Shown: positions 1-64,000 of the stretch, piece by piece | How the letters are laid out: each line of letters opens with the position of its first letter | Position numbering within the stretch: the first letter of the stretch is position 1 | Origin: a virus | IMG/VR virus record: IMGVR_UViG_3300044951_001239 | Coordinates: 31,388-95,387 of that record | Reading direction: 5' to 3' (one strand) | Length of the DNA stretch: 64,000 bases | Notes under the pieces: generated by a model | What the model was told of the DNA's origin: nothing | Seen by the model: only the letters and a program-made list of their open reading frames with translations | Databases searched by the model: none | Position numbers and translations under genes: made by a program

Positions 1-2259
1 ACTCCGTCACCAAAAAAAGGCGGAGCATATTTAATTGCACAAAGCAGCGGAATTAATAAAACGACTAAACGTACCCCTGGATTTGAACTAGATTTTTTCA
101 TAGATGATTTAAAATTTACACAAACAATTGGCACCAAAGAAGTTGGTGCATCAACCAATATTAGTGAAATGTCATTCACTATAACTGAACCGTATGGTTT
201 TTCGTTGTTAACTAAATTACGCAGGGCACAGAATGAGTTAGCATCTACAACTAATACTAAAAACTTTGCAATGGTGCAAGACGGCATGAGACAATTTTTT
301 ATATTAGGTATTCGATTCTTGGGATATGATAAAAATGGTGAAATTATTGACCCATCTAAAATACCAAGCGCAGATGGCAATCCTGCAGGTAATGCGTTTG
401 GACTGTATGAACGTTATATTGACATACTAATCAAGGACATGAAATTTAAAATTACCGGTAAACCGGTAGTTTACAATATCACGGCTGTTCCACCAAATCA
501 GATAATTGGGTTTGGTTCAAAATTTAGCACAATTATTTCTGATACGCCCATCGTGGCAGATACTGTATTTAATGCGTTGTTTGATCCTGGACAAAATCAA
601 CCTGACGCAAATAATCCAGTTGGGCCAGATCCTGCACAAAGGGCTAACGGACAACAGACAAATGTTTCAAACATGTCAAGTTTGTTTTCAAAATTAAATT
701 TTGACCAGCAAAAACTAGTGGGCAAAGGGGTAACTATACCAAGAAAATATGATGTTGTGTTTCTTGGTCCCGATAAAGAACAGTTCAAGAACTCAAGTTT
801 AAAAAGTAGTGCTGATTTAGATAAGAGAAAAATACCCATGACAACGGCGGCTAAAACTTCAGAATCTAATCAAAAGACTGCTTCTAGAGAAAAACCAAAT
901 GATTCATTGCGTACTATTAAAATAGCACAGGGTACGTCTATCATACAAGCAGTGTCAGAAATAATTAAACAGAGTTCGTATTTAGAAGATGGATTGTCTC
1001 AAGTAAATAATACAAATTTGTCTCCCGACCCCGAAACAGGTTCATATGAAAAACAAGAGAATTCACCAAAAGAATTAAAATGGTTTAACATAAGTGCCGA
1101 AGTAAAAAACTTAGGATGGGATCCTAATCAGGGAGACTATGTTTATAAGATTACCTATATTATCCAGCCGTATTTAACTCCAATTGTAGTAGCAGCCTCT
1201 GCTAGTAAGACAACACCGTATTATGGGGCACATAAACGATACGAGTACTGGTATACTGGTAAAAATTCTGAAGTAATTAGTTATACACAAAATATGGATT
1301 TTACCTACCATAATGTTACCCTTCAGGGATTTGGTCTCGGGGCACCTCTACCTTCGCAGGCTCAGGGTGGCGCAGCCGATATTCCAGTAACAGTTGGTCA
1401 ACCTCAAGGACAACCAACACAGGGTAAACTTAATATATCTATGGAAGCACAAAATATGTATATGACTAGTTTGTTTAGTCCTAAAGACTTTGGTTCAGCT
1501 AGAATCACAATCTTAGGTGATCCAGACTTTATAATGCAAACTTCACCTAGTAGTATAAATTCACGATACAATCAATTTTACGGTGACGACGGATTTACTA
1601 TTAATCCAAACGGAGGTCAAGTTTTTATTGAAATAAATTTTATAGAACCAATAGACTATCAAAATAGTACTGGCACGATGAGTTTAAATAACTCAATATT
1701 CTTTTATAAATATCCAGATTATGTTCAAAAAGATATTGATAGTCGCGGTGGCGGAATTAGCTATATGGTTACAAGGGTAATTAGTAATTTTAAGGGTGGA
1801 AAATTTACACAAGATTTAACTTTGACACTTAACACGTTTCAAGATCCCGGACCAAGTACTGTTAAATCTGCTCAGGGTAGACCTTCTGGTGGAACCGGTG
1901 TAGTTTTGAATCAAGGCGCCGCCGCGGCAGCAAGGACTAACTTTGCAGCGACTGATACTAGACTAATCGGTGCAGCCGAACGCAGCGCCGCCGCGGCAGC
2001 AAGGACTAACTTTGCAGCGACTGATCCTAGACTAATCGGATCGTCCCAGGGTTCTGCCCCTACACCAGCCGGCACAGGCACAACGAGTAGAGCAGGGTTC
2101 ACTTCTGGGTCAAATGCTGGTACAGATGCTGGTCAACTCAGTACTTCAGTTGGAAGTATTAACAATGTCATGGACCCAATGCAAAGAATTGCAGCAAGTT
2201 CAGTTTTGGTTCCGACTAAGTACGGCGGAACAGTAGACGATGAAAATAACGGAAGATAA
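1..2259 (+). CDS. Baseplate hub/tail-associated protein (gp27-like, putative); 5'-truncated by the window
   Basis: Frame is open from base 1 (TPSPKKGGAYLIAQSSG...) into the 169 ORF. C-terminal 'ARITILGDPDF...YMVTRVISNFKGGKFTQDL' resembles hub proteins. Lies directly upstream of the gp5-like gene. Confidence 0.55.
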   Translation, partial: TPSPKKGGAYLIAQSSGINKTTKRTPGFELDFFIDDLKFTQTIGTKEVGASTNISEMSFTITEPYGFSLLTKLRRAQNELASTTNTKNFAMVQDGMRQFFILGIRFLGYDKNGEIIDPSKIPSADGNPAGNAFGLYERYIDILIKDMKFKITGKPVVYNITAVPPNQIIGFGSKFSTIISDTPIVADTVFNALFDPGQNQPDANNPVGPDPAQRANGQQTNVSNMSSLFSKLNFDQQKLVGKGVTIPRKYDVVFLGPDKEQFKNSSLKSSADLDKRKIPMTTAAKTSESNQKTASREKPNDSLRTIKIAQGTSIIQAVSEIIKQSSYLEDGLSQVNNTNLSPDPETGSYEKQENSPKELKWFNISAEVKNLGWDPNQGDYVYKITYIIQPYLTPIVVAASASKTTPYYGAHKRYEYWYTGKNSEVISYTQNMDFTYHNVTLQGFGLGAPLPSQAQGGAADIPVTVGQPQGQPTQGKLNISMEAQNMYMTSLFSPKDFGSARITILGDPDFIMQTSPSSINSRYNQFYGDDGFTINPNGGQVFIEINFIEPIDYQNSTGTMSLNNSIFFYKYPDYVQKDIDSRGGGISYMVTRVISNFKGGKFTQDLTLTLNTFQDPGPSTVKSAQGRPSGGTGVVLNQGAAAAARTNFAATDTRLIGAAERSAAAAARTNFAATDPRLIGSSQGSAPTPAGTGTTSRAGFTSGSNAGTDAGQLSTSVGSINNVMDPMQRIAASSVLVPTKYGGTVDDENNGR
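1916..2039 (+). repeat. 55-bp direct repeat, 69-bp period (AAAAARTNFAATD[T/P]RLIG x2)
   Basis: Copies at 1916-1970 and 1985-2039, one mismatch. Confidence 0.9.
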
Positions 2260-2265
2260 TAATTA

Positions 2266-3717
2266 ATGGCAACAAATGACATTAAAGTAAAGGGCCAAGC
2301 TAAGGAAACTAAGCCAGATGCAGGTGGCGGTGTAATACGTTCGGTGCCTGTACTTGGCGTAGTAAAAAATAATATTGACTCAACAAGAGCAGGTAGAATA
2401 GATGTTTATATCGCTCAATTTGGCGCGCCTAGCCCAAATGAAAAAAGTAGTTGGATTACAGTAAGCTACATGAGTCCCTTCTTTGGAAGTACTCAACCTC
2501 AGGGAGGAAGTAAAGACACTGATTATGGCACATATACACAAAATCCAAGTTCATATGGAATGTGGTATAGCCCTCCTGATATTGGAAGTACAGTAGTTTG
2601 TATTTTTATTAACGGTGATGTTAACTACGGATATTATATTGGTAGTATTCTTCCACCGGAATTATTGCAAATGATACCGGCAATAGGGGCGTCTGAAAAT
2701 ATTGTACCAAATGACCCCGAAGCAGCGGGATTGGGCGGAGCTACAAGACTACCAGTAGTTAATCTCAACAATAATAATAAAAAAATTAACGCAGTTACAG
2801 AATTTTTAAACGCAGCTAAACCAATTCATAGCTATAGTTCTTCTGTTTATTTCCAACAGGGGTTAATCAGAGACCCTATAAGAGGGCCAATATCAACTAG
2901 CGCACTAAGAGAATCACCGTCACAGGTTGGTTGGGGAGTTAGCACTCCGGGTAGAGCAATTCATCAAGGTGGTTTTACTGACAACAATATATTAACAACG
3001 GGAGTTGAGTCATCAGATGAGTCATTAAAATTAGTATCACGCAGAGGCGGACATAGCATTGTTATGGATGATGGTGATGTTGTTGGGAAAGATCAATTAA
3101 TAAGATTAAGAACTGCATTGGGTCATCAAATATTAATGAGCGACGATGGGCAAACATTGTTCATTATTCATTCTAACGGACAAAGCTACATTGAATTAGG
3201 CAAAGAAGGTACTATTGATATGTACGCTACCAACAGTGTAAATATCAGAACACAGGGCGATTTAAATTTACACGCAGATAACAATATCAATATTAACGCT
3301 AAAAATGATTTAAATATAGCAGCCAATAACATTAAAATAAATGCTGAGGCTGATATTTCTTATCGTTCAGGTGGAAACTTTAGTGGGTACACATTAGGCA
3401 CATATACAGTTAAAGTTAATGGTGCAATGAGTATGAGCGCAAGTGGTGAGGGGTCTTATGCTAGTGCAGGAACTATGTTTGTTAATGGTAGCAAAATAAA
3501 TTTAAACACAGGATCGACTTCAGTAACCCCAGTAGAAGTACCTAAAATACCGATAGTAACTCATACTGATACATTGTTTGACAAAATAAAAGGATGGTTA
3601 GCTGCACCCGGTTATCTGTTATCAATTGTCAGTCGTGCTCCTACTCATGCTCCTTGGTCAAGTGCAAACCAAGGGGTTGATGTTAAAGTAAATAATAATA
3701 GTAGTGGGGCATTCTAA
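2266..3717 (+). CDS. Baseplate central spike protein, gp5/VgrG-like (N-terminal OB-fold, C-terminal beta-helix)
   Basis: 'GVVKNNIDSTRAGRIDVYI...W...SPF...GMWYSPPDIGSTVVCIFINGD..GYYIG' OB-fold motif. 'RGGHSIVMDD...IRLRTALGHQILMSD' repeats. Positioned before gp25. Confidence 0.8.
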   Translation: MATNDIKVKGQAKETKPDAGGGVIRSVPVLGVVKNNIDSTRAGRIDVYIAQFGAPSPNEKSSWITVSYMSPFFGSTQPQGGSKDTDYGTYTQNPSSYGMWYSPPDIGSTVVCIFINGDVNYGYYIGSILPPELLQMIPAIGASENIVPNDPEAAGLGGATRLPVVNLNNNNKKINAVTEFLNAAKPIHSYSSSVYFQQGLIRDPIRGPISTSALRESPSQVGWGVSTPGRAIHQGGFTDNNILTTGVESSDESLKLVSRRGGHSIVMDDGDVVGKDQLIRLRTALGHQILMSDDGQTLFIIHSNGQSYIELGKEGTIDMYATNSVNIRTQGDLNLHADNNININAKNDLNIAANNIKINAEADISYRSGGNFSGYTLGTYTVKVNGAMSMSASGEGSYASAGTMFVNGSKINLNTGSTSVTPVEVPKIPIVTHTDTLFDKIKGWLAAPGYLLSIVSRAPTHAPWSSANQGVDVKVNNNSSGAF

Positions 3718-4325
3718 TGCAATATAATCAAAGTCAAACCTATGCTGATGCAGCAAGACTTCCACCAAACAATCCAGTTACGCTTGCAACTGCTGCCACT
3801 GTGCCTGCTATTGGAACAATTAGTAAATCATTAAATGCAGGGGTAACTGCTGCAATGATTGGCGGAACAGCAGCACAAGCAGCGGCAGCATATCCTGATG
3901 TAGTATCAAATGGTACTGGAATTATTATAGATGCATCAGGAAATGTTAATGCTGGCATAGGTATACTAGCAAAAACACCGCAACAACTTGAGGCCGCCGG
4001 TATATTAAAACCGGGAGCAGCTTCATTGGTTACTGGTTTGGTTCAACGGGGAATGACTATAGAATCTGCAATGACAAATAATTTGTTTACTGGAGTTTCT
4101 GGTGCTGAAAATTTACAAGCATTAATTAATAATACCGCTGCACAAACAGCCGCACAGATAATTAATTTTCAACAGGCACAAACTGCAATGATGATGTCCG
4201 GTTCTATAGTTGGTAATGAAGCACCCGGAGCCATAGCAGGTATAGTAAATGCTGCTGCATATGTTGGAGTAAAATCTACAGTAGCATTCTTGCAAAACTC
4301 TACTAATATAGGTAATATACTATAA
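3717..4325 (+). CDS. Ala/Gly-rich virion protein (spike-associated, hypothetical)
   Basis: 202-aa ORF with TAATG stop/start overlap with both neighbours. Confidence 0.6.
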   Translation: MQYNQSQTYADAARLPPNNPVTLATAATVPAIGTISKSLNAGVTAAMIGGTAAQAAAAYPDVVSNGTGIIIDASGNVNAGIGILAKTPQQLEAAGILKPGAASLVTGLVQRGMTIESAMTNNLFTGVSGAENLQALINNTAAQTAAQIINFQQAQTAMMMSGSIVGNEAPGAIAGIVNAAAYVGVKSTVAFLQNSTNIGNIL

Positions 4326-5785
4326 TGTCATCACTTCCTTCTATTGCGAATGTAGCAAGTGCAATAAGTTCAGGTAATTTCTCATCTGCGCTAGCAATAA
4401 CTACAGGTTCTGCGGGTTCTATTGTTACTTCTCTTAATGGCATGATATCGTCAATCCCAAGTATACCTAGTATTCCAGGGTTACCTAGTATTCCTGGGTT
4501 ACCAAGTAGACCGGGGTTACCAAGTATACCGGGGTTACCTAGCATTGACTCTTTGCGAAATATTAAACCACCTGCAATTACTGGGTTAGCAGGATTAGCT
4601 GACGCAGCAAAAGGAATATCAAAGTCTGCATTTACTGCTATAGCAGATTCATTTAAACCACTACAAGCCGGCGTGCCCCAGAATTTAACAGCTATTAATT
4701 TAAAAAACAAGTTAGAACAGGTGGCAACTGACACTAAATCTACAATCGCTCCAGGTGTTACTTCATTTACCAATGTGTTAAATAGCGCAGGAGTTGACAT
4801 AGCAACCGGTAAAATACCCGCAGTTGAAGCAGCAGTTGCATCAGGTGGAGTAGATGCAGGCTTTAATGCATTAGCAGGGGCAATGAGTAATGTACCCGGT
4901 ATGTCAGGTATAGTTAGTCCGTCTGCAATTGCTAGCGGGGTAAGCAACTTGCCTGGCGGACAATCAGCACTTTCGTCAATCATAAACTCTAGTTCGTTAA
5001 CTATTAGTGGAATTTCTAGCACACTAAGTAGTCTTGGCACAATAACTAAAAATGCAGCTAGTGCAGCACAAAATCAAATTAGTACCGCATCTGCAGGATC
5101 AAGTTCACTGACAAGTTTATTGTCCGGAAATGCGTTAATAGGAGCAGGGGCCTCACTTAGCGGAGAACTAAGCAATTCGTTCAGTCTGTTGAGTAGTGTA
5201 GCCGGACGCTTATCTACTATTCCTGGGGTACCTAGTGTTCCGGGTTTACCCTCAATTAGTAGCTTGACAAAAGGCCTGCAATCTGGAAAGCAAGCACTGT
5301 CATCACTAGTTTCAACTGGGCTATCACCTGCAGCGGCGGCAGCATTAACTGCAAGTATAAATTCACTAAGTACGGCAAGTCCTTTTCCTATAAAAATGCC
5401 AACAGTGGCCGAGAAAACAGTTGATAGAAGTGAAATATCTTCTCAAATTAAAAATTTATTAGGTGACAAGAAAATCCCATCCCCAAACTTTTCAGGATTA
5501 TTTGCAAATATCAATATATCAAATGCTGCTTTAGCAGAGCAAGATGTAGTACTGAAGCAAATTGCTGTATTAAGAGAACAACGTTACGATTTAGATAAAG
5601 AGGTGAGAAATACTAAGTACACGTTATCAAAGGCCAGGCAAGAGTTGCCACAAGGTGATCCGCAAATTCCAATATTAGAAAATGCTGATGCAACCGCTAG
5701 ACAAGCGTTAATAGATTTAGATGCAAAAATTGCTTCATTGCAGCAACAACAACGCGCCTTTGCTACATCAAGTCAACCTGCATAA
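4325..5785 (+). CDS. Ser/Ala/Gly-rich virion protein with PSIPGL repeats and C-terminal coiled coil
   Basis: 486-aa ORF, translationally coupled to the upstream gene. Confidence 0.6.
   Translation: MSSLPSIANVASAISSGNFSSALAITTGSAGSIVTSLNGMISSIPSIPSIPGLPSIPGLPSRPGLPSIPGLPSIDSLRNIKPPAITGLAGLADAAKGISKSAFTAIADSFKPLQAGVPQNLTAINLKNKLEQVATDTKSTIAPGVTSFTNVLNSAGVDIATGKIPAVEAAVASGGVDAGFNALAGAMSNVPGMSGIVSPSAIASGVSNLPGGQSALSSIINSSSLTISGISSTLSSLGTITKNAASAAQNQISTASAGSSSLTSLLSGNALIGAGASLSGELSNSFSLLSSVAGRLSTIPGVPSVPGLPSISSLTKGLQSGKQALSSLVSTGLSPAAAAALTASINSLSTASPFPIKMPTVAEKTVDRSEISSQIKNLLGDKKIPSPNFSGLFANINISNAALAEQDVVLKQIAVLREQRYDLDKEVRNTKYTLSKARQELPQGDPQIPILENADATARQALIDLDAKIASLQQQQRAFATSSQPA
4454..4546 (+). 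repeat. Degenerate 18-bp tandem repeat encoding (PSIPGL)n
   Basis: IPSIPSIPGLPSIPGLPSRPGLPSIPGLPSI; a second short cluster lies near 5215-5260. Confidence 0.85.
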
Positions 5786-5788
5786 ATA
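5782..5788 (+). promoter_or_regulatory. Putative late promoter (ATAAATA)
   Basis: Resembles the T4 late element TATAAATA; 4 nt before ATG 5793. Similar TAAATA/TAAGTA elements occur near 6271, 9667, 29132, 29918, 32188, 35188, 47684, 53148, 54759, 55441 and 62181. Confidence 0.6.
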
Positions 5789-5792
5789 CAGT

Positions 5793-6242
5793 ATGGTTGC
5801 ATATAAGGGCTTTTCTACAATTAACGCTAATACCCCGAAGTCTACTAATCTTCAAACGGGTCCTGCTGGTGGCACCGGTTCACCTGTAACGCCCTATAAT
5901 GTAGGTAATAAATTTGGATTAGTTGATGGACCATTGGTTATACAAGATTTAGTCAATGCATTAAACATTCGTCAAGGGGAAAAGGTGGGAAATCCTGGCT
6001 ATGGGACCACACTCTGGAGTTTTGTATTCGAACCAAACACAGCAGATGTGCAATTTCAATTGGAAAATGAAATACGCAGAGTTGCCGGGCAAGATCCCCG
6101 TCTTATAATAAACACTGTTAGGGCATTCCCGCAAGAAAATGGCATATTGCTAGAAGTTGAAATGGCGGTATCTCCATTCAATCAAGCTAGTTTATTAAGT
6201 GTTTTCTTTAATAGTGCTACTAATATAGCAGTTTTACAGTAA
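5793..6242 (+). CDS. Baseplate wedge subunit gp25-like
   Basis: 'LVIQDLVNALNIRQGEKVGNPGYGTTLWSFVFEP...QDPRL' GPW/gp25 motif. Start moved from 5721 to ATG 5793, after the late promoter. Confidence 0.88.
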   Translation: MVAYKGFSTINANTPKSTNLQTGPAGGTGSPVTPYNVGNKFGLVDGPLVIQDLVNALNIRQGEKVGNPGYGTTLWSFVFEPNTADVQFQLENEIRRVAGQDPRLIINTVRAFPQENGILLEVEMAVSPFNQASLLSVFFNSATNIAVLQ

Positions 6243-6294
6243 ATCTAAAAACCCCAGGTTATTAGGTATGATAAATACTTAAAAGAGAATAACT

Positions 6295-9200
6295 ATGGCA
6301 ACCTCATCTAGACAATCAGCATTATTTGGAGTAAATGACTGGAAGGCCATTTACCAAACCTTCAATCAAGCCGATTTTCGTAGCTTTGACTATGAAACTT
6401 TGCGTAAAAGTTTCATAGATTATCTGCGCCTGTACTATCCTGAAACATTCAATGATTACATTGAAAGTTCAGAATTTATTGCCTTACTTGATGTTATGGC
6501 GTTCATGGGACAAGGACTTGCTTTCCGCAATGACTTAAATACTCGTGAAAATTTCATTGATACTGCTGAACGCAGAGATAGTGTTATTAAGCTAGCAAAC
6601 TTAGTTAGTTATACCCCTAAAAGAAATTTAGAAGCACAAGGATATTTGAAAGTAACAAGTGTTCGTACTACTCAAAATATCACAGATTTAAATGGGTTTA
6701 ATCTAGGCAATGTTCCTGTATTATGGAACGATCCAGCTAACCCAAATTGGTTAGAACAATACAATACTATCATTAATGCAGCATTAATCAATACACAACG
6801 AGTTGGATTACCAGCCAATTCATCACAAATTCTTGGGATAAAAACTGACGAATACACATTACAGATTCCCGCAGGTTCAGTGCCAGTAGTACCGTTTAGT
6901 AATTTAGTTAATGGTTTAAATATGAATTTTGAATTGTGCAGTGTAAGTACCGTTGGAACAGATTATGTTTATGAAATTCCTCCTGCACCAACTAATAGAT
7001 TCAATATGCTTTATCGCAATGATAAATTGGGTTACGGTAGTCCAAACACAGGGTTCTTCTTTTACTTTAAACAAGGGTCATTGACAAATTTTGACTTTAC
7101 TCTACAAAATCAAATCTCAAATCAAGTAATTGACATTGGTGATATCCAAGGGGTTAATAACACTGATACTTGGTTGTATCAGGTTAGTCAAGTGAATGGG
7201 ACATTTGGATTATGGAAAGACGTAGATAATATCTATGCTGATGCATACTTGCAAACTGAGAATTCTGTTAAACAAATTTATTCGGTTAATAGTAGATTTA
7301 ATGACCAAGTTAGTTATATATTTGGCGACGGGGTATTCAGTCAAATACCAGTGGGTACTTTCAGAGCATATGTACGTGCGGGCAATGCATTAACTTATAC
7401 TATTCAACCCACTGATATGCAAGGGTTATCAGTGTCAATTAATTATGTAAGTAGAATTGGCAGAGTTGAAACATTAACATTAGGGTTGTCATTGCAAATA
7501 CCGGTGTCAAATGCACAGGTTCGTGAGTCATTGGCAAATATTAAACAACGTGCGCCAAGTCGTTACTATACACAAAATCGTATGGTTAACGGGGAAGATT
7601 ATAACAATTTTCCGTATACATTATATAGTTCAATAATCAAATCAAAGGCTATCAATCGTAGTAGTGTTGGTGTAAGCAAAAATCTAGACTTGCTTGATCC
7701 ATCCGGAAAGTACTCTAGCACAAACAGTTATGCAAATGATGGCGGCACTTGGTTAGACAACACCAATGGGTATGCAACACTTAACATAACTAGTACCGGT
7801 GATATTATTACGTTCTTAACTGGAACATTAGCTGCTATCTTGGCTGATAATAGATCGTCACAATACTATACTCAAAACTATACCAGATACAGCATCAATA
7901 CGGCATCTGGTGATGGTACATTATATTGGAACACTAGTACAGTAGATGCCAACAGTTTATCAGGATATTTTTACAATATTACTAACGGAGCAGATACTCC
8001 CGTCCCTGTAGGAACGTATTCATCACACAATGCAAAGTATATTACTTCAGGTGCATTACTTAAATTTATAGCGCCATCGGGTTATTATTTTGATAGCAAC
8101 AACCGATTGGTAAGTGGAGTAGCTGGACCGTCAAACACTACATATATTTGGATTACTGTATTAAATGTAATTGGTGACGGATTCAATAATGGCTTAGGTC
8201 AATTTGCAAATGGTTCAGGACCTATAACTTTAAATAGCTATGTTCCCAACGGTGCAATCTTAACAGTAGTTCTACCCTCATTCAGCAACGCATTGCCTAA
8301 TAGTGTCATACAAGAATGTATTGTTAGACTAGATTTACAACAAAACTTTTCATTAGTATTTAATAATTCATTGACCATTAATCAAAATCGTTGGCATATT
8401 GATATTTACAATGCATCTAACTATTTTGTAAACTTTGAGAGTGTTGGCAATAATAGATACACTGTAACTTATCGTTCACTGGCATATTACTTTGGTAGTG
8501 TTGCAGATACTAGATTTATATATGATGCAGGTAAATTAGTATATGATCCGTTATCCGGAATCATACTTCAAGATTTTGTTAAAGTATTGGTTACTAATAC
8601 ACAACCTAATAGTAATTACGCATTGAGTACCCCTGTAACCACTAGTATTGTTGGCCAAACTGTTGAAAGTGACGGTTATATAAATGATTTTGAAGTTGAA
8701 GTTGCTAGTATTGATGTTAATAATAGAAGCATAATTCAGAATCCCGATTTCTTCAATGAAATCACCGGGTATGTTACCGGTAGCACAAACATTGGAGTAT
8801 ATGCATTCTTTGAAACAATACAAGATGCTATTAATTTAACTCGTCAAGATTTGATAGCTTCCTCTACCGTGGCATATCAATATTCAACCACTACTCAAAT
8901 TGAAATTGTAAAATATGAATATCCAGTTGGTCAATTATTCTATGCATTTTCTGAAAATGTGTTCTATATAACTGTGCAAGATCCAATAATAACAACCCCG
9001 TATTTTGTACTAGTTGCTCAACCTCAGTATAGCATGAAGCCTGGTCGTCAAGGGTTGCAATTCCAATATCGGCATAATAGTAATAATACTACACGCATTG
9101 ATCCTGCTACAACCAACATAATTGATTTGTATGTAGTTACACAGGCATACTATACTGCTTATCAAAATTGGATTCAAGATATTACAAACACCGTTCCTGT

Positions 9201-9669
9201 ACCATTGAAACCTACTATCAATCAACTAAGCACCGAGTATAGTCAGATACAAGATTATAAAATGTTAACGGATAGTGCAATATTAAACAGTGTGGTGTTC
9301 AAGCCATTGTTTGGGCCTAAAGCAGCATCTGCATTAAGAGCAACAATAAAAGTTATTAAAAATTCTAATACCAATGCCAGTGATAGTGAAATTCGTAGTG
9401 CTGTATTAACACAAATGAATAATTATTTCAACATTAACAATTGGAACTTTGGTGACACTTTTTACTTTAGTGAATTAAGTGCTTATATCCACACTAACAT
9501 AGGTGGCTTGGTGAGTTCTTGTGTATTGGTACCCAACGACCCTACACTACATTTTGGAGATTTATATGAAATTAAATGTTTACCTTACGAGATATTCGTT
9601 AACGCAGCTACATCAAACGATGTACTTGTTATAGCAGCACTAACCCCCGCCCAATTGCAGATGGCATAA
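6295..9669 (+). CDS. Baseplate wedge subunit gp6-like
   Basis: 'DFRSFDYETLRKSFIDYLR..FNDYIESSEFIALLD..ENFIDTAERRDSV..LA', 'FGDGVF', 'ESLANIKQRAP..YYTQNRMVNGEDY'. Follows gp25. Confidence 0.88.
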   Translation: MATSSRQSALFGVNDWKAIYQTFNQADFRSFDYETLRKSFIDYLRLYYPETFNDYIESSEFIALLDVMAFMGQGLAFRNDLNTRENFIDTAERRDSVIKLANLVSYTPKRNLEAQGYLKVTSVRTTQNITDLNGFNLGNVPVLWNDPANPNWLEQYNTIINAALINTQRVGLPANSSQILGIKTDEYTLQIPAGSVPVVPFSNLVNGLNMNFELCSVSTVGTDYVYEIPPAPTNRFNMLYRNDKLGYGSPNTGFFFYFKQGSLTNFDFTLQNQISNQVIDIGDIQGVNNTDTWLYQVSQVNGTFGLWKDVDNIYADAYLQTENSVKQIYSVNSRFNDQVSYIFGDGVFSQIPVGTFRAYVRAGNALTYTIQPTDMQGLSVSINYVSRIGRVETLTLGLSLQIPVSNAQVRESLANIKQRAPSRYYTQNRMVNGEDYNNFPYTLYSSIIKSKAINRSSVGVSKNLDLLDPSGKYSSTNSYANDGGTWLDNTNGYATLNITSTGDIITFLTGTLAAILADNRSSQYYTQNYTRYSINTASGDGTLYWNTSTVDANSLSGYFYNITNGADTPVPVGTYSSHNAKYITSGALLKFIAPSGYYFDSNNRLVSGVAGPSNTTYIWITVLNVIGDGFNNGLGQFANGSGPITLNSYVPNGAILTVVLPSFSNALPNSVIQECIVRLDLQQNFSLVFNNSLTINQNRWHIDIYNASNYFVNFESVGNNRYTVTYRSLAYYFGSVADTRFIYDAGKLVYDPLSGIILQDFVKVLVTNTQPNSNYALSTPVTTSIVGQTVESDGYINDFEVEVASIDVNNRSIIQNPDFFNEITGYVTGSTNIGVYAFFETIQDAINLTRQDLIASSTVAYQYSTTTQIEIVKYEYPVGQLFYAFSENVFYITVQDPIITTPYFVLVAQPQYSMKPGRQGLQFQYRHNSNNTTRIDPATTNIIDLYVVTQAYYTAYQNWIQDITNTVPVPLKPTINQLSTEYSQIQDYKMLTDSAILNSVVFKPLFGPKAASALRATIKVIKNSNTNASDSEIRSAVLTQMNNYFNINNWNFGDTFYFSELSAYIHTNIGGLVSSCVLVPNDPTLHFGDLYEIKCLPYEIFVNAATSNDVLVIAALTPAQLQMA

Positions 9670-9692
9670 GTATTGTATAGAGATTAATAAAC

Positions 9693-12600
9693 ATGGCAAC
9701 AAGAATTAGGACATTAGATTTTCTTCCAGAGATATTTAAAACCACGACCAATGCACAATTTTTAGCAGCAACGCTAGATCAATTAGTTGCACAACCCAAT
9801 ACTAAAAAGATTCAGGGTTATATTGGTAGTAAATTTGGATATGGTATTAATGCCAAAGATCGTTATGTAATCGAACCCACTAAATCAAGAACTGATTATC
9901 AATTGGATCCGGGAATTATTTTCTTAAAAGAAAATAATTCAACTGCAAAAGATTTCATTAGCTATCCTGGCATCATAGATGCATTGACGTTAGAAGGTGG
10001 ATTAACTGCCGATAATAACAGATTGTTCAACAATCAATTTTATTCATGGGATTCATTTACTAATTTAGATACAATCATTAACTTTAATCAATACTACTGG
10101 TTGCCAGAAGGCCCAGAACGGGTGATAGTAGCGTCTAATATTGTTTACAGTTCAGCAAACTTTGTTGTTCAACCCGAAGCCAACTCTTATTTAATTTCTT
10201 CAGAAACACTTGTTAATCCTAGTGCTAACCCAACATTAACTCTACTAAGAGGTGGGCAATATACTTTTACAGTAAATCAAAATACTCAGTTTTGGATTCA
10301 AGGAGAACCGGGCGTTACCGGATTAAGTCCAACTCAACGAAATGTACAAACTCGTGATGTATATGGAGTTATAAACAACGGGATAACTAATGGGGTCGTT
10401 ACATTTAATGTTCCTCAGAAAAATGCACAAGACGACTTCATTTTCCCAGGTGATAATACAGTAGGTGTTGTTTCCACATTACCATTTGATCAAGTAAACG
10501 GGGCATTAGTAAACGAAATCGGGGGTATTGACGGAGTAACTGCATTAGACGGATTGACCGTCATGTTTTACAATACCGGCGATACAAATGAAGAGGTAAC
10601 TTCAACTTTCTACACTATAAGTTTATCTGGAGACATTGACGACCCACTGATTCAATTGACCGCTACCGCAGCAATTCCTACTAATCAAAAGATAACTGTC
10701 TCATACGGGGTAGAGTGGACAAACAGAAATTTTTATAGAAGTTCAATTGGTGTAATAACATTAGAGCCATACAACAGTGCAATACTAGATAAATTGTACT
10801 ACCAAGATGGTACTATCCCCGGTCGTGTTGGTGTTATCAATTTAATTGAAAATAATGTTTTAAATCAAATTAATGTAGAAACTGACATTTTAGGTAAGAT
10901 TAACTATACTTCTACAAATGGTGTTATCTTTACCAATGGATTAAAAGTTCTTTTTCAGGGTGATATATACCCTGAAAGTTTTAATAATGTAGAATTTTAT
11001 GTTGAGGGTGTAGGTACAGCAATTGAATTAATACCGGTATCTACACTTGTTTCACCTGGATTATTTTCGGCTGCAGCATATATTCCATTTGATACTACCC
11101 CATTTGACATAGGTAATTATGATTCAAGTTTGTATATTCCAATATATCCTGATTATATAACTATTGCTAGAAACGCTATCAATAGAAATCCATGGTCAAG
11201 AAGCAATCGTTGGTTTCACATTGATGTTATCAATGCAACGGCGGAATATAATAACACCCCGGAATTAGTTACAGAGTATACTCAATTAGGTAATAAAGCA
11301 AAACGACCAATCATTGAATTTTATCCTAATCTTAAATTATTCAATAGTGGTGCTGTAGGTAAAAATCCAATTGACTTTATTGATACTAAAACAACTGATG
11401 CATTTACTTATGTAGCCGGGCAAACTATTTATTACCCAGATACCGCTGGGTACACCACTGCTACAGCAACTATTGCTCCAATAACCGGCGCAATAACAAA
11501 GACCGCAACCGCAACTTTACCATTAATAAATCAAGTGGTATTAGATAGCACAACTGGAATACATATCAATGACACTATAACTTTTACTGGCACTGCATTC
11601 GGAGGATTAAGCACTGACCCTACAAACAATGCTAACAGATATTATATTCTTGACATTGTTAATTCTACTAATGTTGTAATATCAGCAACTAAACAAGGAA
11701 CCTCTGTAATAGTAACTACCGGCACAGGAACAATGTCAGCGGCAGTTTATCCATATAGCACTACTATAACAATGCCAAGTACAGATGTATTTGGGTTATT
11801 CACTGCAGGGCAGTATATAACTGATTCCACTGGTCTACTACCTTCAATTACTTTTGTGTCTACGATTAGTGTTGTAGGTTCTAATACTGTTATTACTGTA
11901 TCTTGGTATAACCAATCAATCGTAGCAGGTACTTCAGTTGCATCAGTGGTAACTGCTGATACGCCATTGGATAATTATGCATTGTTTGACGGCTCAAGAG
12001 TGGTATTTGCAGTTGATAGTGACAGCAATGTTAGAAATAAAATATATGTTTCACGCTTTTCTACAATACAGCCAGGTAGTATACCAGTTATTACGCTTAC
12101 AGAAGCGACTGAGGGTTTAGTTTTACTAGATGAGCAAACAGCAGTTTATAGAGGATATAATTACAGTGGTAAAGATTTCTTCTTTGATGGGGTTGACTGG
12201 ATAGAAGGCCAACAAAAATCTCAATTAAATCAACCACCTAAATTTGATATATATGATGGCAATGATATAAGTTTTGGTGACCATGCAGTTTATGTCGGAA
12301 CATCATTTTCAGGTTGCACATTGTTTTCATATGGCATAGGATCAGGATCAAATGATACAGTACTGGGTTTCCCGTTAAGCTATAGTTCGGTTAATAATGT
12401 AGGTGACATAAGTTTTGATGTAACCTTAAATTCTGATACCTTCACATATGTTCAAGGTTTGAATTCAATTACAGAGTACGTAAACAAGGGTTACGTTTAT
12501 AACTACTCAATAACACCCGGTATTGAACCTGTAATTGTTAGGCAGTTAGGATGGCAAACTGCGGTGTCGCCTAGTGTGCAATATCAAATTTTTGAATTTG

Positions 12601-15600
12601 ATTATGATGTATTAACAAATACAAATAATACTTTCATATGTGATATAGCACCTATTCTTACCACACCCACTCAGTGGCCAATGATTCAAGTTTATGTTAA
12701 CAATATTTATGTACCAAACACAGAATGGCAGGTTCTTGGTCCAGTGTCTGACACATCAACAACTATTAATATTCCAGTTATTCCTACGACAAATACAGTA
12801 GTACAAATTTTAATTTTAAGCGATCAAGTAAGCAGCACTGCTTACTTTCAAACACCTATTAACTTAACTAACAATCCATTTAATACATCTGTTACAACTG
12901 CTAACATAGGTGACATTCGCGGGCAGTATCAAAGTATTTTCTTTAACAATCCTAATACAACAGGTGTTGTTTTTGGCTCAAACAACTATCGTGATTTGGG
13001 TAATTTAGTTCCGTGGGGCAATAGAATTATACAGAATAGTGCCTCACTGGTTTTACCTGGAACTTTCTTACGAAATCAAGATCACAATTTATTCAACTCA
13101 TTGTTGTATAATAGCAGACAATATATAACATTTAAGACATTATTAGTAGATACCGTTAACAATTCAGATTATTCTAGAATACTGACCCCATCACAAATGT
13201 TAGATGATGCATTGGGTCAGATTAATGCACCAAAGGTAGAATCTCAATCGTTTTTCTGGAGTGATATGTTGCCTTCTAAGGCTCCCTACATCACAAATAC
13301 ATATAATTTTGCAAATACATTAGATATAAGTGTTTATCCTCTGAGCCATATCTATAATTTTGCTACTGCAAATTATAATGGTATACTGGTATATTTGACT
13401 CGGGACAATGTACAAACACAATTGATTAGGGGAATTGAATACACGGTTAGCACTGATAGTCCTTCGTTGACGGTTACTCTTTCACTAGACGTAAATGATC
13501 AAATTACTGTTAAAGAATTTAATCAAACATATGGAAGTTATGTTCCAAATACTCCAACTAAGCTGGGCTTGTATCCTGCAACTATTCCTAGTGTTACCCT
13601 AGATACCGCTTATAGTCCTGCAACATATTTCATTGTGGGACACGACGGATCATTCAATAAACTGTATGGTAGTTATGATTCACCTACAAGTACATTGGTT
13701 GATTTCAGAGACCAAGTACTACTTGAATATGAAATTCGGGTATACAACAACTTGAAATTAAGTGAAACGGTTCCTGCAGGTTCATATCAAAGTGTAATTA
13801 TTCCTGGATTCTTTAGAACCACTGATTATTCAACTGATGAGTTCTTGCAAATTTATAGTGAATTGTTTTTAAATTGGGTTGGGCAAAACAGAATTGATTA
13901 TAAAACACAATTCTATAATACAAATAATCAGTTTACTTACAACTATAGAGACAGCGGCAACCAACTAAACAATCAACCAATTGAACAAGGTAATTTCAGA
14001 GGTGCATACTTATTCTTCTATGACACCAGCACACCGAACGAAACTCCTTGGCAGATGTTAGGTTTGGCAAATCAGCCAACCTGGTGGACTAGTCGTTATG
14101 GTCCTGCACCGTATACCAGTGATAACTTGGTGTTATGGGGCGACTTAGAAACAGGTACTGTTTGGAATGACGGAACCCCGTTTATTAAACCTAGCTATGC
14201 CCGTCCCAATTTATCAAAGATAATACCAGTAGATAGTAATGGTGATTTATTATCACCGTTTGATTCATTAGTTGGTAATTATGATCAATATCTATTCCAG
14301 CGTGATTGGATAGTAGGTGATGTTGGCCCGGCAGAATTCAGCTATCGTAGAAGCAGCACTTGGCCCTTCGACTTGATGCACATTCTTGCTGTAACCAAAC
14401 CAACAGAATTCTTCAACTTGGGTGTTGAGGTTGACACCTACAAATATAATGTAGAATTTAATCAATATCTAGTAAATGATAGAAGTCATTTGGTAATAAG
14501 TGACATTCCAATATACGGAACAGGTACACCTGCAACTAGCTATATCAACTGGATTGTTGACTATGAAAAACAACTTGGTGTAGATGCAACAGCTAATATA
14601 TCTACTCTGTTGGACAATTTAGATGTTCGTTTAGTATATCGTGCAGCAGGCTTTAGTGATAAGAACCTGTTAAAGTTCTTTGTTGAAAAGAGTTCAGCAA
14701 ATAGTAATAACAGTTCATTGTTGATACCCGATGAAAGTTATGGATTATTGTTGTACGAAAATCAACCATTTGACAGAATTATCTACAGTGGCGTAGTAAT
14801 ACAAATAACTGAAAATGGTTATAAAGTTTTTGGTAACTCACAAACTAATGCATATTTCAAAACTCTTACACCAAAATTTGGCGGAACCATTCAAACAATT
14901 ACGGTTGAAACATTAACAGTAAAAGTTACAGATAGGTTTACTGATACTATACAAGTGATTCCTTATGGAACTGAATTTTATAACACACAGCAAGTAGCAC
15001 AGTTTTTAATTAGCTATGGTGAATTTTTAATAAGCCAGGGTGTTGTATATGAAGAAATTGAAAATGGTATTCCAATTCAATGGCAACAAATGGTTGCTGA
15101 ATTCTTGTATTGGGCGCAAACAGGATGGGATCTTGGTTCTATTACAACAATCAATCCCTCAGCTAACTTAATAACTATTAACAAAGAAAGTAGAATTGTT
15201 CAGCCATTAACACTAAGTCAAAAAAACTTCTTGTTGAATCAAGATTTATATCCAATCTCAACAAGTAATTTAAATATTACCCGTGAGGGAACTGCATTTG
15301 CAGCCAAAACATTAAACGTAGGTGATGCTATTAGCTATGGTCAATTCAATATCAGTAATATTGAAAATGGTATAGTTTTTGACAATGTTACTTTGTTCAA
15401 TGATGTAATTTATAATTTAGTCACTGGATTAAGACAATATCGTATCTCTGTCAATGGTTCATTAACTGCTGATTGGACCGGTAATGTTGATGCAGCTGGA
15501 TTTATCTTAAATCAAGATAATGTAAAAGAGTGGGATAATACACTTAAATATACTGCCGGGGCTATTGTTCAATATAAAAATAAATATTGGTCTGCGCTTA

Positions 15601-18600
15601 GAATAATACAACCAAGCATATTGTTCAGGGAACTTGATTGGAAAGAAACAACTTATGATCAAATTCAAAAAGGATTATTACCCAATAATCAAACTCGTTC
15701 ATATGAAAGTACCTTGTATTATGACGTAAACAACGCTAATTTAGAAAATGATGCAGACTTATTATCATTCTCTTTGATTGGATATCGTCCAAGGGATTAT
15801 CTAGCACTAGTTGATTTGACTGACGTTACTCAAGTTAATGTTTACAAAAACTTAATTAAAAATAAAGGTACATTAAATGCAGCTAGCGCATTTAAGGGTG
15901 CAAATTTACCACAGGGCGGGATTGATTATACCTTATATCAAAATTGGGCTATCAAGTCCGGTGAATTTGGTGGTATATTAAACAACAATTTTATTGAGTT
16001 TAGACTTGATCAACCTGAATTAGTTGGTAATCCTTCTATTGTAGGTTTAACTTCCGGGGTATTTATAGATGGAGTACAACAACAAGTACCGCTATATAGC
16101 GTGTTTAACTATGGAAGACCAATAACAACTGTTGATATATTACCTACTATTTCAGACTTGCAACTATCATCATTATATCCTACTGCCGGATATGTTAATT
16201 TAAATGATGTTAAAATGGCCAGCTATTTTTATTCTGGATTACCAACAGCGCAAAACGCTGCCGGGACTACAGTTCCGATCAGTCAGTTTTATGTGCGTGA
16301 TTATGTTTGGGTAGCAAACTATCTTTCAACATGGCAAGTTTACACCCCTGCTAGTTTAGGCTCAGTTATTAATGCCAAGAACAATTTAAATAATACTGTA
16401 ACCATAACATTCAGTCAAGCACACAACTTGAAAAGATATGAATCTTTTGCAATTGTTAATTTTAATGTTGCAATTGATAATTATTACATTGTGGCTGCTG
16501 TTGTGGATCCGTTCAATGTTATTATAAACCTGTCATTGAACCCACAAATAAAAAATATTAATAGTCAAGGGGTAGGTTTCAGATTACAAAGTCAACGGGT
16601 GGCAACTGCCCCTGAAATAGGCACTTTGCCTTTGCTAGATAATGAGTTTAATAAATTAAAAGTTTGGGTCGATACCAACAACGATGGTAGCTGGGCTGTA
16701 TATCGCAAGAGTTTAAATTATCAATTTGATACCGAAATTGTAAATCCAGCAAGTGAAACTTTTGGTAGCGCAGTTGCGTATGCTTCTAGCTTTGGTTACT
16801 TATTAGGTGATAGTGAAACTGGTGAAGTCTATCGCTATAAATATAACGCACTCAATAATTCTTACATATCATACCAAACAATAACACAAACTACTTCGTT
16901 TGGTGCAAACATATCGTATGTTAATAACTTGTTTGTTATTTCTCAACCGACAGGAACACCTAAGGTTTATGTATATCAATACATAGATACACAAGCATTG
17001 AATACATTAGAATTGTATCAACTCATTGCGGCCCCTGGTGGAGTAACTACATGGGGAACTTCAACTGCATTATCAGGTGATCAAAACTGGCTTTATGTTT
17101 CTGACATTGATAACAATAGTGTTTATGCTTATCGTAGAGCAGCTTATGAGGTCACGGCTGGCAACTTTGTTTCTGCAAACACCTACACTATTACCAGTTT
17201 AGGTACTACTGATTTTACATTAATTGGTGCATCCAGTAATGCAGTAGGAACAATATTCGTGGCAAGTGGCGGTGGCACCGGCACCGGCACTGCTACAAAT
17301 TCTACATATGAATTAGCACACCTTATTGACGGGGATGCATTAGGATTAACAAGCGCAGGTGACAATTTTGGTTATTCAATCTCAACCGATTACTATGGTG
17401 ATACAGTCGTTATTGGAACTCCGCAGCAAGATTATGATGTAAATACACAAAACTACGGGTATACCTATGTATTCTCTAGGACTGTTCAGAATTTTGAATC
17501 TCAGTCAGCTAATCAAGCATATGTTCCAGTAGCGATACCGGTAGCATGGACACCAATTACAGTTACCCAAACTGCAACAGCAACTACCGCGTCAACAGAC
17601 AGAATTACAGTAAGTAGTAGCACTGGGTTTACAGTCGGTGATCCTGTCGTATTCTCGGGCACCATTATATCTGCTGGGGCACTTGCACTAAACGCTGTTT
17701 ATTATGTATTGGCCAAGCCAACATCAACTACATTCACTATCTCAACTACACGCAATGGTAGTGCGGTACAACTAGTTGATGATACTGGTAGTATGACAGT
17801 AACCGTTCAGACAAGTCCGTTGTTTGTCACTGTTAATGGAACTTCACTGGAAGATAACTATTATGCTGTGATTGGTTCTACACTAAACATATATAGTGGA
17901 GCAACCCCTACATTAAATGCAGGTGACATAGTAAATATTAGTGGTTCTAACTTTGTATTAGCACAAACACTAACTAATGAGGAAACTCCAAGAGTTGGTG
18001 TTCAATTTGGATTAAGTACAGATACTAATACATTTGCAAATGAAATATTAGTTGGAGCCCCATTTGAATTAAGTGCAGAGAACTACGAGGGTGCGGTTCA
18101 TAGATATACTAATAGTGGAGAAAGATATGGTACTATCATTGGCACGACTGCGTGTAACATAACTACTCCTAGAACTGTTCTATTGAATGGATATAGAGTC
18201 GTGCTACCAATCGGCAATGCAACCTCTGCGGTGGCAAATATCAACTTGTTAGGGCTTACGAATATACAAGCAAGTGAAGTAAATGATAATTTAGTAATAT
18301 CACTGATTAATGTTGATTTAGCCATTGCAGGAAACAAACTGTCATTAACAGTATTAGATTCAGCTACATTAGGTGAAATGGGTGTTGAATTGTACCAGCA
18401 AACACAAAAGGTAACTTCCCCCCACGTACAAGGTCGAACTCAATTTGGAACTGTAGTAAAGTTTGATAAGTCTAATTCTGGTTCATTTATAGCAAGTGCT
18501 CCAGTAGGAACTAGATATGCAAGTACAACATTTGACTTCTTTGACGATGAAATAGATAATGACACTGTATTTGATAACAACGCCACTCAGTGGGTTGACA

Positions 18601-21600
18601 CATTCACCAATGCAGGTGCAGTTTACATGTTTGACTATTTACCATTGTACAGTGAAAATATAAACAACCCTGGTCAATTCGTATATGCTCAAAGTACAAA
18701 TGCCCAAAACTTGAATTATGGTGCTCAACCATATTATGGATCTGCGCTAGATTTCAACAATAATAGAGTTACTATCGGTACACCAAACTTTGTTCCAACT
18801 GGATATGCCAACGATATCTTTGGACAAGTTGTTACTTATGTTAGTACCGCAAGCACTCCGGATTGGGCAGTGTTTAGACAATCTTCACCAATTGTTGATG
18901 TTAATGGTATATTCAACATTCAATTGTTTAGTGCAATGACTAATCAAACATTAGAAAACTTAGATTATATCGATCCTCTACAAGGAAAACTATTGGGGGC
19001 TGTAGCAGAAAATATTGATGTTGTGTCAAATATTGACCCGGCAGCTTATAATTCAGCAGGGTCAACACAAGGTGGAAAAGTTTGGGCAGCAGAGAATGTG
19101 GGTAGACTTTGGTTTAATACATCAAATACTCGTTTTATGAATTATCATCAAAATGATGTTCAATATAACAGCCAGTATTGGGGCAGAGTATTCCCTGGAA
19201 GTAATGTCAGTGTTTATTCTTGGATTGCAAGCCAAGCTATCCCTTCACAGTATGCTGGACCAGGTAACCCGTATGATGTTAATAGTTATTCTATTCGTGG
19301 AATAGTCAATGCAGAAGGATTGATTACACCAATTTATTATTACTGGGTAAGAAATACAAATGTTGTGTTCACATTAATAGGTAAAACATTAGCAGATAGT
19401 ACACTTGAGTCTTATATTTCTCAACCACAACAATCTGGTATCAGTTACTTTGCTCCATTATTACCTAGTGTGTTTGGATTATACAACTGTGCAGCTTATA
19501 TCAATGCAAAAGATACAGTATTGCACATTGGTTATTCAGAAACAACCAACGATGATGTTGCACACAATCAATATAGTTTGATTCGTGATGGATATCCTGA
19601 AGATTTCTTAAGCGGTGTTCCTGGCTCAGGTGCCGCCTTTCAATTTCACGCCGCAGTGGGCATAACAGAACCTATTGGGTTGTACAATAGGATGTTAGAC
19701 AGTATGTGTGGAGTTGATAATGCCGGCGGAGTTGTACCTGATCCATTGTTGCCAAAAGCAGTTCAAACTGGTATATTAGCTAGACCAAGACAAGGTTTCT
19801 TCTATAATAGATTTGGTGCTCTAGAAAATTACTTGCAGTATGCTAACACTGTACTAGCACAGTTCCCTATCATAGAGATAAGAAACCCTAAATTCTTATA
19901 TAGAACAGGGGAATTCTTTGACACCGCTCAGTATTGGAATACTATAAATTGGTGGGCAATTGGATATAACAATAATACCAAATCATCAATACAAGTTCCG
20001 ATATATGCAGATTTATCCACACTAAATGTACCTAATGGCACTATTGTAACAGTGGCATCAAATGCTGCAGGTAATGCAGAGACTTACATTTACTCTGGCT
20101 CCGGCATCTGGACTAGAATTGGGTTAGCTAACGGTACTATTGAATTTAGTAGTAAATTGTGGGACTACGCTGAGGCTATGTTAGGTTTTGGTGATAACTT
20201 CTTTGACACTACGCCGTATGATGAATATCCGTCAGAAGAAACACGATATATAATTCGTTCATTGAATGAGGAAATTTATACTAACGAATTGTTAGTCTTT
20301 AGAAATAAGAGTTTGATATTACTGTTTGAATATATTCAAAGTGAAACTATTGAAAGTCAAAACTATCTAACATGGTTAAACAAAACATCATTTATAGATG
20401 TTTCTCACACTATTCGTGAATTGCTTCCGTTAGAAGTATTCCGTTCTGATAATCAATTGTTCTTGGAAGGTTACTTGAATGAGGTCAAACCATATCATGT
20501 AGTAATCAAAGAATTTATCTTTAAATATACTCGTACGGATATATATGAAGGTGACATAACTGACTTTGATTTGCCGGCTCAGTACAATTCAAGTATAGAA
20601 CAATTTGTTACCCCTGAATTAGTGTATGCTAACGCAAGTGGTGATAATCAATATCTACCTTCAGATCCGATCTGGCAAACTGCTCCGTATAGTCAATGGT
20701 TTGCTAACTATGGTTTAAGTATATCTGGCCAAGATGGATATCAAATATCTGTGCTAGCATCTTATATGGCATTGAATACAACTACGTGTTATGTTGACAA
20801 TGTAAATGGTTTTCCTGTATCAGGTACTATAATTCTCGGTGAAGAAGTTATGAGTTATGCCAGTAGAAATATAGCAACAAACCAATTGACTGGAATTTCA
20901 AGAGGTATACTAGGTTCTACTACAACTGTACATATTCCAGGGGAAGATATCTTTATAAACTTGCCTGCTGTATTAGTACTTAATGAAGGCAGAAATTATG
21001 CAACTCCACCTAGAGTTACTGCACATGTTGATACTTCCATATATCCTGTACCAAGAGTTGTTGCACAATTTGAACCAGTAATGAGTTTGGGAAGTTTGAT
21101 TGGAGTAAATGTAATTAACCCAGGTGAAGGTTATGCTGTTTTGCCTGAGATCATTATTGATCCTGCATTCACTGTTTTAGTAGATAGTACACAGGTAAAT
21201 ATTGTAACTAATACCATTGGTATAACTACTCCTGCATTACAAACAGGTGATTTAGTAATTTATACTGTAGCACCAAATAGCACCCCAATCTCAGGATTGA
21301 CTCCGGGACAACACTATTATGTAAATCTACTGGAGATCACACCGTCCTCGGTGTTTGCACTGTATACTTCATACTTAACTGCGATAAATGATCATGACCG
21401 CGTGATTTTGTCAGCACAGGGTAGCGGAACTCAGCAGTTTAGTGCAGGAGCAATTGCAAGTTGTGTTACTAGTTCAGCACCAACTAGAGAAAACACTATT
21501 GTTCTACGGTTTGATAGAACAAGTTATACTTCTCAGGTAATAAATTGGACACCGTCAGGATTCTATGCCGGGGTAATTGACACCAGCGTACAGGCTTCTT

Positions 21601-24600
21601 CCGCAATAACATTAGAAAGCACTGTCCCACCTATCAGTACTATTTTAGCAAGCGCCGGCGGTGAAAGTTTTGAAATATTGAATACGACAAATCAACAAAC
21701 ATTGACTTGGTCTTCAAGAACAAGAGCTACTATTCAGACGTATGGATCAGCGACATCTTATCCAAATGCAATAAGAATAAATCCTAATATAGGTGGAGCA
21801 CCAGTTGAGGGTAAAATAGGGTCTACTATAGGGTTCTACATTGGCATGCCAGTTAAATTTGTAGGTTCAGTAATTGGCACTACCTTAACTAACAGTGTAA
21901 CTTACTATGTAAAATCATTGATACAATTGCCAAATACTATTACTAGTGTATTAGAAGATACTGGATTCACTATTTCTACTACCGTAGATAACAATGGTAA
22001 CCCTGGAGCAGTACTTGTACAAAATACTGCTTCTATCGTAGCTGCTGGACTTACCTTGTATGTAGGAGAATTGACAAATCTTGCCGTATTGACTATCAAT
22101 TATGCTGGAATTAGAACTGCTACTAACACTGTCGCCGTTACTAATAATATTACTGTTCAATTAACTCCAACTGGATTAGCAGGAACTACCGGATTCTATT
22201 TAGGCACTACGATATTCTTTACTGGTAATGTATTTGGTGGAATAGTTGAGAATGAAAATTATTATGTAATAACTATCATTGACAATCAAACATTCACTAT
22301 GTCAACTGATGCTAATCCTACGACATTTAGTGTAACTGAAACTTTGGCTAGTAATAATTCTATTATATGTGAAAGTGCTACCGGGCTAGCAGCAAATAAT
22401 CCTATAATATTTACTGGAACAACCTTTGGTGGACTAGTTGCAGGTACAACTTATTATGTAAGAGAGATATTTAGTGGTAATACATCATTTTCTATTGCAG
22501 CAACAGTTAACAGTGCTGCAATTATATTAACTAATGACTCAGGGTCATGTACTCTTACAAATCAAATTAATGCAGTTGAGTTAACCACAGGTTCAGGTAG
22601 TATGACATTAAATGTTGGACTACCTATAAGTCCAGGACAGATTGAAGGACAAGCATTTACTTTCTATGAAACGTCCTTACCATATTCTAATGTATCCGGT
22701 ACTGCTTCTAACTTATTGGCAAGAACGATTTCATCAACCCTTGCCACAGTTAATAGAATTTGTTTAGTTGAAAATTTGACAAATATCTACAACAACTTAG
22801 AATTCAATATTGATTCTGACGTAGGTGGACTAACTGTAGCCGGAGAACCATACACGGTTAATGGGTTTGGTACAACTACAGTAACAGTTAGCAGCACTAG
22901 TGGCGGACCCGATTATTGGTTAACATTACCTGTAGCATCTAATCCAAATATCACTGATGCATTATATGTAGGTATGCCAATAGTATTCACCGACCCATCG
23001 TTGGGTGGGATTGAAATTGGTTCAGTATATTATGTTTACTCAATAAATGCCAGTCCACCGGCGGGTACAGGGCAATTTACTATTTCTGCATTTGACACAC
23101 TTTCCCAAATATTTGCATTAACAACTAGTACTGGAATAATGACCGGAATAGGTGATGACTACTTAACTATTAGCGGTGGTTATTCTTTAATAGATTCAGT
23201 TCAACCTGCAACTATAACTAATGCTAGCCCAGCTGTAGTTACAGTGGCTAATGGCGGTGCGTTCCCTGACGGAACAGCTATAACATTTGGTTCATATGGA
23301 ACTTTACCGGTGCCGTTAAACAGTATAACAACATATTATGTTATCAATCTTAGCGGTAATACATTTAATGTATCATATAGCTTAAACGGGGTAGCAATCA
23401 ATACAATTACTGCAGGTTCAGGCACACATAGAGTTGCACAAACCAATGTTACATTGACCCAGCAACCTATTACTGACCCTGTATTTGATGTTAGCTATAT
23501 CCTGGGAGGATATAGAGCTTCTATCATTACACTTGGTAGTGGATATGCGGTAAACAACACTATAACAATACCCGGAACACTAGTGGGAGGAACAACTACT
23601 GCCAATGATTTAGTATTAACTGTTGCAAGTATAAATTCAACCGGTGGCGTTACATCAGCCATTGCAAGCGGAACACCTAATGGAATAGTATCTGATTACT
23701 ACTTAAAAGTATTATCAGAAAATCAAGTAGGTGTTTATAGTGATCCTAACTTGACAGTAGAAGTAAGTGGACAGAACTTCCTGTACACAGGTACTATTTC
23801 AACCGCCGCAACTGCCACTAACTCAAGCACTAATAGAGTTACTGTTACCAGTGCAGCAGAGTTCAACGTTAATGATGCGATTGTGTTTACCGGAACAACT
23901 TTTGGTAATATTGTATTGGGTCAAACTTATTATGTAAAAACAATTGATCCAGGAAATACTTGGGTGACTATTTCTGCATCAACAAGTGGAACTACTTTTG
24001 TGTTAGTTACTAGTTCAGGTACTAATATGACCATGGCCAAGTCAGGTGACTTTGCATTCTTATCAGAGCCATTCTTCTTTAGCCCAACTATTGTAAAATA
24101 CAATAATCAGTTGTATCAATGTATCATAAGTAATAATGATGCTGACTTTTTCTTTAGTAAGTGGGAGTTACTAGTGTCGGGTAATAGGAAATTAAACGCA
24201 TTAGATAGGATCGTTGGTTACTATCAACCCACTGTTAATATGCCCGGGGTTGATTTGACTCAATTGGTGTCAGGCATAACATATCCAAACAGCACTTATA
24301 AGGGTAATGCCTTTGCCCCCGATGATGAATATGAAGTAGACCTTATATTACAAGATCAACCATTCTACCCATCAGGGATTGATTTAAAATCTATTATATG
24401 GAATGGTCTAGTTTATATTGCTGGTTCAGACATCGGGACGTATTCAGCATTTAATGTAAGCGCAGATACTACCTCGTGGACAATCAATCAGTTATCCAAC
24501 CAGACACTATCTATAACTGACTTTATATATGCAGGAGGAAGTTATGTCATTACTACAAATAACAATGCAACCCCTGTATTAACAAGTGATAACGGATATA

Positions 24601-27600
24601 CTTGGAGTAGTAACGAGACAGTTAATGTACTGACCTCTTCATTGAATAGCGTAACATATCAAAACGGGATATATGTTGCGGTAGGGCAAAACATTATAAC
24701 ATCTACTGATTTAAATTCTTGGACTGAACGTTATGCGTTTACTAATGGATTAACTAATGTATTCAATGGGGTAACCTATGCTACCACTACTGGATATACA
24801 GGGTATGTGGCAATTGGTTTGGGACAACAGACAATTGGCTCCAGTGCTGTCAATTTTGCAATCATTTATACAAGTACAGATGCATACACTTGGACACAAG
24901 TTACATTTAATGATACATCTCTGGGATTTAATAGTATTGCATCTAATGGTCAAACAATAGTAGCTGTGGGTGACGGTGGTATAATATACACCAGCTTTAA
25001 CTGTATCACTTGGTTTGCCCAATCTTCAACTATTGCTAGTAAGTTAAACAACATAATTTGGGACAGTTACAACAATAGATTCGTGGTAGTTGGCGAAACC
25101 GGGACAATATTAACCGGTACACTTGACGGTATAACTTGGACGCAACAAACTTCGGGTGTAGCTTCAACATTAGAAAGTGTTGTTTGGAACAATACTGCAC
25201 TTGAATATGTAGTAGTTGGTTTTAATAATACAATTTTAGTTAGTGCTGATGCAACTATATGGGGTAGCTCTGGAACGTTTGTAACTGCTCCGCTGGCGTA
25301 CTCAATTCAAGGAGATGACTTTACACAAGGGTATGGTCCAGAAGAATTAGTACCGGGAGTAATAGCTGATACCATTATGATGACCGTGGCTACTCGTCCT
25401 GGAACAAACTGGGATGAAACAGTTTATCAGCATGTTGGTTACAACACTGTTTCTACTGAAATAACACCAACATCTGCTTCTCAAGATGAATATAGTTTTA
25501 ATAATCTAGTTACAGTTCCTGCTCAACTTGCAGTTTTTGTAATAAATAGAAGTACTAATCTAAGTACTTCGTTGTATCGTGGAATTGACTATACAGTTGA
25601 TTGGGTTAACAAAAATGTAATATTAAATACACCTATAACTTATATTGCACCTGGAAACACAGATCGTTTAAGGATTGATGTTTATGAAGTAGGTAATGGG
25701 GATCAGTTAGTTAACGCTACCTCAGATACTGATGCATTACGACTAAACACAACTACTGGATTTCAAGAAATTTATGTAAATGCAAATTACAGCGCAAGTA
25801 TCTATCAAGGATCAGGGGTAGTCAGACCAGATACTTCCTCGATATCGGTAAATGCAAGTAGTACTTCTAGCTCCACAAACGCAATAACATGCAGTGGTGT
25901 TATTGATTTCGTATTGAATAGTCCAGTATCCTTCACAGGATCAGTCTTTGGTAACATAGTTGAAAATCAAGTTTACTATGTTAAATCAATTAGTAGTACT
26001 ACAAATAGGATTGTAATTTCTGCTACTTACAATGTAAGTACAGGCACTGCAGGTGAAACTTTCTTATTAACAGACTCCACAGGTAGTATGGAAGCTGTAA
26101 TTGCAGTTGGTACAGGATTACCTTGGACACCTCCATCGGTATTTGCAAACGGAAATGCATTAGTATTAGGAACTTATGCGTCAGTTGTACAAACAACTGC
26201 AATTACAAACTCAATCACCACTGTTAGTACAGGTGGATTGATAGTTGATACCCCGGTTGTTTTTAGTTCAACTATGTTTGGTAATGTAACTCCGCATGTG
26301 GTATACTATGTGCATAGTATTATCAGTAGTACTCGCTTTACTATATCAGCGACTCAGGGTGGATCTATATTAGCATTAATTGATGCAGTTGGCGGTGCCA
26401 CATTAGTTTCTAATGATTATGCATTTAGTATTGCTGACAATGGAATTACCGCAGCAATGGTGTTAGCAAGTACATATGATGTTACTACGGATTATTTAAC
26501 TTATACGATTATGGGTGAAACATTGCCTGAGCAGTTTGGATATACACTTCCCCAAGTTCAACTGTTTAGTGGAAATGGGTCAACTGCATTATTTGCTTTA
26601 ACTAACTATGTTAGTGGTAATAATCCAAACAATGCTATTGTAGAAATTAACGGGATTAGACAAACTGCGGCAGCTTATACAATAAGTGCTATCAGCAATA
26701 CGATATTGTTCAATAGTCCTCCTGCGGTAGATTCTACGATAGCAGTTACAACTTACAACCAAACTCAGCGTCAGTATTTAAATACTCAATACGATATCAC
26801 AGGGTCTGGTGAGGCGGTGGCAAGTATCACGGTTAGTGACACTACACACTTGTTAAGTGGATTTGATCAAGATACACCCACAGTGGCAACATTTGATCAA
26901 GATACCCCCACAGTAGTATTGTTTGACCAAGAACTAAACTATTTGACATTAGCATCTGGCACAACTAGTCAATTGATTATCAACAGCGCAATAGTGTTTC
27001 AGAATGTAATCGGTGGCATAATAGCTGGACAAACTTACTTTATTACAGAAATATTGAATTCTACTGACTTTGTTATCTCAACTCAAGTTGGTGGTTTACC
27101 GTTTGAAGTTACAACTGACAGTGGAGCAATGACTAGTGTGGTCAGTGGATTAACGGTAGCTGCTATTGTTGGAATTGATAATTCTCTTAGTGCGCCATTA
27201 GTAATTAATGTGTCTGGTACGGTAGCTGCTGATAATTCAGTAACATGCAATGATACTACGAGTTTAGTAGTAGGGCAAGATATAATATTCAAAGCTATAG
27301 TAGTTACAGTTGCCGGAGTGTTAATTAGCGGTGATGAATATGAAATTATTACATTAGGTGATACTACTCAATTACAGTGGAATACTGCTGCAGGAACAGT
27401 AGGTGTTGATTATTTAGTAGGTAGTGTATTTACCGCAGTTTCTACTGGTGGCGGGGTAGGTACTGGTACAGTGTTGCTTTCAAACTTAGGAGGAATTAGT
27501 ACACTAGGTCAAGTTTACTTTGTCCGAGCAATAATAGATTTAACACATTTTACAATACAAGATCAAGGTGGTAACATAATTGTTCTTACTGATACTTCAG

Positions 27601-29129
27601 GCTATAACTTATTTGCGTACATTGGTGGACTTGTTGCGGTTAGAGTGATTACTCAAATAAATAATAACTTTACAGAAAATCAATTGATTAGCATCGACGG
27701 CGTGGGTGGATCAATCCAGTTAAATAATAACACATATTATGTAAAAATAATAAGTGATATTGAATTTGATTTGTATAATCAGCCATATAACCCTGCATAT
27801 GCAGCAGTTAATTATCCAGTTACGCTGCCATCAGCTTATACTTCTGGCGGATATGCTTGGTTAGATCAATTATTCACTATCGTGGATACGGTTGCAACTC
27901 GTACTACTGCAAACGGTAATAGAATTACTGTTGGTAGCACTGATATTATAGTGCCAAATACTCCAGTATTATTTACTACATATGGCGCAAGTATAGGTGA
28001 CAACATATTAGGTGGAATATTAGCAAAAACTCAGTACTATGTGTTTGAAGTAAGACCTACTATCTTAGCAGGAAACTTTATTGTTGGAAATAGTTATCAG
28101 ATTGTTACGTTAGGCACCACTGATTGGAATACTGCTGCTGGAACAGTAGCGGTAGCATATGCAGTAGATGACATATTTACCGCAGCCAATATAGCGAGTG
28201 GAACAGGTCTTGCTTCTGGATTGCAAGAATTCACTATTGCGTTAACCAGATATCCAAATCAAGCGCAAGAGGGATTGACTGATGCGACAGGATCAGTCAA
28301 TGTAACTGAATTTGAACAAGTTAATGTTGACAGATTATGGGTAACAGTTAATGGTTACAGAGTTCCATCAAGCTCATTGAGATTGAATCCTTTCAATAAT
28401 TTGAGTATTTTGACAACTATCCAGACTGGTGATCAAGTTATTATTACTAGCATGATGCCAACGGCAACACCAAATGAAGAAGTTTACTTGTTGTATGTAT
28501 CAACTTCAAATGAACCTACCGTTTACAGAGTAAATTCTGAGTCCAGAACATGGTTGACTCATTCTCTCCAGTTTACTGACACTACTATATATGTAAATGA
28601 CATAACCCGTGTGACAGATACTGTTATACAAAATGTAGTATGTCCGGCAGCAGTAGATGGTAAATATAATATTGGATTGACTGCTAATAAAAATGCAATA
28701 TGTCTTGTTGAGGTTTACAATGTAACAACCGTAACTACAGTAAATCCTACAAACTATCAAATAATTATCGTAGATGCTGCTCCAGTATTACAAATTTCTA
28801 GTCAGGTTACTGTTGGTGACTCGTTAATAATTACTTTAGTTGTAGGACAATTGATCTACCTTAACGGTGAGCAAATTGCATTCGCAGAATGCGACTTGGC
28901 CAACAATACACTTGGTCAATTGACCAGAGGTGCTAACGGAACTGGAGTTAGAGATTATACCCCAATATATGCTGAAGTGTACGGACTCATGCCTGATAAT
29001 GTAATGCCAGACTTGTTATATTCAGAAGTTTGGAATCCTATCCCAGGTGTTTATGACCCGATTGAAGGTGATCCGTTACAGATAGCTTATAGTCAAGGTG
29101 CAACTTTCTTAAGAACGAATACAAACTAA
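9693..29129 (+). CDS. Giant (6478 aa) modular baseplate/tail virion protein with beta-propellers and ~15 repeated beta modules
   Basis: Uninterrupted 19.4-kb ORF after gp6. 'YLNEVKPYHVVI' is a wedge-like motif. FG-GAP-like blades at ~16750-18850, second propeller at ~24380-25270. Confidence 0.8.
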   Translation: MATRIRTLDFLPEIFKTTTNAQFLAATLDQLVAQPNTKKIQGYIGSKFGYGINAKDRYVIEPTKSRTDYQLDPGIIFLKENNSTAKDFISYPGIIDALTLEGGLTADNNRLFNNQFYSWDSFTNLDTIINFNQYYWLPEGPERVIVASNIVYSSANFVVQPEANSYLISSETLVNPSANPTLTLLRGGQYTFTVNQNTQFWIQGEPGVTGLSPTQRNVQTRDVYGVINNGITNGVVTFNVPQKNAQDDFIFPGDNTVGVVSTLPFDQVNGALVNEIGGIDGVTALDGLTVMFYNTGDTNEEVTSTFYTISLSGDIDDPLIQLTATAAIPTNQKITVSYGVEWTNRNFYRSSIGVITLEPYNSAILDKLYYQDGTIPGRVGVINLIENNVLNQINVETDILGKINYTSTNGVIFTNGLKVLFQGDIYPESFNNVEFYVEGVGTAIELIPVSTLVSPGLFSAAAYIPFDTTPFDIGNYDSSLYIPIYPDYITIARNAINRNPWSRSNRWFHIDVINATAEYNNTPELVTEYTQLGNKAKRPIIEFYPNLKLFNSGAVGKNPIDFIDTKTTDAFTYVAGQTIYYPDTAGYTTATATIAPITGAITKTATATLPLINQVVLDSTTGIHINDTITFTGTAFGGLSTDPTNNANRYYILDIVNSTNVVISATKQGTSVIVTTGTGTMSAAVYPYSTTITMPSTDVFGLFTAGQYITDSTGLLPSITFVSTISVVGSNTVITVSWYNQSIVAGTSVASVVTADTPLDNYALFDGSRVVFAVDSDSNVRNKIYVSRFSTIQPGSIPVITLTEATEGLVLLDEQTAVYRGYNYSGKDFFFDGVDWIEGQQKSQLNQPPKFDIYDGNDISFGDHAVYVGTSFSGCTLFSYGIGSGSNDTVLGFPLSYSSVNNVGDISFDVTLNSDTFTYVQGLNSITEYVNKGYVYNYSITPGIEPVIVRQLGWQTAVSPSVQYQIFEFDYDVLTNTNNTFICDIAPILTTPTQWPMIQVYVNNIYVPNTEWQVLGPVSDTSTTINIPVIPTTNTVVQILILSDQVSSTAYFQTPINLTNNPFNTSVTTANIGDIRGQYQSIFFNNPNTTGVVFGSNNYRDLGNLVPWGNRIIQNSASLVLPGTFLRNQDHNLFNSLLYNSRQYITFKTLLVDTVNNSDYSRILTPSQMLDDALGQINAPKVESQSFFWSDMLPSKAPYITNTYNFANTLDISVYPLSHIYNFATANYNGILVYLTRDNVQTQLIRGIEYTVSTDSPSLTVTLSLDVNDQITVKEFNQTYGSYVPNTPTKLGLYPATIPSVTLDTAYSPATYFIVGHDGSFNKLYGSYDSPTSTLVDFRDQVLLEYEIRVYNNLKLSETVPAGSYQSVIIPGFFRTTDYSTDEFLQIYSELFLNWVGQNRIDYKTQFYNTNNQFTYNYRDSGNQLNNQPIEQGNFRGAYLFFYDTSTPNETPWQMLGLANQPTWWTSRYGPAPYTSDNLVLWGDLETGTVWNDGTPFIKPSYARPNLSKIIPVDSNGDLLSPFDSLVGNYDQYLFQRDWIVGDVGPAEFSYRRSSTWPFDLMHILAVTKPTEFFNLGVEVDTYKYNVEFNQYLVNDRSHLVISDIPIYGTGTPATSYINWIVDYEKQLGVDATANISTLLDNLDVRLVYRAAGFSDKNLLKFFVEKSSANSNNSSLLIPDESYGLLLYENQPFDRIIYSGVVIQITENGYKVFGNSQTNAYFKTLTPKFGGTIQTITVETLTVKVTDRFTDTIQVIPYGTEFYNTQQVAQFLISYGEFLISQGVVYEEIENGIPIQWQQMVAEFLYWAQTGWDLGSITTINPSANLITINKESRIVQPLTLSQKNFLLNQDLYPISTSNLNITREGTAFAAKTLNVGDAISYGQFNISNIENGIVFDNVTLFNDVIYNLVTGLRQYRISVNGSLTADWTGNVDAAGFILNQDNVKEWDNTLKYTAGAIVQYKNKYWSALRIIQPSILFRELDWKETTYDQIQKGLLPNNQTRSYESTLYYDVNNANLENDADLLSFSLIGYRPRDYLALVDLTDVTQVNVYKNLIKNKGTLNAASAFKGANLPQGGIDYTLYQNWAIKSGEFGGILNNNFIEFRLDQPELVGNPSIVGLTSGVFIDGVQQQVPLYSVFNYGRPITTVDILPTISDLQLSSLYPTAGYVNLNDVKMASYFYSGLPTAQNAAGTTVPISQFYVRDYVWVANYLSTWQVYTPASLGSVINAKNNLNNTVTITFSQAHNLKRYESFAIVNFNVAIDNYYIVAAVVDPFNVIINLSLNPQIKNINSQGVGFRLQSQRVATAPEIGTLPLLDNEFNKLKVWVDTNNDGSWAVYRKSLNYQFDTEIVNPASETFGSAVAYASSFGYLLGDSETGEVYRYKYNALNNSYISYQTITQTTSFGANISYVNNLFVISQPTGTPKVYVYQYIDTQALNTLELYQLIAAPGGVTTWGTSTALSGDQNWLYVSDIDNNSVYAYRRAAYEVTAGNFVSANTYTITSLGTTDFTLIGASSNAVGTIFVASGGGTGTGTATNSTYELAHLIDGDALGLTSAGDNFGYSISTDYYGDTVVIGTPQQDYDVNTQNYGYTYVFSRTVQNFESQSANQAYVPVAIPVAWTPITVTQTATATTASTDRITVSSSTGFTVGDPVVFSGTIISAGALALNAVYYVLAKPTSTTFTISTTRNGSAVQLVDDTGSMTVTVQTSPLFVTVNGTSLEDNYYAVIGSTLNIYSGATPTLNAGDIVNISGSNFVLAQTLTNEETPRVGVQFGLSTDTNTFANEILVGAPFELSAENYEGAVHRYTNSGERYGTIIGTTACNITTPRTVLLNGYRVVLPIGNATSAVANINLLGLTNIQASEVNDNLVISLINVDLAIAGNKLSLTVLDSATLGEMGVELYQQTQKVTSPHVQGRTQFGTVVKFDKSNSGSFIASAPVGTRYASTTFDFFDDEIDNDTVFDNNATQWVDTFTNAGAVYMFDYLPLYSENINNPGQFVYAQSTNAQNLNYGAQPYYGSALDFNNNRVTIGTPNFVPTGYANDIFGQVVTYVSTASTPDWAVFRQSSPIVDVNGIFNIQLFSAMTNQTLENLDYIDPLQGKLLGAVAENIDVVSNIDPAAYNSAGSTQGGKVWAAENVGRLWFNTSNTRFMNYHQNDVQYNSQYWGRVFPGSNVSVYSWIASQAIPSQYAGPGNPYDVNSYSIRGIVNAEGLITPIYYYWVRNTNVVFTLIGKTLADSTLESYISQPQQSGISYFAPLLPSVFGLYNCAAYINAKDTVLHIGYSETTNDDVAHNQYSLIRDGYPEDFLSGVPGSGAAFQFHAAVGITEPIGLYNRMLDSMCGVDNAGGVVPDPLLPKAVQTGILARPRQGFFYNRFGALENYLQYANTVLAQFPIIEIRNPKFLYRTGEFFDTAQYWNTINWWAIGYNNNTKSSIQVPIYADLSTLNVPNGTIVTVASNAAGNAETYIYSGSGIWTRIGLANGTIEFSSKLWDYAEAMLGFGDNFFDTTPYDEYPSEETRYIIRSLNEEIYTNELLVFRNKSLILLFEYIQSETIESQNYLTWLNKTSFIDVSHTIRELLPLEVFRSDNQLFLEGYLNEVKPYHVVIKEFIFKYTRTDIYEGDITDFDLPAQYNSSIEQFVTPELVYANASGDNQYLPSDPIWQTAPYSQWFANYGLSISGQDGYQISVLASYMALNTTTCYVDNVNGFPVSGTIILGEEVMSYASRNIATNQLTGISRGILGSTTTVHIPGEDIFINLPAVLVLNEGRNYATPPRVTAHVDTSIYPVPRVVAQFEPVMSLGSLIGVNVINPGEGYAVLPEIIIDPAFTVLVDSTQVNIVTNTIGITTPALQTGDLVIYTVAPNSTPISGLTPGQHYYVNLLEITPSSVFALYTSYLTAINDHDRVILSAQGSGTQQFSAGAIASCVTSSAPTRENTIVLRFDRTSYTSQVINWTPSGFYAGVIDTSVQASSAITLESTVPPISTILASAGGESFEILNTTNQQTLTWSSRTRATIQTYGSATSYPNAIRINPNIGGAPVEGKIGSTIGFYIGMPVKFVGSVIGTTLTNSVTYYVKSLIQLPNTITSVLEDTGFTISTTVDNNGNPGAVLVQNTASIVAAGLTLYVGELTNLAVLTINYAGIRTATNTVAVTNNITVQLTPTGLAGTTGFYLGTTIFFTGNVFGGIVENENYYVITIIDNQTFTMSTDANPTTFSVTETLASNNSIICESATGLAANNPIIFTGTTFGGLVAGTTYYVREIFSGNTSFSIAATVNSAAIILTNDSGSCTLTNQINAVELTTGSGSMTLNVGLPISPGQIEGQAFTFYETSLPYSNVSGTASNLLARTISSTLATVNRICLVENLTNIYNNLEFNIDSDVGGLTVAGEPYTVNGFGTTTVTVSSTSGGPDYWLTLPVASNPNITDALYVGMPIVFTDPSLGGIEIGSVYYVYSINASPPAGTGQFTISAFDTLSQIFALTTSTGIMTGIGDDYLTISGGYSLIDSVQPATITNASPAVVTVANGGAFPDGTAITFGSYGTLPVPLNSITTYYVINLSGNTFNVSYSLNGVAINTITAGSGTHRVAQTNVTLTQQPITDPVFDVSYILGGYRASIITLGSGYAVNNTITIPGTLVGGTTTANDLVLTVASINSTGGVTSAIASGTPNGIVSDYYLKVLSENQVGVYSDPNLTVEVSGQNFLYTGTISTAATATNSSTNRVTVTSAAEFNVNDAIVFTGTTFGNIVLGQTYYVKTIDPGNTWVTISASTSGTTFVLVTSSGTNMTMAKSGDFAFLSEPFFFSPTIVKYNNQLYQCIISNNDADFFFSKWELLVSGNRKLNALDRIVGYYQPTVNMPGVDLTQLVSGITYPNSTYKGNAFAPDDEYEVDLILQDQPFYPSGIDLKSIIWNGLVYIAGSDIGTYSAFNVSADTTSWTINQLSNQTLSITDFIYAGGSYVITTNNNATPVLTSDNGYTWSSNETVNVLTSSLNSVTYQNGIYVAVGQNIITSTDLNSWTERYAFTNGLTNVFNGVTYATTTGYTGYVAIGLGQQTIGSSAVNFAIIYTSTDAYTWTQVTFNDTSLGFNSIASNGQTIVAVGDGGIIYTSFNCITWFAQSSTIASKLNNIIWDSYNNRFVVVGETGTILTGTLDGITWTQQTSGVASTLESVVWNNTALEYVVVGFNNTILVSADATIWGSSGTFVTAPLAYSIQGDDFTQGYGPEELVPGVIADTIMMTVATRPGTNWDETVYQHVGYNTVSTEITPTSASQDEYSFNNLVTVPAQLAVFVINRSTNLSTSLYRGIDYTVDWVNKNVILNTPITYIAPGNTDRLRIDVYEVGNGDQLVNATSDTDALRLNTTTGFQEIYVNANYSASIYQGSGVVRPDTSSISVNASSTSSSTNAITCSGVIDFVLNSPVSFTGSVFGNIVENQVYYVKSISSTTNRIVISATYNVSTGTAGETFLLTDSTGSMEAVIAVGTGLPWTPPSVFANGNALVLGTYASVVQTTAITNSITTVSTGGLIVDTPVVFSSTMFGNVTPHVVYYVHSIISSTRFTISATQGGSILALIDAVGGATLVSNDYAFSIADNGITAAMVLASTYDVTTDYLTYTIMGETLPEQFGYTLPQVQLFSGNGSTALFALTNYVSGNNPNNAIVEINGIRQTAAAYTISAISNTILFNSPPAVDSTIAVTTYNQTQRQYLNTQYDITGSGEAVASITVSDTTHLLSGFDQDTPTVATFDQDTPTVVLFDQELNYLTLASGTTSQLIINSAIVFQNVIGGIIAGQTYFITEILNSTDFVISTQVGGLPFEVTTDSGAMTSVVSGLTVAAIVGIDNSLSAPLVINVSGTVAADNSVTCNDTTSLVVGQDIIFKAIVVTVAGVLISGDEYEIITLGDTTQLQWNTAAGTVGVDYLVGSVFTAVSTGGGVGTGTVLLSNLGGISTLGQVYFVRAIIDLTHFTIQDQGGNIIVLTDTSGYNLFAYIGGLVAVRVITQINNNFTENQLISIDGVGGSIQLNNNTYYVKIISDIEFDLYNQPYNPAYAAVNYPVTLPSAYTSGGYAWLDQLFTIVDTVATRTTANGNRITVGSTDIIVPNTPVLFTTYGASIGDNILGGILAKTQYYVFEVRPTILAGNFIVGNSYQIVTLGTTDWNTAAGTVAVAYAVDDIFTAANIASGTGLASGLQEFTIALTRYPNQAQEGLTDATGSVNVTEFEQVNVDRLWVTVNGYRVPSSSLRLNPFNNLSILTTIQTGDQVIITSMMPTATPNEEVYLLYVSTSNEPTVYRVNSESRTWLTHSLQFTDTTIYVNDITRVTDTVIQNVVCPAAVDGKYNIGLTANKNAICLVEVYNVTTVTTVNPTNYQIIIVDAAPVLQISSQVTVGDSLIITLVVGQLIYLNGEQIAFAECDLANNTLGQLTRGANGTGVRDYTPIYAEVYGLMPDNVMPDLLYSEVWNPIPGVYDPIEGDPLQIAYSQGATFLRTNTN
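26861..26933 (+). repeat. 30-bp tandem repeat (FDQDTPTVAT / FDQDTPTVVL / FDQE)
   Basis: tttgatcaagatac... at 26862 and 26892, partial third copy at 26922. Confidence 0.85.
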
Positions 29130-29142
29130 AGATAAATAATAT

Positions 29143-29295
29143 ATGAACGAAAACCCAGTGGAAAATAAATACCCCCAGACCGAAAAATCCGGCACAAAAC
29201 CAAACGAACAGGTTGGCTTTTACTTTTCTTCTGGGATAAAGATAACCGACCCAAATACTAAAGAAATTTTGGTTCAAATGCGAGGTGATAATTAA
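29143..29295 (+). CDS. Small 50-aa protein (not in ORF track)
   Basis: MNENPVENKYPQTEKSGTKPNEQVGFYFSSGIKITDPNTKEILVQMRGDN*. ATAAATA lies 4 nt upstream. C-terminus resembles the N-terminus of the next gene. Confidence 0.7.
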   Translation: MNENPVENKYPQTEKSGTKPNEQVGFYFSSGIKITDPNTKEILVQMRGDN

Positions 29296-29916
29296 ATGTC
29301 AGTAATAACTCTATCATACAAAGTAGAAGGATTCATTAAAATACATGACCCTAATAACGGGGAAATTTTCGTAGACAAGAAAAATGCTATAAATTACGAA
29401 AATATGTCAATCGCCATGGCTGATACATTAAGTAGTCGTGGATACGGAGAAATCTATGAAATGGCGTTTGGGAACGGCGGAGCTAGTGTTTCAGATACAG
29501 GGGTTATCACTTATCTACCCCCAAATGTAACTGGTCAGAATGCTGCACTTTACAATCAAACTTACGCTAAGATTGTAGACGATACTAGTGTTTTTAACTT
29601 GGACCCTACCCGTAATAAAATGACAGTTTCCCATACCACCGGAAAGTATTATACTGACATTTTGGTACAATGTTTACTAGATTATGGTGAACCACCGGGT
29701 CAGGCGGCGTTTGATAATAGCACACAAACCAATAGTTCTTATATATTTGATGAATTAGGGTTGCTTGCTAACTACGGAACTGACAGTTCAGGTGCGATTA
29801 TTACAAAATTATTGACCCACGTGATCTTTCACCCAGTGCAAAAGAGTTTAAATAGACAGATTCAGATTGATTACACGGTACGCCTGCAGTCATTAACTAA
29901 TTTGGTAACAATTTAA
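29296..29916 (+). CDS. Conserved-type virion/baseplate protein
   Basis: 206 aa; 'FDELGL...LLTHVIFHPVQKSLNRQIQIDYTVR'; structural-gene context. Confidence 0.6.
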   Translation: MSVITLSYKVEGFIKIHDPNNGEIFVDKKNAINYENMSIAMADTLSSRGYGEIYEMAFGNGGASVSDTGVITYLPPNVTGQNAALYNQTYAKIVDDTSVFNLDPTRNKMTVSHTTGKYYTDILVQCLLDYGEPPGQAAFDNSTQTNSSYIFDELGLLANYGTDSSGAIITKLLTHVIFHPVQKSLNRQIQIDYTVRLQSLTNLVTI

Positions 29917-29947
29917 TATAAATAACAGATATCGGAGAGATTTTAAA

Positions 29948-31195
29948 ATGGCATATACAATTGTAAAAACCAATGGTCAAGTGTTAACGACCATTGCAGA
30001 TGGTACTGTTAATACAAGTAGTACTTCACTAGCATTACCGGGCAGAAACTTCGCCGGTTACGGTCAATATGTAGACACAAACTTTGTTCACCAACTTGAA
30101 AACTATGCTAATACAAGTCCTCCCCCTAACTCATTAGCAGGCCAGTTGTGGTACAATACAAATTCTAATACAATGTTTGTTTGTCCGGCAGACGGAACTA
30201 CATCGGCTGCTAGCTGGTTAGCATTAACCTCAACATCTAGCGGTGGTACAACAACATTTGGGGCAGTTACTGTAACTGGAAACATTGGGGCAAATAACAT
30301 CACGGTGACGAACGGCATAGTTGCTGATACGATTACTGTACGCCTGGCAACGGTTACAGCCAACGCCACTATAGCAAATGCTAATATTACTACTGGTAAT
30401 ATTGGAACATTAAACACAGCTATAGTAACAACCGGTGGCGCAGCTACAACAGGTACATTGACTGGAACTTGGACTCTGGATGGTACAGGAACCGCGAATA
30501 CTGTAGCAGGGACCGGGTTATACGTGAATTCAGGCAACATTGTAGTTAACCAAGCAGGTGGCGTTTACGGTGTCAAGACTGACAAATACATGTATGCAAA
30601 TGGTACACCTATCAGTTTTGCAGGTACTTATAATAACGGAAATGTGTTTGACTATTTGACAGGGGCAAACTCTGTAGTACAATTCGGTGGAGTTATCGCT
30701 CCTTCAAGTGTTACAACAGCAAATATCACAACAGGTGCCAATACTACTGCTGGGCAGTTGACCGGCAATTGGACATTAACTGCCGGTAGTAGATTAACAG
30801 CCACATATGCTGACTTGGCTGAACGCTTTGAAGCTGATGCATATTATGATGCAGGGACTGTTGTTGAATTGGGCGGGGACAAAGAAATCACCAGCGTAAA
30901 GTACGAATTAAGTGAAGATATCTTTGGTGTCATCTCTGATACTGCTGCTTACTTGATGAATTCAGGTGCAGGGGATAATATAACACATCCACCGGTCGCT
31001 ATGACAGGTAGAGTTCAAGTTAAAGTCACTGGTATAGTTAAAAAGGGTGAGCGGCTAGTTAGTGCAGGTAAAGGATTAGCTCGTGCTGCTCAATCAGGTG
31101 AAGCAACTGCGTTTAACGTCATTGGGCGAGCATTAGAAAACAAAATAACACATGATATTGGAACAGTTTTGGCAATTGTTACGGTGTCTAAATAA
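29948..31195 (+). CDS. Tail fibre protein with C-terminal intramolecular chaperone/auto-cleavage-type domain
   Basis: N-terminal 'MAYTI..TNG..L..I.DG...L.GRNFAGYG', Thr/Gly/Asn-rich shaft, C-terminal 'YADLAERFEAD..GTVV..GG..VAMTGRVQVKV.G.V.KGE.LVSA'. Confidence 0.7.
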   Translation: MAYTIVKTNGQVLTTIADGTVNTSSTSLALPGRNFAGYGQYVDTNFVHQLENYANTSPPPNSLAGQLWYNTNSNTMFVCPADGTTSAASWLALTSTSSGGTTTFGAVTVTGNIGANNITVTNGIVADTITVRLATVTANATIANANITTGNIGTLNTAIVTTGGAATTGTLTGTWTLDGTGTANTVAGTGLYVNSGNIVVNQAGGVYGVKTDKYMYANGTPISFAGTYNNGNVFDYLTGANSVVQFGGVIAPSSVTTANITTGANTTAGQLTGNWTLTAGSRLTATYADLAERFEADAYYDAGTVVELGGDKEITSVKYELSEDIFGVISDTAAYLMNSGAGDNITHPPVAMTGRVQVKVTGIVKKGERLVSAGKGLARAAQSGEATAFNVIGRALENKITHDIGTVLAIVTVSK

Positions 31196-31204
31196 GGATT
31201 AGAA

Positions 31205-32164
31205 ATGACATACGCACAATACGGAACAGTATCCGCAGCAGATTTTAATACTTTAGTAGGTGGAAATCCTACTACAACTGCAAACACGCTTAATGCTACT
31301 TGGGCAACAGGTGGGAGTAGTGCAGGGTATGGACAAACTGCGATTGCTAATGTCTCAGTAGGTAGTAATGTCGCTGCTGTAGGAGCATGGGCAAATTTAG
31401 TAAATGTAACTGCATCTGCGGCTTCACATCAAGGAATGGCAATCACCTCAGTTACTGCACCGGTTGCAGGCGGAACAATTACATATTTGTCCGCGATACC
31501 AACCAACTTAACAACTATATATGGTAGTAGATTAAGTGCCGCTATCCAAGGTTCGACTTCTGCTAACTCTGCTAACCGTGCAACAACTTGGAACAATAAT
31601 CTAGTTGCAACTTTTACTGCTAGTTTTGCAAATGGTAATGCTGCTAGATTCTTTTTTAACTCGGGTGGCCAATTAAAATTAACATTTTCAGCTCCAACCG
31701 GTACAGCAATTGATAACTCACTAAACGCACTTGCAACTGCTGTAGGAACAGTAGTTATCTCTGCCCCTTCAAGTGGGGCAATTACAGTAGCAGCAGTTTC
31801 ATACAACGGTGTTACTAAAATAGGCGGAAGCGGAACGGTAAATGCAATATCAACTAACACGGGTTACTATGGATTAGGTACAGCTAATACACAACTGTTT
31901 AAACAACTAGTTGCTTCGGCTCCAGTAGGTTATACAAATACCAATATCAATATTCTTGCAAAAACCAATGGTACTCAGGGAACTAATCTGGATAACGGCA
32001 GCATTATTACTATATATTGCAATTGGGCAGAACTATCATCTACTGGGTTAACAGCAGCAGCGGGTGCAAACTCAATATTAACTGTTGCTTTCCCGGAAAC
32101 TACCTACCTAACATCCAATTCTTGGGGAGCAGTTACTACTACTGCTGTGGTTACAGGTACATAA
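31205..32164 (+). CDS. Virion structural protein (fibre-associated)
   Basis: 319 aa, T/A/G/N-rich, 'F.N...ARFFFNSGG' motif; follows the fibre gene. Confidence 0.55.
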   Translation: MTYAQYGTVSAADFNTLVGGNPTTTANTLNATWATGGSSAGYGQTAIANVSVGSNVAAVGAWANLVNVTASAASHQGMAITSVTAPVAGGTITYLSAIPTNLTTIYGSRLSAAIQGSTSANSANRATTWNNNLVATFTASFANGNAARFFFNSGGQLKLTFSAPTGTAIDNSLNALATAVGTVVISAPSSGAITVAAVSYNGVTKIGGSGTVNAISTNTGYYGLGTANTQLFKQLVASAPVGYTNTNINILAKTNGTQGTNLDNGSIITIYCNWAELSSTGLTAAAGANSILTVAFPETTYLTSNSWGAVTTTAVVTGT

Positions 32165-32212
32165 TTTTATGGCTATGTTATATCTATCTAAATACTCTTA
32201 TAGGAGAGTAGG

Positions 32213-32518
32213 ATGGATATCAAAAACTTACTTGCCGATTCAAAAGCAAGATTCAATCATAATTCAGCTAAAGCCTACCTGGCAGAAAAATACAAATCAA
32301 AATTAATTGTGGCTGAACAAGGTGGGTTATGGAAAGCCGACGCCGAAACTATTTTATTGCTCACTGGTTTTTCTTCTACTGAATTGGTTCTTATAGACAC
32401 CTTTAACAGTCCTGTTAAAGTAGATCGTCAGCAACTTTTAGAAAAACTTCAACAAATCTACGAAACTACCATGGAACAATGGTATACTGAATGGCAAGCA
32501 CTTGAGAGCAAGAGATGA
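32213..32518 (+). CDS. Hypothetical protein, first gene of glyco-module
   Basis: CTAAATA element and AGGAG SD upstream; overlaps the next gene. Confidence 0.7.
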   Translation: MDIKNLLADSKARFNHNSAKAYLAEKYKSKLIVAEQGGLWKADAETILLLTGFSSTELVLIDTFNSPVKVDRQQLLEKLQQIYETTMEQWYTEWQALESKR

Positions 32519-33327
32519 CCCGAGGTGCAATTTTATTTGCTTTTAACACAGAGAAATTTAATTATTACGAAATGGCAGAATATGCTGCTAAACGAATTAA
32601 TCACTTTCTTAATTTACCAGTAACTCTAGTTACTGATGCAGATTCATATCCAAAAGATACTAACTTTGTTTGGGACAATGTAATCAAAATAACACCTGAC
32701 AAAAGCAATACTCGTGTCTGGGGCACTTGGATTAATAAGGGTAGATGGCAAGCATATGAATTCGCCCCATATGATGAAACATTGTTATTGGATGTTGATT
32801 ATATAGTAAACTCATCAAATTTGTTAAAGATATTTGATTTCTACGATGATTTTTGCTGCCATAATACTATTGATTTCTTGATGCAGCCTAACGCAGAGCA
32901 AGAAAAAATAAGTCATTATGGATATAACTCTCTTTGGGCCACTGTAGTTGCGTTCAAAAAAACCAACAAAGTTAAAAATATCTTTAACTGTATGAAGATG
33001 GTACAAAATAATTATGAATTTTATATGAATCTGCATTCATTCAATACGGGTATCTATAGAAATGATTATGCATTGACTATCGCATTAAATATTATTAATG
33101 GGCATTTAACTGATACCCGTGATTTTATCCCCTGGAATTTATTACATATAGGAAGCAATACACAGATATATAAGTCTAATGAAGATGAATTAGATTCAGA
33201 ATTCACAGTTACCTTTGATAATTGGCAAAGAGGTAAAATTCGTAAAGAATATATAACAATTAATAATTTAGATTTCCATGTCATGGACAAAGAACTCTAT
33301 GTAGGGATTATTGAAAATGGAAAATAA
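32515..33327 (+). CDS. GT-A fold glycosyltransferase-like protein
   Basis: 'APYDETLLLDVDY' DxD motif; 'WATVVAFKK'; 'RNDYALTIA'. Confidence 0.65.
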   Translation: MTRGAILFAFNTEKFNYYEMAEYAAKRINHFLNLPVTLVTDADSYPKDTNFVWDNVIKITPDKSNTRVWGTWINKGRWQAYEFAPYDETLLLDVDYIVNSSNLLKIFDFYDDFCCHNTIDFLMQPNAEQEKISHYGYNSLWATVVAFKKTNKVKNIFNCMKMVQNNYEFYMNLHSFNTGIYRNDYALTIALNIINGHLTDTRDFIPWNLLHIGSNTQIYKSNEDELDSEFTVTFDNWQRGKIRKEYITINNLDFHVMDKELYVGIIENGK

Positions 33328-34078
33328 TAAAGGCTTTGTGATAATGGCGCAGGGAGATAGCTATGTGAAATGCGCCCAGGCTTTGGAACTTAGTATTAAA
33401 CAAGTAATGCCCAATGCCAATGTTACTATTATAACAACCGAAATGTTACCACATGGTGATCAGTGCCCTGATATATTTTGGAAATTACAAAACGATTGGC
33501 AAGTCTATGAAGCTAGTCCATATGAATATACAATCAAGTTAGAAGCAGACATGTATATCCCTAGATCAATTGAATATTGGTTTGATTCATTGAAAGATAG
33601 AGATGTGGTGATATGCACTAAAGTAAAAAACTTTATGCAAGAGGATTCTACTGTGAAATTTTATCGTAAATTTATTATTGATAATAAGTTACCAAATACA
33701 TATAACGGGATTACCTATTTTAAGAAATCACAGTTGGCTCAACAATTTTTTGAAACAACTAGAACTATTTGGGAAAATTGGAAAGAGGTACGAGACACCC
33801 TACAATGCAATGTAAATGAGCTTGCTACTACTGATTGGGTATATGCAATCGCTTCTCACATAATAGGAGTGGAAAAAACTACACTTCCGCAATTTGAACC
33901 AATGACAATGATTCACATGAAGCAGCACATCAATAATACTCCCTCAGAGGATTGGACAGATATATTCACCACTGAGATCCTACCCCATACTATTCGTGTT
34001 AACACTATTCCTCAATTGTATCCATTTCACTATCATGTGAAGCACTTTGCAAATACTATATTGGAGAATCTGAAATGA
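33317..34078 (+). CDS. GT-A fold glycosyltransferase-like protein (paralog of upstream gene)
   Basis: 'SPYEYTIKLEADM' (ExD variant); 'YNGITYFKKS'; 'TTDWVYAIA'; 'PFHYH'. Confidence 0.6.
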   Translation: MENNKGFVIMAQGDSYVKCAQALELSIKQVMPNANVTIITTEMLPHGDQCPDIFWKLQNDWQVYEASPYEYTIKLEADMYIPRSIEYWFDSLKDRDVVICTKVKNFMQEDSTVKFYRKFIIDNKLPNTYNGITYFKKSQLAQQFFETTRTIWENWKEVRDTLQCNVNELATTDWVYAIASHIIGVEKTTLPQFEPMTMIHMKQHINNTPSEDWTDIFTTEILPHTIRVNTIPQLYPFHYHVKHFANTILENLK

Positions 34079-34419
34079 CAGAGGATACAGATAATTCTAT
34101 GTTTGTTTGGAATGCGCCGGTTATCGTAAAGCCCGAATTTAGATTGTATTATGATGATTTAGGTAGTATAATATGTTATTCAGGTGATAACTTAGAAGGT
34201 AACTATGTAGTAATTGATGCTCAAACTTTTGCTGAGGGCAGATATGATCTAAGAATAATCGATGGCAAAGTTATCAAAAATTCTACTCACGCAACTATCG
34301 TTAGATTGACACTCAGTATTACTGGAACTTTATGCGCTGCCGAAGACCTAAGTGTTATTGTATCTGAAGAAGATGCAGTGGAAAAACAATATTGGAAATT
34401 AACTGTTTATGAATTTTGA
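34075..34419 (+). CDS. Hypothetical protein
   Basis: 114-aa ORF with ATGA overlap. Confidence 0.65.
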   Translation: MTEDTDNSMFVWNAPVIVKPEFRLYYDDLGSIICYSGDNLEGNYVVIDAQTFAEGRYDLRIIDGKVIKNSTHATIVRLTLSITGTLCAAEDLSVIVSEEDAVEKQYWKLTVYEF

Positions 34420-34522
34420 TGATTGCTTTCTTGCTATGCGAGCGTGACCAACTGAGCATTGACTAGCGGTAGGAATGGCTAGTTTCTTTTTGACAAGGAG
34501 TTCTATGCTTTGCCTGATATAT

Positions 34523-35158
34523 TTAGTAAGAACCGGACCCCTGCGGATCGACTATCCACGGATCGACGATCACTATTTGATTACCGCGCATCATATAGTT
34601 GCAACCGTGATGTAGATCCAATCCCCATCCATGCTTGTTACCAATCGTGTTAATCTCTAGTACTGTATTAAACAGTGTAGGATCTTTAACCCACGGTGTG
34701 GTTGTGACAAATTTAGTGCCCATCTCTTGTGCAACGATACGCTTAAAGGTTGCATAACTACGACCCTCAGTGATTGCCAAGTCAATTTGCTCAAGTAACT
34801 CCTTAATCTCCTCATCGGGGATTTCTGAAAGTTTTTCCATTTTAATCTGGAGATACATCTGCTTACTTCCTAGTGGATATTCAAAGCCAATCCAATCGCT
34901 GAAATGCGGAATGTAAGGGTTACTAGCATGTGACTTGCAGTAAATGGTCCAAGCCTTGAACATTTTATGATCTTCCGTAAATCCTTCTTGACCTTCTTGT
35001 GTACCGAAAATCTTTAGGATGTTGCCTTCCGGCGACTTCCATGTAGTTTGATCTCTACCTTCTCCCGAAGGACTGTATTTTAATGCAATTAAGTGAGCAC
35101 GTATGCCCGGATGTGTATAGCTACGCTCTTGTAGTTCACTGAATTCATGTAAGCGCAT
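34523..35158 (-). CDS. Protein kinase-like fold protein
   Basis: 'GEGRDQTTW' Gly loop, 'ILKIF' lysine, 'IKMEKL' hinge, 'DLHHGCN' catalytic loop, 'IVDP' metal-binding Asp. Confidence 0.65.
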   Translation of the reverse strand: MRLHEFSELQERSYTHPGIRAHLIALKYSPSGEGRDQTTWKSPEGNILKIFGTQEGQEGFTEDHKMFKAWTIYCKSHASNPYIPHFSDWIGFEYPLGSKQMYLQIKMEKLSEIPDEEIKELLEQIDLAITEGRSYATFKRIVAQEMGTKFVTTTPWVKDPTLFNTVLEINTIGNKHGWGLDLHHGCNYMMRGNQIVIVDPWIVDPQGSGSY

Positions 35159-35253
35159 GGATAATTTCAGGTGTTACTTTTGCTCTATAAATAATGCTAT
35201 AATAAGTAGCTGTATACTTGTTTTCTAAAAATTTCATAAAGGGTTTCTAAAAA

Positions 35254-36204
35254 ATGAACAACGATATTGTTTGTATTGCTGATCTATCAACTATTTATCT
35301 AAGTTATGACGAACCACAGAAAGAAGAATTTTGGCTCAAAATTAAAAATATGATTCCATGGGCTGTGCGTGTTGATGGAATTAAAGGTAGTGATGCAGCA
35401 CACAAAGCAGCAGGTGAAGCTAGTGATACTGAAAGATTTATCCTAATTGACGGTGATAATATGCCCGAAGAAAGTTTCTTCAATATGCAATTAGATTTTA
35501 CCGACAAAGATTCTAAATTCAAACTGGCACAATATCGTTGGAAAGCTATCAATAGTATCAATGGGTTGAGATATGGTAATGGTGGGCTGAGTAGTTGGAC
35601 AAAGACTTATGTTGCTAATATGAAAACACACGAAAATCAAACAGACGGTGATATAACACGGGTAGCTGATTTTTGCTTAGATAGTACTGACAGCTTGTAT
35701 TGGTCAATGCACGATTGTTATTCTACCACTTATCCTAATTATACTCCGTTTCAAGCGTGGCGTGCTGGATTCCGAGAAGGAGTAAAAATGGTTCTTGATA
35801 AAGGAGCCAAGACTGATATCAACACATTCAAAGAAACTACTGCAACTCGTAACCTCAACAATTTAACAATATGGCAAAATGTAGGTGCAGATGTTGAGAA
35901 TGGAATGTGGGCTATTTATGGAGCACGATTGGGAACATATATGACTATGTTAACTGATTGGGACCACACTAATGTACAATGGTTTGATAACTATATTGTA
36001 TTGTGGGAAGAACATAAGCATAGAGATCCAGAATGTGCAGCGACCGAGATAGGTGAAGTTTTACATGCCAAACTTGGATTGCCCATGTGTGTGTTGGGCA
36101 AAGAACAAAGTAAATTCTTCAAGCGACACTATAATGCTGATAAGTATAATATTGGGCCATTAGTAACAGAGATGGATGTAATAAGAAAGATTGAAGGTTG
36201 GTGA
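35254..36204 (+). CDS. Glycosyltransferase-like protein (GT-A)
   Basis: 'YLSYDEP..RVDGIKGSDAAHKAA..FILIDGDN..NGLRYGNGG..AWRAGFREGVKM'. Same family as the C-terminal domain of 47696-52285. Confidence 0.65.
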   Translation: MNNDIVCIADLSTIYLSYDEPQKEEFWLKIKNMIPWAVRVDGIKGSDAAHKAAGEASDTERFILIDGDNMPEESFFNMQLDFTDKDSKFKLAQYRWKAINSINGLRYGNGGLSSWTKTYVANMKTHENQTDGDITRVADFCLDSTDSLYWSMHDCYSTTYPNYTPFQAWRAGFREGVKMVLDKGAKTDINTFKETTATRNLNNLTIWQNVGADVENGMWAIYGARLGTYMTMLTDWDHTNVQWFDNYIVLWEEHKHRDPECAATEIGEVLHAKLGLPMCVLGKEQSKFFKRHYNADKYNIGPLVTEMDVIRKIEGW

Positions 36205-37775
36205 TGAAAAAATTAAATGATGTAATTTGGATAAAGAATAATTCCGGTGATATTGTTTCTAATAAAGAAAATATACAAACTGTAAAAAATCTATTAAATG
36301 ATACTGGATGTGGGTTTTGTTTAGCAAAGTTTACACAGGTTACTATGCATTTGGGTACTGGATTGGTACATTCATGTCATCACCCAAAAGCACATATTGT
36401 GCCATTAGAAGAATTAGAGAATAATCCAGCTGCATTGTTTAACACAAGCAAGTTAAAAGAAGCACGAAAAGAAATGTTGTCCGGTGAGAAACCAAGTGAG
36501 TGTGATTATTGCTGGCGAATGGAAGATAGAAATAGTCCAAGTGATAGATACTTCAAGAGCCTTGAGGACTGGGCATTGTCAAGCCATGACATGGTGCTTG
36601 AAAACGGACATGAGATTGACTATTATCCTACTTACTTAGAAGTTGATTTTAGTAATGTGTGTAACTTTAGCTGTGTCTATTGCGGCCCCGAGTACAGTAG
36701 TATTTGGGTAGAAGATTTAAAAAGAAACGGCCCAGTTAAGGTACTAGACAACACCAGCAAGGTACAATGGGTACAGGGCTGGCAAGACTTAGATGCTATA
36801 GCGTACAAGAATAGAGAACATAATCCATATGTTGACGCATTTTGGAAATGGTTCCCCGATGCATATAAGAAACTTAAGTTCTATCGTATTACTGGCGGAG
36901 AGCCATTGTTAAGTAAAGAAACATTTAGAAGCATTGATTGGCTGATTGAGAATCCAAATTCTGAATTAGATTTCAGTATAAATAGTAACATGGGTGTACC
37001 AGACAAGTTATGGTATTCATTTTTAGACAAGATAAAAGTATTAGTAAATGGAAAGTATGTTAAGAAGTTTACATTGTTTACAAGTGTTGATGCTTGGGGA
37101 GAGAAAGCCGAATATCTACGCCCGGGGTTAGATTTTGAATTATTCAAAAAACGATATGAAGAAGTCTTGCAAATTGGTGGGGTAAGATGCGTAATCATGT
37201 GTACATTTAACTTATTAAGTGTTACTAGTATACAACAGTTATTAGAATGGCAATCTGATTTGCGAAGCAAATACAATGTTGACAGAGAACTATTACAGTT
37301 AGAAACTCAATTTGGTTTTAATCTAGGTGGAGAAATTTCTCATACTGAAAGAAACAAATTATCCGGAGAGCATTTTGCTATAGTCGGCATTGATATTCCC
37401 TATTTACGCCATCCTCAATGTTTAGATGCTCATTTTTCAGATAAGAATTTGATTGAGCAATACTTAGTCCCGGCAATTAACTTTATGTCAAAAAATACAG
37501 GAAGTTCACATTGGGGATTGCATCAAGGTTACGAGTCATATGAAGTTGAAAAAATGAAAAGAATTGTATTTGACGTACTTCATTTTAACTCAATACATGA
37601 TGAAAAAAATCCAGTTGTAGTTGAAGGCAGAGCAAAGTTTTATGATTTTGTTAACGACATGGATAGACGCCATAACAAGAATTTTCTAGAAGTTTTTCCT
37701 GAGTTTAAATCATTTTATGAAAAATGTAGACAAAATAAAAATGACATATTAAAAGAAGAACATAAACTACCATGA
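36204..37775 (+). CDS. Radical SAM protein with N-terminal Cys-rich auxiliary (twitch/SPASM-like) region
   Basis: CNFSCVYC (CxxxCxxC), 'ITGGEPLL', N-terminal 'CLAKF..SCHHP..ECDYCW'. Confidence 0.85.
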   Translation: MKKLNDVIWIKNNSGDIVSNKENIQTVKNLLNDTGCGFCLAKFTQVTMHLGTGLVHSCHHPKAHIVPLEELENNPAALFNTSKLKEARKEMLSGEKPSECDYCWRMEDRNSPSDRYFKSLEDWALSSHDMVLENGHEIDYYPTYLEVDFSNVCNFSCVYCGPEYSSIWVEDLKRNGPVKVLDNTSKVQWVQGWQDLDAIAYKNREHNPYVDAFWKWFPDAYKKLKFYRITGGEPLLSKETFRSIDWLIENPNSELDFSINSNMGVPDKLWYSFLDKIKVLVNGKYVKKFTLFTSVDAWGEKAEYLRPGLDFELFKKRYEEVLQIGGVRCVIMCTFNLLSVTSIQQLLEWQSDLRSKYNVDRELLQLETQFGFNLGGEISHTERNKLSGEHFAIVGIDIPYLRHPQCLDAHFSDKNLIEQYLVPAINFMSKNTGSSHWGLHQGYESYEVEKMKRIVFDVLHFNSIHDEKNPVVVEGRAKFYDFVNDMDRRHNKNFLEVFPEFKSFYEKCRQNKNDILKEEHKLP

Positions 37776-38548
37776 GAGTGGCATTATGTATTAGTGGACA
37801 GCCTAGGACATGGGAAAAATGTTATCAAAATTGGATAGATAACATTATGCCCGGGATAGAAAAAGATTTGTTCTTTCATTTATGGGATTATAATTCATTA
37901 CCTAGTATAATTAATACTATTCCGGGTGCACCAAAAAATTATAATAAAAAAATATCCGAAGATGAGAAAAATCTAATTATAGATAGATTACAGCCAAAAA
38001 AGCATAAATTTGATAATAAAGAAATTCCCAATCGAAGTAATGATCCTAGTTTTATTAATGAATTTGTGAAAACTCCCCTAGGATGGTGGTGCCGAGGACA
38101 ATATTATAGTTTATGGTATTCTTCACAACTCAAGCGACAATACGAATTAGAAAATAACTTTGAGTATGATATAGTATTTAGAGTGAGAACTGATTTACTT
38201 TTCACCGCACCGGTTATAGTTCCTGAAAAACTTGAGTATAATTCAATATATTCTACAAACAATGGATGGATGGAAAATATTGGTACATTTATGATAGGCG
38301 ATACTTTTTATTTTACAGATAGTTTTACCTACGACCAAATATCTCAGTTTATACATGGATTAAACTTTATTGATGCATATAATGTAGTTGGACCTAATAT
38401 AACTTTTCAACCACCTGAAGTAGGGTTTTATCCTTTTGTCAGGTCACTTGGAATAAAAAACATAAATTCACTTCAGAATTTTAAAATAGCAAGAACGCAA
38501 GAATATCTTGATATTAAGAAGGAGTTAAATTCTTTTGAAACCTTATAA
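37772..38548 (+). CDS. Putative glycosyltransferase-like protein (paralog 1)
   Basis: 'VALCISGQPRT..FFHLW..YDIVFRVRTD'. Confidence 0.55.
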   Translation: MRVALCISGQPRTWEKCYQNWIDNIMPGIEKDLFFHLWDYNSLPSIINTIPGAPKNYNKKISEDEKNLIIDRLQPKKHKFDNKEIPNRSNDPSFINEFVKTPLGWWCRGQYYSLWYSSQLKRQYELENNFEYDIVFRVRTDLLFTAPVIVPEKLEYNSIYSTNNGWMENIGTFMIGDTFYFTDSFTYDQISQFIHGLNFIDAYNVVGPNITFQPPEVGFYPFVRSLGIKNINSLQNFKIARTQEYLDIKKELNSFETL

Positions 38549-39491
38549 TATTGCAGTTTGCTTAAGCGGTGAGCCAAGAACGTGGCAACATACCGCCACT
38601 GCCATTAAACATTTCTTTAGTAGTGATGTTAATAATTATAAATTTTTTGGACATACTTGGAATAACAGTTATTATAAAAAAGAACACCGATATTCTAGGA
38701 AATCGCTCATTAATTCTTTAAAATCATCTAATGTGACACAAGATCATGTAGTAAATAAATTTAAAAATTATAATACTCAATTTGCTAAAAGTTGGCAAGA
38801 TGACTATGATAACAAAACTCTAGCAGATAACTTAATTGATACGTTTGGTATGACCGATATACTAGTGGAAGATAAAAAAGTTGTGTCTGATGTGTGTGAT
38901 TCATTAGATTTGATTTATCCAGAGTTTGTTGCTAAATTTGATAAAGAAAATAGTGCAAATCAAAGAAAACCTGTAGTTTGGTCTCATATGTCGTATAGCA
39001 AGATGAGAGCAAATTCACTAAAAACACAATATGAATTAGAAAACGAAATTCAATTTGATGTTGTAGTTAGTGCAAGATTTGATGTGTGCTATCCACCGAC
39101 AGAAAAGTTTGATCATTGGTTGCAACAACATGGTACTATATTACCGACAGCTATATACGGAGAAACTCATTATTTTCCAAATGAATATTTTTTGCCGCAT
39201 ATTAATGATGTTATATATTTTGGCAATAGCAGAATTATGAATGTAGTTGACAATTTTTATAGATACTTTGTATCGGGTAAATTTTGGGAAATGCTTGATG
39301 AAAATTATAATGATTGCGCTCTTAAGAGTTGTGGGTATAATGTTAATTTGTACCAATGGTTAACTATTAAAAATATTTTAATTAAAAACATTAATATACC
39401 CCATACAGTTTTTAGAAAAACGGCAACAAATTTAACATGGCCAACCGACTGGAATGAAATTGTTAATGCTAATAGGATTTTATTTCAATGA
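38535..39491 (+). CDS. Putative glycosyltransferase-like protein (paralog 2), TTG start
   Basis: 'IAVCLSGEPRT..FFGHTW..FDVVVSARFD'; AAGGAG upstream of TTG. Confidence 0.55.
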   Translation: MKPYNIAVCLSGEPRTWQHTATAIKHFFSSDVNNYKFFGHTWNNSYYKKEHRYSRKSLINSLKSSNVTQDHVVNKFKNYNTQFAKSWQDDYDNKTLADNLIDTFGMTDILVEDKKVVSDVCDSLDLIYPEFVAKFDKENSANQRKPVVWSHMSYSKMRANSLKTQYELENEIQFDVVVSARFDVCYPPTEKFDHWLQQHGTILPTAIYGETHYFPNEYFLPHINDVIYFGNSRIMNVVDNFYRYFVSGKFWEMLDENYNDCALKSCGYNVNLYQWLTIKNILIKNINIPHTVFRKTATNLTWPTDWNEIVNANRILFQ

Positions 39492-40303
39492 AAATTGCTT
39501 TTTGTTTCAGTGGGCAGATTCGCACCGGTATACAAACTTACCCAAACATAAAACGATTTATAGGTGAACTTTGGGATAGCTGTGATTTTTTTGTCCACAC
39601 TTGGAATTATGAATCATATAAATCATTTAGTAAATCATCAATAAACGGTATATCTTTATTGCCTAGACAAAATCATTTTATTACAACTGAAAAAATAGAA
39701 AAATTTGCTTCATGTTATAATCCTAGAGGTATTATTGTAGATGATTTTGAATCATATAGCGAAAGACATATAAATCCAATTTGGTACTCTACATCAGAAT
39801 CGTTTAAGATTATGGAAAAGTATTCAACTGAGCATGATATAAAATATGATGTGGTTATAAAAATTAGACCTGATGTTATTTTTGGTACGGAAAGAAGATT
39901 GATAAATGAAATAAATCTATATGAAAAAACTCCAACAGTACTGTATAGTGATTGTTATACTGAAATAAGATTAGATGATGTAGTTTGGGTATTAAATTTT
40001 GAAAATGCATGTAAAATGTATACTGTGTTTGATTATATAATAAATAATATGACGGCAGAACAAGATGAAAAACAAACCGTATTGGAATTTTTAAAAGATA
40101 ATAACATCACAAACTCAAGTACTTTTCATAAAAGGTTTCAATATGCCATATATAGGAATGAATCATATATGTTTGATCCAATGACACAATTTAAAGAATG
40201 TTTTCGGAATGATAATCTACATTATGGTTCTTTTGGATTTACAGATGAGGAACATTTTAAAAAAATAAGCACAGAAGATAAACTAGGAATCAAATATGAT
40301 TAA
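39488..40303 (+). CDS. Putative glycosyltransferase-like protein (paralog 3)
   Basis: 'IAFCFSGQIRT..FFVHTW..YDVVIKIRPD'. Confidence 0.55.
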   Translation: MKIAFCFSGQIRTGIQTYPNIKRFIGELWDSCDFFVHTWNYESYKSFSKSSINGISLLPRQNHFITTEKIEKFASCYNPRGIIVDDFESYSERHINPIWYSTSESFKIMEKYSTEHDIKYDVVIKIRPDVIFGTERRLINEINLYEKTPTVLYSDCYTEIRLDDVVWVLNFENACKMYTVFDYIINNMTAEQDEKQTVLEFLKDNNITNSSTFHKRFQYAIYRNESYMFDPMTQFKECFRNDNLHYGSFGFTDEEHFKKISTEDKLGIKYD

Positions 40304-41096
40304 TCATTTATACACTAATGGTTGTAGCTGGACAGCCGGCAATGGAATAGATCAAGATCCATTATTAAAAAGTATACCTTACCCTCAAAAATATAATTAT
40401 CTAAATAAACTAGGTTGGCCTGCTAAGTTAGCGCAACATCTTAATGTTCCTTTTACTAACAAAGCACAGGGAGCCGGAAGTAATAAACGAATGATTCGTA
40501 CCACTTGTGATTTTTTGAGAAAATATCCCAAAGAAGAATATAAAAACTTGGTAATAGTATTGGGCTGGACTACTGCGGATCGCAATGAAATGTATTTTGA
40601 AGAAAATGAAAATACGAAAGGATGGTGTATGTTCAATGCAACACAGCCAGTCAGTAGTCATGGGGGACTTTTTCGTCCAAACTTTTCATCAAGTTTTCTA
40701 CGCAGGATAGATGATTGGCAAAAACAATATGTGGGTGACTTTTTTAGCGTATATTCAACCTACTCATACTATTTTCAAGAAATGTATTTAATGAGTAATA
40801 TGCTAGAAAACTTAAATATTAAATATATGTTTTTCAGTAGTTTACCATGGAAAAGAATGATATATGGTGGAACTGAAGAAGTGCTAAAATCGTTTACAAC
40901 TGAAATAAATGAACTTAAAAAACCTACTATACTACAAACTAGAGACTGTGATGATTCATTAAATGTAATGTTTGATTTCTGTTTGAAAAATAATTTACCA
41001 ATGGCAAAGGACCATCATACTATGTCAGTAGGACATGCAGAGTGGGCCAATCATTTATCAAATGAACTAAAAGAACTTTATCCAAATGACATTTAA
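40296..41096 (+). CDS. SGNH/GDSL hydrolase-fold protein (esterase/acyltransferase)
   Basis: 'NGCSWTAG', 'GAGSN', 'DHHT..GHAEWA'. Confidence 0.7.
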   Translation: MINHLYTNGCSWTAGNGIDQDPLLKSIPYPQKYNYLNKLGWPAKLAQHLNVPFTNKAQGAGSNKRMIRTTCDFLRKYPKEEYKNLVIVLGWTTADRNEMYFEENENTKGWCMFNATQPVSSHGGLFRPNFSSSFLRRIDDWQKQYVGDFFSVYSTYSYYFQEMYLMSNMLENLNIKYMFFSSLPWKRMIYGGTEEVLKSFTTEINELKKPTILQTRDCDDSLNVMFDFCLKNNLPMAKDHHTMSVGHAEWANHLSNELKELYPNDI

Positions 41097-41961
41097 ATTA
41101 ATAACTAATGGTGATAGTTGGACATTCGGCAGTGAGATAGTTGACTATGCTGTAGTAAACAAACATCTTGACAAAAAACATGTAACAGAATATGATTTTT
41201 TTGAAGAAAACGATAGTTATAGAATTGCTAGAATCTGGCCTACCCATCTAGCTAAAATTATGAATGCTGATTTAATTAATTTAGCATGGCCGGCTGATGA
41301 TAACGGAAGTATACTAAGACGTACTATGTCATATATTGCAACTAACTTTATTGAAAAAAACTTACCTACATCCGACATACTTGTTATAATTGGATGGAGT
41401 AGCCCGGAACGAAATAGTTTTTGGTATGACGATGGAAAACAATCACATTCATTGAGACTATTTCCTACTATTCCTACTTCAGTTAGAGATATTGAATTTA
41501 AGAAATTTTGGGAATATTATGTAACTTATTTATGGAACCCAGAAGATTACATCCGCCGATTCATATTTGATGCAGTACAGTTTGAAAACTTTTGTATACG
41601 CTATAAAATTAAATATCTGCAATTTAATTCATTCTATCAAACCCCTGGCAAGAATATAACACATTGGATAGATTTAAATATATCAGAAGAAGTTAACAAA
41701 CTAAAACCTGATGTAAGCACTATATATGACTCAACTATTGCACGAAGAAAACATGAAATAGCAAATTATATTACATTGTGGAATACAATAAATTCTGTAA
41801 ATTTCTACAATAAGGATCAAACCAATAATACCTTTAAAGGGTTTATTGATTCTAAGTTTAAAGACCCCTACAATAAAACATGGCACCCAAGTCCGGAAAG
41901 TCATTTAGCTTGGGCTGAAGAATTACACAGATATATGACAGTTAATAAAATTATTAATTAA
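41086..41961 (+). CDS. SGNH/GDSL hydrolase-fold protein
   Basis: 'NGDSWTFG', 'IGWSSPER', 'WHPSPESHLAWA'. Confidence 0.7.
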   Translation: MTFKLITNGDSWTFGSEIVDYAVVNKHLDKKHVTEYDFFEENDSYRIARIWPTHLAKIMNADLINLAWPADDNGSILRRTMSYIATNFIEKNLPTSDILVIIGWSSPERNSFWYDDGKQSHSLRLFPTIPTSVRDIEFKKFWEYYVTYLWNPEDYIRRFIFDAVQFENFCIRYKIKYLQFNSFYQTPGKNITHWIDLNISEEVNKLKPDVSTIYDSTIARRKHEIANYITLWNTINSVNFYNKDQTNNTFKGFIDSKFKDPYNKTWHPSPESHLAWAEELHRYMTVNKIIN

Positions 41962-41976
41962 GGGTAAGGAAAACAA

Positions 41977-42417
41977 ATGGTACAAAAAATAAACAAACAT
42001 TGGGGTCACGAACTTTGGATTGCTGACGGCGTAAGAACCCCATATGCTTTGAAACGAATACTTTTCAAAGCTGGAAATCGTACCAGCTTGCAAGTGCATA
42101 AATTTAAGTTTGAAACTAACTATGTGCTAAGTGGTACTGGTCTATTGTATAGAAGTAAAGAATCATTTGACATTGACACCTTTTTAAATAATGGAATGAC
42201 TATTACACAAGTCATGGAATATGAATCTTCATTTGATATCATTGAACTAACAGAGGGTGTTTCATTTGATGTGCAGCCGAGATTTGTTCATCGGGTGGTT
42301 GCAACAACTGATCTTGAATTCATTGAGGCAAGCACTACTGAACTTGATGATGTAATCAGGCTACAAGATGACGGTGGAAGAACACACGGCCGAATAAGCT
42401 ATGAACATGAAAATTAA
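41977..42417 (+). CDS. Cupin (mannose-6-phosphate isomerase type II C-terminal-like)
   Basis: 'KHWGHE', 'RTSLQVHKFKFET', 'VHR', 'EAST.ELDDVIRLQDD'. Confidence 0.75.
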   Translation: MVQKINKHWGHELWIADGVRTPYALKRILFKAGNRTSLQVHKFKFETNYVLSGTGLLYRSKESFDIDTFLNNGMTITQVMEYESSFDIIELTEGVSFDVQPRFVHRVVATTDLEFIEASTTELDDVIRLQDDGGRTHGRISYEHEN

Positions 42418-43936
42418 TACAGTAATTATTCCTACTGCCGGTACCGGTAGTAGAATGGGCAACTACACAAAAAATTTTAACAAAGCACTATTGCCTTATA
42501 AGAATAAGCCAGTAATATCACATATCATTGATAGCTTCCCTAAAGATACTAGATTTATTATTCCCTTAGGCTATTTAAAAGAACAGATTATAGATTTCTG
42601 TGCCGTAGCATACAATGATAGACATATTGAATTTGTTGTTGTTGATGACTGGCAAAGCACAAAGTCTGGTACAGGCTATACCTTACTACAATGTAAAGAC
42701 TTAATCAACTCCTCATTTTGGTATGTACCTTGTGATACATACTTTGATCAATCAGTAGTAGATAAAGTTAGAGATAAAGATTGTTATTTTGTTAAAACAG
42801 TTCCAGCACAAGATACACATCTTTATACTATGTTTGACTTGAACAATAGTTTTTATATACATGATATTAAGTTTAAAGAAGAAACTAGCTCTAATTGGAA
42901 AGCATTTACTGGTTTGATGTATATCAATGATTACAGTGATTTCTTTGCTAGGTTAGAAGCTAGTCACAGCAATGAATTCATTGGTATTATTAAGCTAGGC
43001 AGCGATACAGCAGGTCTTAATACATGGCTAGACTTTGGTAGCCCAATAATATATCAAACTGAATTAAGTAAGAGTCAAAAGTTTGACTTTACAAAGAAAG
43101 ATGAAGTAACTTATATCTGTAACAATCGTGTAGTTAAATGGTGGTTAGACGGATCTGTGGCTAAAAAGAAATACGATAAAGTATTGGCCAATTTCAGTAT
43201 ATTTCCGGATAATTGTCAACATAGCGGTAACTACATGGCCTATGATTTCTTTCAAGGACAAACATTGTACGAATTCAATAATCCAGCGGCATTTACTCCT
43301 TTACTAGATTGGTTAGAAACAAATGTTTGGAAAGATTGCGATGCCGACATTTACAATGCTAGTGTTGAATTTTATAAAACTAAATCATTATCACGTATTA
43401 ATAAGTTTTTAGAAAAGTATCCTAACTTAAGTCCAGTTACTAACATTGATGGAGTAGAAGTTAAGGATTATAATTACTATCTCGATAAAATAGATTGGGA
43501 ATACTTTGCTACTGTTACTCGTCCTGGATTTCTTCATGGTGATTTGCAGTTTGATAACATTGTTATCAGCGAAGATTTAGAGTTTAAGATAATAGATTGG
43601 CGTCACGAATTTGCCGGCTTAGTTGAGTGCGGTGATATATACTATGACCTAGCTAAGATGGCAGGGGGGTTGATTATTAACTACGCTAACATTAAGAATC
43701 ATAATTTCAACATTGAAATAGACAATGGCGCAGTGACATTAAGCATCCCAAATGTAGATCATATAAATGTTTATCAAAAACGTTTAAAGAAATATATATT
43801 GGATAACAACTTAGATTATAACAAAGTTCAACAACTTATACCAATTATATTTTGGAATATGAGCCCCTTACATACCGCACCATTTGATTTGTTCTTGTGG
43901 TATTTGGGTATCAAGTTGTTCCAAGAGTTAGAATGA
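42407..43936 (+). CDS. Sugar-phosphate nucleotidyltransferase fused to APH/choline-kinase-like phosphotransferase
   Basis: 'PTAGTGSRMG..NKALLP' NTP-transferase motif; C-terminal 'HGDLQFDNI..IIDWR..GDIYYDLAK'. Confidence 0.8.
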   Translation: MKINTVIIPTAGTGSRMGNYTKNFNKALLPYKNKPVISHIIDSFPKDTRFIIPLGYLKEQIIDFCAVAYNDRHIEFVVVDDWQSTKSGTGYTLLQCKDLINSSFWYVPCDTYFDQSVVDKVRDKDCYFVKTVPAQDTHLYTMFDLNNSFYIHDIKFKEETSSNWKAFTGLMYINDYSDFFARLEASHSNEFIGIIKLGSDTAGLNTWLDFGSPIIYQTELSKSQKFDFTKKDEVTYICNNRVVKWWLDGSVAKKKYDKVLANFSIFPDNCQHSGNYMAYDFFQGQTLYEFNNPAAFTPLLDWLETNVWKDCDADIYNASVEFYKTKSLSRINKFLEKYPNLSPVTNIDGVEVKDYNYYLDKIDWEYFATVTRPGFLHGDLQFDNIVISEDLEFKIIDWRHEFAGLVECGDIYYDLAKMAGGLIINYANIKNHNFNIEIDNGAVTLSIPNVDHINVYQKRLKKYILDNNLDYNKVQQLIPIIFWNMSPLHTAPFDLFLWYLGIKLFQELE

Positions 43937-44631
43937 AACAATTTTATAGTCTAAGCCAATATCCAGGTAAAACGGGAGAGACGTACTATCGTAAGTTTTT
44001 TAATTTAAAGAACTTACCATACACTTACAACGCATTAAAATGCGAAAACATAGTTGATAGTGTAACCGAATTAAAAAATTCTAATAGTAGTGGATTTAGT
44101 GTAAGTATGCCTTATAAATCTCTAGTCATACCTTTATTAGATGAAGTGGATGAATTAGTTACTCAATTCAATAGTTGTAATACAGTAGTAAATATTGATG
44201 GAAAGTATATTGGTTACAATGCTGATTACTACGGTGCAATACATGTACTAAAAACAGTTCCAGACTCTAGTCCAATTAACATATTGGGAAACGGGGCAAT
44301 GGGCAATATGTTTAAAAAAATCTTAGGTTCTAGAGCTAATATATACAGTCGTTCATTGGATAATTGGGATAAAATACAATCATTAACTGGAACTGTAATA
44401 AACTGCACAAGTTTGGGCACCTCTACAGAGGATAGCCCCTTTGTTAAGTTACCAAACTTAAGCTGTGTAATTGATTTAGCAATGGCTGATAATGATTTAA
44501 AAAAACAAACCATCTCATCTGATATTAAATATATAGGCGGAAAAGAGTTTTACCGACACCAATTCAAAAAGCAATTTGAAATATACACCGGTATAACACT
44601 AAGCCAATCAGAACTTGAAGATGATAATTAA
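43933..44631 (+). CDS. Shikimate/quinate dehydrogenase-like (AroE fold) oxidoreductase
   Basis: 'SVSMPYK', 'SCNTV', 'GYNAD', 'LGNGAMG', 'INCTSLG'. ATG overlaps the previous stop. Confidence 0.75.
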   Translation: MKQFYSLSQYPGKTGETYYRKFFNLKNLPYTYNALKCENIVDSVTELKNSNSSGFSVSMPYKSLVIPLLDEVDELVTQFNSCNTVVNIDGKYIGYNADYYGAIHVLKTVPDSSPINILGNGAMGNMFKKILGSRANIYSRSLDNWDKIQSLTGTVINCTSLGTSTEDSPFVKLPNLSCVIDLAMADNDLKKQTISSDIKYIGGKEFYRHQFKKQFEIYTGITLSQSELEDDN

Positions 44632-45106
44632 TAAATTAGTTTTAGACATTGACGGAGTACTTAACACTGGGCATATTTTATATAGCAGTCAGGGTAAGAT
44701 GTTCAAAGTATTTGGTCCACACGACAAAGATGGATTCAAAATAATAAAGAAATATCTTAATGATATTACCTTTATTACGGCAGATGTGACTGGCTGGGAA
44801 ATAACCTACGCCCGAATAGTAAAAGATTGGAACTATAATCCATCGCAATTGATATTAGTTACCGAAGAAGATCGTATGAGATGGTTTGAAAATAATTGCA
44901 ATTTTGAAACCACTGCATATATAGCTGACGGATATAATGATGCACCTATACTAAAAAGAGTTAAAGTTGGCATTGCACCTAAATCAGCAAGAATAGAAGC
45001 AAGAGAATCAGCAAAGTACGTAACACCCTCTGAAGCAGGTAACGGTGCTGTATTAGATGCTTGTATATATTTAGAGAGAATAATAAATGGACTTGAAGAA
45101 ATTTAA
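44621..45106 (+). CDS. HAD phosphatase, KdsC/YrbI-like
   Basis: 'LDIDGVLNTG..K.F..HD', 'AYIADGYND', 'GNGAV'. Confidence 0.8.
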   Translation: MIINKLVLDIDGVLNTGHILYSSQGKMFKVFGPHDKDGFKIIKKYLNDITFITADVTGWEITYARIVKDWNYNPSQLILVTEEDRMRWFENNCNFETTAYIADGYNDAPILKRVKVGIAPKSARIEARESAKYVTPSEAGNGAVLDACIYLERIINGLEEI

Positions 45107-46103
45107 ATTGGGTGTGGGTCCCATGAGTCCAGAAATAGTTACGATTTGTTTGGAATACAGCAAGGTACATAATTTCCCAATTATGATTATTGCTAGCAGG
45201 AATCAAGTTGATGCTAATAGCGGATATTCGTTTACCACTGAAAAATTAGTAGATTTCATCAAAACTAACGCAAATTATGATCCTGAAAGAGTACTCATCT
45301 GTAGAGACCACTGCGGGCCATATTACGGTGATATTGATAATGGATTATCTGTTGAAGATGCATTAAAAAATTGTATCAACACAATTGATTCTGACGTTAA
45401 GAACGGATTTAATTTGATACATGTGGATATCAGCAGAATAGCAAAAGAAGAAAAATACGCAATAGCAGATCAACTTATCAATTACATTTTGAAGTTAAAT
45501 CCTGACATGATGTTAGAATTTGGAAGTGAAGATAATCTTAGTGTAGAAGAAAACAATAATCAAATACATTATGATGTTGAGTTTAGTAGACGATATCCAT
45601 TTGAAATTAAATTTGTTGTTGGGCGAACCGGAAGTCTTACCAAACACAAACAAGTAGGACATTTTGCAGTAGAAGCTAATACTAAACTAGCAGAGGTTAT
45701 ACATAATCATGGGTTTTTATTTAAAGAACACAATGCTGATTACCTAACTGGACAAGAGATTGTTTTGCGAAAGCTAGCCGGGGTAGATTCGTTAAATATT
45801 GCTCCGCAATTAGGAGTGATTCACACTACTGTACTTACTAACTTGGGCAAAGAATTCATCACTGAGTATCTTGCATTTAAGAAAGTTGTACTTGAAACAG
45901 AAGTATGGAAGAAATGGGTTACCCCTGAGGTAACAGGCGATGAAACTAAATTATTAGTAAGTGGACATTACTTTTTAAACACAGATTCAGCCAAACAGTT
46001 GTTAGAAAAAATTGACATATCACATTTTAAAACTGTGTTGAAAACAGAGATATTTGCCGTACTTGATATATATAGAAAGGCTCTTGACAATGAGCATATT
46101 TAA
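45087..46103 (+). CDS. GatZ/KbaZ-like (tagatose-phosphate epimerase/aldolase-associated TIM barrel) protein
   Basis: 'IIASRNQVD..GY', 'ICRDHCGP', 'LIHVD', 'KEHNADY', 'NIAPQLG'. Confidence 0.7.
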   Translation: MDLKKFKLGVGPMSPEIVTICLEYSKVHNFPIMIIASRNQVDANSGYSFTTEKLVDFIKTNANYDPERVLICRDHCGPYYGDIDNGLSVEDALKNCINTIDSDVKNGFNLIHVDISRIAKEEKYAIADQLINYILKLNPDMMLEFGSEDNLSVEENNNQIHYDVEFSRRYPFEIKFVVGRTGSLTKHKQVGHFAVEANTKLAEVIHNHGFLFKEHNADYLTGQEIVLRKLAGVDSLNIAPQLGVIHTTVLTNLGKEFITEYLAFKKVVLETEVWKKWVTPEVTGDETKLLVSGHYFLNTDSAKQLLEKIDISHFKTVLKTEIFAVLDIYRKALDNEHI

Positions 46104-46212
46104 AAAAATTAGACATTTTATCGTAGAAACCGTGTTTGGTAAAATTACCAGAGAATTACGCTATAGAAAACGATTAAAAGAATTGCGGAAACGTGATCCG
46201 TTTATTTACTAA
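46090..46212 (+). CDS. Small basic 40-aa peptide (not in ORF track)
   Basis: MSIFKKIRHFIVETVFGKITRELRYRKRLKELRKRDPFIY*. TAATG-coupled to the carbamoyltransferase. Confidence 0.65.
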   Translation: MSIFKKIRHFIVETVFGKITRELRYRKRLKELRKRDPFIY

Positions 46213-47687
46213 TGAATTTTATAGGTATAAGTGCCGGCTTCCATGATGCAGCCGTTAGTGTAGTAGATGACCATGGTAACATATTGTTTGCTGGACATAG
46301 CGAACGGTATAGTAAGAAGAAACACGACAAAGATATATGTGAAGAATTGTTAACTGATGCACTACCATATGCTAACTCTGAACAGTTAGAATATCATTAC
46401 TATGAACGCCCGTGGTTAAAGTCATTGAGACAACTACGTAGCGGTGAAGGGTTTATTTGGCCAACATGGGAAAAGATATTGGGATCGGCGTATAGTCAAA
46501 TGAGTGAGCCTAAGATTCATACGCATGGACATCATTTATGTCATGCAGCAGCAGGATTTCAAACAAGTCCGTTTGATGATGCGACCGTAGTGGTGATTGA
46601 TGCCATCGGAGAGTTTGATACTATTACTATCTGGGATGCTTGGTATGATTTTGTAACCGACAAAGCACAATATAAAAAACTCTGGAGTATGCAATATCCA
46701 GATAGTATTGGATTGTTCTATTCAGCAATGACTGAAAGAGTTGGATTGCGCCCGCTTGATGAAGAATATATTCTAATGGGAATGGCAGCATATGGGCAAC
46801 CGATTCATCTGAATGAAATGATGGATGAAATAGTAGATGATAGATTAATCTTCAAACAAAATTTACATACCGGAGTTAGTAAAGATTTCTTAAAAGATGC
46901 TGATCTAATGGACATTGCTAGTAGTAGTCAACATCTAGTAGAACATATGATTACCACAGTAATGGCTAAAGCCAGAATAATGGGCTCTAGTAGTAATCTA
47001 GTATACGGTGGCGGCGTGGCTTTGAATTGTGTAGCAAATAGATTGTTAGGAAATTACTATGAAAATATTTGGATTATGCCTAATCCCGGAGACGCGGGTA
47101 ATAGTCTTGGTGCAGCGTGTCTTGGACAAGGGGGTAAAGTTAATTGGGTTGATGCTTTTCTTGGCTATGGAATTTCTGGTGACTATCCTGTTAACAGTTT
47201 ACTTGATGTTTTACTTAGTGATAGTATTGTTGGTGTCGCATCAGGGAGAGCAGAGTTCGGGCCAAGAGCGTTGGGCAACAGAAGTCTCCTTGCAGACCCA
47301 AGAGGTGGCCGGATTAAAGATAAAGTAAATCAGATTAAACGTAGACAGAAGTTTAGACCATTTGCACCGGTCATTCTGGAAGAGTATGTTCATCAATATT
47401 TTACTATGCCTATACATTGGGATAACAGTAGGTATATGCAAGTAGTCGGCACTTGTAGGTTGCCTGAGTTATTTCCTGCTATTGTACATCATGACGGTAC
47501 TAGTCGTGTGCAAACCGTACCAAAAGATGGATCAGGGATTAGAGAGTTATTAGAGAAATGGTATATACTAACTGGTTGTCCAATGTTATTAAACACAAGT
47601 TTAAACATCCGTGGTGAACCAATGGTAAACAATAGAGATGATGCTGATAGGTTTGCAAAACTTTATGGGGTCAACGTTTTGTCATAA
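46212..47687 (+). CDS. O-carbamoyltransferase, NodU/CmcH family
   Basis: 'HDAA', 'HHLCHAA', 'DAIGE', 'GGVALNC', 'GRAEFGPRALGNRSLLADPR', 'FRPFAP', 'HDGTSRVQTV', 'LLNTSLN'. Confidence 0.92.
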   Translation: MNFIGISAGFHDAAVSVVDDHGNILFAGHSERYSKKKHDKDICEELLTDALPYANSEQLEYHYYERPWLKSLRQLRSGEGFIWPTWEKILGSAYSQMSEPKIHTHGHHLCHAAAGFQTSPFDDATVVVIDAIGEFDTITIWDAWYDFVTDKAQYKKLWSMQYPDSIGLFYSAMTERVGLRPLDEEYILMGMAAYGQPIHLNEMMDEIVDDRLIFKQNLHTGVSKDFLKDADLMDIASSSQHLVEHMITTVMAKARIMGSSSNLVYGGGVALNCVANRLLGNYYENIWIMPNPGDAGNSLGAACLGQGGKVNWVDAFLGYGISGDYPVNSLLDVLLSDSIVGVASGRAEFGPRALGNRSLLADPRGGRIKDKVNQIKRRQKFRPFAPVILEEYVHQYFTMPIHWDNSRYMQVVGTCRLPELFPAIVHHDGTSRVQTVPKDGSGIRELLEKWYILTGCPMLLNTSLNIRGEPMVNNRDDADRFAKLYGVNVLS

Positions 47688-47695
47688 GTATTAAA

Positions 47696-50600
47696 ATGCT
47701 CCGTGATGTATTTTATTTCAATCAAAAACCCAATGTTCACCCAAGAGAAAAATTTGCAACTTCAGTAGAAGATGCAAGAAGTCAATGCACCACTGAACAT
47801 TTTTGGATAGTCAATGAATACTGTGATTATCGCAATTTTGATTGGGACTGGGATTTTGAATTTCTATCAGACGAAGATGTTTGGGTAGAAGAACATAATA
47901 ACGTATGGCCTAGCAACCATCAAAAAGATAGCGGAACATGGCTATGTTCATCATGTTTTAGTGAGGTAATCATATATCGGGCTGATGTCAATCCGTTAAC
48001 TCGCAACAATGAAAAAAATAATAATTGGGTATTATTAGATTTAGTGGATAAAACTAAATTTGATTTTAGTTGGCATCCGGACCCAACCGATTCACCGTAC
48101 ATCTATACCTGGGGATGCAAATTTTTTCCAGTAGAATTGCAAGCGTGTTTAGAATATCATGCTCCTAATGCAACTAATATCAAATATATGAGCGAGATAA
48201 TAGAACTATTACCTCAGACAGAACGATGGATTGAAATACAAGAAATAGATAAAACATTATTTGATATGTCTTGGCGACCTGATCCAAGAGAGCCTCCCTA
48301 CATCTATGTATGGGGAAATAAGCATATTGATGGTACACTAAAATCTACGTTAGAATATCATATGCCTGATGCAACAGATACAAAATACATGCCTAATTTA
48401 ATTTCAGTATTGCCTGAATGGGATAGATGGATTGAAATACAAGAAATAGATAAAACATTATTTGATATGTCTTGGCGACCTAGTCCAGTAGATCCTCCTA
48501 TGAATTATATATGGGGAAATAAGCATATTGATGGTACACTAAAATCTACATTAGAATATCACATGTCTGATGCAACAGATACAAAATACATGCCTAATTT
48601 AATTTCAGTATTGCCTGAATGGGATAGATGGATTATACCAAATGACATAGACCGTTCATCTTTTGATTTCTCTTGGAGGCCTGATCCAAGAGAGCCTAAT
48701 CTTATATATGAATTTGCTACTCAATGGCAAAAGACAGGTGGCCCTCGTTATGTTATGGATGGCGCAACTGAAATAAAGTATCTTGACATACAAAAAGCAA
48801 AAGCATTACCAAATAAGAATAACTTTGAAATACTATACACTAATGTTATTGATGAGTTTGATTATTCATGGCATCCAGACTCAACAGATGAGCCCTACAT
48901 ATATGTATTTGGAAACAACTTGTATCCAGCAGAAGTAATGCCAACTATACAATATGTTCCTAGCACCGTGACTAGACTCGCATCAAGTAAAGCGATTGGT
49001 CAAATAAAATATGTATCTGATATAATTGCTATTTTAGGTGAAAACAAAATTAATTGGGAAATAACTCAACAAATAGATGAACAGAAATTTGATTTCAGCT
49101 GGGCACCCAATCCCAAGGATCCTCCCTACATCTATGTATGGGGAAATAAGCATATTGATGGTACACTAAAATCTACATTAGAATATCATATGCCTAATGC
49201 CACTGAGTACAAGTATATGGAAGAACTTATTGATGTTGTCCCTGAATGGGATAGATGGATTATACCAAATGACATAGACCGTTCATCTTTTGATTTCTCT
49301 TGGAGGCCTGATCCAAGAGAGCCTAATCTTATATATGAATTTGCTACTCAATGGCAAAAGACAGGTGGCCCTCGTTATGTTATGGATGGCGCAACTGAAA
49401 TAAAGTATCTTGACATACAAAAAGCAAAAGTAAAGGCATCTTCTGATAGAAGTAATTGGGCAGTGTTACATAATCTTAAAATAAAAGATTTTGATTATTC
49501 ATGGCATCCAGATGCAACAGAAGAACCCTTTATATATGTATTTGGAAACACGCAGTATCCAAGTGAGATTATGGATACGATTGAGTATCGTATGCCAAAC
49601 GCAACTAATTTAAAATACATAAGCAAAGTTGTTGCTAGGCTTGACGTAGATATGAACGGATGGACTATACCTGAAAGAATTGATATTAGTAAGTTTGATT
49701 TTAGTTGGAAGCCTAATCCAAAAGATCCAGCTTTTATTTACCAGTTTGGTACTCAATGGCAAAAGACAGGTGGTCCACGATATGTTGTTGAAAGTGCTAC
49801 TGAAGTAAAATATATTGATACTTATATTCTTAAAGCAGTTAAATTGCCATGCAGAGAAAATTTTAAGATTCCCGATGAAATAGCTGTTGCTGAATTTGAT
49901 TTCAGTTGGCATCCAGATGATAATGAGACTCCCTATTTATATCAATTTGGTACACAGTGGCAAAAGACAGGTGGGCCAACATATATAGTTGAGAATGCAG
50001 CAGAAATTAAGTATATTGCATTACCAAAAGCTAAAAAATTACCATCTAAGATGAATTGGGTTAATCCTAGTCAGTCAGAGGTTAATACGTTTGATTATAG
50101 TTGGCACCCTGATGAAACTGTCCCGCCGTACATCTATCAGTTTGGTACGTTATTAAATAAAGAAGATGGTCCTAGGTATATGTCACCTAAAACTAATGGT
50201 GAAATTGTACATTTAGAGAGAACACTCGCAGAAGTTGAGCGAACAATTGAAACTATTACTAGATATGTAATCACTACTACCCTGGAAGATTTAGTTAAAC
50301 AACACCCAAATGAAATCTTCTGGGCAATGCATAAGAATATTGACTATACTACTTTCAATTTTGATTGGAGACCTGAAATAGTTAACGTTCAATGGGAAAA
50401 TGAATATGTATATGTGTTTGGTTCGCTTGACAGTGAGATTACCCAAACCTATTTTGTTAATGCTAATATGTACCTTAAAGGCAATCAAGATTTCAAATTT
50501 ATACAAACTGCGGAACTTACTGAAAAATATTTGGCTACCCTATTCAAAAAATCTGATATGTTCTTTGTTGATAGAAGTAATAATGAATCAACTGAACGAT

Positions 50601-52285
50601 TTGAAAAATTAAAACAACAGTTTCCTAATATTCAAAAGACTCGCTACTTAGGTAGTTGGGTAGACACAATAAATCGGTGTATCAATCGTAGTACAACTGA
50701 TTTGTGTTGGATATTAAACAGTGAGTTAGACTATTCTAATTTTAACTTTGAATACTATCCCAATCCGTGGCAAATGAAAATGATTCAAGTGTTTGGTACT
50801 CAATGGGGCAACTGGGGAACTACATTCATGGTTAACCGTGAAACATTTTCCCAAGACACCAAATATATTAAAAATATTGAACATCTGTCTAATCTTAACT
50901 TTGTTAAAGATAGAAAAGCAATGGCAACCAACGTATTGTATGACATTGTTTATATTGATCACGGGAACGTAGATGTATCAACCCTTAAAGATAATATAGT
51001 AATTAAATACCAAAACAGTTACATAATCACATTCCAGAAGTTACTAGATATATTACCTGTCAAAAAAGAACACTATGTATGGATAGCAAGTACAGTTTGT
51101 GACTACACCAATTTTGACTTTACATATATTTGCGATCCTTTTGCAAAAGAACAATTACATGTATTTCCAAGTGATAAGCAAAAGTTTGGGGACACTTTCT
51201 TAGTGGATGTTAATAAATTGCGTACATTGATTGTGGATATGAATGTACTAGAAGATTACAAGAAGATCAACTACAACCAAAGCCAACGAGCAAAACGATT
51301 ACCCGCACCTATAATTTTTACAGAAAGCGATACCCATGTATCTACTATTGATATTGATTTTAATTTCCCTTATGCTACGTTTCTCACGGTTGACAACAAA
51401 GAAATCCAAGTAATTGATACTGAACCAATGAGTCTTTGGACTCCCGAGGCTAAAAGCATTCAGATTACTAGTGTAGGTGGAACACGAATTGTTGTTCCAA
51501 AAGAAGCTAAAGAATATGTTAAGCGTGAACTATATGATTACCCTTACATCATTACTAACAGTAGATTAGCAAAGTCTAGCCCGATGGATATCGTATTCTT
51601 AAGTAATGGTGAAATAGGTGCAGAAGAAAACTATCAACATTTACTTAAAGTAACTCAAGATTTACCGAATCGTGTAACTAGAGTAGACGGTGTAAATGGT
51701 CGGGTAGCAGCCTATCATGCAGCAGCGGCCGCTAGCAATACACCATGGCTGTTTACTGTCTTTGCCAAGTTAAAAGTCAGCAACAAGTTTGATTGGAACT
51801 GGCAACCAGATAGATTACAGGAATCCAAAAGTTACGTCTTTCACGCAAAGAATCCTGTCAATGGATTGATCTATGGTCACCAAAGCCTCATATGTTACAA
51901 CAAGAAACTTGTTCTTGATCAGCACGAGTATGGCATTGACTTCACATTAAGTATGCCACATGAAGTTGTGCCACTGTTGTCTGGTACTGCAAACTATAAT
52001 ACTGATCCGTATGCAACCTGGCGAACGGCCTTTAGAGAGGTAACCAAGTTACGGGATCAGGTAGTAAAGAATCCAGCAGACGATATTTCCGCATTGCGGC
52101 TAGAGACCTGGCTTAATAAGGCCGAAGGTGAGTTCAGTCAATGGTCTATTAAGGGAGCAGTTGAAGCAGAAGAATACTATGAAGAAGTAGAAGGTAACTA
52201 TGAGAAGTTATTGTTGTCATTTGAATGGGTTTGGCTGAAAGAGTTGTTCAACGCTAAACACGGTAGTTTACAATATTTCTATTAG
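47696..52285 (+). CDS. 1529-aa protein: about 11 tandem FD[FYM]SWxPD repeats plus C-terminal glycosyltransferase-like domain(s)
   Basis: Repeats of ~62-75 aa. C-terminal '[46 protein letters not shown]' is homologous to 35254-36204. Confidence 0.75.
48225..49430 (+). repeat. Intragenic DNA duplications
   Basis: Near-identical tandem with 201-bp period (48225/48426). A 190-bp block is identical by eye at 48614-48803 and 49241-49430. Confidence 0.9.
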
Positions 52286-53042
52286 TGTATTTTTCTATAC
52301 GCCTAATCTTTGCGGGGGCTAAGTTAAACATTATTCCTATCTGTCGTACCGATAGTTCGGTAGTGTTAAATGTGTTGATTATGGTTTGATAAACTTCAGA
52401 CGGAATGCTACATTGTGAGTTGTTTGATCCTGCGGCTTTCTCCTTTAGTTTTTGTTTAATTTCAGGTCGTTTGGAAGGATTATCAGCCAACATTTGAATA
52501 GATATTTCTTTTTTCCGAGCGTCAGATACGGTCCTCCCTCTTCCTGCTGCACTAATCTTTTTGCTTATGTCAGCCGCTTTATCAACTCCGTATATTTCTG
52601 CATGAGTTTTCCCCTTACGATCTATTTTCGTTTTGTGAATTTTAGTTTTCTTTGGCCTGCTTGCTGACATGTTTTTGCTGACCTCAGCGGCCCGAGCTTC
52701 TCCGAAATAATCTTGATAGCGTAAACCTTTATTCCATGCCGTTATTCCAGCCGGGCCGCCGCCCCCGTCAGACCTGTTTCTAAGAATCCCGGTGCTTATA
52801 TCTTTTCTACCATACCAGTTAATTAATCTTCGTTCTATTGCTAAAGCGCCTGTCTCAGTGAGGTTAGATTCAACAATGATGATACGAGAAAGACAAGACG
52901 GTTTGTTTATAAATTCTGCTTTATTCTTTATCCAGGCTCGTTTGTTTTTTCCTTTTCCTATATAATAGGGAGAACCATCCAAACGCAGATAGGCGTATAC
53001 ATAAAATCCAAATGGGACATTTCGGGTGGAATAAATAATCAT
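52254..53042 (-). mobile_element. Free-standing GIY-YIG homing endonuclease with NUMOD3-like motifs and C-terminal HTH
   Basis: '[20 protein letters not shown]', '[21 protein letters not shown]', 'AWNKG', '[15 protein letters not shown]'. Confidence 0.85.
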
Positions 53043-53113
53043 GCTGATTGCTCCTTGTTAGCGTTAGAGTAGTTGGGGAGGTCAGATGCCCGCGAACTAC
53101 ACTTTTATTTATC
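53043..53113 (-). promoter_or_regulatory. Late promoter and structured 5' leader of the endonuclease
   Basis: Minus strand reads GATAAATA, then a GTAGTT/AACTAC hairpin, then a GCT-aacaagg-AGC hairpin overlapping the AAGGAG SD, then ATG. Confidence 0.55.
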
Positions 53114-53160
53114 AAAACGATTAACTTTTATCAAAAGTTCTGTTACAATAAATACTGTGA

Positions 53161-53379
53161 TTGGATGAAGTAGAAAGACGCTGGCCCAGAATCAGCAAGA
53201 ACAGATTAGAATTTTGGTTAACTGTGGGTTCTGGTAAATTTTCCCAATACAGTATCAATGGTTCTTCAGATGCTGTACAATACTATCAAGAGGTTAATGG
53301 GGACTTTAACAAGCTAAAACTTAGCTACGACTGGCCGTGGTTACGGGCTTACTATGAGAATAAATACAAAGGAGTGTAA
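53161..53379 (+). pseudogene. Orphan duplicate of the C-terminal ~65 aa of the 47696-52285 protein
   Basis: ISKNRLEFWLTVGSGKFSQYSINGSSDAVQYYQEVNGDFNKLKLSYDWPWL aligns without gaps to [51 protein letters not shown]. Confidence 0.75.
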
Positions 53380-53408
53380 AATAACGCTAGCAAATCTTAT
53401 TGATCCGC

Positions 53409-53437
53409 TTGACATTAAATGGTTTTGGGTATATAAT
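53409..53437 (+). promoter_or_regulatory. Sigma70 early promoter repeat, copy 1
   Basis: TTGACA-ttaaatggttttgggta(17)-TATAAT. Confidence 0.85.
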
Positions 53438-53558
53438 ACTCTTATCAACTCAAAAAACGGAACAAATATGATAAATGTAATATTATTTTAGCAACTTAGT
53501 TGCCCAATAATGGCAATTAAATACATTTCTACTGCGTTATATGTATAGGAGATATATT

Positions 53559-53888
53559 ATGAAAAAATTACTTTTGGCCGCGATTACGTTAACTGTTAGT
53601 AATATGGCTTTTGCTGATATGGATTGTAGGTGGGGCGTAGATCGTCGGCACCCTGGATGTGGTCCTCGTGGGGATCACAGAACTGTTATTGTTTACCGCA
53701 CTGATTGGCTGACCCCGTTGATTATAGGCGGAATTGCAGGGGCAATTATTGTTAATCAGAATCAACAACCGGTAATTGTACAACAACAACCGGTGTTGGT
53801 TCAACAACAAACTGGTTGTACAGAATGGAAAGAGATTCAACAATCTGATGGTAAAATTTATCGTGAGCGTAATTGCTATCAACGATGA
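53559..53888 (+). CDS. Secreted/membrane protein with signal peptide
   Basis: AGGAG SD; MKKLLLAAITLTVSNMAFA signal; hydrophobic segment followed by PVIVQQQPV. Confidence 0.7.
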   Translation: MKKLLLAAITLTVSNMAFADMDCRWGVDRRHPGCGPRGDHRTVIVYRTDWLTPLIIGGIAGAIIVNQNQQPVIVQQQPVLVQQQTGCTEWKEIQQSDGKIYRERNCYQR

Positions 53889-54028
53889 AAGTAGAAAAAG
53901 AAACCATTTATCATTTTACTTGTGCAGAGTGCAAGGTATGGTTTAGTATTGCTACTATGGAAGATTGGAAACCAAAGAAGTTATATTGTCCGCATTGCGG
54001 TGAATGTTTTGTATTTGACGATAAATAA
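53885..54028 (+). CDS. 47-aa zinc-ribbon protein (not in ORF track)
   Basis: MKVEKETIYHFTCAECKVWFSIATMEDWKPKKLYCPHCGECFVFDDK*; two CxxC motifs; ATGA overlap. Confidence 0.7.
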   Translation: MKVEKETIYHFTCAECKVWFSIATMEDWKPKKLYCPHCGECFVFDDK

Positions 54029-54093
54029 AAAGATAGGGGAAATTCCTTCAATTAGGATGTGTTCAAGATTCTGAATCAGCAATGTAAACCATA

Positions 54094-54276
54094 ATGAAGC
54101 CGAAATTTATAGATTCTGATGAGGAATATATCCAAGTGTTATACGAGTTAAATCAACTTGATGATGAGGACGACTGGGAGCTATATCAACAACAGGAGAA
54201 AAATAGTATTGATAATCAGATAGATACTGAAACATACCTGAGGTATACAGGAAAAAAAGAAAGAATATGTCCTTAG
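54094..54276 (+). CDS. Small acidic hypothetical protein
   Basis: 60-aa ORF; weak support. Confidence 0.4.
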   Translation: MKPKFIDSDEEYIQVLYELNQLDDEDDWELYQQQEKNSIDNQIDTETYLRYTGKKERICP

Positions 54277-54309
54277 TGGATTTAGTAGCAGCAGACTTAA
54301 ATTAAGTAT

Positions 54310-54652
54310 GTTGTGAAAAGAGATGATTGTATGAAGTAGATAGAAACGGATTCTGGACGGGGATGCAAATTCCCCCGGGTCCACCAGTAAGTATGCTAGT
54401 TTGGATAGGTGCAGGGCAACCCATGTAATACCCGCCCTGCATATGGGTGAATCCTAGTATACTTTCTAATGGGCCTGAATAGTTTCGACAGGGTCAAGAG
54501 TATTGAAATGGACAGTCCGGCAATGTAGAAGCCGTTATGATTGAGGTAACTCAGCCAAAGACACAAAAAAAGTAAAAGCAAACGACTCACAGTTTAGCAT
54601 TGCGGCCTGATAAAGGCAGCTAGGGGAGTTATCCCTCGTAACAGAAAATAGC
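54310..54652 (+). ncRNA. ssrA: Circularly permuted (two-piece) tmRNA; tag (A)ANDSQFSIAA
   Basis: T-arm GGGGA-TGCAAAT-TCCCC and CGGGTCC-A-CCA end at 54386, upstream of the 5' segment GGGCCTG-AATAGTTTCGAC at 54471. The acceptor stem has the G3:U alanine pair. Tag frame gca aac gac tca cag ttt agc att gcg gcc tga taa at 54578-54613. Outer ends approximate. Confidence 0.9.
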
Positions 54653-54677
54653 AAAAAGGCTCTTTGGAGCCTTTTTT
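54653..54677 (+). terminator. Rho-independent terminator after tmRNA
   Basis: AAAAAGGCTC-TTTG-GAGCCTTTTTT. Confidence 0.85.
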
Positions 54678-54814
54678 ACCCAATAAACTTACTTATTGCG
54701 TAAGTAGTGTGTATACTTTACAGCATGAACTATTTTATTTGAACAGTATCTTGTTCACTAAATATTAGTCTGGCCTGAAGAAACAGGTTTATATTATAAA
54801 GGAAATTAAATTAA

Positions 54815-55366
54815 ATGAAGAAAATTATAGCAATCTTGGCTCTTGCCACTTTCGGCACAGCTTTTGCCGCTGATTATGTATCTGTTGACGTTGATAGCGT
54901 TACCGGTCTTAAAGGAGCAAGTAACAGCACAGCACAATATGTTCGTGCCGGTAAAAGTCTTGGTAACTACCAATTTGGGGTACAGTCTCGTACTGCAAAC
55001 TTCAAGGGCGGTGGTTTGGTAAACAGCACAGAAGTAACCGCTGCTAATAACAAAGTTAGCTTTGCTGGTATTGCACCCTTCGTTGGGGTTGGACATGACA
55101 ATGGATTCAACGGTGCTAAGGGCTCTGCTTACACATACGGTTTAGTTGGCGCTACAGCCGGTATGAAAGTTGGCCCGGGTTTTGCACTAGTTGGGGTTAA
55201 GGCTCGCGTTGGCAGTGATGAGCAAACTCGCACTAATCAGACCGTTGCATTTGCAACTTACAGCATTCCAGTTAGTAAGAATGTTTCTGTTAACTTGAAC
55301 GCAAGTAAGAGCTACAAAGACATTCGTGAAAATGCTTTAGGCTTAGGGCTATCATTCAACTTCTAA
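54815..55366 (+). CDS. Small outer-membrane beta-barrel (porin-like) protein
   Basis: Signal peptide (..GTAFA), alternating beta strands, C-terminal 'LGLGLSFNF' BAM-type motif; AAGGA SD. Confidence 0.7.
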   Translation: MKKIIAILALATFGTAFAADYVSVDVDSVTGLKGASNSTAQYVRAGKSLGNYQFGVQSRTANFKGGGLVNSTEVTAANNKVSFAGIAPFVGVGHDNGFNGAKGSAYTYGLVGATAGMKVGPGFALVGVKARVGSDEQTRTNQTVAFATYSIPVSKNVSVNLNASKSYKDIRENALGLGLSFNF

Positions 55367-55381
55367 TCTAAATTAGAGATT

Positions 55382-55406
55382 AAAAAGGCTCTTTGGAGCC
55401 TTTTTT
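55382..55406 (+). terminator. Rho-independent terminator identical to 54653-54677
   Basis: Same 25-bp sequence. Confidence 0.85.
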
Positions 55407-55411
55407 GTTGG

Positions 55412-55440
55412 GTGTAATATTACTGTCATAATTGTATAAC
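55412..55440 (+). promoter_or_regulatory. Pho box (PhoB-binding direct repeats)
   Basis: GTGTAAT / CTGTCAT / GTATAAC at 11-bp periodicity, directly upstream of pstS. Confidence 0.7.
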
Positions 55441-55467
55441 TAAATATTTGTACAACAAGGAAATTAC

Positions 55468-56463
55468 ATGAAAAAATTATTAGCTATTTTATTATCAGTT
55501 GTTGCATTAAATGCAACAGCACAAGAAATTACAGGAGCCGGAGCAACATTTCCGGCTCCGTTATATTCAAAGTGGGCAAGCGAGTATAGCAAGAGTACCA
55601 ATGTCAAAATCAACTATCAATCAGTTGGTTCAGGAGCCGGCCTCAAGCAGATTGAAGCCAAGACAGTTACATTTGGTGCAAGTGATATGCCACTTACAGA
55701 TGACAAGCTAAAGGAATTGGGCTTGTTCCAGTTCCCCACAGTAATAGGCGGGGTTGTTCCAGTAATCAACCTTAAGGGCATTGAACCAGGACAAATGAAA
55801 TTAACAGGTGCATTAATTGCTGATATCTTCTTAGGCAAGATTACCAAGTGGGATGATAGTGCTATCAAAGCATTGAACCCAACATTACCTTTACCTAATC
55901 AAGCTATCACTGTAGTTCGCAGAGCAGATGGGTCTGGTACAACTTTCATCTGGACTAACTATCTAAGCAAAGTAAGCAAAGAGTTTAAAGAAACTATTGG
56001 CGAAGGCACTGCTGTTAATTGGAAAGTAGGAGCAGGCGGAAAAGGTAATGAAGGTGTTGCTGCTATGGTCAGACTACTTCCAGGTACATTGGGATATGTT
56101 GAGTTTGCGTATGTTAAACAAACTAAAATGAATTGGGTCAATGTACAAAATAGTGCTGGTACTTGGGTATCACCAACTGAAGAAGCATTCAGAGCCGCAG
56201 CAGCAAACGCTGATTGGAACAAGAGTTACTATCAAATACTAACTAATCAAGCAGGCAAAGACGCATGGCCTATCAGTGGAGCAACTTTTATACTGGTATA
56301 TTTAAAACCCGAAGATGCAGCTAAATCTAAAACTGCTATTGCTTTCTTTGACTGGGTATTTACTAGTGGTGATCGGGCAGCAGATGACCTAGATTATGTT
56401 GCATTGCCACTAGCAGTGAAAAACAAGATTCGTGCAGACTGGAAACGGTTGTCACTACACTAA
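55468..56463 (+). CDS. pstS: Phosphate ABC transporter substrate-binding protein PstS
   Basis: 'ITGAGATFPAPLYSKW', 'NYQSVGSGAG', 'FGASDMPL', 'RRADGSGTT', 'GKGNEGV', 'WPISGATF'; signal peptide. Confidence 0.95.
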   Translation: MKKLLAILLSVVALNATAQEITGAGATFPAPLYSKWASEYSKSTNVKINYQSVGSGAGLKQIEAKTVTFGASDMPLTDDKLKELGLFQFPTVIGGVVPVINLKGIEPGQMKLTGALIADIFLGKITKWDDSAIKALNPTLPLPNQAITVVRRADGSGTTFIWTNYLSKVSKEFKETIGEGTAVNWKVGAGGKGNEGVAAMVRLLPGTLGYVEFAYVKQTKMNWVNVQNSAGTWVSPTEEAFRAAAANADWNKSYYQILTNQAGKDAWPISGATFILVYLKPEDAAKSKTAIAFFDWVFTSGDRAADDLDYVALPLAVKNKIRADWKRLSLH

Positions 56464-56508
56464 ACCGCCCGCAAGATTGAGCGGATGCTGGAACTCGTAA
56501 CCAGCACT

Positions 56509-56532
56509 AAGGGCCTTAAAGGGCTCCTTTTT
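56509..56532. terminator. Probable terminator between convergent genes
   Basis: Imperfect hairpin AAGGGCC-TTAAA-GGGCTCCTT followed by a T-tract. Confidence 0.5.
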
Positions 56533-57178
56533 ACCTTTTTAGCAACTCGTTTGTGAAATCTAGTAGCAATTCGTGCTGAACACCATTGTGCCAATGGCCC
56601 TTCATGTGGCTATAACTATCATACCAAAACTTTTCCGATTCAGGATGACAGCCGATTAGTCCTATGCGTTTTTGATATATTGCCATGGCATCACCGTTTG
56701 CATAAGTAGCAACAGTGGTGAATTTGTGTTTATTCCCAACTAACGCACACCCGTCATTGAAGAACATATTCATAGGTTCATTATTCCAGGTAATACTTAA
56801 GTTCTTGACATGCGGTCTGCGTGTATCAGTTCCGGGTTGACAGATATATTGAACAGCATCAACCTCATCTAATACATTGAGGTAATGACTACCTGCCCAA
56901 TAGGCACCCATACAGATACCCAAATATCCACCACCCTTGCGGATGAACTCTCTTACTCTATCACCGTTGTGTTTGAACAGTTGATCAAATGTACTAGCAT
57001 CCCCTATCCCTCCAGGAACAGCAATCATATCCACATTGTCAAAAAAATCGTATTCTATACTGTTTTTGCTGAATATTTTGAAGTTATAATATTGGCTTAA
57101 CGCTTTCATTATCCCGTTGCCTGACTGTACCGAGCATTTTGGATCGTACAAAAATAATGCAATTGTAAGTTTCATCAC
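56531..57178 (-). CDS. Class I glutamine amidotransferase-like (BPL_N-type) protein
   Basis: 'AVPGG', 'GGGYLGICMGAY' nucleophile elbow, 'GCHPE'. ATAAATA lies upstream on the minus strand. Confidence 0.75.
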   Translation of the reverse strand: MMKLTIALFLYDPKCSVQSGNGIMKALSQYYNFKIFSKNSIEYDFFDNVDMIAVPGGIGDASTFDQLFKHNGDRVREFIRKGGGYLGICMGAYWAGSHYLNVLDEVDAVQYICQPGTDTRRPHVKNLSITWNNEPMNMFFNDGCALVGNKHKFTTVATYANGDAMAIYQKRIGLIGCHPESEKFWYDSYSHMKGHWHNGVQHELLLDFTNELLKR

Positions 57179-57202
57179 AGTTATTTATGTTTGAATAACT
57201 GC

Positions 57203-57231
57203 TTGACATAAATATAAAAAGATAGTATAAT
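57203..57231 (+). promoter_or_regulatory. Sigma70 promoter (leaderless transcript predicted)
   Basis: TTGACA-17-TATAAT, with ATG 57238 starting at the 7th nt downstream. Confidence 0.75.
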
Positions 57232-57237
57232 AACAGT

Positions 57238-57492
57238 ATGCAAATTCAAACAGCTTTAGATTGGCAAGAAGTATCAACTAAGATACACAATGATTTGCAT
57301 CGTCTTGGATATAATCCAGACTTGAAAAAAATGTTCAACAATCTACAATTTATGGTTACTGAGTTAAGCAAACTTGAAGTAACCGGGCGCAGATTAAATT
57401 CAACCACGTTAACCCAAACTCATGTAGAGAAAATTAACCAAGCAATAGACCACTTGGAAAAACTGATTCTAATGGGCCTGCTAATGAAGTAA
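57238..57492 (+). CDS. Hypothetical helical protein
   Basis: 84-aa ORF behind a consensus promoter. Confidence 0.65.
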   Translation: MQIQTALDWQEVSTKIHNDLHRLGYNPDLKKMFNNLQFMVTELSKLEVTGRRLNSTTLTQTHVEKINQAIDHLEKLILMGLLMK

Positions 57493-57494
57493 AT

Positions 57495-57550
57495 TTGACA
57501 TTAAATGATTTTGGGTGTATAATATACTCTTAGACAGTTAATTAAAGGAC
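57495..57550 (+). promoter_or_regulatory. Early promoter repeat, copy 2, with conserved leader/SD
   Basis: TTGACA-ttaaatgattttgggtg-TATAAT...cttagacagttaattaaaggac. Confidence 0.85.
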
Positions 57551-57556
57551 ATTGAA

Positions 57557-57838
57557 ATGAAACAAGACTACACAATGTACATTTACAAATCGGACAAGCG
57601 TACTAAATCCGGTGAGCGGCTGGTTTCTACTACTGTTTGGACCAACCGTGATGAAGCCGGAATGAAGCGGGAATGCGCCGAATTGTTCCCCGTGTACCCT
57701 GCTAAGTTTGGTTATCGTTTTGAATACTTTCCCAAAATGATAACCGTAAAGAATCTGATGACTGGCAAACCCGTCCAGATTGATCGTGACACCCCTTGGG
57801 CTTGTAATCCTGCTAGCGAATCTTATTGGTCCGCTTGA
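57557..57838 (+). CDS. Early hypothetical protein
   Basis: 93 aa with own promoter and SD. Confidence 0.7.
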   Translation: MKQDYTMYIYKSDKRTKSGERLVSTTVWTNRDEAGMKRECAELFPVYPAKFGYRFEYFPKMITVKNLMTGKPVQIDRDTPWACNPASESYWSA

Positions 57839-57890
57839 CAGTAAATGGTTTTGGGTATATAATAGAATCTTAAACAGTTAATTAAAAGGT
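57835..57890 (+). promoter_or_regulatory. Early promoter repeat, copy 3
   Basis: TTGACA-gtaaatggttttgggta-TATAAT...cttaaacagttaattaaaagg. Confidence 0.85.
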
Positions 57891-57896
57891 TTCAGA

Positions 57897-58085
57897 ATGT
57901 TTGCACCCGTCGATCAAAAAGCACAGTTTCGCGTAGGTGCCAAGGTTAAATGCTCTTGGTACGGTTCCGGCGTGTATAAAGTCACCAAGAAGAACTGGGA
58001 TGCTTCGGGTTTGCTGCATTATACGATTGAAAACGATCTTGAAACTCATCACTTTGTTAGACAAAAAGACTTGGATAAGGCTTGA
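57897..58085 (+). CDS. Early small protein (SH3/KOW-like beta fold possible)
   Basis: 62 aa 'FRVGAKVK...GVYKV...YTIE...V...DL'; own promoter and SD. Confidence 0.6.
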   Translation: MFAPVDQKAQFRVGAKVKCSWYGSGVYKVTKKNWDASGLLHYTIENDLETHHFVRQKDLDKA

Positions 58086-58137
58086 CATTAAATGTGTTTG
58101 GGTATATAATCTATACTTAGCCTGTTAATTAAAGGAC
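58082..58137 (+). promoter_or_regulatory. Early promoter repeat, copy 4
   Basis: TTGACA-ttaaatgtgtttgggta-TATAAT...cttagcctgttaattaaaggac. Confidence 0.85.
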
Positions 58138-58143
58138 TACAAA

Positions 58144-58557
58144 ATGCTAGAAATCAAAATAGAAGGTAGTCGCCGCAATAAAAAGTTTGTTGAAGCAATT
58201 TTGCCTTCTATTGTAACGCAATTGAAACTTGATTCATGTAAAAAGGCATTGCTGATTCGTTTGTATGATGAATGCAACGATAATGAAGGTACTACTTTGG
58301 ATCTCAGTGCTGTTACTGGTGCTTATCTAGTGGTGATCAAACCCAAGCGTAAACTGAAAGAAATTGCATTGGCACTTGCCCATGAAATGGTGCATGTAAA
58401 GCAAATGGCAAAAGGTATTTTGAAATCCACAAAAAACGGGAACCACATGTGGGCTGGTAAAAGGTATAGTAAGGATACAGCATACCTTTCTCGCCCTTGG
58501 GAAATTGAAGCCTTTAGCAAACAAGAGTTGATTCTCCGTCGTGCGATTGAAGAATAA
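58144..58557 (+). CDS. Zincin-like metallopeptidase (HExxH)
   Basis: 'ALAHEMVHVKQ...PWEIEA'. Confidence 0.7.
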   Translation: MLEIKIEGSRRNKKFVEAILPSIVTQLKLDSCKKALLIRLYDECNDNEGTTLDLSAVTGAYLVVIKPKRKLKEIALALAHEMVHVKQMAKGILKSTKNGNHMWAGKRYSKDTAYLSRPWEIEAFSKQELILRRAIEE

Positions 58558-58663
58558 TCTCTCCAAAATATATAAAATATTTCTTGACGATAAATCAATT
58601 CTCTGTTATACTATGTTTTTAGTTTGATAGTGTTAGTTAAATAAACTTGTAAAGGAAAAGAAA

Positions 58664-59773
58664 ATGGCAGCAGCAGCATCAGTAAGTGACAATCTGACAA
58701 TCACCAGCGTTCAAACCCGTAAAGCCTTGCTTAAGGCATTCAAGGCAAAGCGTCCTCTTTTTATATGGGGCCCCCCGGGCATCGGTAAAAGTGAAGTTGT
58801 AGCAGATGTTACAGCCGAACTCGGCGGGCATATGATTGACTTGCGTATGGCTCAAATGGAACCTACTGACATTCGTGGCATTCCATTCTTCAATCGTGAT
58901 ATCAATAAAATGGATTGGGCTGCTCCGATTGACTTGCCTGATGAGGAACTTGCTAGTCAATATCCCCTCATTGTTCTTTTTCTGGATGAAATGAATAGTG
59001 CATCCCCTGCTGTACAGGCTGCAGGCTATCAATTGATTTTGAATCGCCGGGTCGGCAAGTACAAGTTGCCCGATAATGTTGTTATCGTAGCAGCAGGTAA
59101 TCGTGATAGTGACAAGGGTGTTACTTATCGCATGCCAATGCCCCTTGCTAATCGTTTCTTGCACTTGGAAATGAGAGCCGACTTTACTGCATGGCAGAAC
59201 TGGGCAGTTAACAAAGGTATCCACAAGGATGTGGTTGGATATCTGTCATTCGCTAAACAAGATTTGTATGAGTTTGACAATAAATCGTCAAGCCGAGCAT
59301 TCGCTACCCCGCGTAGCTGGTGCTTTGTGTCTGACTTGTTGGACGATGAAAGCGATACTGACAATGACACATTGTTCAATCTGATTGCAGGGTCAGTTGG
59401 CGAAGGTCTTGCGGTGAAGTTCTCTGCACACCGCAAAGTTTCAGGTAGGATGCCCGATCCAAGTGACATTCTTTCTGGTAAAGTTACTGACTTGAATGTT
59501 AAGGAAATCAGTGCAATGTATTCACTGACTGTTTCACTTTGCTATGAATTGCGTGATGCCCTGCAAGTTGAAAAAGTTTCTATGAAAAAGTTCCACGAAA
59601 TGTCTGACAATTTCTTGTCTTACATTATGAAAAACTTTGAAACTGAATTGGTTGTGATGGGTGCTAAAATTGCACTTAAGACTTACAAACTCCCAATGGA
59701 GCCAAGTCAGTTGAAACACTTTGATGAATTCCATAAGAAGTTTGGAAAGTACATCGTAGACGCAGGTAACTGA
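58664..59773 (+). CDS. MoxR-type AAA+ ATPase
   Basis: Walker A 'GPPGIGKS', Walker B 'LFLDEMN', 'AAGNR', 'LANRF', 'TPRSW'. Promoter-like TTGACG-17-TATACT upstream. Confidence 0.88.
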   Translation: MAAAASVSDNLTITSVQTRKALLKAFKAKRPLFIWGPPGIGKSEVVADVTAELGGHMIDLRMAQMEPTDIRGIPFFNRDINKMDWAAPIDLPDEELASQYPLIVLFLDEMNSASPAVQAAGYQLILNRRVGKYKLPDNVVIVAAGNRDSDKGVTYRMPMPLANRFLHLEMRADFTAWQNWAVNKGIHKDVVGYLSFAKQDLYEFDNKSSSRAFATPRSWCFVSDLLDDESDTDNDTLFNLIAGSVGEGLAVKFSAHRKVSGRMPDPSDILSGKVTDLNVKEISAMYSLTVSLCYELRDALQVEKVSMKKFHEMSDNFLSYIMKNFETELVVMGAKIALKTYKLPMEPSQLKHFDEFHKKFGKYIVDAGN

Positions 59774-59872
59774 TTTTATAAGCGAGAATGGTGTGAACAT
59801 TCTCGCTTTTTTACTTGCAACAAAATGAATTCTATGCTATAATATAGCATATATTTTGATAAAGGACTAAAA

Positions 59873-61153
59873 ATGAGTAGCGTAATTGCCCCGACAAAAA
59901 AGAAAAAGCGTAGTGATAAGTTTGATAAACTTGTTGGACCTACTGACCCTAAGATTGATGCACTTGCCCGTGAACGATTGATTACTGCGCGGGTAGGCTT
60001 GTTGTTGCGGCATAGTTTCTTTGGTAATCTTGCTACCCGACTATCACTTACTAATGCAGATGAATGGTGTAGTACTGCTGCTACTGACGGCTTGAAATTC
60101 TATTACAATAGCCGTTTCATTATGATGTTGAAGCCCAAAGAAGTTGAATTCTTAGTGGGCCATGAAGTCTTGCATGTTGTGTATGATCACATGGGTCGTA
60201 TCGGTAAGCGTGATCCACAAATTTTTAATATCGCAAATGACTATGCAGTTAACGCAGATTTGAAACGACATAATGTTGGACAGTTTATTACAAGTGTTCC
60301 GTGCTTGTACGAAAAGAAATACGATGGCAAATCCAGCGAGGAAATCTATGATGATTTGATGAAAAATGCCAAGCATATTGATATCAATAGTTTGATTGAT
60401 CAAATGATTGACGATCATATGGAAGGTGAGGGCGAGGGTGAAGGTGATGGCGAAGGAGACAAAAAAGGTAAAGGTCGTCCTAAGATGTCCGATGAAGAAC
60501 GAGAACGAGTTCGCCAAGAAATTAAACAAGCAATTATCAGTGCAGCATCTAGTGCCGAAGCAGGACAGTTGCCGCTAGGTGTTGAACGACTAATTAAACA
60601 ACATACTAATCCAGTCATGCCGTGGCGTGAATTGATTCAGCAAAATTTAACTAGTTGTATTCGCACTGACTATTCTTGGATGCGCCCCTCACGCAGAGGC
60701 TGGCACATGGATGCTATCATGCCCGGCATGACTCCCGGAGAAGAAATTGATGTTGTGGTAACTCTTGATATGTCAGGTTCTATCAGCAACAAACAAGCAC
60801 AAGATTTCTTGGGTGAAATCGGTGGCATGATGAATAGTTTTGATGGGTACAAGGTCCACTTGTTTTGTTTTGATACTGATACTTACAATCCACAAGACTT
60901 CAACAGCGAGAATATGGATTGTATTGACGAGTATGAGCCACAGGGTGGGGGTGGCACTGATTTTGATTGTATCTTTAAGTACTTGAAAGAAAACGATATT
61001 CAGCCAAAGCGACTGATTGTATTTACTGATGGATATCCGTGCGGCAGTTGGGGTTCGCCTGACTATTGTGACACTACTTGGATCATTCACGGTGACCCTG
61101 ATCCGCATCCCCCGTTTGGGCAATTTGCATTGTATGATGGCAAAGTCAGTTGA
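59873..61153 (+). CDS. Metallopeptidase (HExxH) + VWA domain protein (DUF2201-like)
   Basis: 'TAATDG', 'HEVLH', 'NIANDYAVN', acidic GEG linker, MIDAS 'DMSGSI', 'GGGGTDF', 'FTDG'. Confidence 0.85.
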   Translation: MSSVIAPTKKKKRSDKFDKLVGPTDPKIDALARERLITARVGLLLRHSFFGNLATRLSLTNADEWCSTAATDGLKFYYNSRFIMMLKPKEVEFLVGHEVLHVVYDHMGRIGKRDPQIFNIANDYAVNADLKRHNVGQFITSVPCLYEKKYDGKSSEEIYDDLMKNAKHIDINSLIDQMIDDHMEGEGEGEGDGEGDKKGKGRPKMSDEERERVRQEIKQAIISAASSAEAGQLPLGVERLIKQHTNPVMPWRELIQQNLTSCIRTDYSWMRPSRRGWHMDAIMPGMTPGEEIDVVVTLDMSGSISNKQAQDFLGEIGGMMNSFDGYKVHLFCFDTDTYNPQDFNSENMDCIDEYEPQGGGGTDFDCIFKYLKENDIQPKRLIVFTDGYPCGSWGSPDYCDTTWIIHGDPDPHPPFGQFALYDGKVS

Positions 61154-61397
61154 AGATTCAACAATCTACGAAAGTCCTGATGGCGGTAAGACGATCTACT
61201 CCCGTAAGAGTGGATCGTCTGGTCGGGCAACTCATCCGCAGGTAATACGCAGAGAAGATACCACATTAAGAGATCAAATGATTGCAGATCAGTTGTGGTA
61301 TAAGATTCGCCGTGAAGCAAAAACAAACGCTACATTAGCTGATATATTAGAACAGGCAAAGATGGTATATGCGCTCATCAAAAAAGAAAACAACTAG
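61134..61397 (+). CDS. Hypothetical protein
   Basis: 'IYESPDGGKTIYSR'. Start moved to ATG 61134/61137 to limit overlap. Confidence 0.6.
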   Translation: MMAKSVEDSTIYESPDGGKTIYSRKSGSSGRATHPQVIRREDTTLRDQMIADQLWYKIRREAKTNATLADILEQAKMVYALIKKENN

Positions 61398-61737
61398 ATT
61401 TGTTGTCATGTGGGACATGACTGGATTGGAATGTCTAATCAATGTTAACCGCGTAGAAAAGGAACATGAGCAATGGGAAAAAGAAAACATTTTTCGTATT
61501 CTCAAGGAAGACAACACAGCCTTGCGACCGGCACCTGTTCCATTACAAATGATGATAATGCGGGCCAGCGCAAACCCACAACGGCATTATGAAATCTATG
61601 CATTTGATTCAGTGATAGCTGAAACAGATATTAGAGAAACATTTGAAACTAGTCCTCAAGTGATGGTTGATGCCATTCGTAATGTAGGCTATAAATTTTA
61701 TAGTAATAGAGCAACACAGAAAGCGGTGATTGTATGA
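61369..61737 (+). CDS. Hypothetical protein
   Basis: 122-aa ORF in operon. Confidence 0.6.
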   Translation: MRSSKKKTTRFVVMWDMTGLECLINVNRVEKEHEQWEKENIFRILKEDNTALRPAPVPLQMMIMRASANPQRHYEIYAFDSVIAETDIRETFETSPQVMVDAIRNVGYKFYSNRATQKAVIV

Positions 61738-62144
61738 TGTATGTTGGAACAAGTTTGGGTAGATGTTTGCGTAGTCTATTACTGGGCGAAGTGTCCGAGG
61801 CGGAGGTTTTGATAATTATCACCCGAACTTCATCACAAAATGTTGAACAATTTATCAGTGTAGTTAAAACTTATTATGAAGAAGGTAATTTCTCGGTTCA
61901 CAGTCCAGAATTGTATGATCTTACAGTTAAGACATGGGATGAGGTAGAAAAACTTGCTACTGATTTGTATAAAGGTGGCAAGATTCATCAGCCAAGAAAC
62001 TTTGTGAGTCTAGGTGGTCGTTTCATTCATCCTGAGTTGAGTAATGATATTTGGGTAGAAGTAGCTCCCAAGAGCCGTAACACTACCCCTGCGGTTATGC
62101 AAGCATACGAGCAATATAAATTGCTTGACTCATTAACCCAATAA
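61734..62144 (+). CDS. Hypothetical protein
   Basis: 136-aa ORF with ATGA overlap. Confidence 0.65.
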   Translation: MMYVGTSLGRCLRSLLLGEVSEAEVLIIITRTSSQNVEQFISVVKTYYEEGNFSVHSPELYDLTVKTWDEVEKLATDLYKGGKIHQPRNFVSLGGRFIHPELSNDIWVEVAPKSRNTTPAVMQAYEQYKLLDSLTQ

Positions 62145-62210
62145 TACTCATAAAAATATTTCATAGTATATTTTAGCTATTAAATATCTATTGTATTCAA
62201 GGAGAATAAT

Positions 62211-62942
62211 ATGAGTTTTTTAAAGCATGTTGGTAAACAAGGTGAACGTAAGGTTGCTATCATTTTTCGTGAGGTTCCTGGGGAACCTCATATGTGTCTT
62301 GTAACATTTACGGAGACACTAAATCAACACATACATGATCCACTGATTCGGTGTATTGAAAGTGATATTGGTCAACATGCTGAATCATTATCAGATGCAT
62401 TACACCGCACTTTGGGTTTAGATGGTAAACCAATTTTACAAACATTGCATCGTGAAGGTTTACTAAAGAAAGTAAACACAGAGAATATTATTGTCACCCC
62501 TAATCCTCAAACTAAAATTAAATTAAGTGAACTTAATAAAATTTTAACTGAGATGAAACAGGGAGAAGATGCTGTTAAACGCATGGCTGACATTGATCAA
62601 AGCCGAGGCATGCAAATTCCAGCTGAGGTTGCTCGTAGACAGCGTGAAAACAAAACCCGTGATGCTAAGGTTCAACAATCGCCGTTGCTGGCAAGTAACA
62701 ACAGTGCATTAGATGATAATGCAATTGCAAATAATTTGCGTACACAAGCTGCAAGGATGGCGACTGAAGCTAAAGGATTGTTAGCGGAATGTGAAATATT
62801 ATTAAAACAAGCTAATAGCATGGATCCTCCACTAGTAGCAAAGAAACCTAAAACTGCTAAGAAATCCTTAGTAGTTGAGGTGCCGGTAGTTGCAACGCCT
62901 GAACACAAAGTAAAGAAAACAAAAGCAAAAGTTAGTGCATAA
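62211..62942 (+). CDS. Hypothetical protein with Lys-rich tail
   Basis: AAGGAG SD and TAAATA upstream; 243 aa. Confidence 0.7.
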   Translation: MSFLKHVGKQGERKVAIIFREVPGEPHMCLVTFTETLNQHIHDPLIRCIESDIGQHAESLSDALHRTLGLDGKPILQTLHREGLLKKVNTENIIVTPNPQTKIKLSELNKILTEMKQGEDAVKRMADIDQSRGMQIPAEVARRQRENKTRDAKVQQSPLLASNNSALDDNAIANNLRTQAARMATEAKGLLAECEILLKQANSMDPPLVAKKPKTAKKSLVVEVPVVATPEHKVKKTKAKVSA

Positions 62943-63241
62943 TGAGCCCGGAATTCATTGAAAAGTGGGAACACATCCTTGAAGATGTGGAAACAACTAA
63001 AATACCAGTGGAATTTATCAAGAAAATGGTAGTTAAACTTAATGGTAAAAAACAACATACCATTAACATTGAAAAGTTTTTAAAGCAAGGATTAGGGCCA
63101 GACCAGATAGAAGATATTGTAAGTAGAAAATTGCAAGAATTAGATGACTCTAGTGTTGGTATTGAGTTTATACTTAATGTGCAAAACATTGCTGATACAG
63201 TACAACCTACTACAGATGACCTTTTGAAAAACTTACTTTGA
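62942..63241 (+). CDS. Hypothetical protein
   Basis: 99 aa, TAATG coupling. Confidence 0.65.
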   Translation: MSPEFIEKWEHILEDVETTKIPVEFIKKMVVKLNGKKQHTINIEKFLKQGLGPDQIEDIVSRKLQELDDSSVGIEFILNVQNIADTVQPTTDDLLKNLL

Positions 63242-63253
63242 TATAAAAGCAGC

Positions 63254-64000
63254 ATGAGGCAATATTTAGAATTATTAAAAGATATCTTAACTAACGGTGA
63301 AGTTAAGGATGATCGTACCGGAGTGGGTACAATTTCTTTATTTGCCAAACAGCTTAGATTTGATTTGAGAAAGGGATTTCCGGCAGTAACTACTAAAAAA
63401 CTTGCTTGGAAAGCGTGTGTGGGCGAACTACTTTGGTTCATTGAGGGTAGCCGAGATGAACGCAGATTAGCAGAACTTACACATGGCACCCGTGACGGTG
63501 TTGTAACCATCTGGACACCAAACGCACTTGCTCCATATTGGAAACCTAAAGCAAAGTTTGAAGGTGACCTAGGTCGTGTATATGGCGTACAATGGAGACA
63601 TTGGCTTACTCCTGTAACACATAAGAGCGAAGTATTTATGGATGAGTTTGGATCATCTTACAATCGCAAAGGTAGCATACATCATAAAGAAATAGATCAA
63701 TTAAAAATTCTAATAGAGGGTATCAAAAAAGACCCCAATGGCCGTAGACATATACTTACTGCCTGGAATCCCGGAGAGTTAGATCAAATGGCCTTGCCAC
63801 CGTGTCATGTATTATGCCAATTCTATGTCAACAAGAATAAAGAACTCTCTTGTCATATGTACCAAAGAAGTGTGGATGTTTTTCTTGGCCTTCCCTTTAA
63901 TATTGCTAGCTATGCGTTACTCACTCATTTAATGGCACAAGTATGTGGATTAGGTGTTGCTGAATTAGTTATCAGCACAGGTGATACACATATCTATAGT
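63254..64000 (+). CDS. thyA: Thymidylate synthase ThyA (3'-truncated by window; absent from ORF track)
   Basis: MRQYLELLKDIL..DDRTGVGT..FDLRKGFPAVTTKK..ELLWF..GRVYGVQWR..AWNP..MALPPCH..YQRSVDVFLGLPFNIASY. Confidence 0.95.
   Translation, partial: MRQYLELLKDILTNGEVKDDRTGVGTISLFAKQLRFDLRKGFPAVTTKKLAWKACVGELLWFIEGSRDERRLAELTHGTRDGVVTIWTPNALAPYWKPKAKFEGDLGRVYGVQWRHWLTPVTHKSEVFMDEFGSSYNRKGSIHHKEIDQLKILIEGIKKDPNGRRHILTAWNPGELDQMALPPCHVLCQFYVNKNKELSCHMYQRSVDVFLGLPFNIASYALLTHLMAQVCGLGVAELVISTGDTHIYS

What the first reader, a model, noticed from the sequence alone, without database searches (positions are those of the whole stretch)
54310..54677. Phage-encoded circularly permuted, two-piece tmRNA
Seen: the CCA-ending acceptor piece precedes the 5' coding piece. 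The acceptor stem GGGCCUG/CGGGUCC has G3:U, helix CAGGGUC/GAUUCUG links the pieces, the T-loop is non-canonical (UGCAAAU), and the tag is ANDSQFSIAA followed by a terminator. The 84-nt intervening segment is itself structured (AAGTATGCTAG/CTAGTATACTT enclosing TGCAGGGC/GCCCTGCA). Established: permuted tmRNAs occur in alphaproteobacteria, some cyanobacteria and a betaproteobacterial lineage, and tags ending AA direct ClpXP degradation. Inference: the phage supplies its own ribosome rescue, perhaps resisting host anti-phage RNases; it may be a host-derived or an independent permutation.
Basis: partly seen in the sequence, partly recalled or inferred. Interest (0 to 1): 0.75.

Follow-up and report, generated by a model that had tools for sequence, protein, structure and literature searches.

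The report
Two-piece tmRNA gene in jumbo phage
The giant-phage fragment does carry a complete, back-to-front (two-piece) gene for tmRNA, the RNA that frees stalled ribosomes. Such genes are already known in phages and turn up in well over a hundred related phage contigs, so this is a sound but fairly ordinary find.

Summary
Observation confirmed. Rfam's permuted-tmRNA model RF04321 hits window 54325-54610 (+) at 91 bits (cut-off 47, E 3e-16). This includes the acceptor stem with G3:U, the encoded CCA, the UGCAAAU T-loop, the 84-nt hairpin spacer, the tag ANDSQFSIAA and the terminator.

The betaproteobacterial model RF01850 aligns over its full length (75.6 bits, below its cut-off of 84). This is therefore the known beta-type layout, not an independent permutation.

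The contig is a ~27%-complete, Rak2-like T4-type jumbo phage. More than 100 IMG/VR contigs carry relatives, many with near-identical tags such as ANDSQFALAA. A cultured Stenotrophomonas phage has an annotated beta-type ssrA, although bacteria of its host's family carry one-piece tmRNA.

Three points hold across the relatives:
- The "odd" T-loop always goes with a compensating D-loop change.
- The spacer's closing stem is conserved (69 of 72 distinct spacers).
- Several relatives have a strong promoter where the window keeps only a decayed one.

No SmpB was found here or in two near-complete relatives, so the RNA presumably uses host factors. The link to anti-phage RNases has no support.

Phage two-piece tmRNAs are already published (PMC9004378), and this scan has met them many times on other DNA. 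Verdict: new member of a known kind.

The parts
54307..54312 (+). Decayed -10-like hexamer TATGTT. It aligns with the TATAAT of the TTGACA-17-TATAAT promoters that sit directly upstream of the gene in relatives. The -35 position is not conserved in the window.
   Evidence: Upstream regions compared. The sigma-70 scan finds no + strand promoter here. RF01850 aligns its promoter columns to 54269-54320.
54320..54386 (+). Acceptor piece, about 67 nt. It holds the P2c strand GAUUGU (54325-30), the P2a strand GAUUCUG (54349-55), the T arm GGGGA-UGCAAAU-UCCCC (54359-75), the acceptor 3' strand CGGGUCC (54376-82), and discriminator A plus encoded CCA (54383-86). The 5' end is inferred.
   Evidence: RF04321 alignment; co-fold; sequence.
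54387..54470 (+). Intervening spacer of 84 nt. An 11-bp closing stem encloses a 9-bp inner stem, and a 4-nt single-stranded leader UAAU sits just before G1. It is presumed to be excised and holds no credible gene.
   Evidence: Fold at -28.8 kcal/mol, z -2.68. In the family, 69 of 72 distinct spacers have a closing stem against 52 of 360 shuffles, and 56 of 72 end in UGAU.
54471..54517 (+). 5' part of the coding piece. It holds the acceptor 5' strand GGGCCUG (G3 at 54473), the D-loop analogue AAUAGUUUCGA with AG in place of the usual GG, the P2a strand CAGGGUC (54489-95) and the P2c strand ACAGUC (54512-17).
   Evidence: P2a is fully paired in 59 of 107 relatives across 47 distinct sequence combinations, and in 0 after shifting one strand.
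54518..54553 (+). Hairpin at the PK1 position, CGGC-N9-GCCG (54518-34), followed by a subgroup-specific extra hairpin UGAG-GUAA-CUCA (54542-53). A true pseudoknot was not established.
   Evidence: Both Rfam models pair CGGC here. The stem covaries in relatives (CGGU/ACCG, CAUC/GAUG, CGAC/GUCG, CGUC/GACG). The extra hairpin also covaries in L084, L102, L092, L004, L027 and L045.
54578..54613 (+). Tag reading frame: resume codon GCA at 54578, ANDSQFSIAA, then UGA (54608-10) and UAA (54611-13).
   Evidence: Sequence and RF04321/RF01850 alignment to the consensus GCAAACGA. Relatives encode ANDSQFALAA, ANDSQFRIAA, ANDSRFALAA and similar tags behind the same GUAAA(A/C) motif. ARAGORN picks the 10-residue tag in L102, a relative with the same insertion.
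54622..54677 (+). 3' trailer: a small hairpin AGGGGA...UCCCU (54622-36) and an intrinsic terminator GGCUC-UUUG-GAGCC plus U6 (54658-77). A preceding A-tract makes the terminator bidirectional.
   Evidence: Sequence; the scan reports the same palindrome on the - strand; RF01850 aligns its terminator hairpin here; an 88%-identical copy lies in L084.

Best explanation
This is an intact beta-type, circularly permuted ssrA gene carried by an uncultured Rak2-like (T4-type) jumbo phage.

Proposed mechanism:
1. One transcript runs from about 54320 to the terminator at 54677.
2. The stem-closed 84-nt spacer is removed. RNase P cuts before G54471. An endonuclease plus 3' trimming exposes the encoded CCA at 54386.
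3. This leaves a ~67-nt acceptor piece and a ~207-nt coding piece, held together by the acceptor stem and the long P2 helix.
4. Host AlaRS charges the RNA through the G3:U pair, and host SmpB and EF-Tu deliver it to ribosomes stalled on broken mRNAs.
5. Translation resumes at GCA 54578 and adds (A)ANDSQFSIAA, which marks the peptide for ClpXP-type proteolysis and frees the ribosome.

The likely benefit to the phage is to keep ribosome rescue going during a long infection, when host transcription of ssrA has stopped and mRNA is being cut.

Shown here: gene anatomy, family membership, covariation of the helices, and conservation in many phages.
Inferred: processing, charging, use of host SmpB, tagging, and the benefit to the phage.
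For: - RF04321 scores 91 bits against a gathering score of 47. RF01850 aligns full length.
- An unconstrained co-fold of the two pieces rebuilds the tRNA-like domain.
- G3:U, discriminator A and an encoded CCA are present.
- 118 of 120 viral contigs found only by GGAC-N5-TGCAAAT-N10-CCACCA have perfect, covarying 5-bp T stems. 107 of 121 have a matching GGG... acceptor strand downstream, which means they are permuted.
- P2a and the PK1-position hairpin covary.
- Tags in relatives are near-identical, for example ANDSQFALAA in at least nine.
- The T-loop UGC is always paired with D-loop AG (172 of 172), and UUC with GG (32 of 32). The unusual loop is therefore a compensated, functional variant. 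It is also found in one-piece tmRNAs of Elusimicrobiota, Acidobacteriota, Patescibacteria and Clostridia.
- Relatives have their own TTGACA-17-TATAAT promoters.
- The locus is partly syntenic: a 183-residue signal-peptide gene, pstS, or AAA/VWA genes lie downstream in relatives.
- The contig is phage: baseplate genes and a wedge protein ~33% identical to Rak2-like jumbo phages.
- tmRNAs in huge phages and two-piece tmRNAs in phages are published (PMC7162821, PMC9004378).
Against: - There are no expression, processing, charging or tagging data.
- The window's copy is among the most diverged. RF01850 scores 75.6, below its gathering score of 84, and ARAGORN misses it.
- Its promoter is a decayed version of the relatives' promoter.
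- The acceptor stem carries a second wobble pair (U6:G).
- The tag ends SIAA rather than the usual ALAA.
- A ~22-nt hairpin is inserted before the resume codon. An in-frame, stop-free upstream stretch would allow an 18-residue reading.
- No SmpB gene is on the 95-kb fragment, which is only ~27% of the genome.
- The host is unknown, so compatibility with its SmpB and AlaRS cannot be checked.
Confidence: 0.8

Rival explanations
1. The RNA is made and charged, but it serves the phage by competing with the host's own tmRNA. It would re-tag stalled products with a differently recognised tag (...SIAA), or titrate host SmpB, and so change which proteins are degraded or how the host senses stalled ribosomes. 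Supplying extra rescue capacity would not be its main role.
For: - A phage lineage of permuted tmRNA is kept even where the host family has one-piece tmRNA. The Stenotrophomonas phage carries a beta-type gene, while 29 of 31 genomes of the Lysobacter-containing family carry the standard form.
- No SmpB is found in two ~100%-complete relatives, so host SmpB must be shared.
- PMC9004378 proposes selective tagging of host proteins.
Against: - The tag keeps the proteobacterial AND...AA pattern and the terminal Ala-Ala, so it looks like an ordinary degradation tag.
- Nothing in the sequence distinguishes competition from simple supplementation.
Confidence: 0.1
2. The window's copy is a decaying or poorly expressed gene that this particular phage no longer uses.
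For: - The promoter is degenerate compared with relatives.
- RF01850 scores below its gathering threshold.
- ARAGORN misses it.
- It has an extra wobble pair in the acceptor stem and an atypical SIAA tag end.
Against: - Every helix of the tRNA-like domain is intact.
- The tag frame is open and has a double stop.
- The terminator is perfect.
- The features that lower the score (extra hairpin, long spacer) are shared and covary in a subgroup of relatives: L084, L102 and L092.
- Read-through from the upstream genes could supply transcription.
Confidence: 0.08
3. It is not a phage gene at all. It would be a bacterial ssrA on a mis-classified contig, or the ssrA fragment that temperate elements carry at their attachment site.
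For: Many integrative elements target ssrA and carry its 3' end (PMC4383910).
Against: - The gene is complete, not a 3' fragment.
- It lies between phage genes on a 95-kb contig that has baseplate and tail genes.
- Its nearest relatives are all viral contigs.
- Only 2 of 121 genomes sampled from the bacterial order that holds the beta lineage carry such a gene, and those copies are far more distant.
Confidence: 0.02

Closest known systems
Betaproteobacterial two-piece tmRNA (Rfam RF01850 beta_tmRNA; lineage of Sharkady and Williams 2004, as cited in PMC9004378)
   Same: - Same gene order: promoter, acceptor piece, spacer, coding piece, tag, small hairpin, terminator.
- The full-length model aligns (positions 1-331).
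- Same P2 helices and a single hairpin at the PK1 position.
- Tag of the AND...AA type. The two bacterial examples fetched read ANDERFALAA and ANDENFALAA.
   Different: - Scores 75.6 bits, below the family cut-off of 84.
- T-loop UGCAAAU with D-loop AG, where the bacterial genes have UUCGAUU or UUCAAUU with GG.
- Longer, stem-closed spacer (84 nt against about 30-45).
- Extra hairpin before the tag.
- Carried by a phage. Sequence similarity to the best bacterial example is low (32 bits by nhmmer).
Annotated ssrA of cultured Stenotrophomonas T4-like phages (Menderavirus, e.g. vB_SmaM_Bhz51, OR797040.1)
   Same: - Phage-borne beta-type permuted tmRNA (RF01850 92 bits, RF04321 118.5 bits).
- Stem-closed spacer ending UGAU.
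- AND... tag ending IAA.
- Its acceptor piece is ~80% identical to that of the window's relative L117.
   Different: - Canonical UUCGAUU T-loop with GG in the D-loop.
- Sits in a tRNA cluster.
- 12-residue tag.
- 160-kb phage with a known host.
Two-piece ssrA of OM43 phage Melnitz and marine pelagimyophages (PMC9004378)
   Same: - Complete two-piece tmRNA in a lytic T4-like aquatic phage.
- The type is not necessarily that of the host.
- That paper counted 53 two-piece forms among 133 unique phage tmRNAs, mostly in marine or aquatic phages.
   Different: - Melnitz's gene is reported as alphaproteobacterial-type and as controlled by a glutamine riboswitch.
- The window's gene is beta-type, and Rfam finds no riboswitch in the window.
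Standard one-piece tmRNA (RF00023)
   Same: - tRNA-like domain, Ala identity, resume codon and degradation tag.
- The UGCAAAU/AG elbow variant also occurs in one-piece tmRNAs of several phyla.
   Different: - Gene order is permuted and PK2-PK4 are absent.
- RF00023 gives no hit on the contig.

Membership tests
tmRNA (any form) | tRNA-Ala-like acceptor stem with G3:U, discriminator A and a CCA end | tested here: met
   GGGCCUG (54471-77) pairs with CGGGUCC (54376-82). G54473:U54380 is the G3:U pair, and ACCA lies at 54383-86.
tmRNA (any form) | T arm plus a D-loop analogue that forms the tRNA elbow | tested here: met
   5-bp T stem with a 7-nt loop. The loop UGC goes with D-loop AG in 172 of 172 sequences, and UUC goes with GG in 32 of 32.
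tmRNA (any form) | Short tag frame that starts with an Ala codon behind an A-rich leader and ends Ala-Ala-stop | tested here: met
   GCA at 54578, ANDSQFSIAA, then UGA UAA. The tag is homologous to tags in relatives.
tmRNA (any form) | Pseudoknot PK1 upstream of the resume codon | tested here: inconclusive
   A covarying 4-bp hairpin sits at the PK1 position. No second pseudoknot stem could be identified by eye, and pseudoknots are not modelled by the CMs used.
tmRNA (any form) | Alanylation, SmpB binding and trans-translation activity | not testable with these tools
No SmpB gene was found on the fragment or in two near-complete relatives.
Permuted tmRNA (RF04321) | Score above the gathering threshold, with the acceptor 3' half placed upstream of the 5' half | tested here: met
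   91 bits against 47, model positions 1-213, E 3.2e-16.
Permuted tmRNA (RF04321) | Processing of one precursor into two base-paired pieces | not testable with these tools
   Inferred from the encoded CCA, the RNase P-type junction and the conserved stem-closed spacer.
Beta-type permuted tmRNA (RF01850) | Score above the curated gathering threshold (84 bits) | tested here: not met
   75.6 bits. The alignment is full length, and the score is lost at two insertions. Close viral relatives reach 102-127 bits. I therefore describe the gene as beta-type in architecture, not as a curated family member.
Beta-type permuted tmRNA (RF01850) | It is the best-scoring of the three lineage-specific models | tested here: met
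   RF01850 is the clan member kept after competition with the alpha, cyano, tRNA and tmRNA models.

The most novel reading that the evidence does not exclude
T4-like and jumbo phages maintain their own long-lived lineage of beta-type and alpha-type permuted tmRNAs that moves between phages regardless of the host's tmRNA form. Many members carry a compensated elbow (D-loop A with T-loop G in place of G with pseudouridine). In this reading, the altered elbow would make the phage RNA independent of host T-loop modification, or invisible to a host factor that recognises the canonical elbow.
Probability: 0.12. Interest if true: 0.5.

Novelty: new member of a known kind. Interest (0 to 1): 0.27.

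Why it matters
- It adds a diverged, ARAGORN-invisible example to the known set of phage two-piece tmRNAs. ARAGORN-only annotation, as used in PMC7162821 and PMC9004378, therefore under-counts them. RF04321 finds this one.
- The family-level by-products may be of more use than the single gene. The strict D-loop/T-loop covariation shows that UGCAAAU is a working elbow variant. The conserved stem-closed spacer with a UGAU leader points to a defined processing route.
- A cultured Stenotrophomonas phage carries a beta-type gene while bacteria of its host's family have one-piece tmRNA. This shows that the phage genes are not simply copies of the current host's ssrA.
- None of this changes how trans-translation is understood.

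Tried and rejected
- ARAGORN, default and at 80% threshold: no true call. The low-threshold calls fall in glycine-rich coding sequence and are spurious.
- blastn of the gene against 50,697 phage records: no match. Exact-pattern search for the window's own T arm and acceptor strand in IMG/VR: none. Relatives appeared only after the stems were made degenerate.
- RF00023 and SmpB (PF01668) on the 95-kb record: none.
- Sigma-70 scan: no + strand promoter.
- Independent permutation: rejected because the beta model aligns end to end.
- 18-residue tag starting at GCC 54554 (AKDTKKVK...): considered, because it is in frame and starts 83 nt from G1, the usual distance in relatives. Rejected as the primary reading because that GCC lies inside the subgroup-specific insertion. 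The conserved GUAAA(A/C)-GCAAACGA motif marks 54578.
- A gene in the spacer: only an 11-codon ATG frame with no ribosome-binding site, so rejected.
- Naming the host: not achieved. The proteobacterial-type tag and 37% GC are only hints.
- Literature search for a described UGC/AG elbow variant in tmRNA: nothing relevant found. 'phage-encoded tmRNA' as a phrase: no papers. Sharkady and Williams 2004 is not held.
- The GIY-YIG assignment of the ORF inserted in L084 is weak (E 0.03, below the cut-off).

Full report
**What is there**

Window 54320-54677 (+) is a complete circularly permuted tmRNA gene. Rfam's tmRNA_permuted model (RF04321) matches 54325-54610 at 91 bits. Its gathering score is 47, and E is 3.2e-16 over the whole 64-kb window. 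It is the only family above threshold in the window. Read from the sequence and the CM alignments, the order is as follows:
- A decayed promoter (-10-like TATGTT, 54307-12).
- The acceptor piece, with P2 strands, T arm GGGGA-UGCAAAU-UCCCC, acceptor 3' strand CGGGUCC, and ACCA ending at 54386.
- An 84-nt spacer (54387-54470).
- The coding piece, starting at G54471. It holds the acceptor 5' strand GGGCCUG with G3:U, the D-loop analogue, the P2 return strands, a hairpin at the PK1 position, an extra small hairpin, and an A-rich leader.
- The resume codon GCA at 54578, the tag ANDSQFSIAA, then UGA and UAA.
- A small 3' hairpin and an intrinsic terminator ending at 54677.

An unconstrained co-fold of the two presumed pieces rebuilds the acceptor stem, the T arm and three segments of P2 (-40 kcal/mol).

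**Where it sits**

The window is the last 64 kb of a 95-kb IMG/VR virus record that CheckV rates about 27% complete.
- It encodes baseplate hub and wedge proteins.
- The wedge protein is about 33% identical over its full length to those of Rak2-like jumbo phages of 345-470 kb: GAP32, RaK2, CBB, Serratia BF and Sinorhizobium Phosso.
- Neighbours of the tmRNA gene include a PstS-type phosphate-binding protein, an AAA/VWA pair and a homing-endonuclease-like gene.
- No tRNA, standard tmRNA or SmpB gene is on the 95 kb. With three quarters of the genome missing, this says little.

**Which kind of permuted tmRNA**

Among the lineage-specific models, the betaproteobacterial one (RF01850) wins the clan competition. 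It aligns over its whole length, including its promoter and terminator columns (positions 1-331, window 54269-54678). It scores 75.6 bits, under its cut-off of 84. The score is lost mainly at the long spacer and at a ~22-nt insertion before the tag.

Two bacterial beta-lineage genes were fetched from a sample of 121 genomes of one GTDB order; only 2 of the 121 carry the form. They show the same layout, with tags ANDERFALAA and ANDENFALAA and canonical T-loops.

The permutation is therefore the known beta-type one, not an independent event. By the curated threshold, however, the window's gene is not a formal RF01850 member, so I call it beta-type in architecture.

**Relatives**

Exact and blastn searches found nothing.
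- 118 of these 120 hits have perfect 5-bp T stems of many different sequences.
- 107 of 121 (the 120 plus the window) have a matching GGG... acceptor strand with G3:U downstream. They are therefore permuted genes, with spacers of 5-327 nt.
- nhmmer with the window's gene recovers 74 of them over nearly the full length. The best are L084 (128 bits), L092 (117) and L102 (105). No bacterial locus from the same pattern search is recovered.
- The best bacterial beta-lineage gene scores only 32 bits.
- Rfam subtypes the viral set into beta-type (L058 127 bits, L117 122, L007 122, L011 120) and alpha-type (L005, L048, L070).
- Tags in the beta-type relatives are near-identical to the window's: ANDSQFALAA in at least nine, plus ANDSQFRIAA, ANDSRFALAA and ANDEKFALAA.
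- The P2a helix is fully paired in 59 of 107 relatives with 47 distinct strand combinations, and in none after a 3-nt shift.
- The PK1-position hairpin and the subgroup-specific extra hairpin also covary.
- The locus is partly syntenic. The 183-residue signal-peptide gene just downstream in the window also follows the tmRNA gene in five relatives. pstS follows it in one, and the AAA/VWA pair follows it in L084.

**The 'non-canonical' T-loop**

UGCAAAU is not a defect. In the bacterial genome collection the same pattern occurs mainly in ordinary one-piece tmRNAs of Elusimicrobiota, Acidobacteriota, Patescibacteria, Clostridia and others. The few permuted examples lie on short MAG contigs that look like binned phage DNA; one MAG has three of them.

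Across 213 tmRNA genes in hand, T-loop UGC always goes with AG in the D-loop analogue (172 of 172). UUC always goes with GG (32 of 32). By analogy with the tRNA G18:pseudouridine-55 contact, this is a compensated tertiary pair. That interpretation is my inference, and I found no paper describing it.

One caution applies. My viral set was selected for UGCAAAU, so it does not show how common the variant is among phage tmRNAs. The cultured Stenotrophomonas phage has the canonical pair.

**The spacer**

Spacer sequences are not conserved even between close relatives, but their architecture is.
- 69 of 72 distinct spacers of 40 nt or more have a closing stem joining their first and last nucleotides, against 52 of 360 shuffles.
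- 56 of 72 end with a single-stranded UGAU just before G1. The window has UAAU.

This fits a processing route in which a double-strand-specific or other endonuclease and RNase P release the two pieces; that route is inferred. Earlier reports of this scan describe the same stem-closed spacer as a slot that sometimes holds small genes or homing endonucleases. The window's spacer is empty.

**Expression**

Several relatives have a textbook TTGACA-17-TATAAT promoter ending about 7 nt before the acceptor piece (L117, L011, L013, L040, L025). The window aligns to it but keeps only TATGTT and no -35. The window's gene may therefore rely on read-through or on a weak promoter. This is the main reason to keep a 'decaying copy' rival alive.

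**Partners and host**

Two relatives rated 99-100% complete (190 kb and 166 kb) carry the tmRNA gene but no SmpB. These RNAs presumably use host SmpB, AlaRS and EF-Tu (inference).

The host of the window's phage is unknown. The AND...AA tag is of the proteobacterial type (my knowledge), and the contig's GC is 37%.

The cultured Stenotrophomonas phage vB_SmaM_Bhz51 has an annotated ssrA that is a beta-type permuted gene: RF01850 92 bits, above its cut-off, and RF04321 118.5 bits.
- In the GTDB family that contains a Lysobacter MAG, 29 of 31 sampled genomes have the standard one-piece tmRNA.
- None of the 31 has a true permuted one. The single RF04321 hit overlaps that genome's standard gene.
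- From my knowledge of GTDB, this family also holds Stenotrophomonas. The tool does not name it.

Phage tmRNA type therefore need not match the host's, as PMC9004378 already argued for phage Melnitz.

**Comparison with the literature, and novelty**

- The three bacterial permuted lineages and the merged model RF04321 are described in PMC11915505. That paper lists 79 unique bacteriophage tmRNA sequences.
- tmRNAs and SmpB in huge phages are reported in PMC7162821.
- PMC9004378 describes a two-piece ssrA in phage Melnitz and counts 53 two-piece forms among 133 unique phage tmRNAs, mostly in aquatic phages.
- GenBank already annotates ssrA in Menderavirus phages.
- This scan has noted phage permuted tmRNAs on many other genomes.

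The finding is therefore a correct identification of a new, rather diverged member of a known kind.

**Verdict**

- Real gene: about 0.95.
- Functional trans-translation RNA using host factors: about 0.8.
- Interest: low to moderate (0.27).

Noticed in passing
213 tmRNA genes from loci L002-L279 and the window (D-loop analogue 54478-54488, T-loop 54364-54370): Strict covariation between the T-loop and the D-loop analogue. UGC goes with AG (172 of 172) and UUC with GG (32 of 32), across both one-piece and permuted tmRNAs of many phyla and phages. I did not find this described in the papers I searched.
   Followed up: partly
L084:3080-3725 (closest relative of the window's tmRNA): A 161-residue ORF on the opposite strand lies directly after the tmRNA gene. 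It has a weak GIY-YIG match (E 0.03, below the cut-off). After it comes a second copy of the tmRNA 3' trailer and terminator, 88% identical to window 54620-54677. It looks like a homing-endonuclease cassette that displaced the gene's original 3' end.
   Followed up: partly
L047 and L056 (spacer of 327 nt); L005, L015, L017, L035, L055 (spacers of 158-174 nt): Some relatives have very long stem-closed spacers that could hold small genes. Other reports of this scan found genes in such spacers. I did not examine these.
   Followed up: no
window 9693-29129 (+): A single open reading frame of 6478 codons follows the baseplate wedge gene. It is presumably a giant fibre or decoration protein.
   Followed up: no
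window 54815-55366 (+): A 183-residue protein with a Gram-negative-type signal peptide and no Pfam or PHROG match. It follows the tmRNA gene here and in five related contigs (L021, L023, L025, L076, L117; 51-54% identity).
   Followed up: partly
window 55468-56463 (+): A PstS-type periplasmic phosphate-binding protein (PBP_like_2, E 3e-38), a typical aquatic-phage auxiliary gene. A 52%-identical copy lies next to the tmRNA gene in L040.
   Followed up: partly
G004 contigs C175, C126, C13 (loci L243, L246, L248); G003 C229 (L244): One Flavobacteriales MAG holds three different permuted tmRNA genes on separate short contigs, and a Rubritalea MAG holds one. These are most likely phage contigs binned into bacterial MAGs.
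   Followed up: partly
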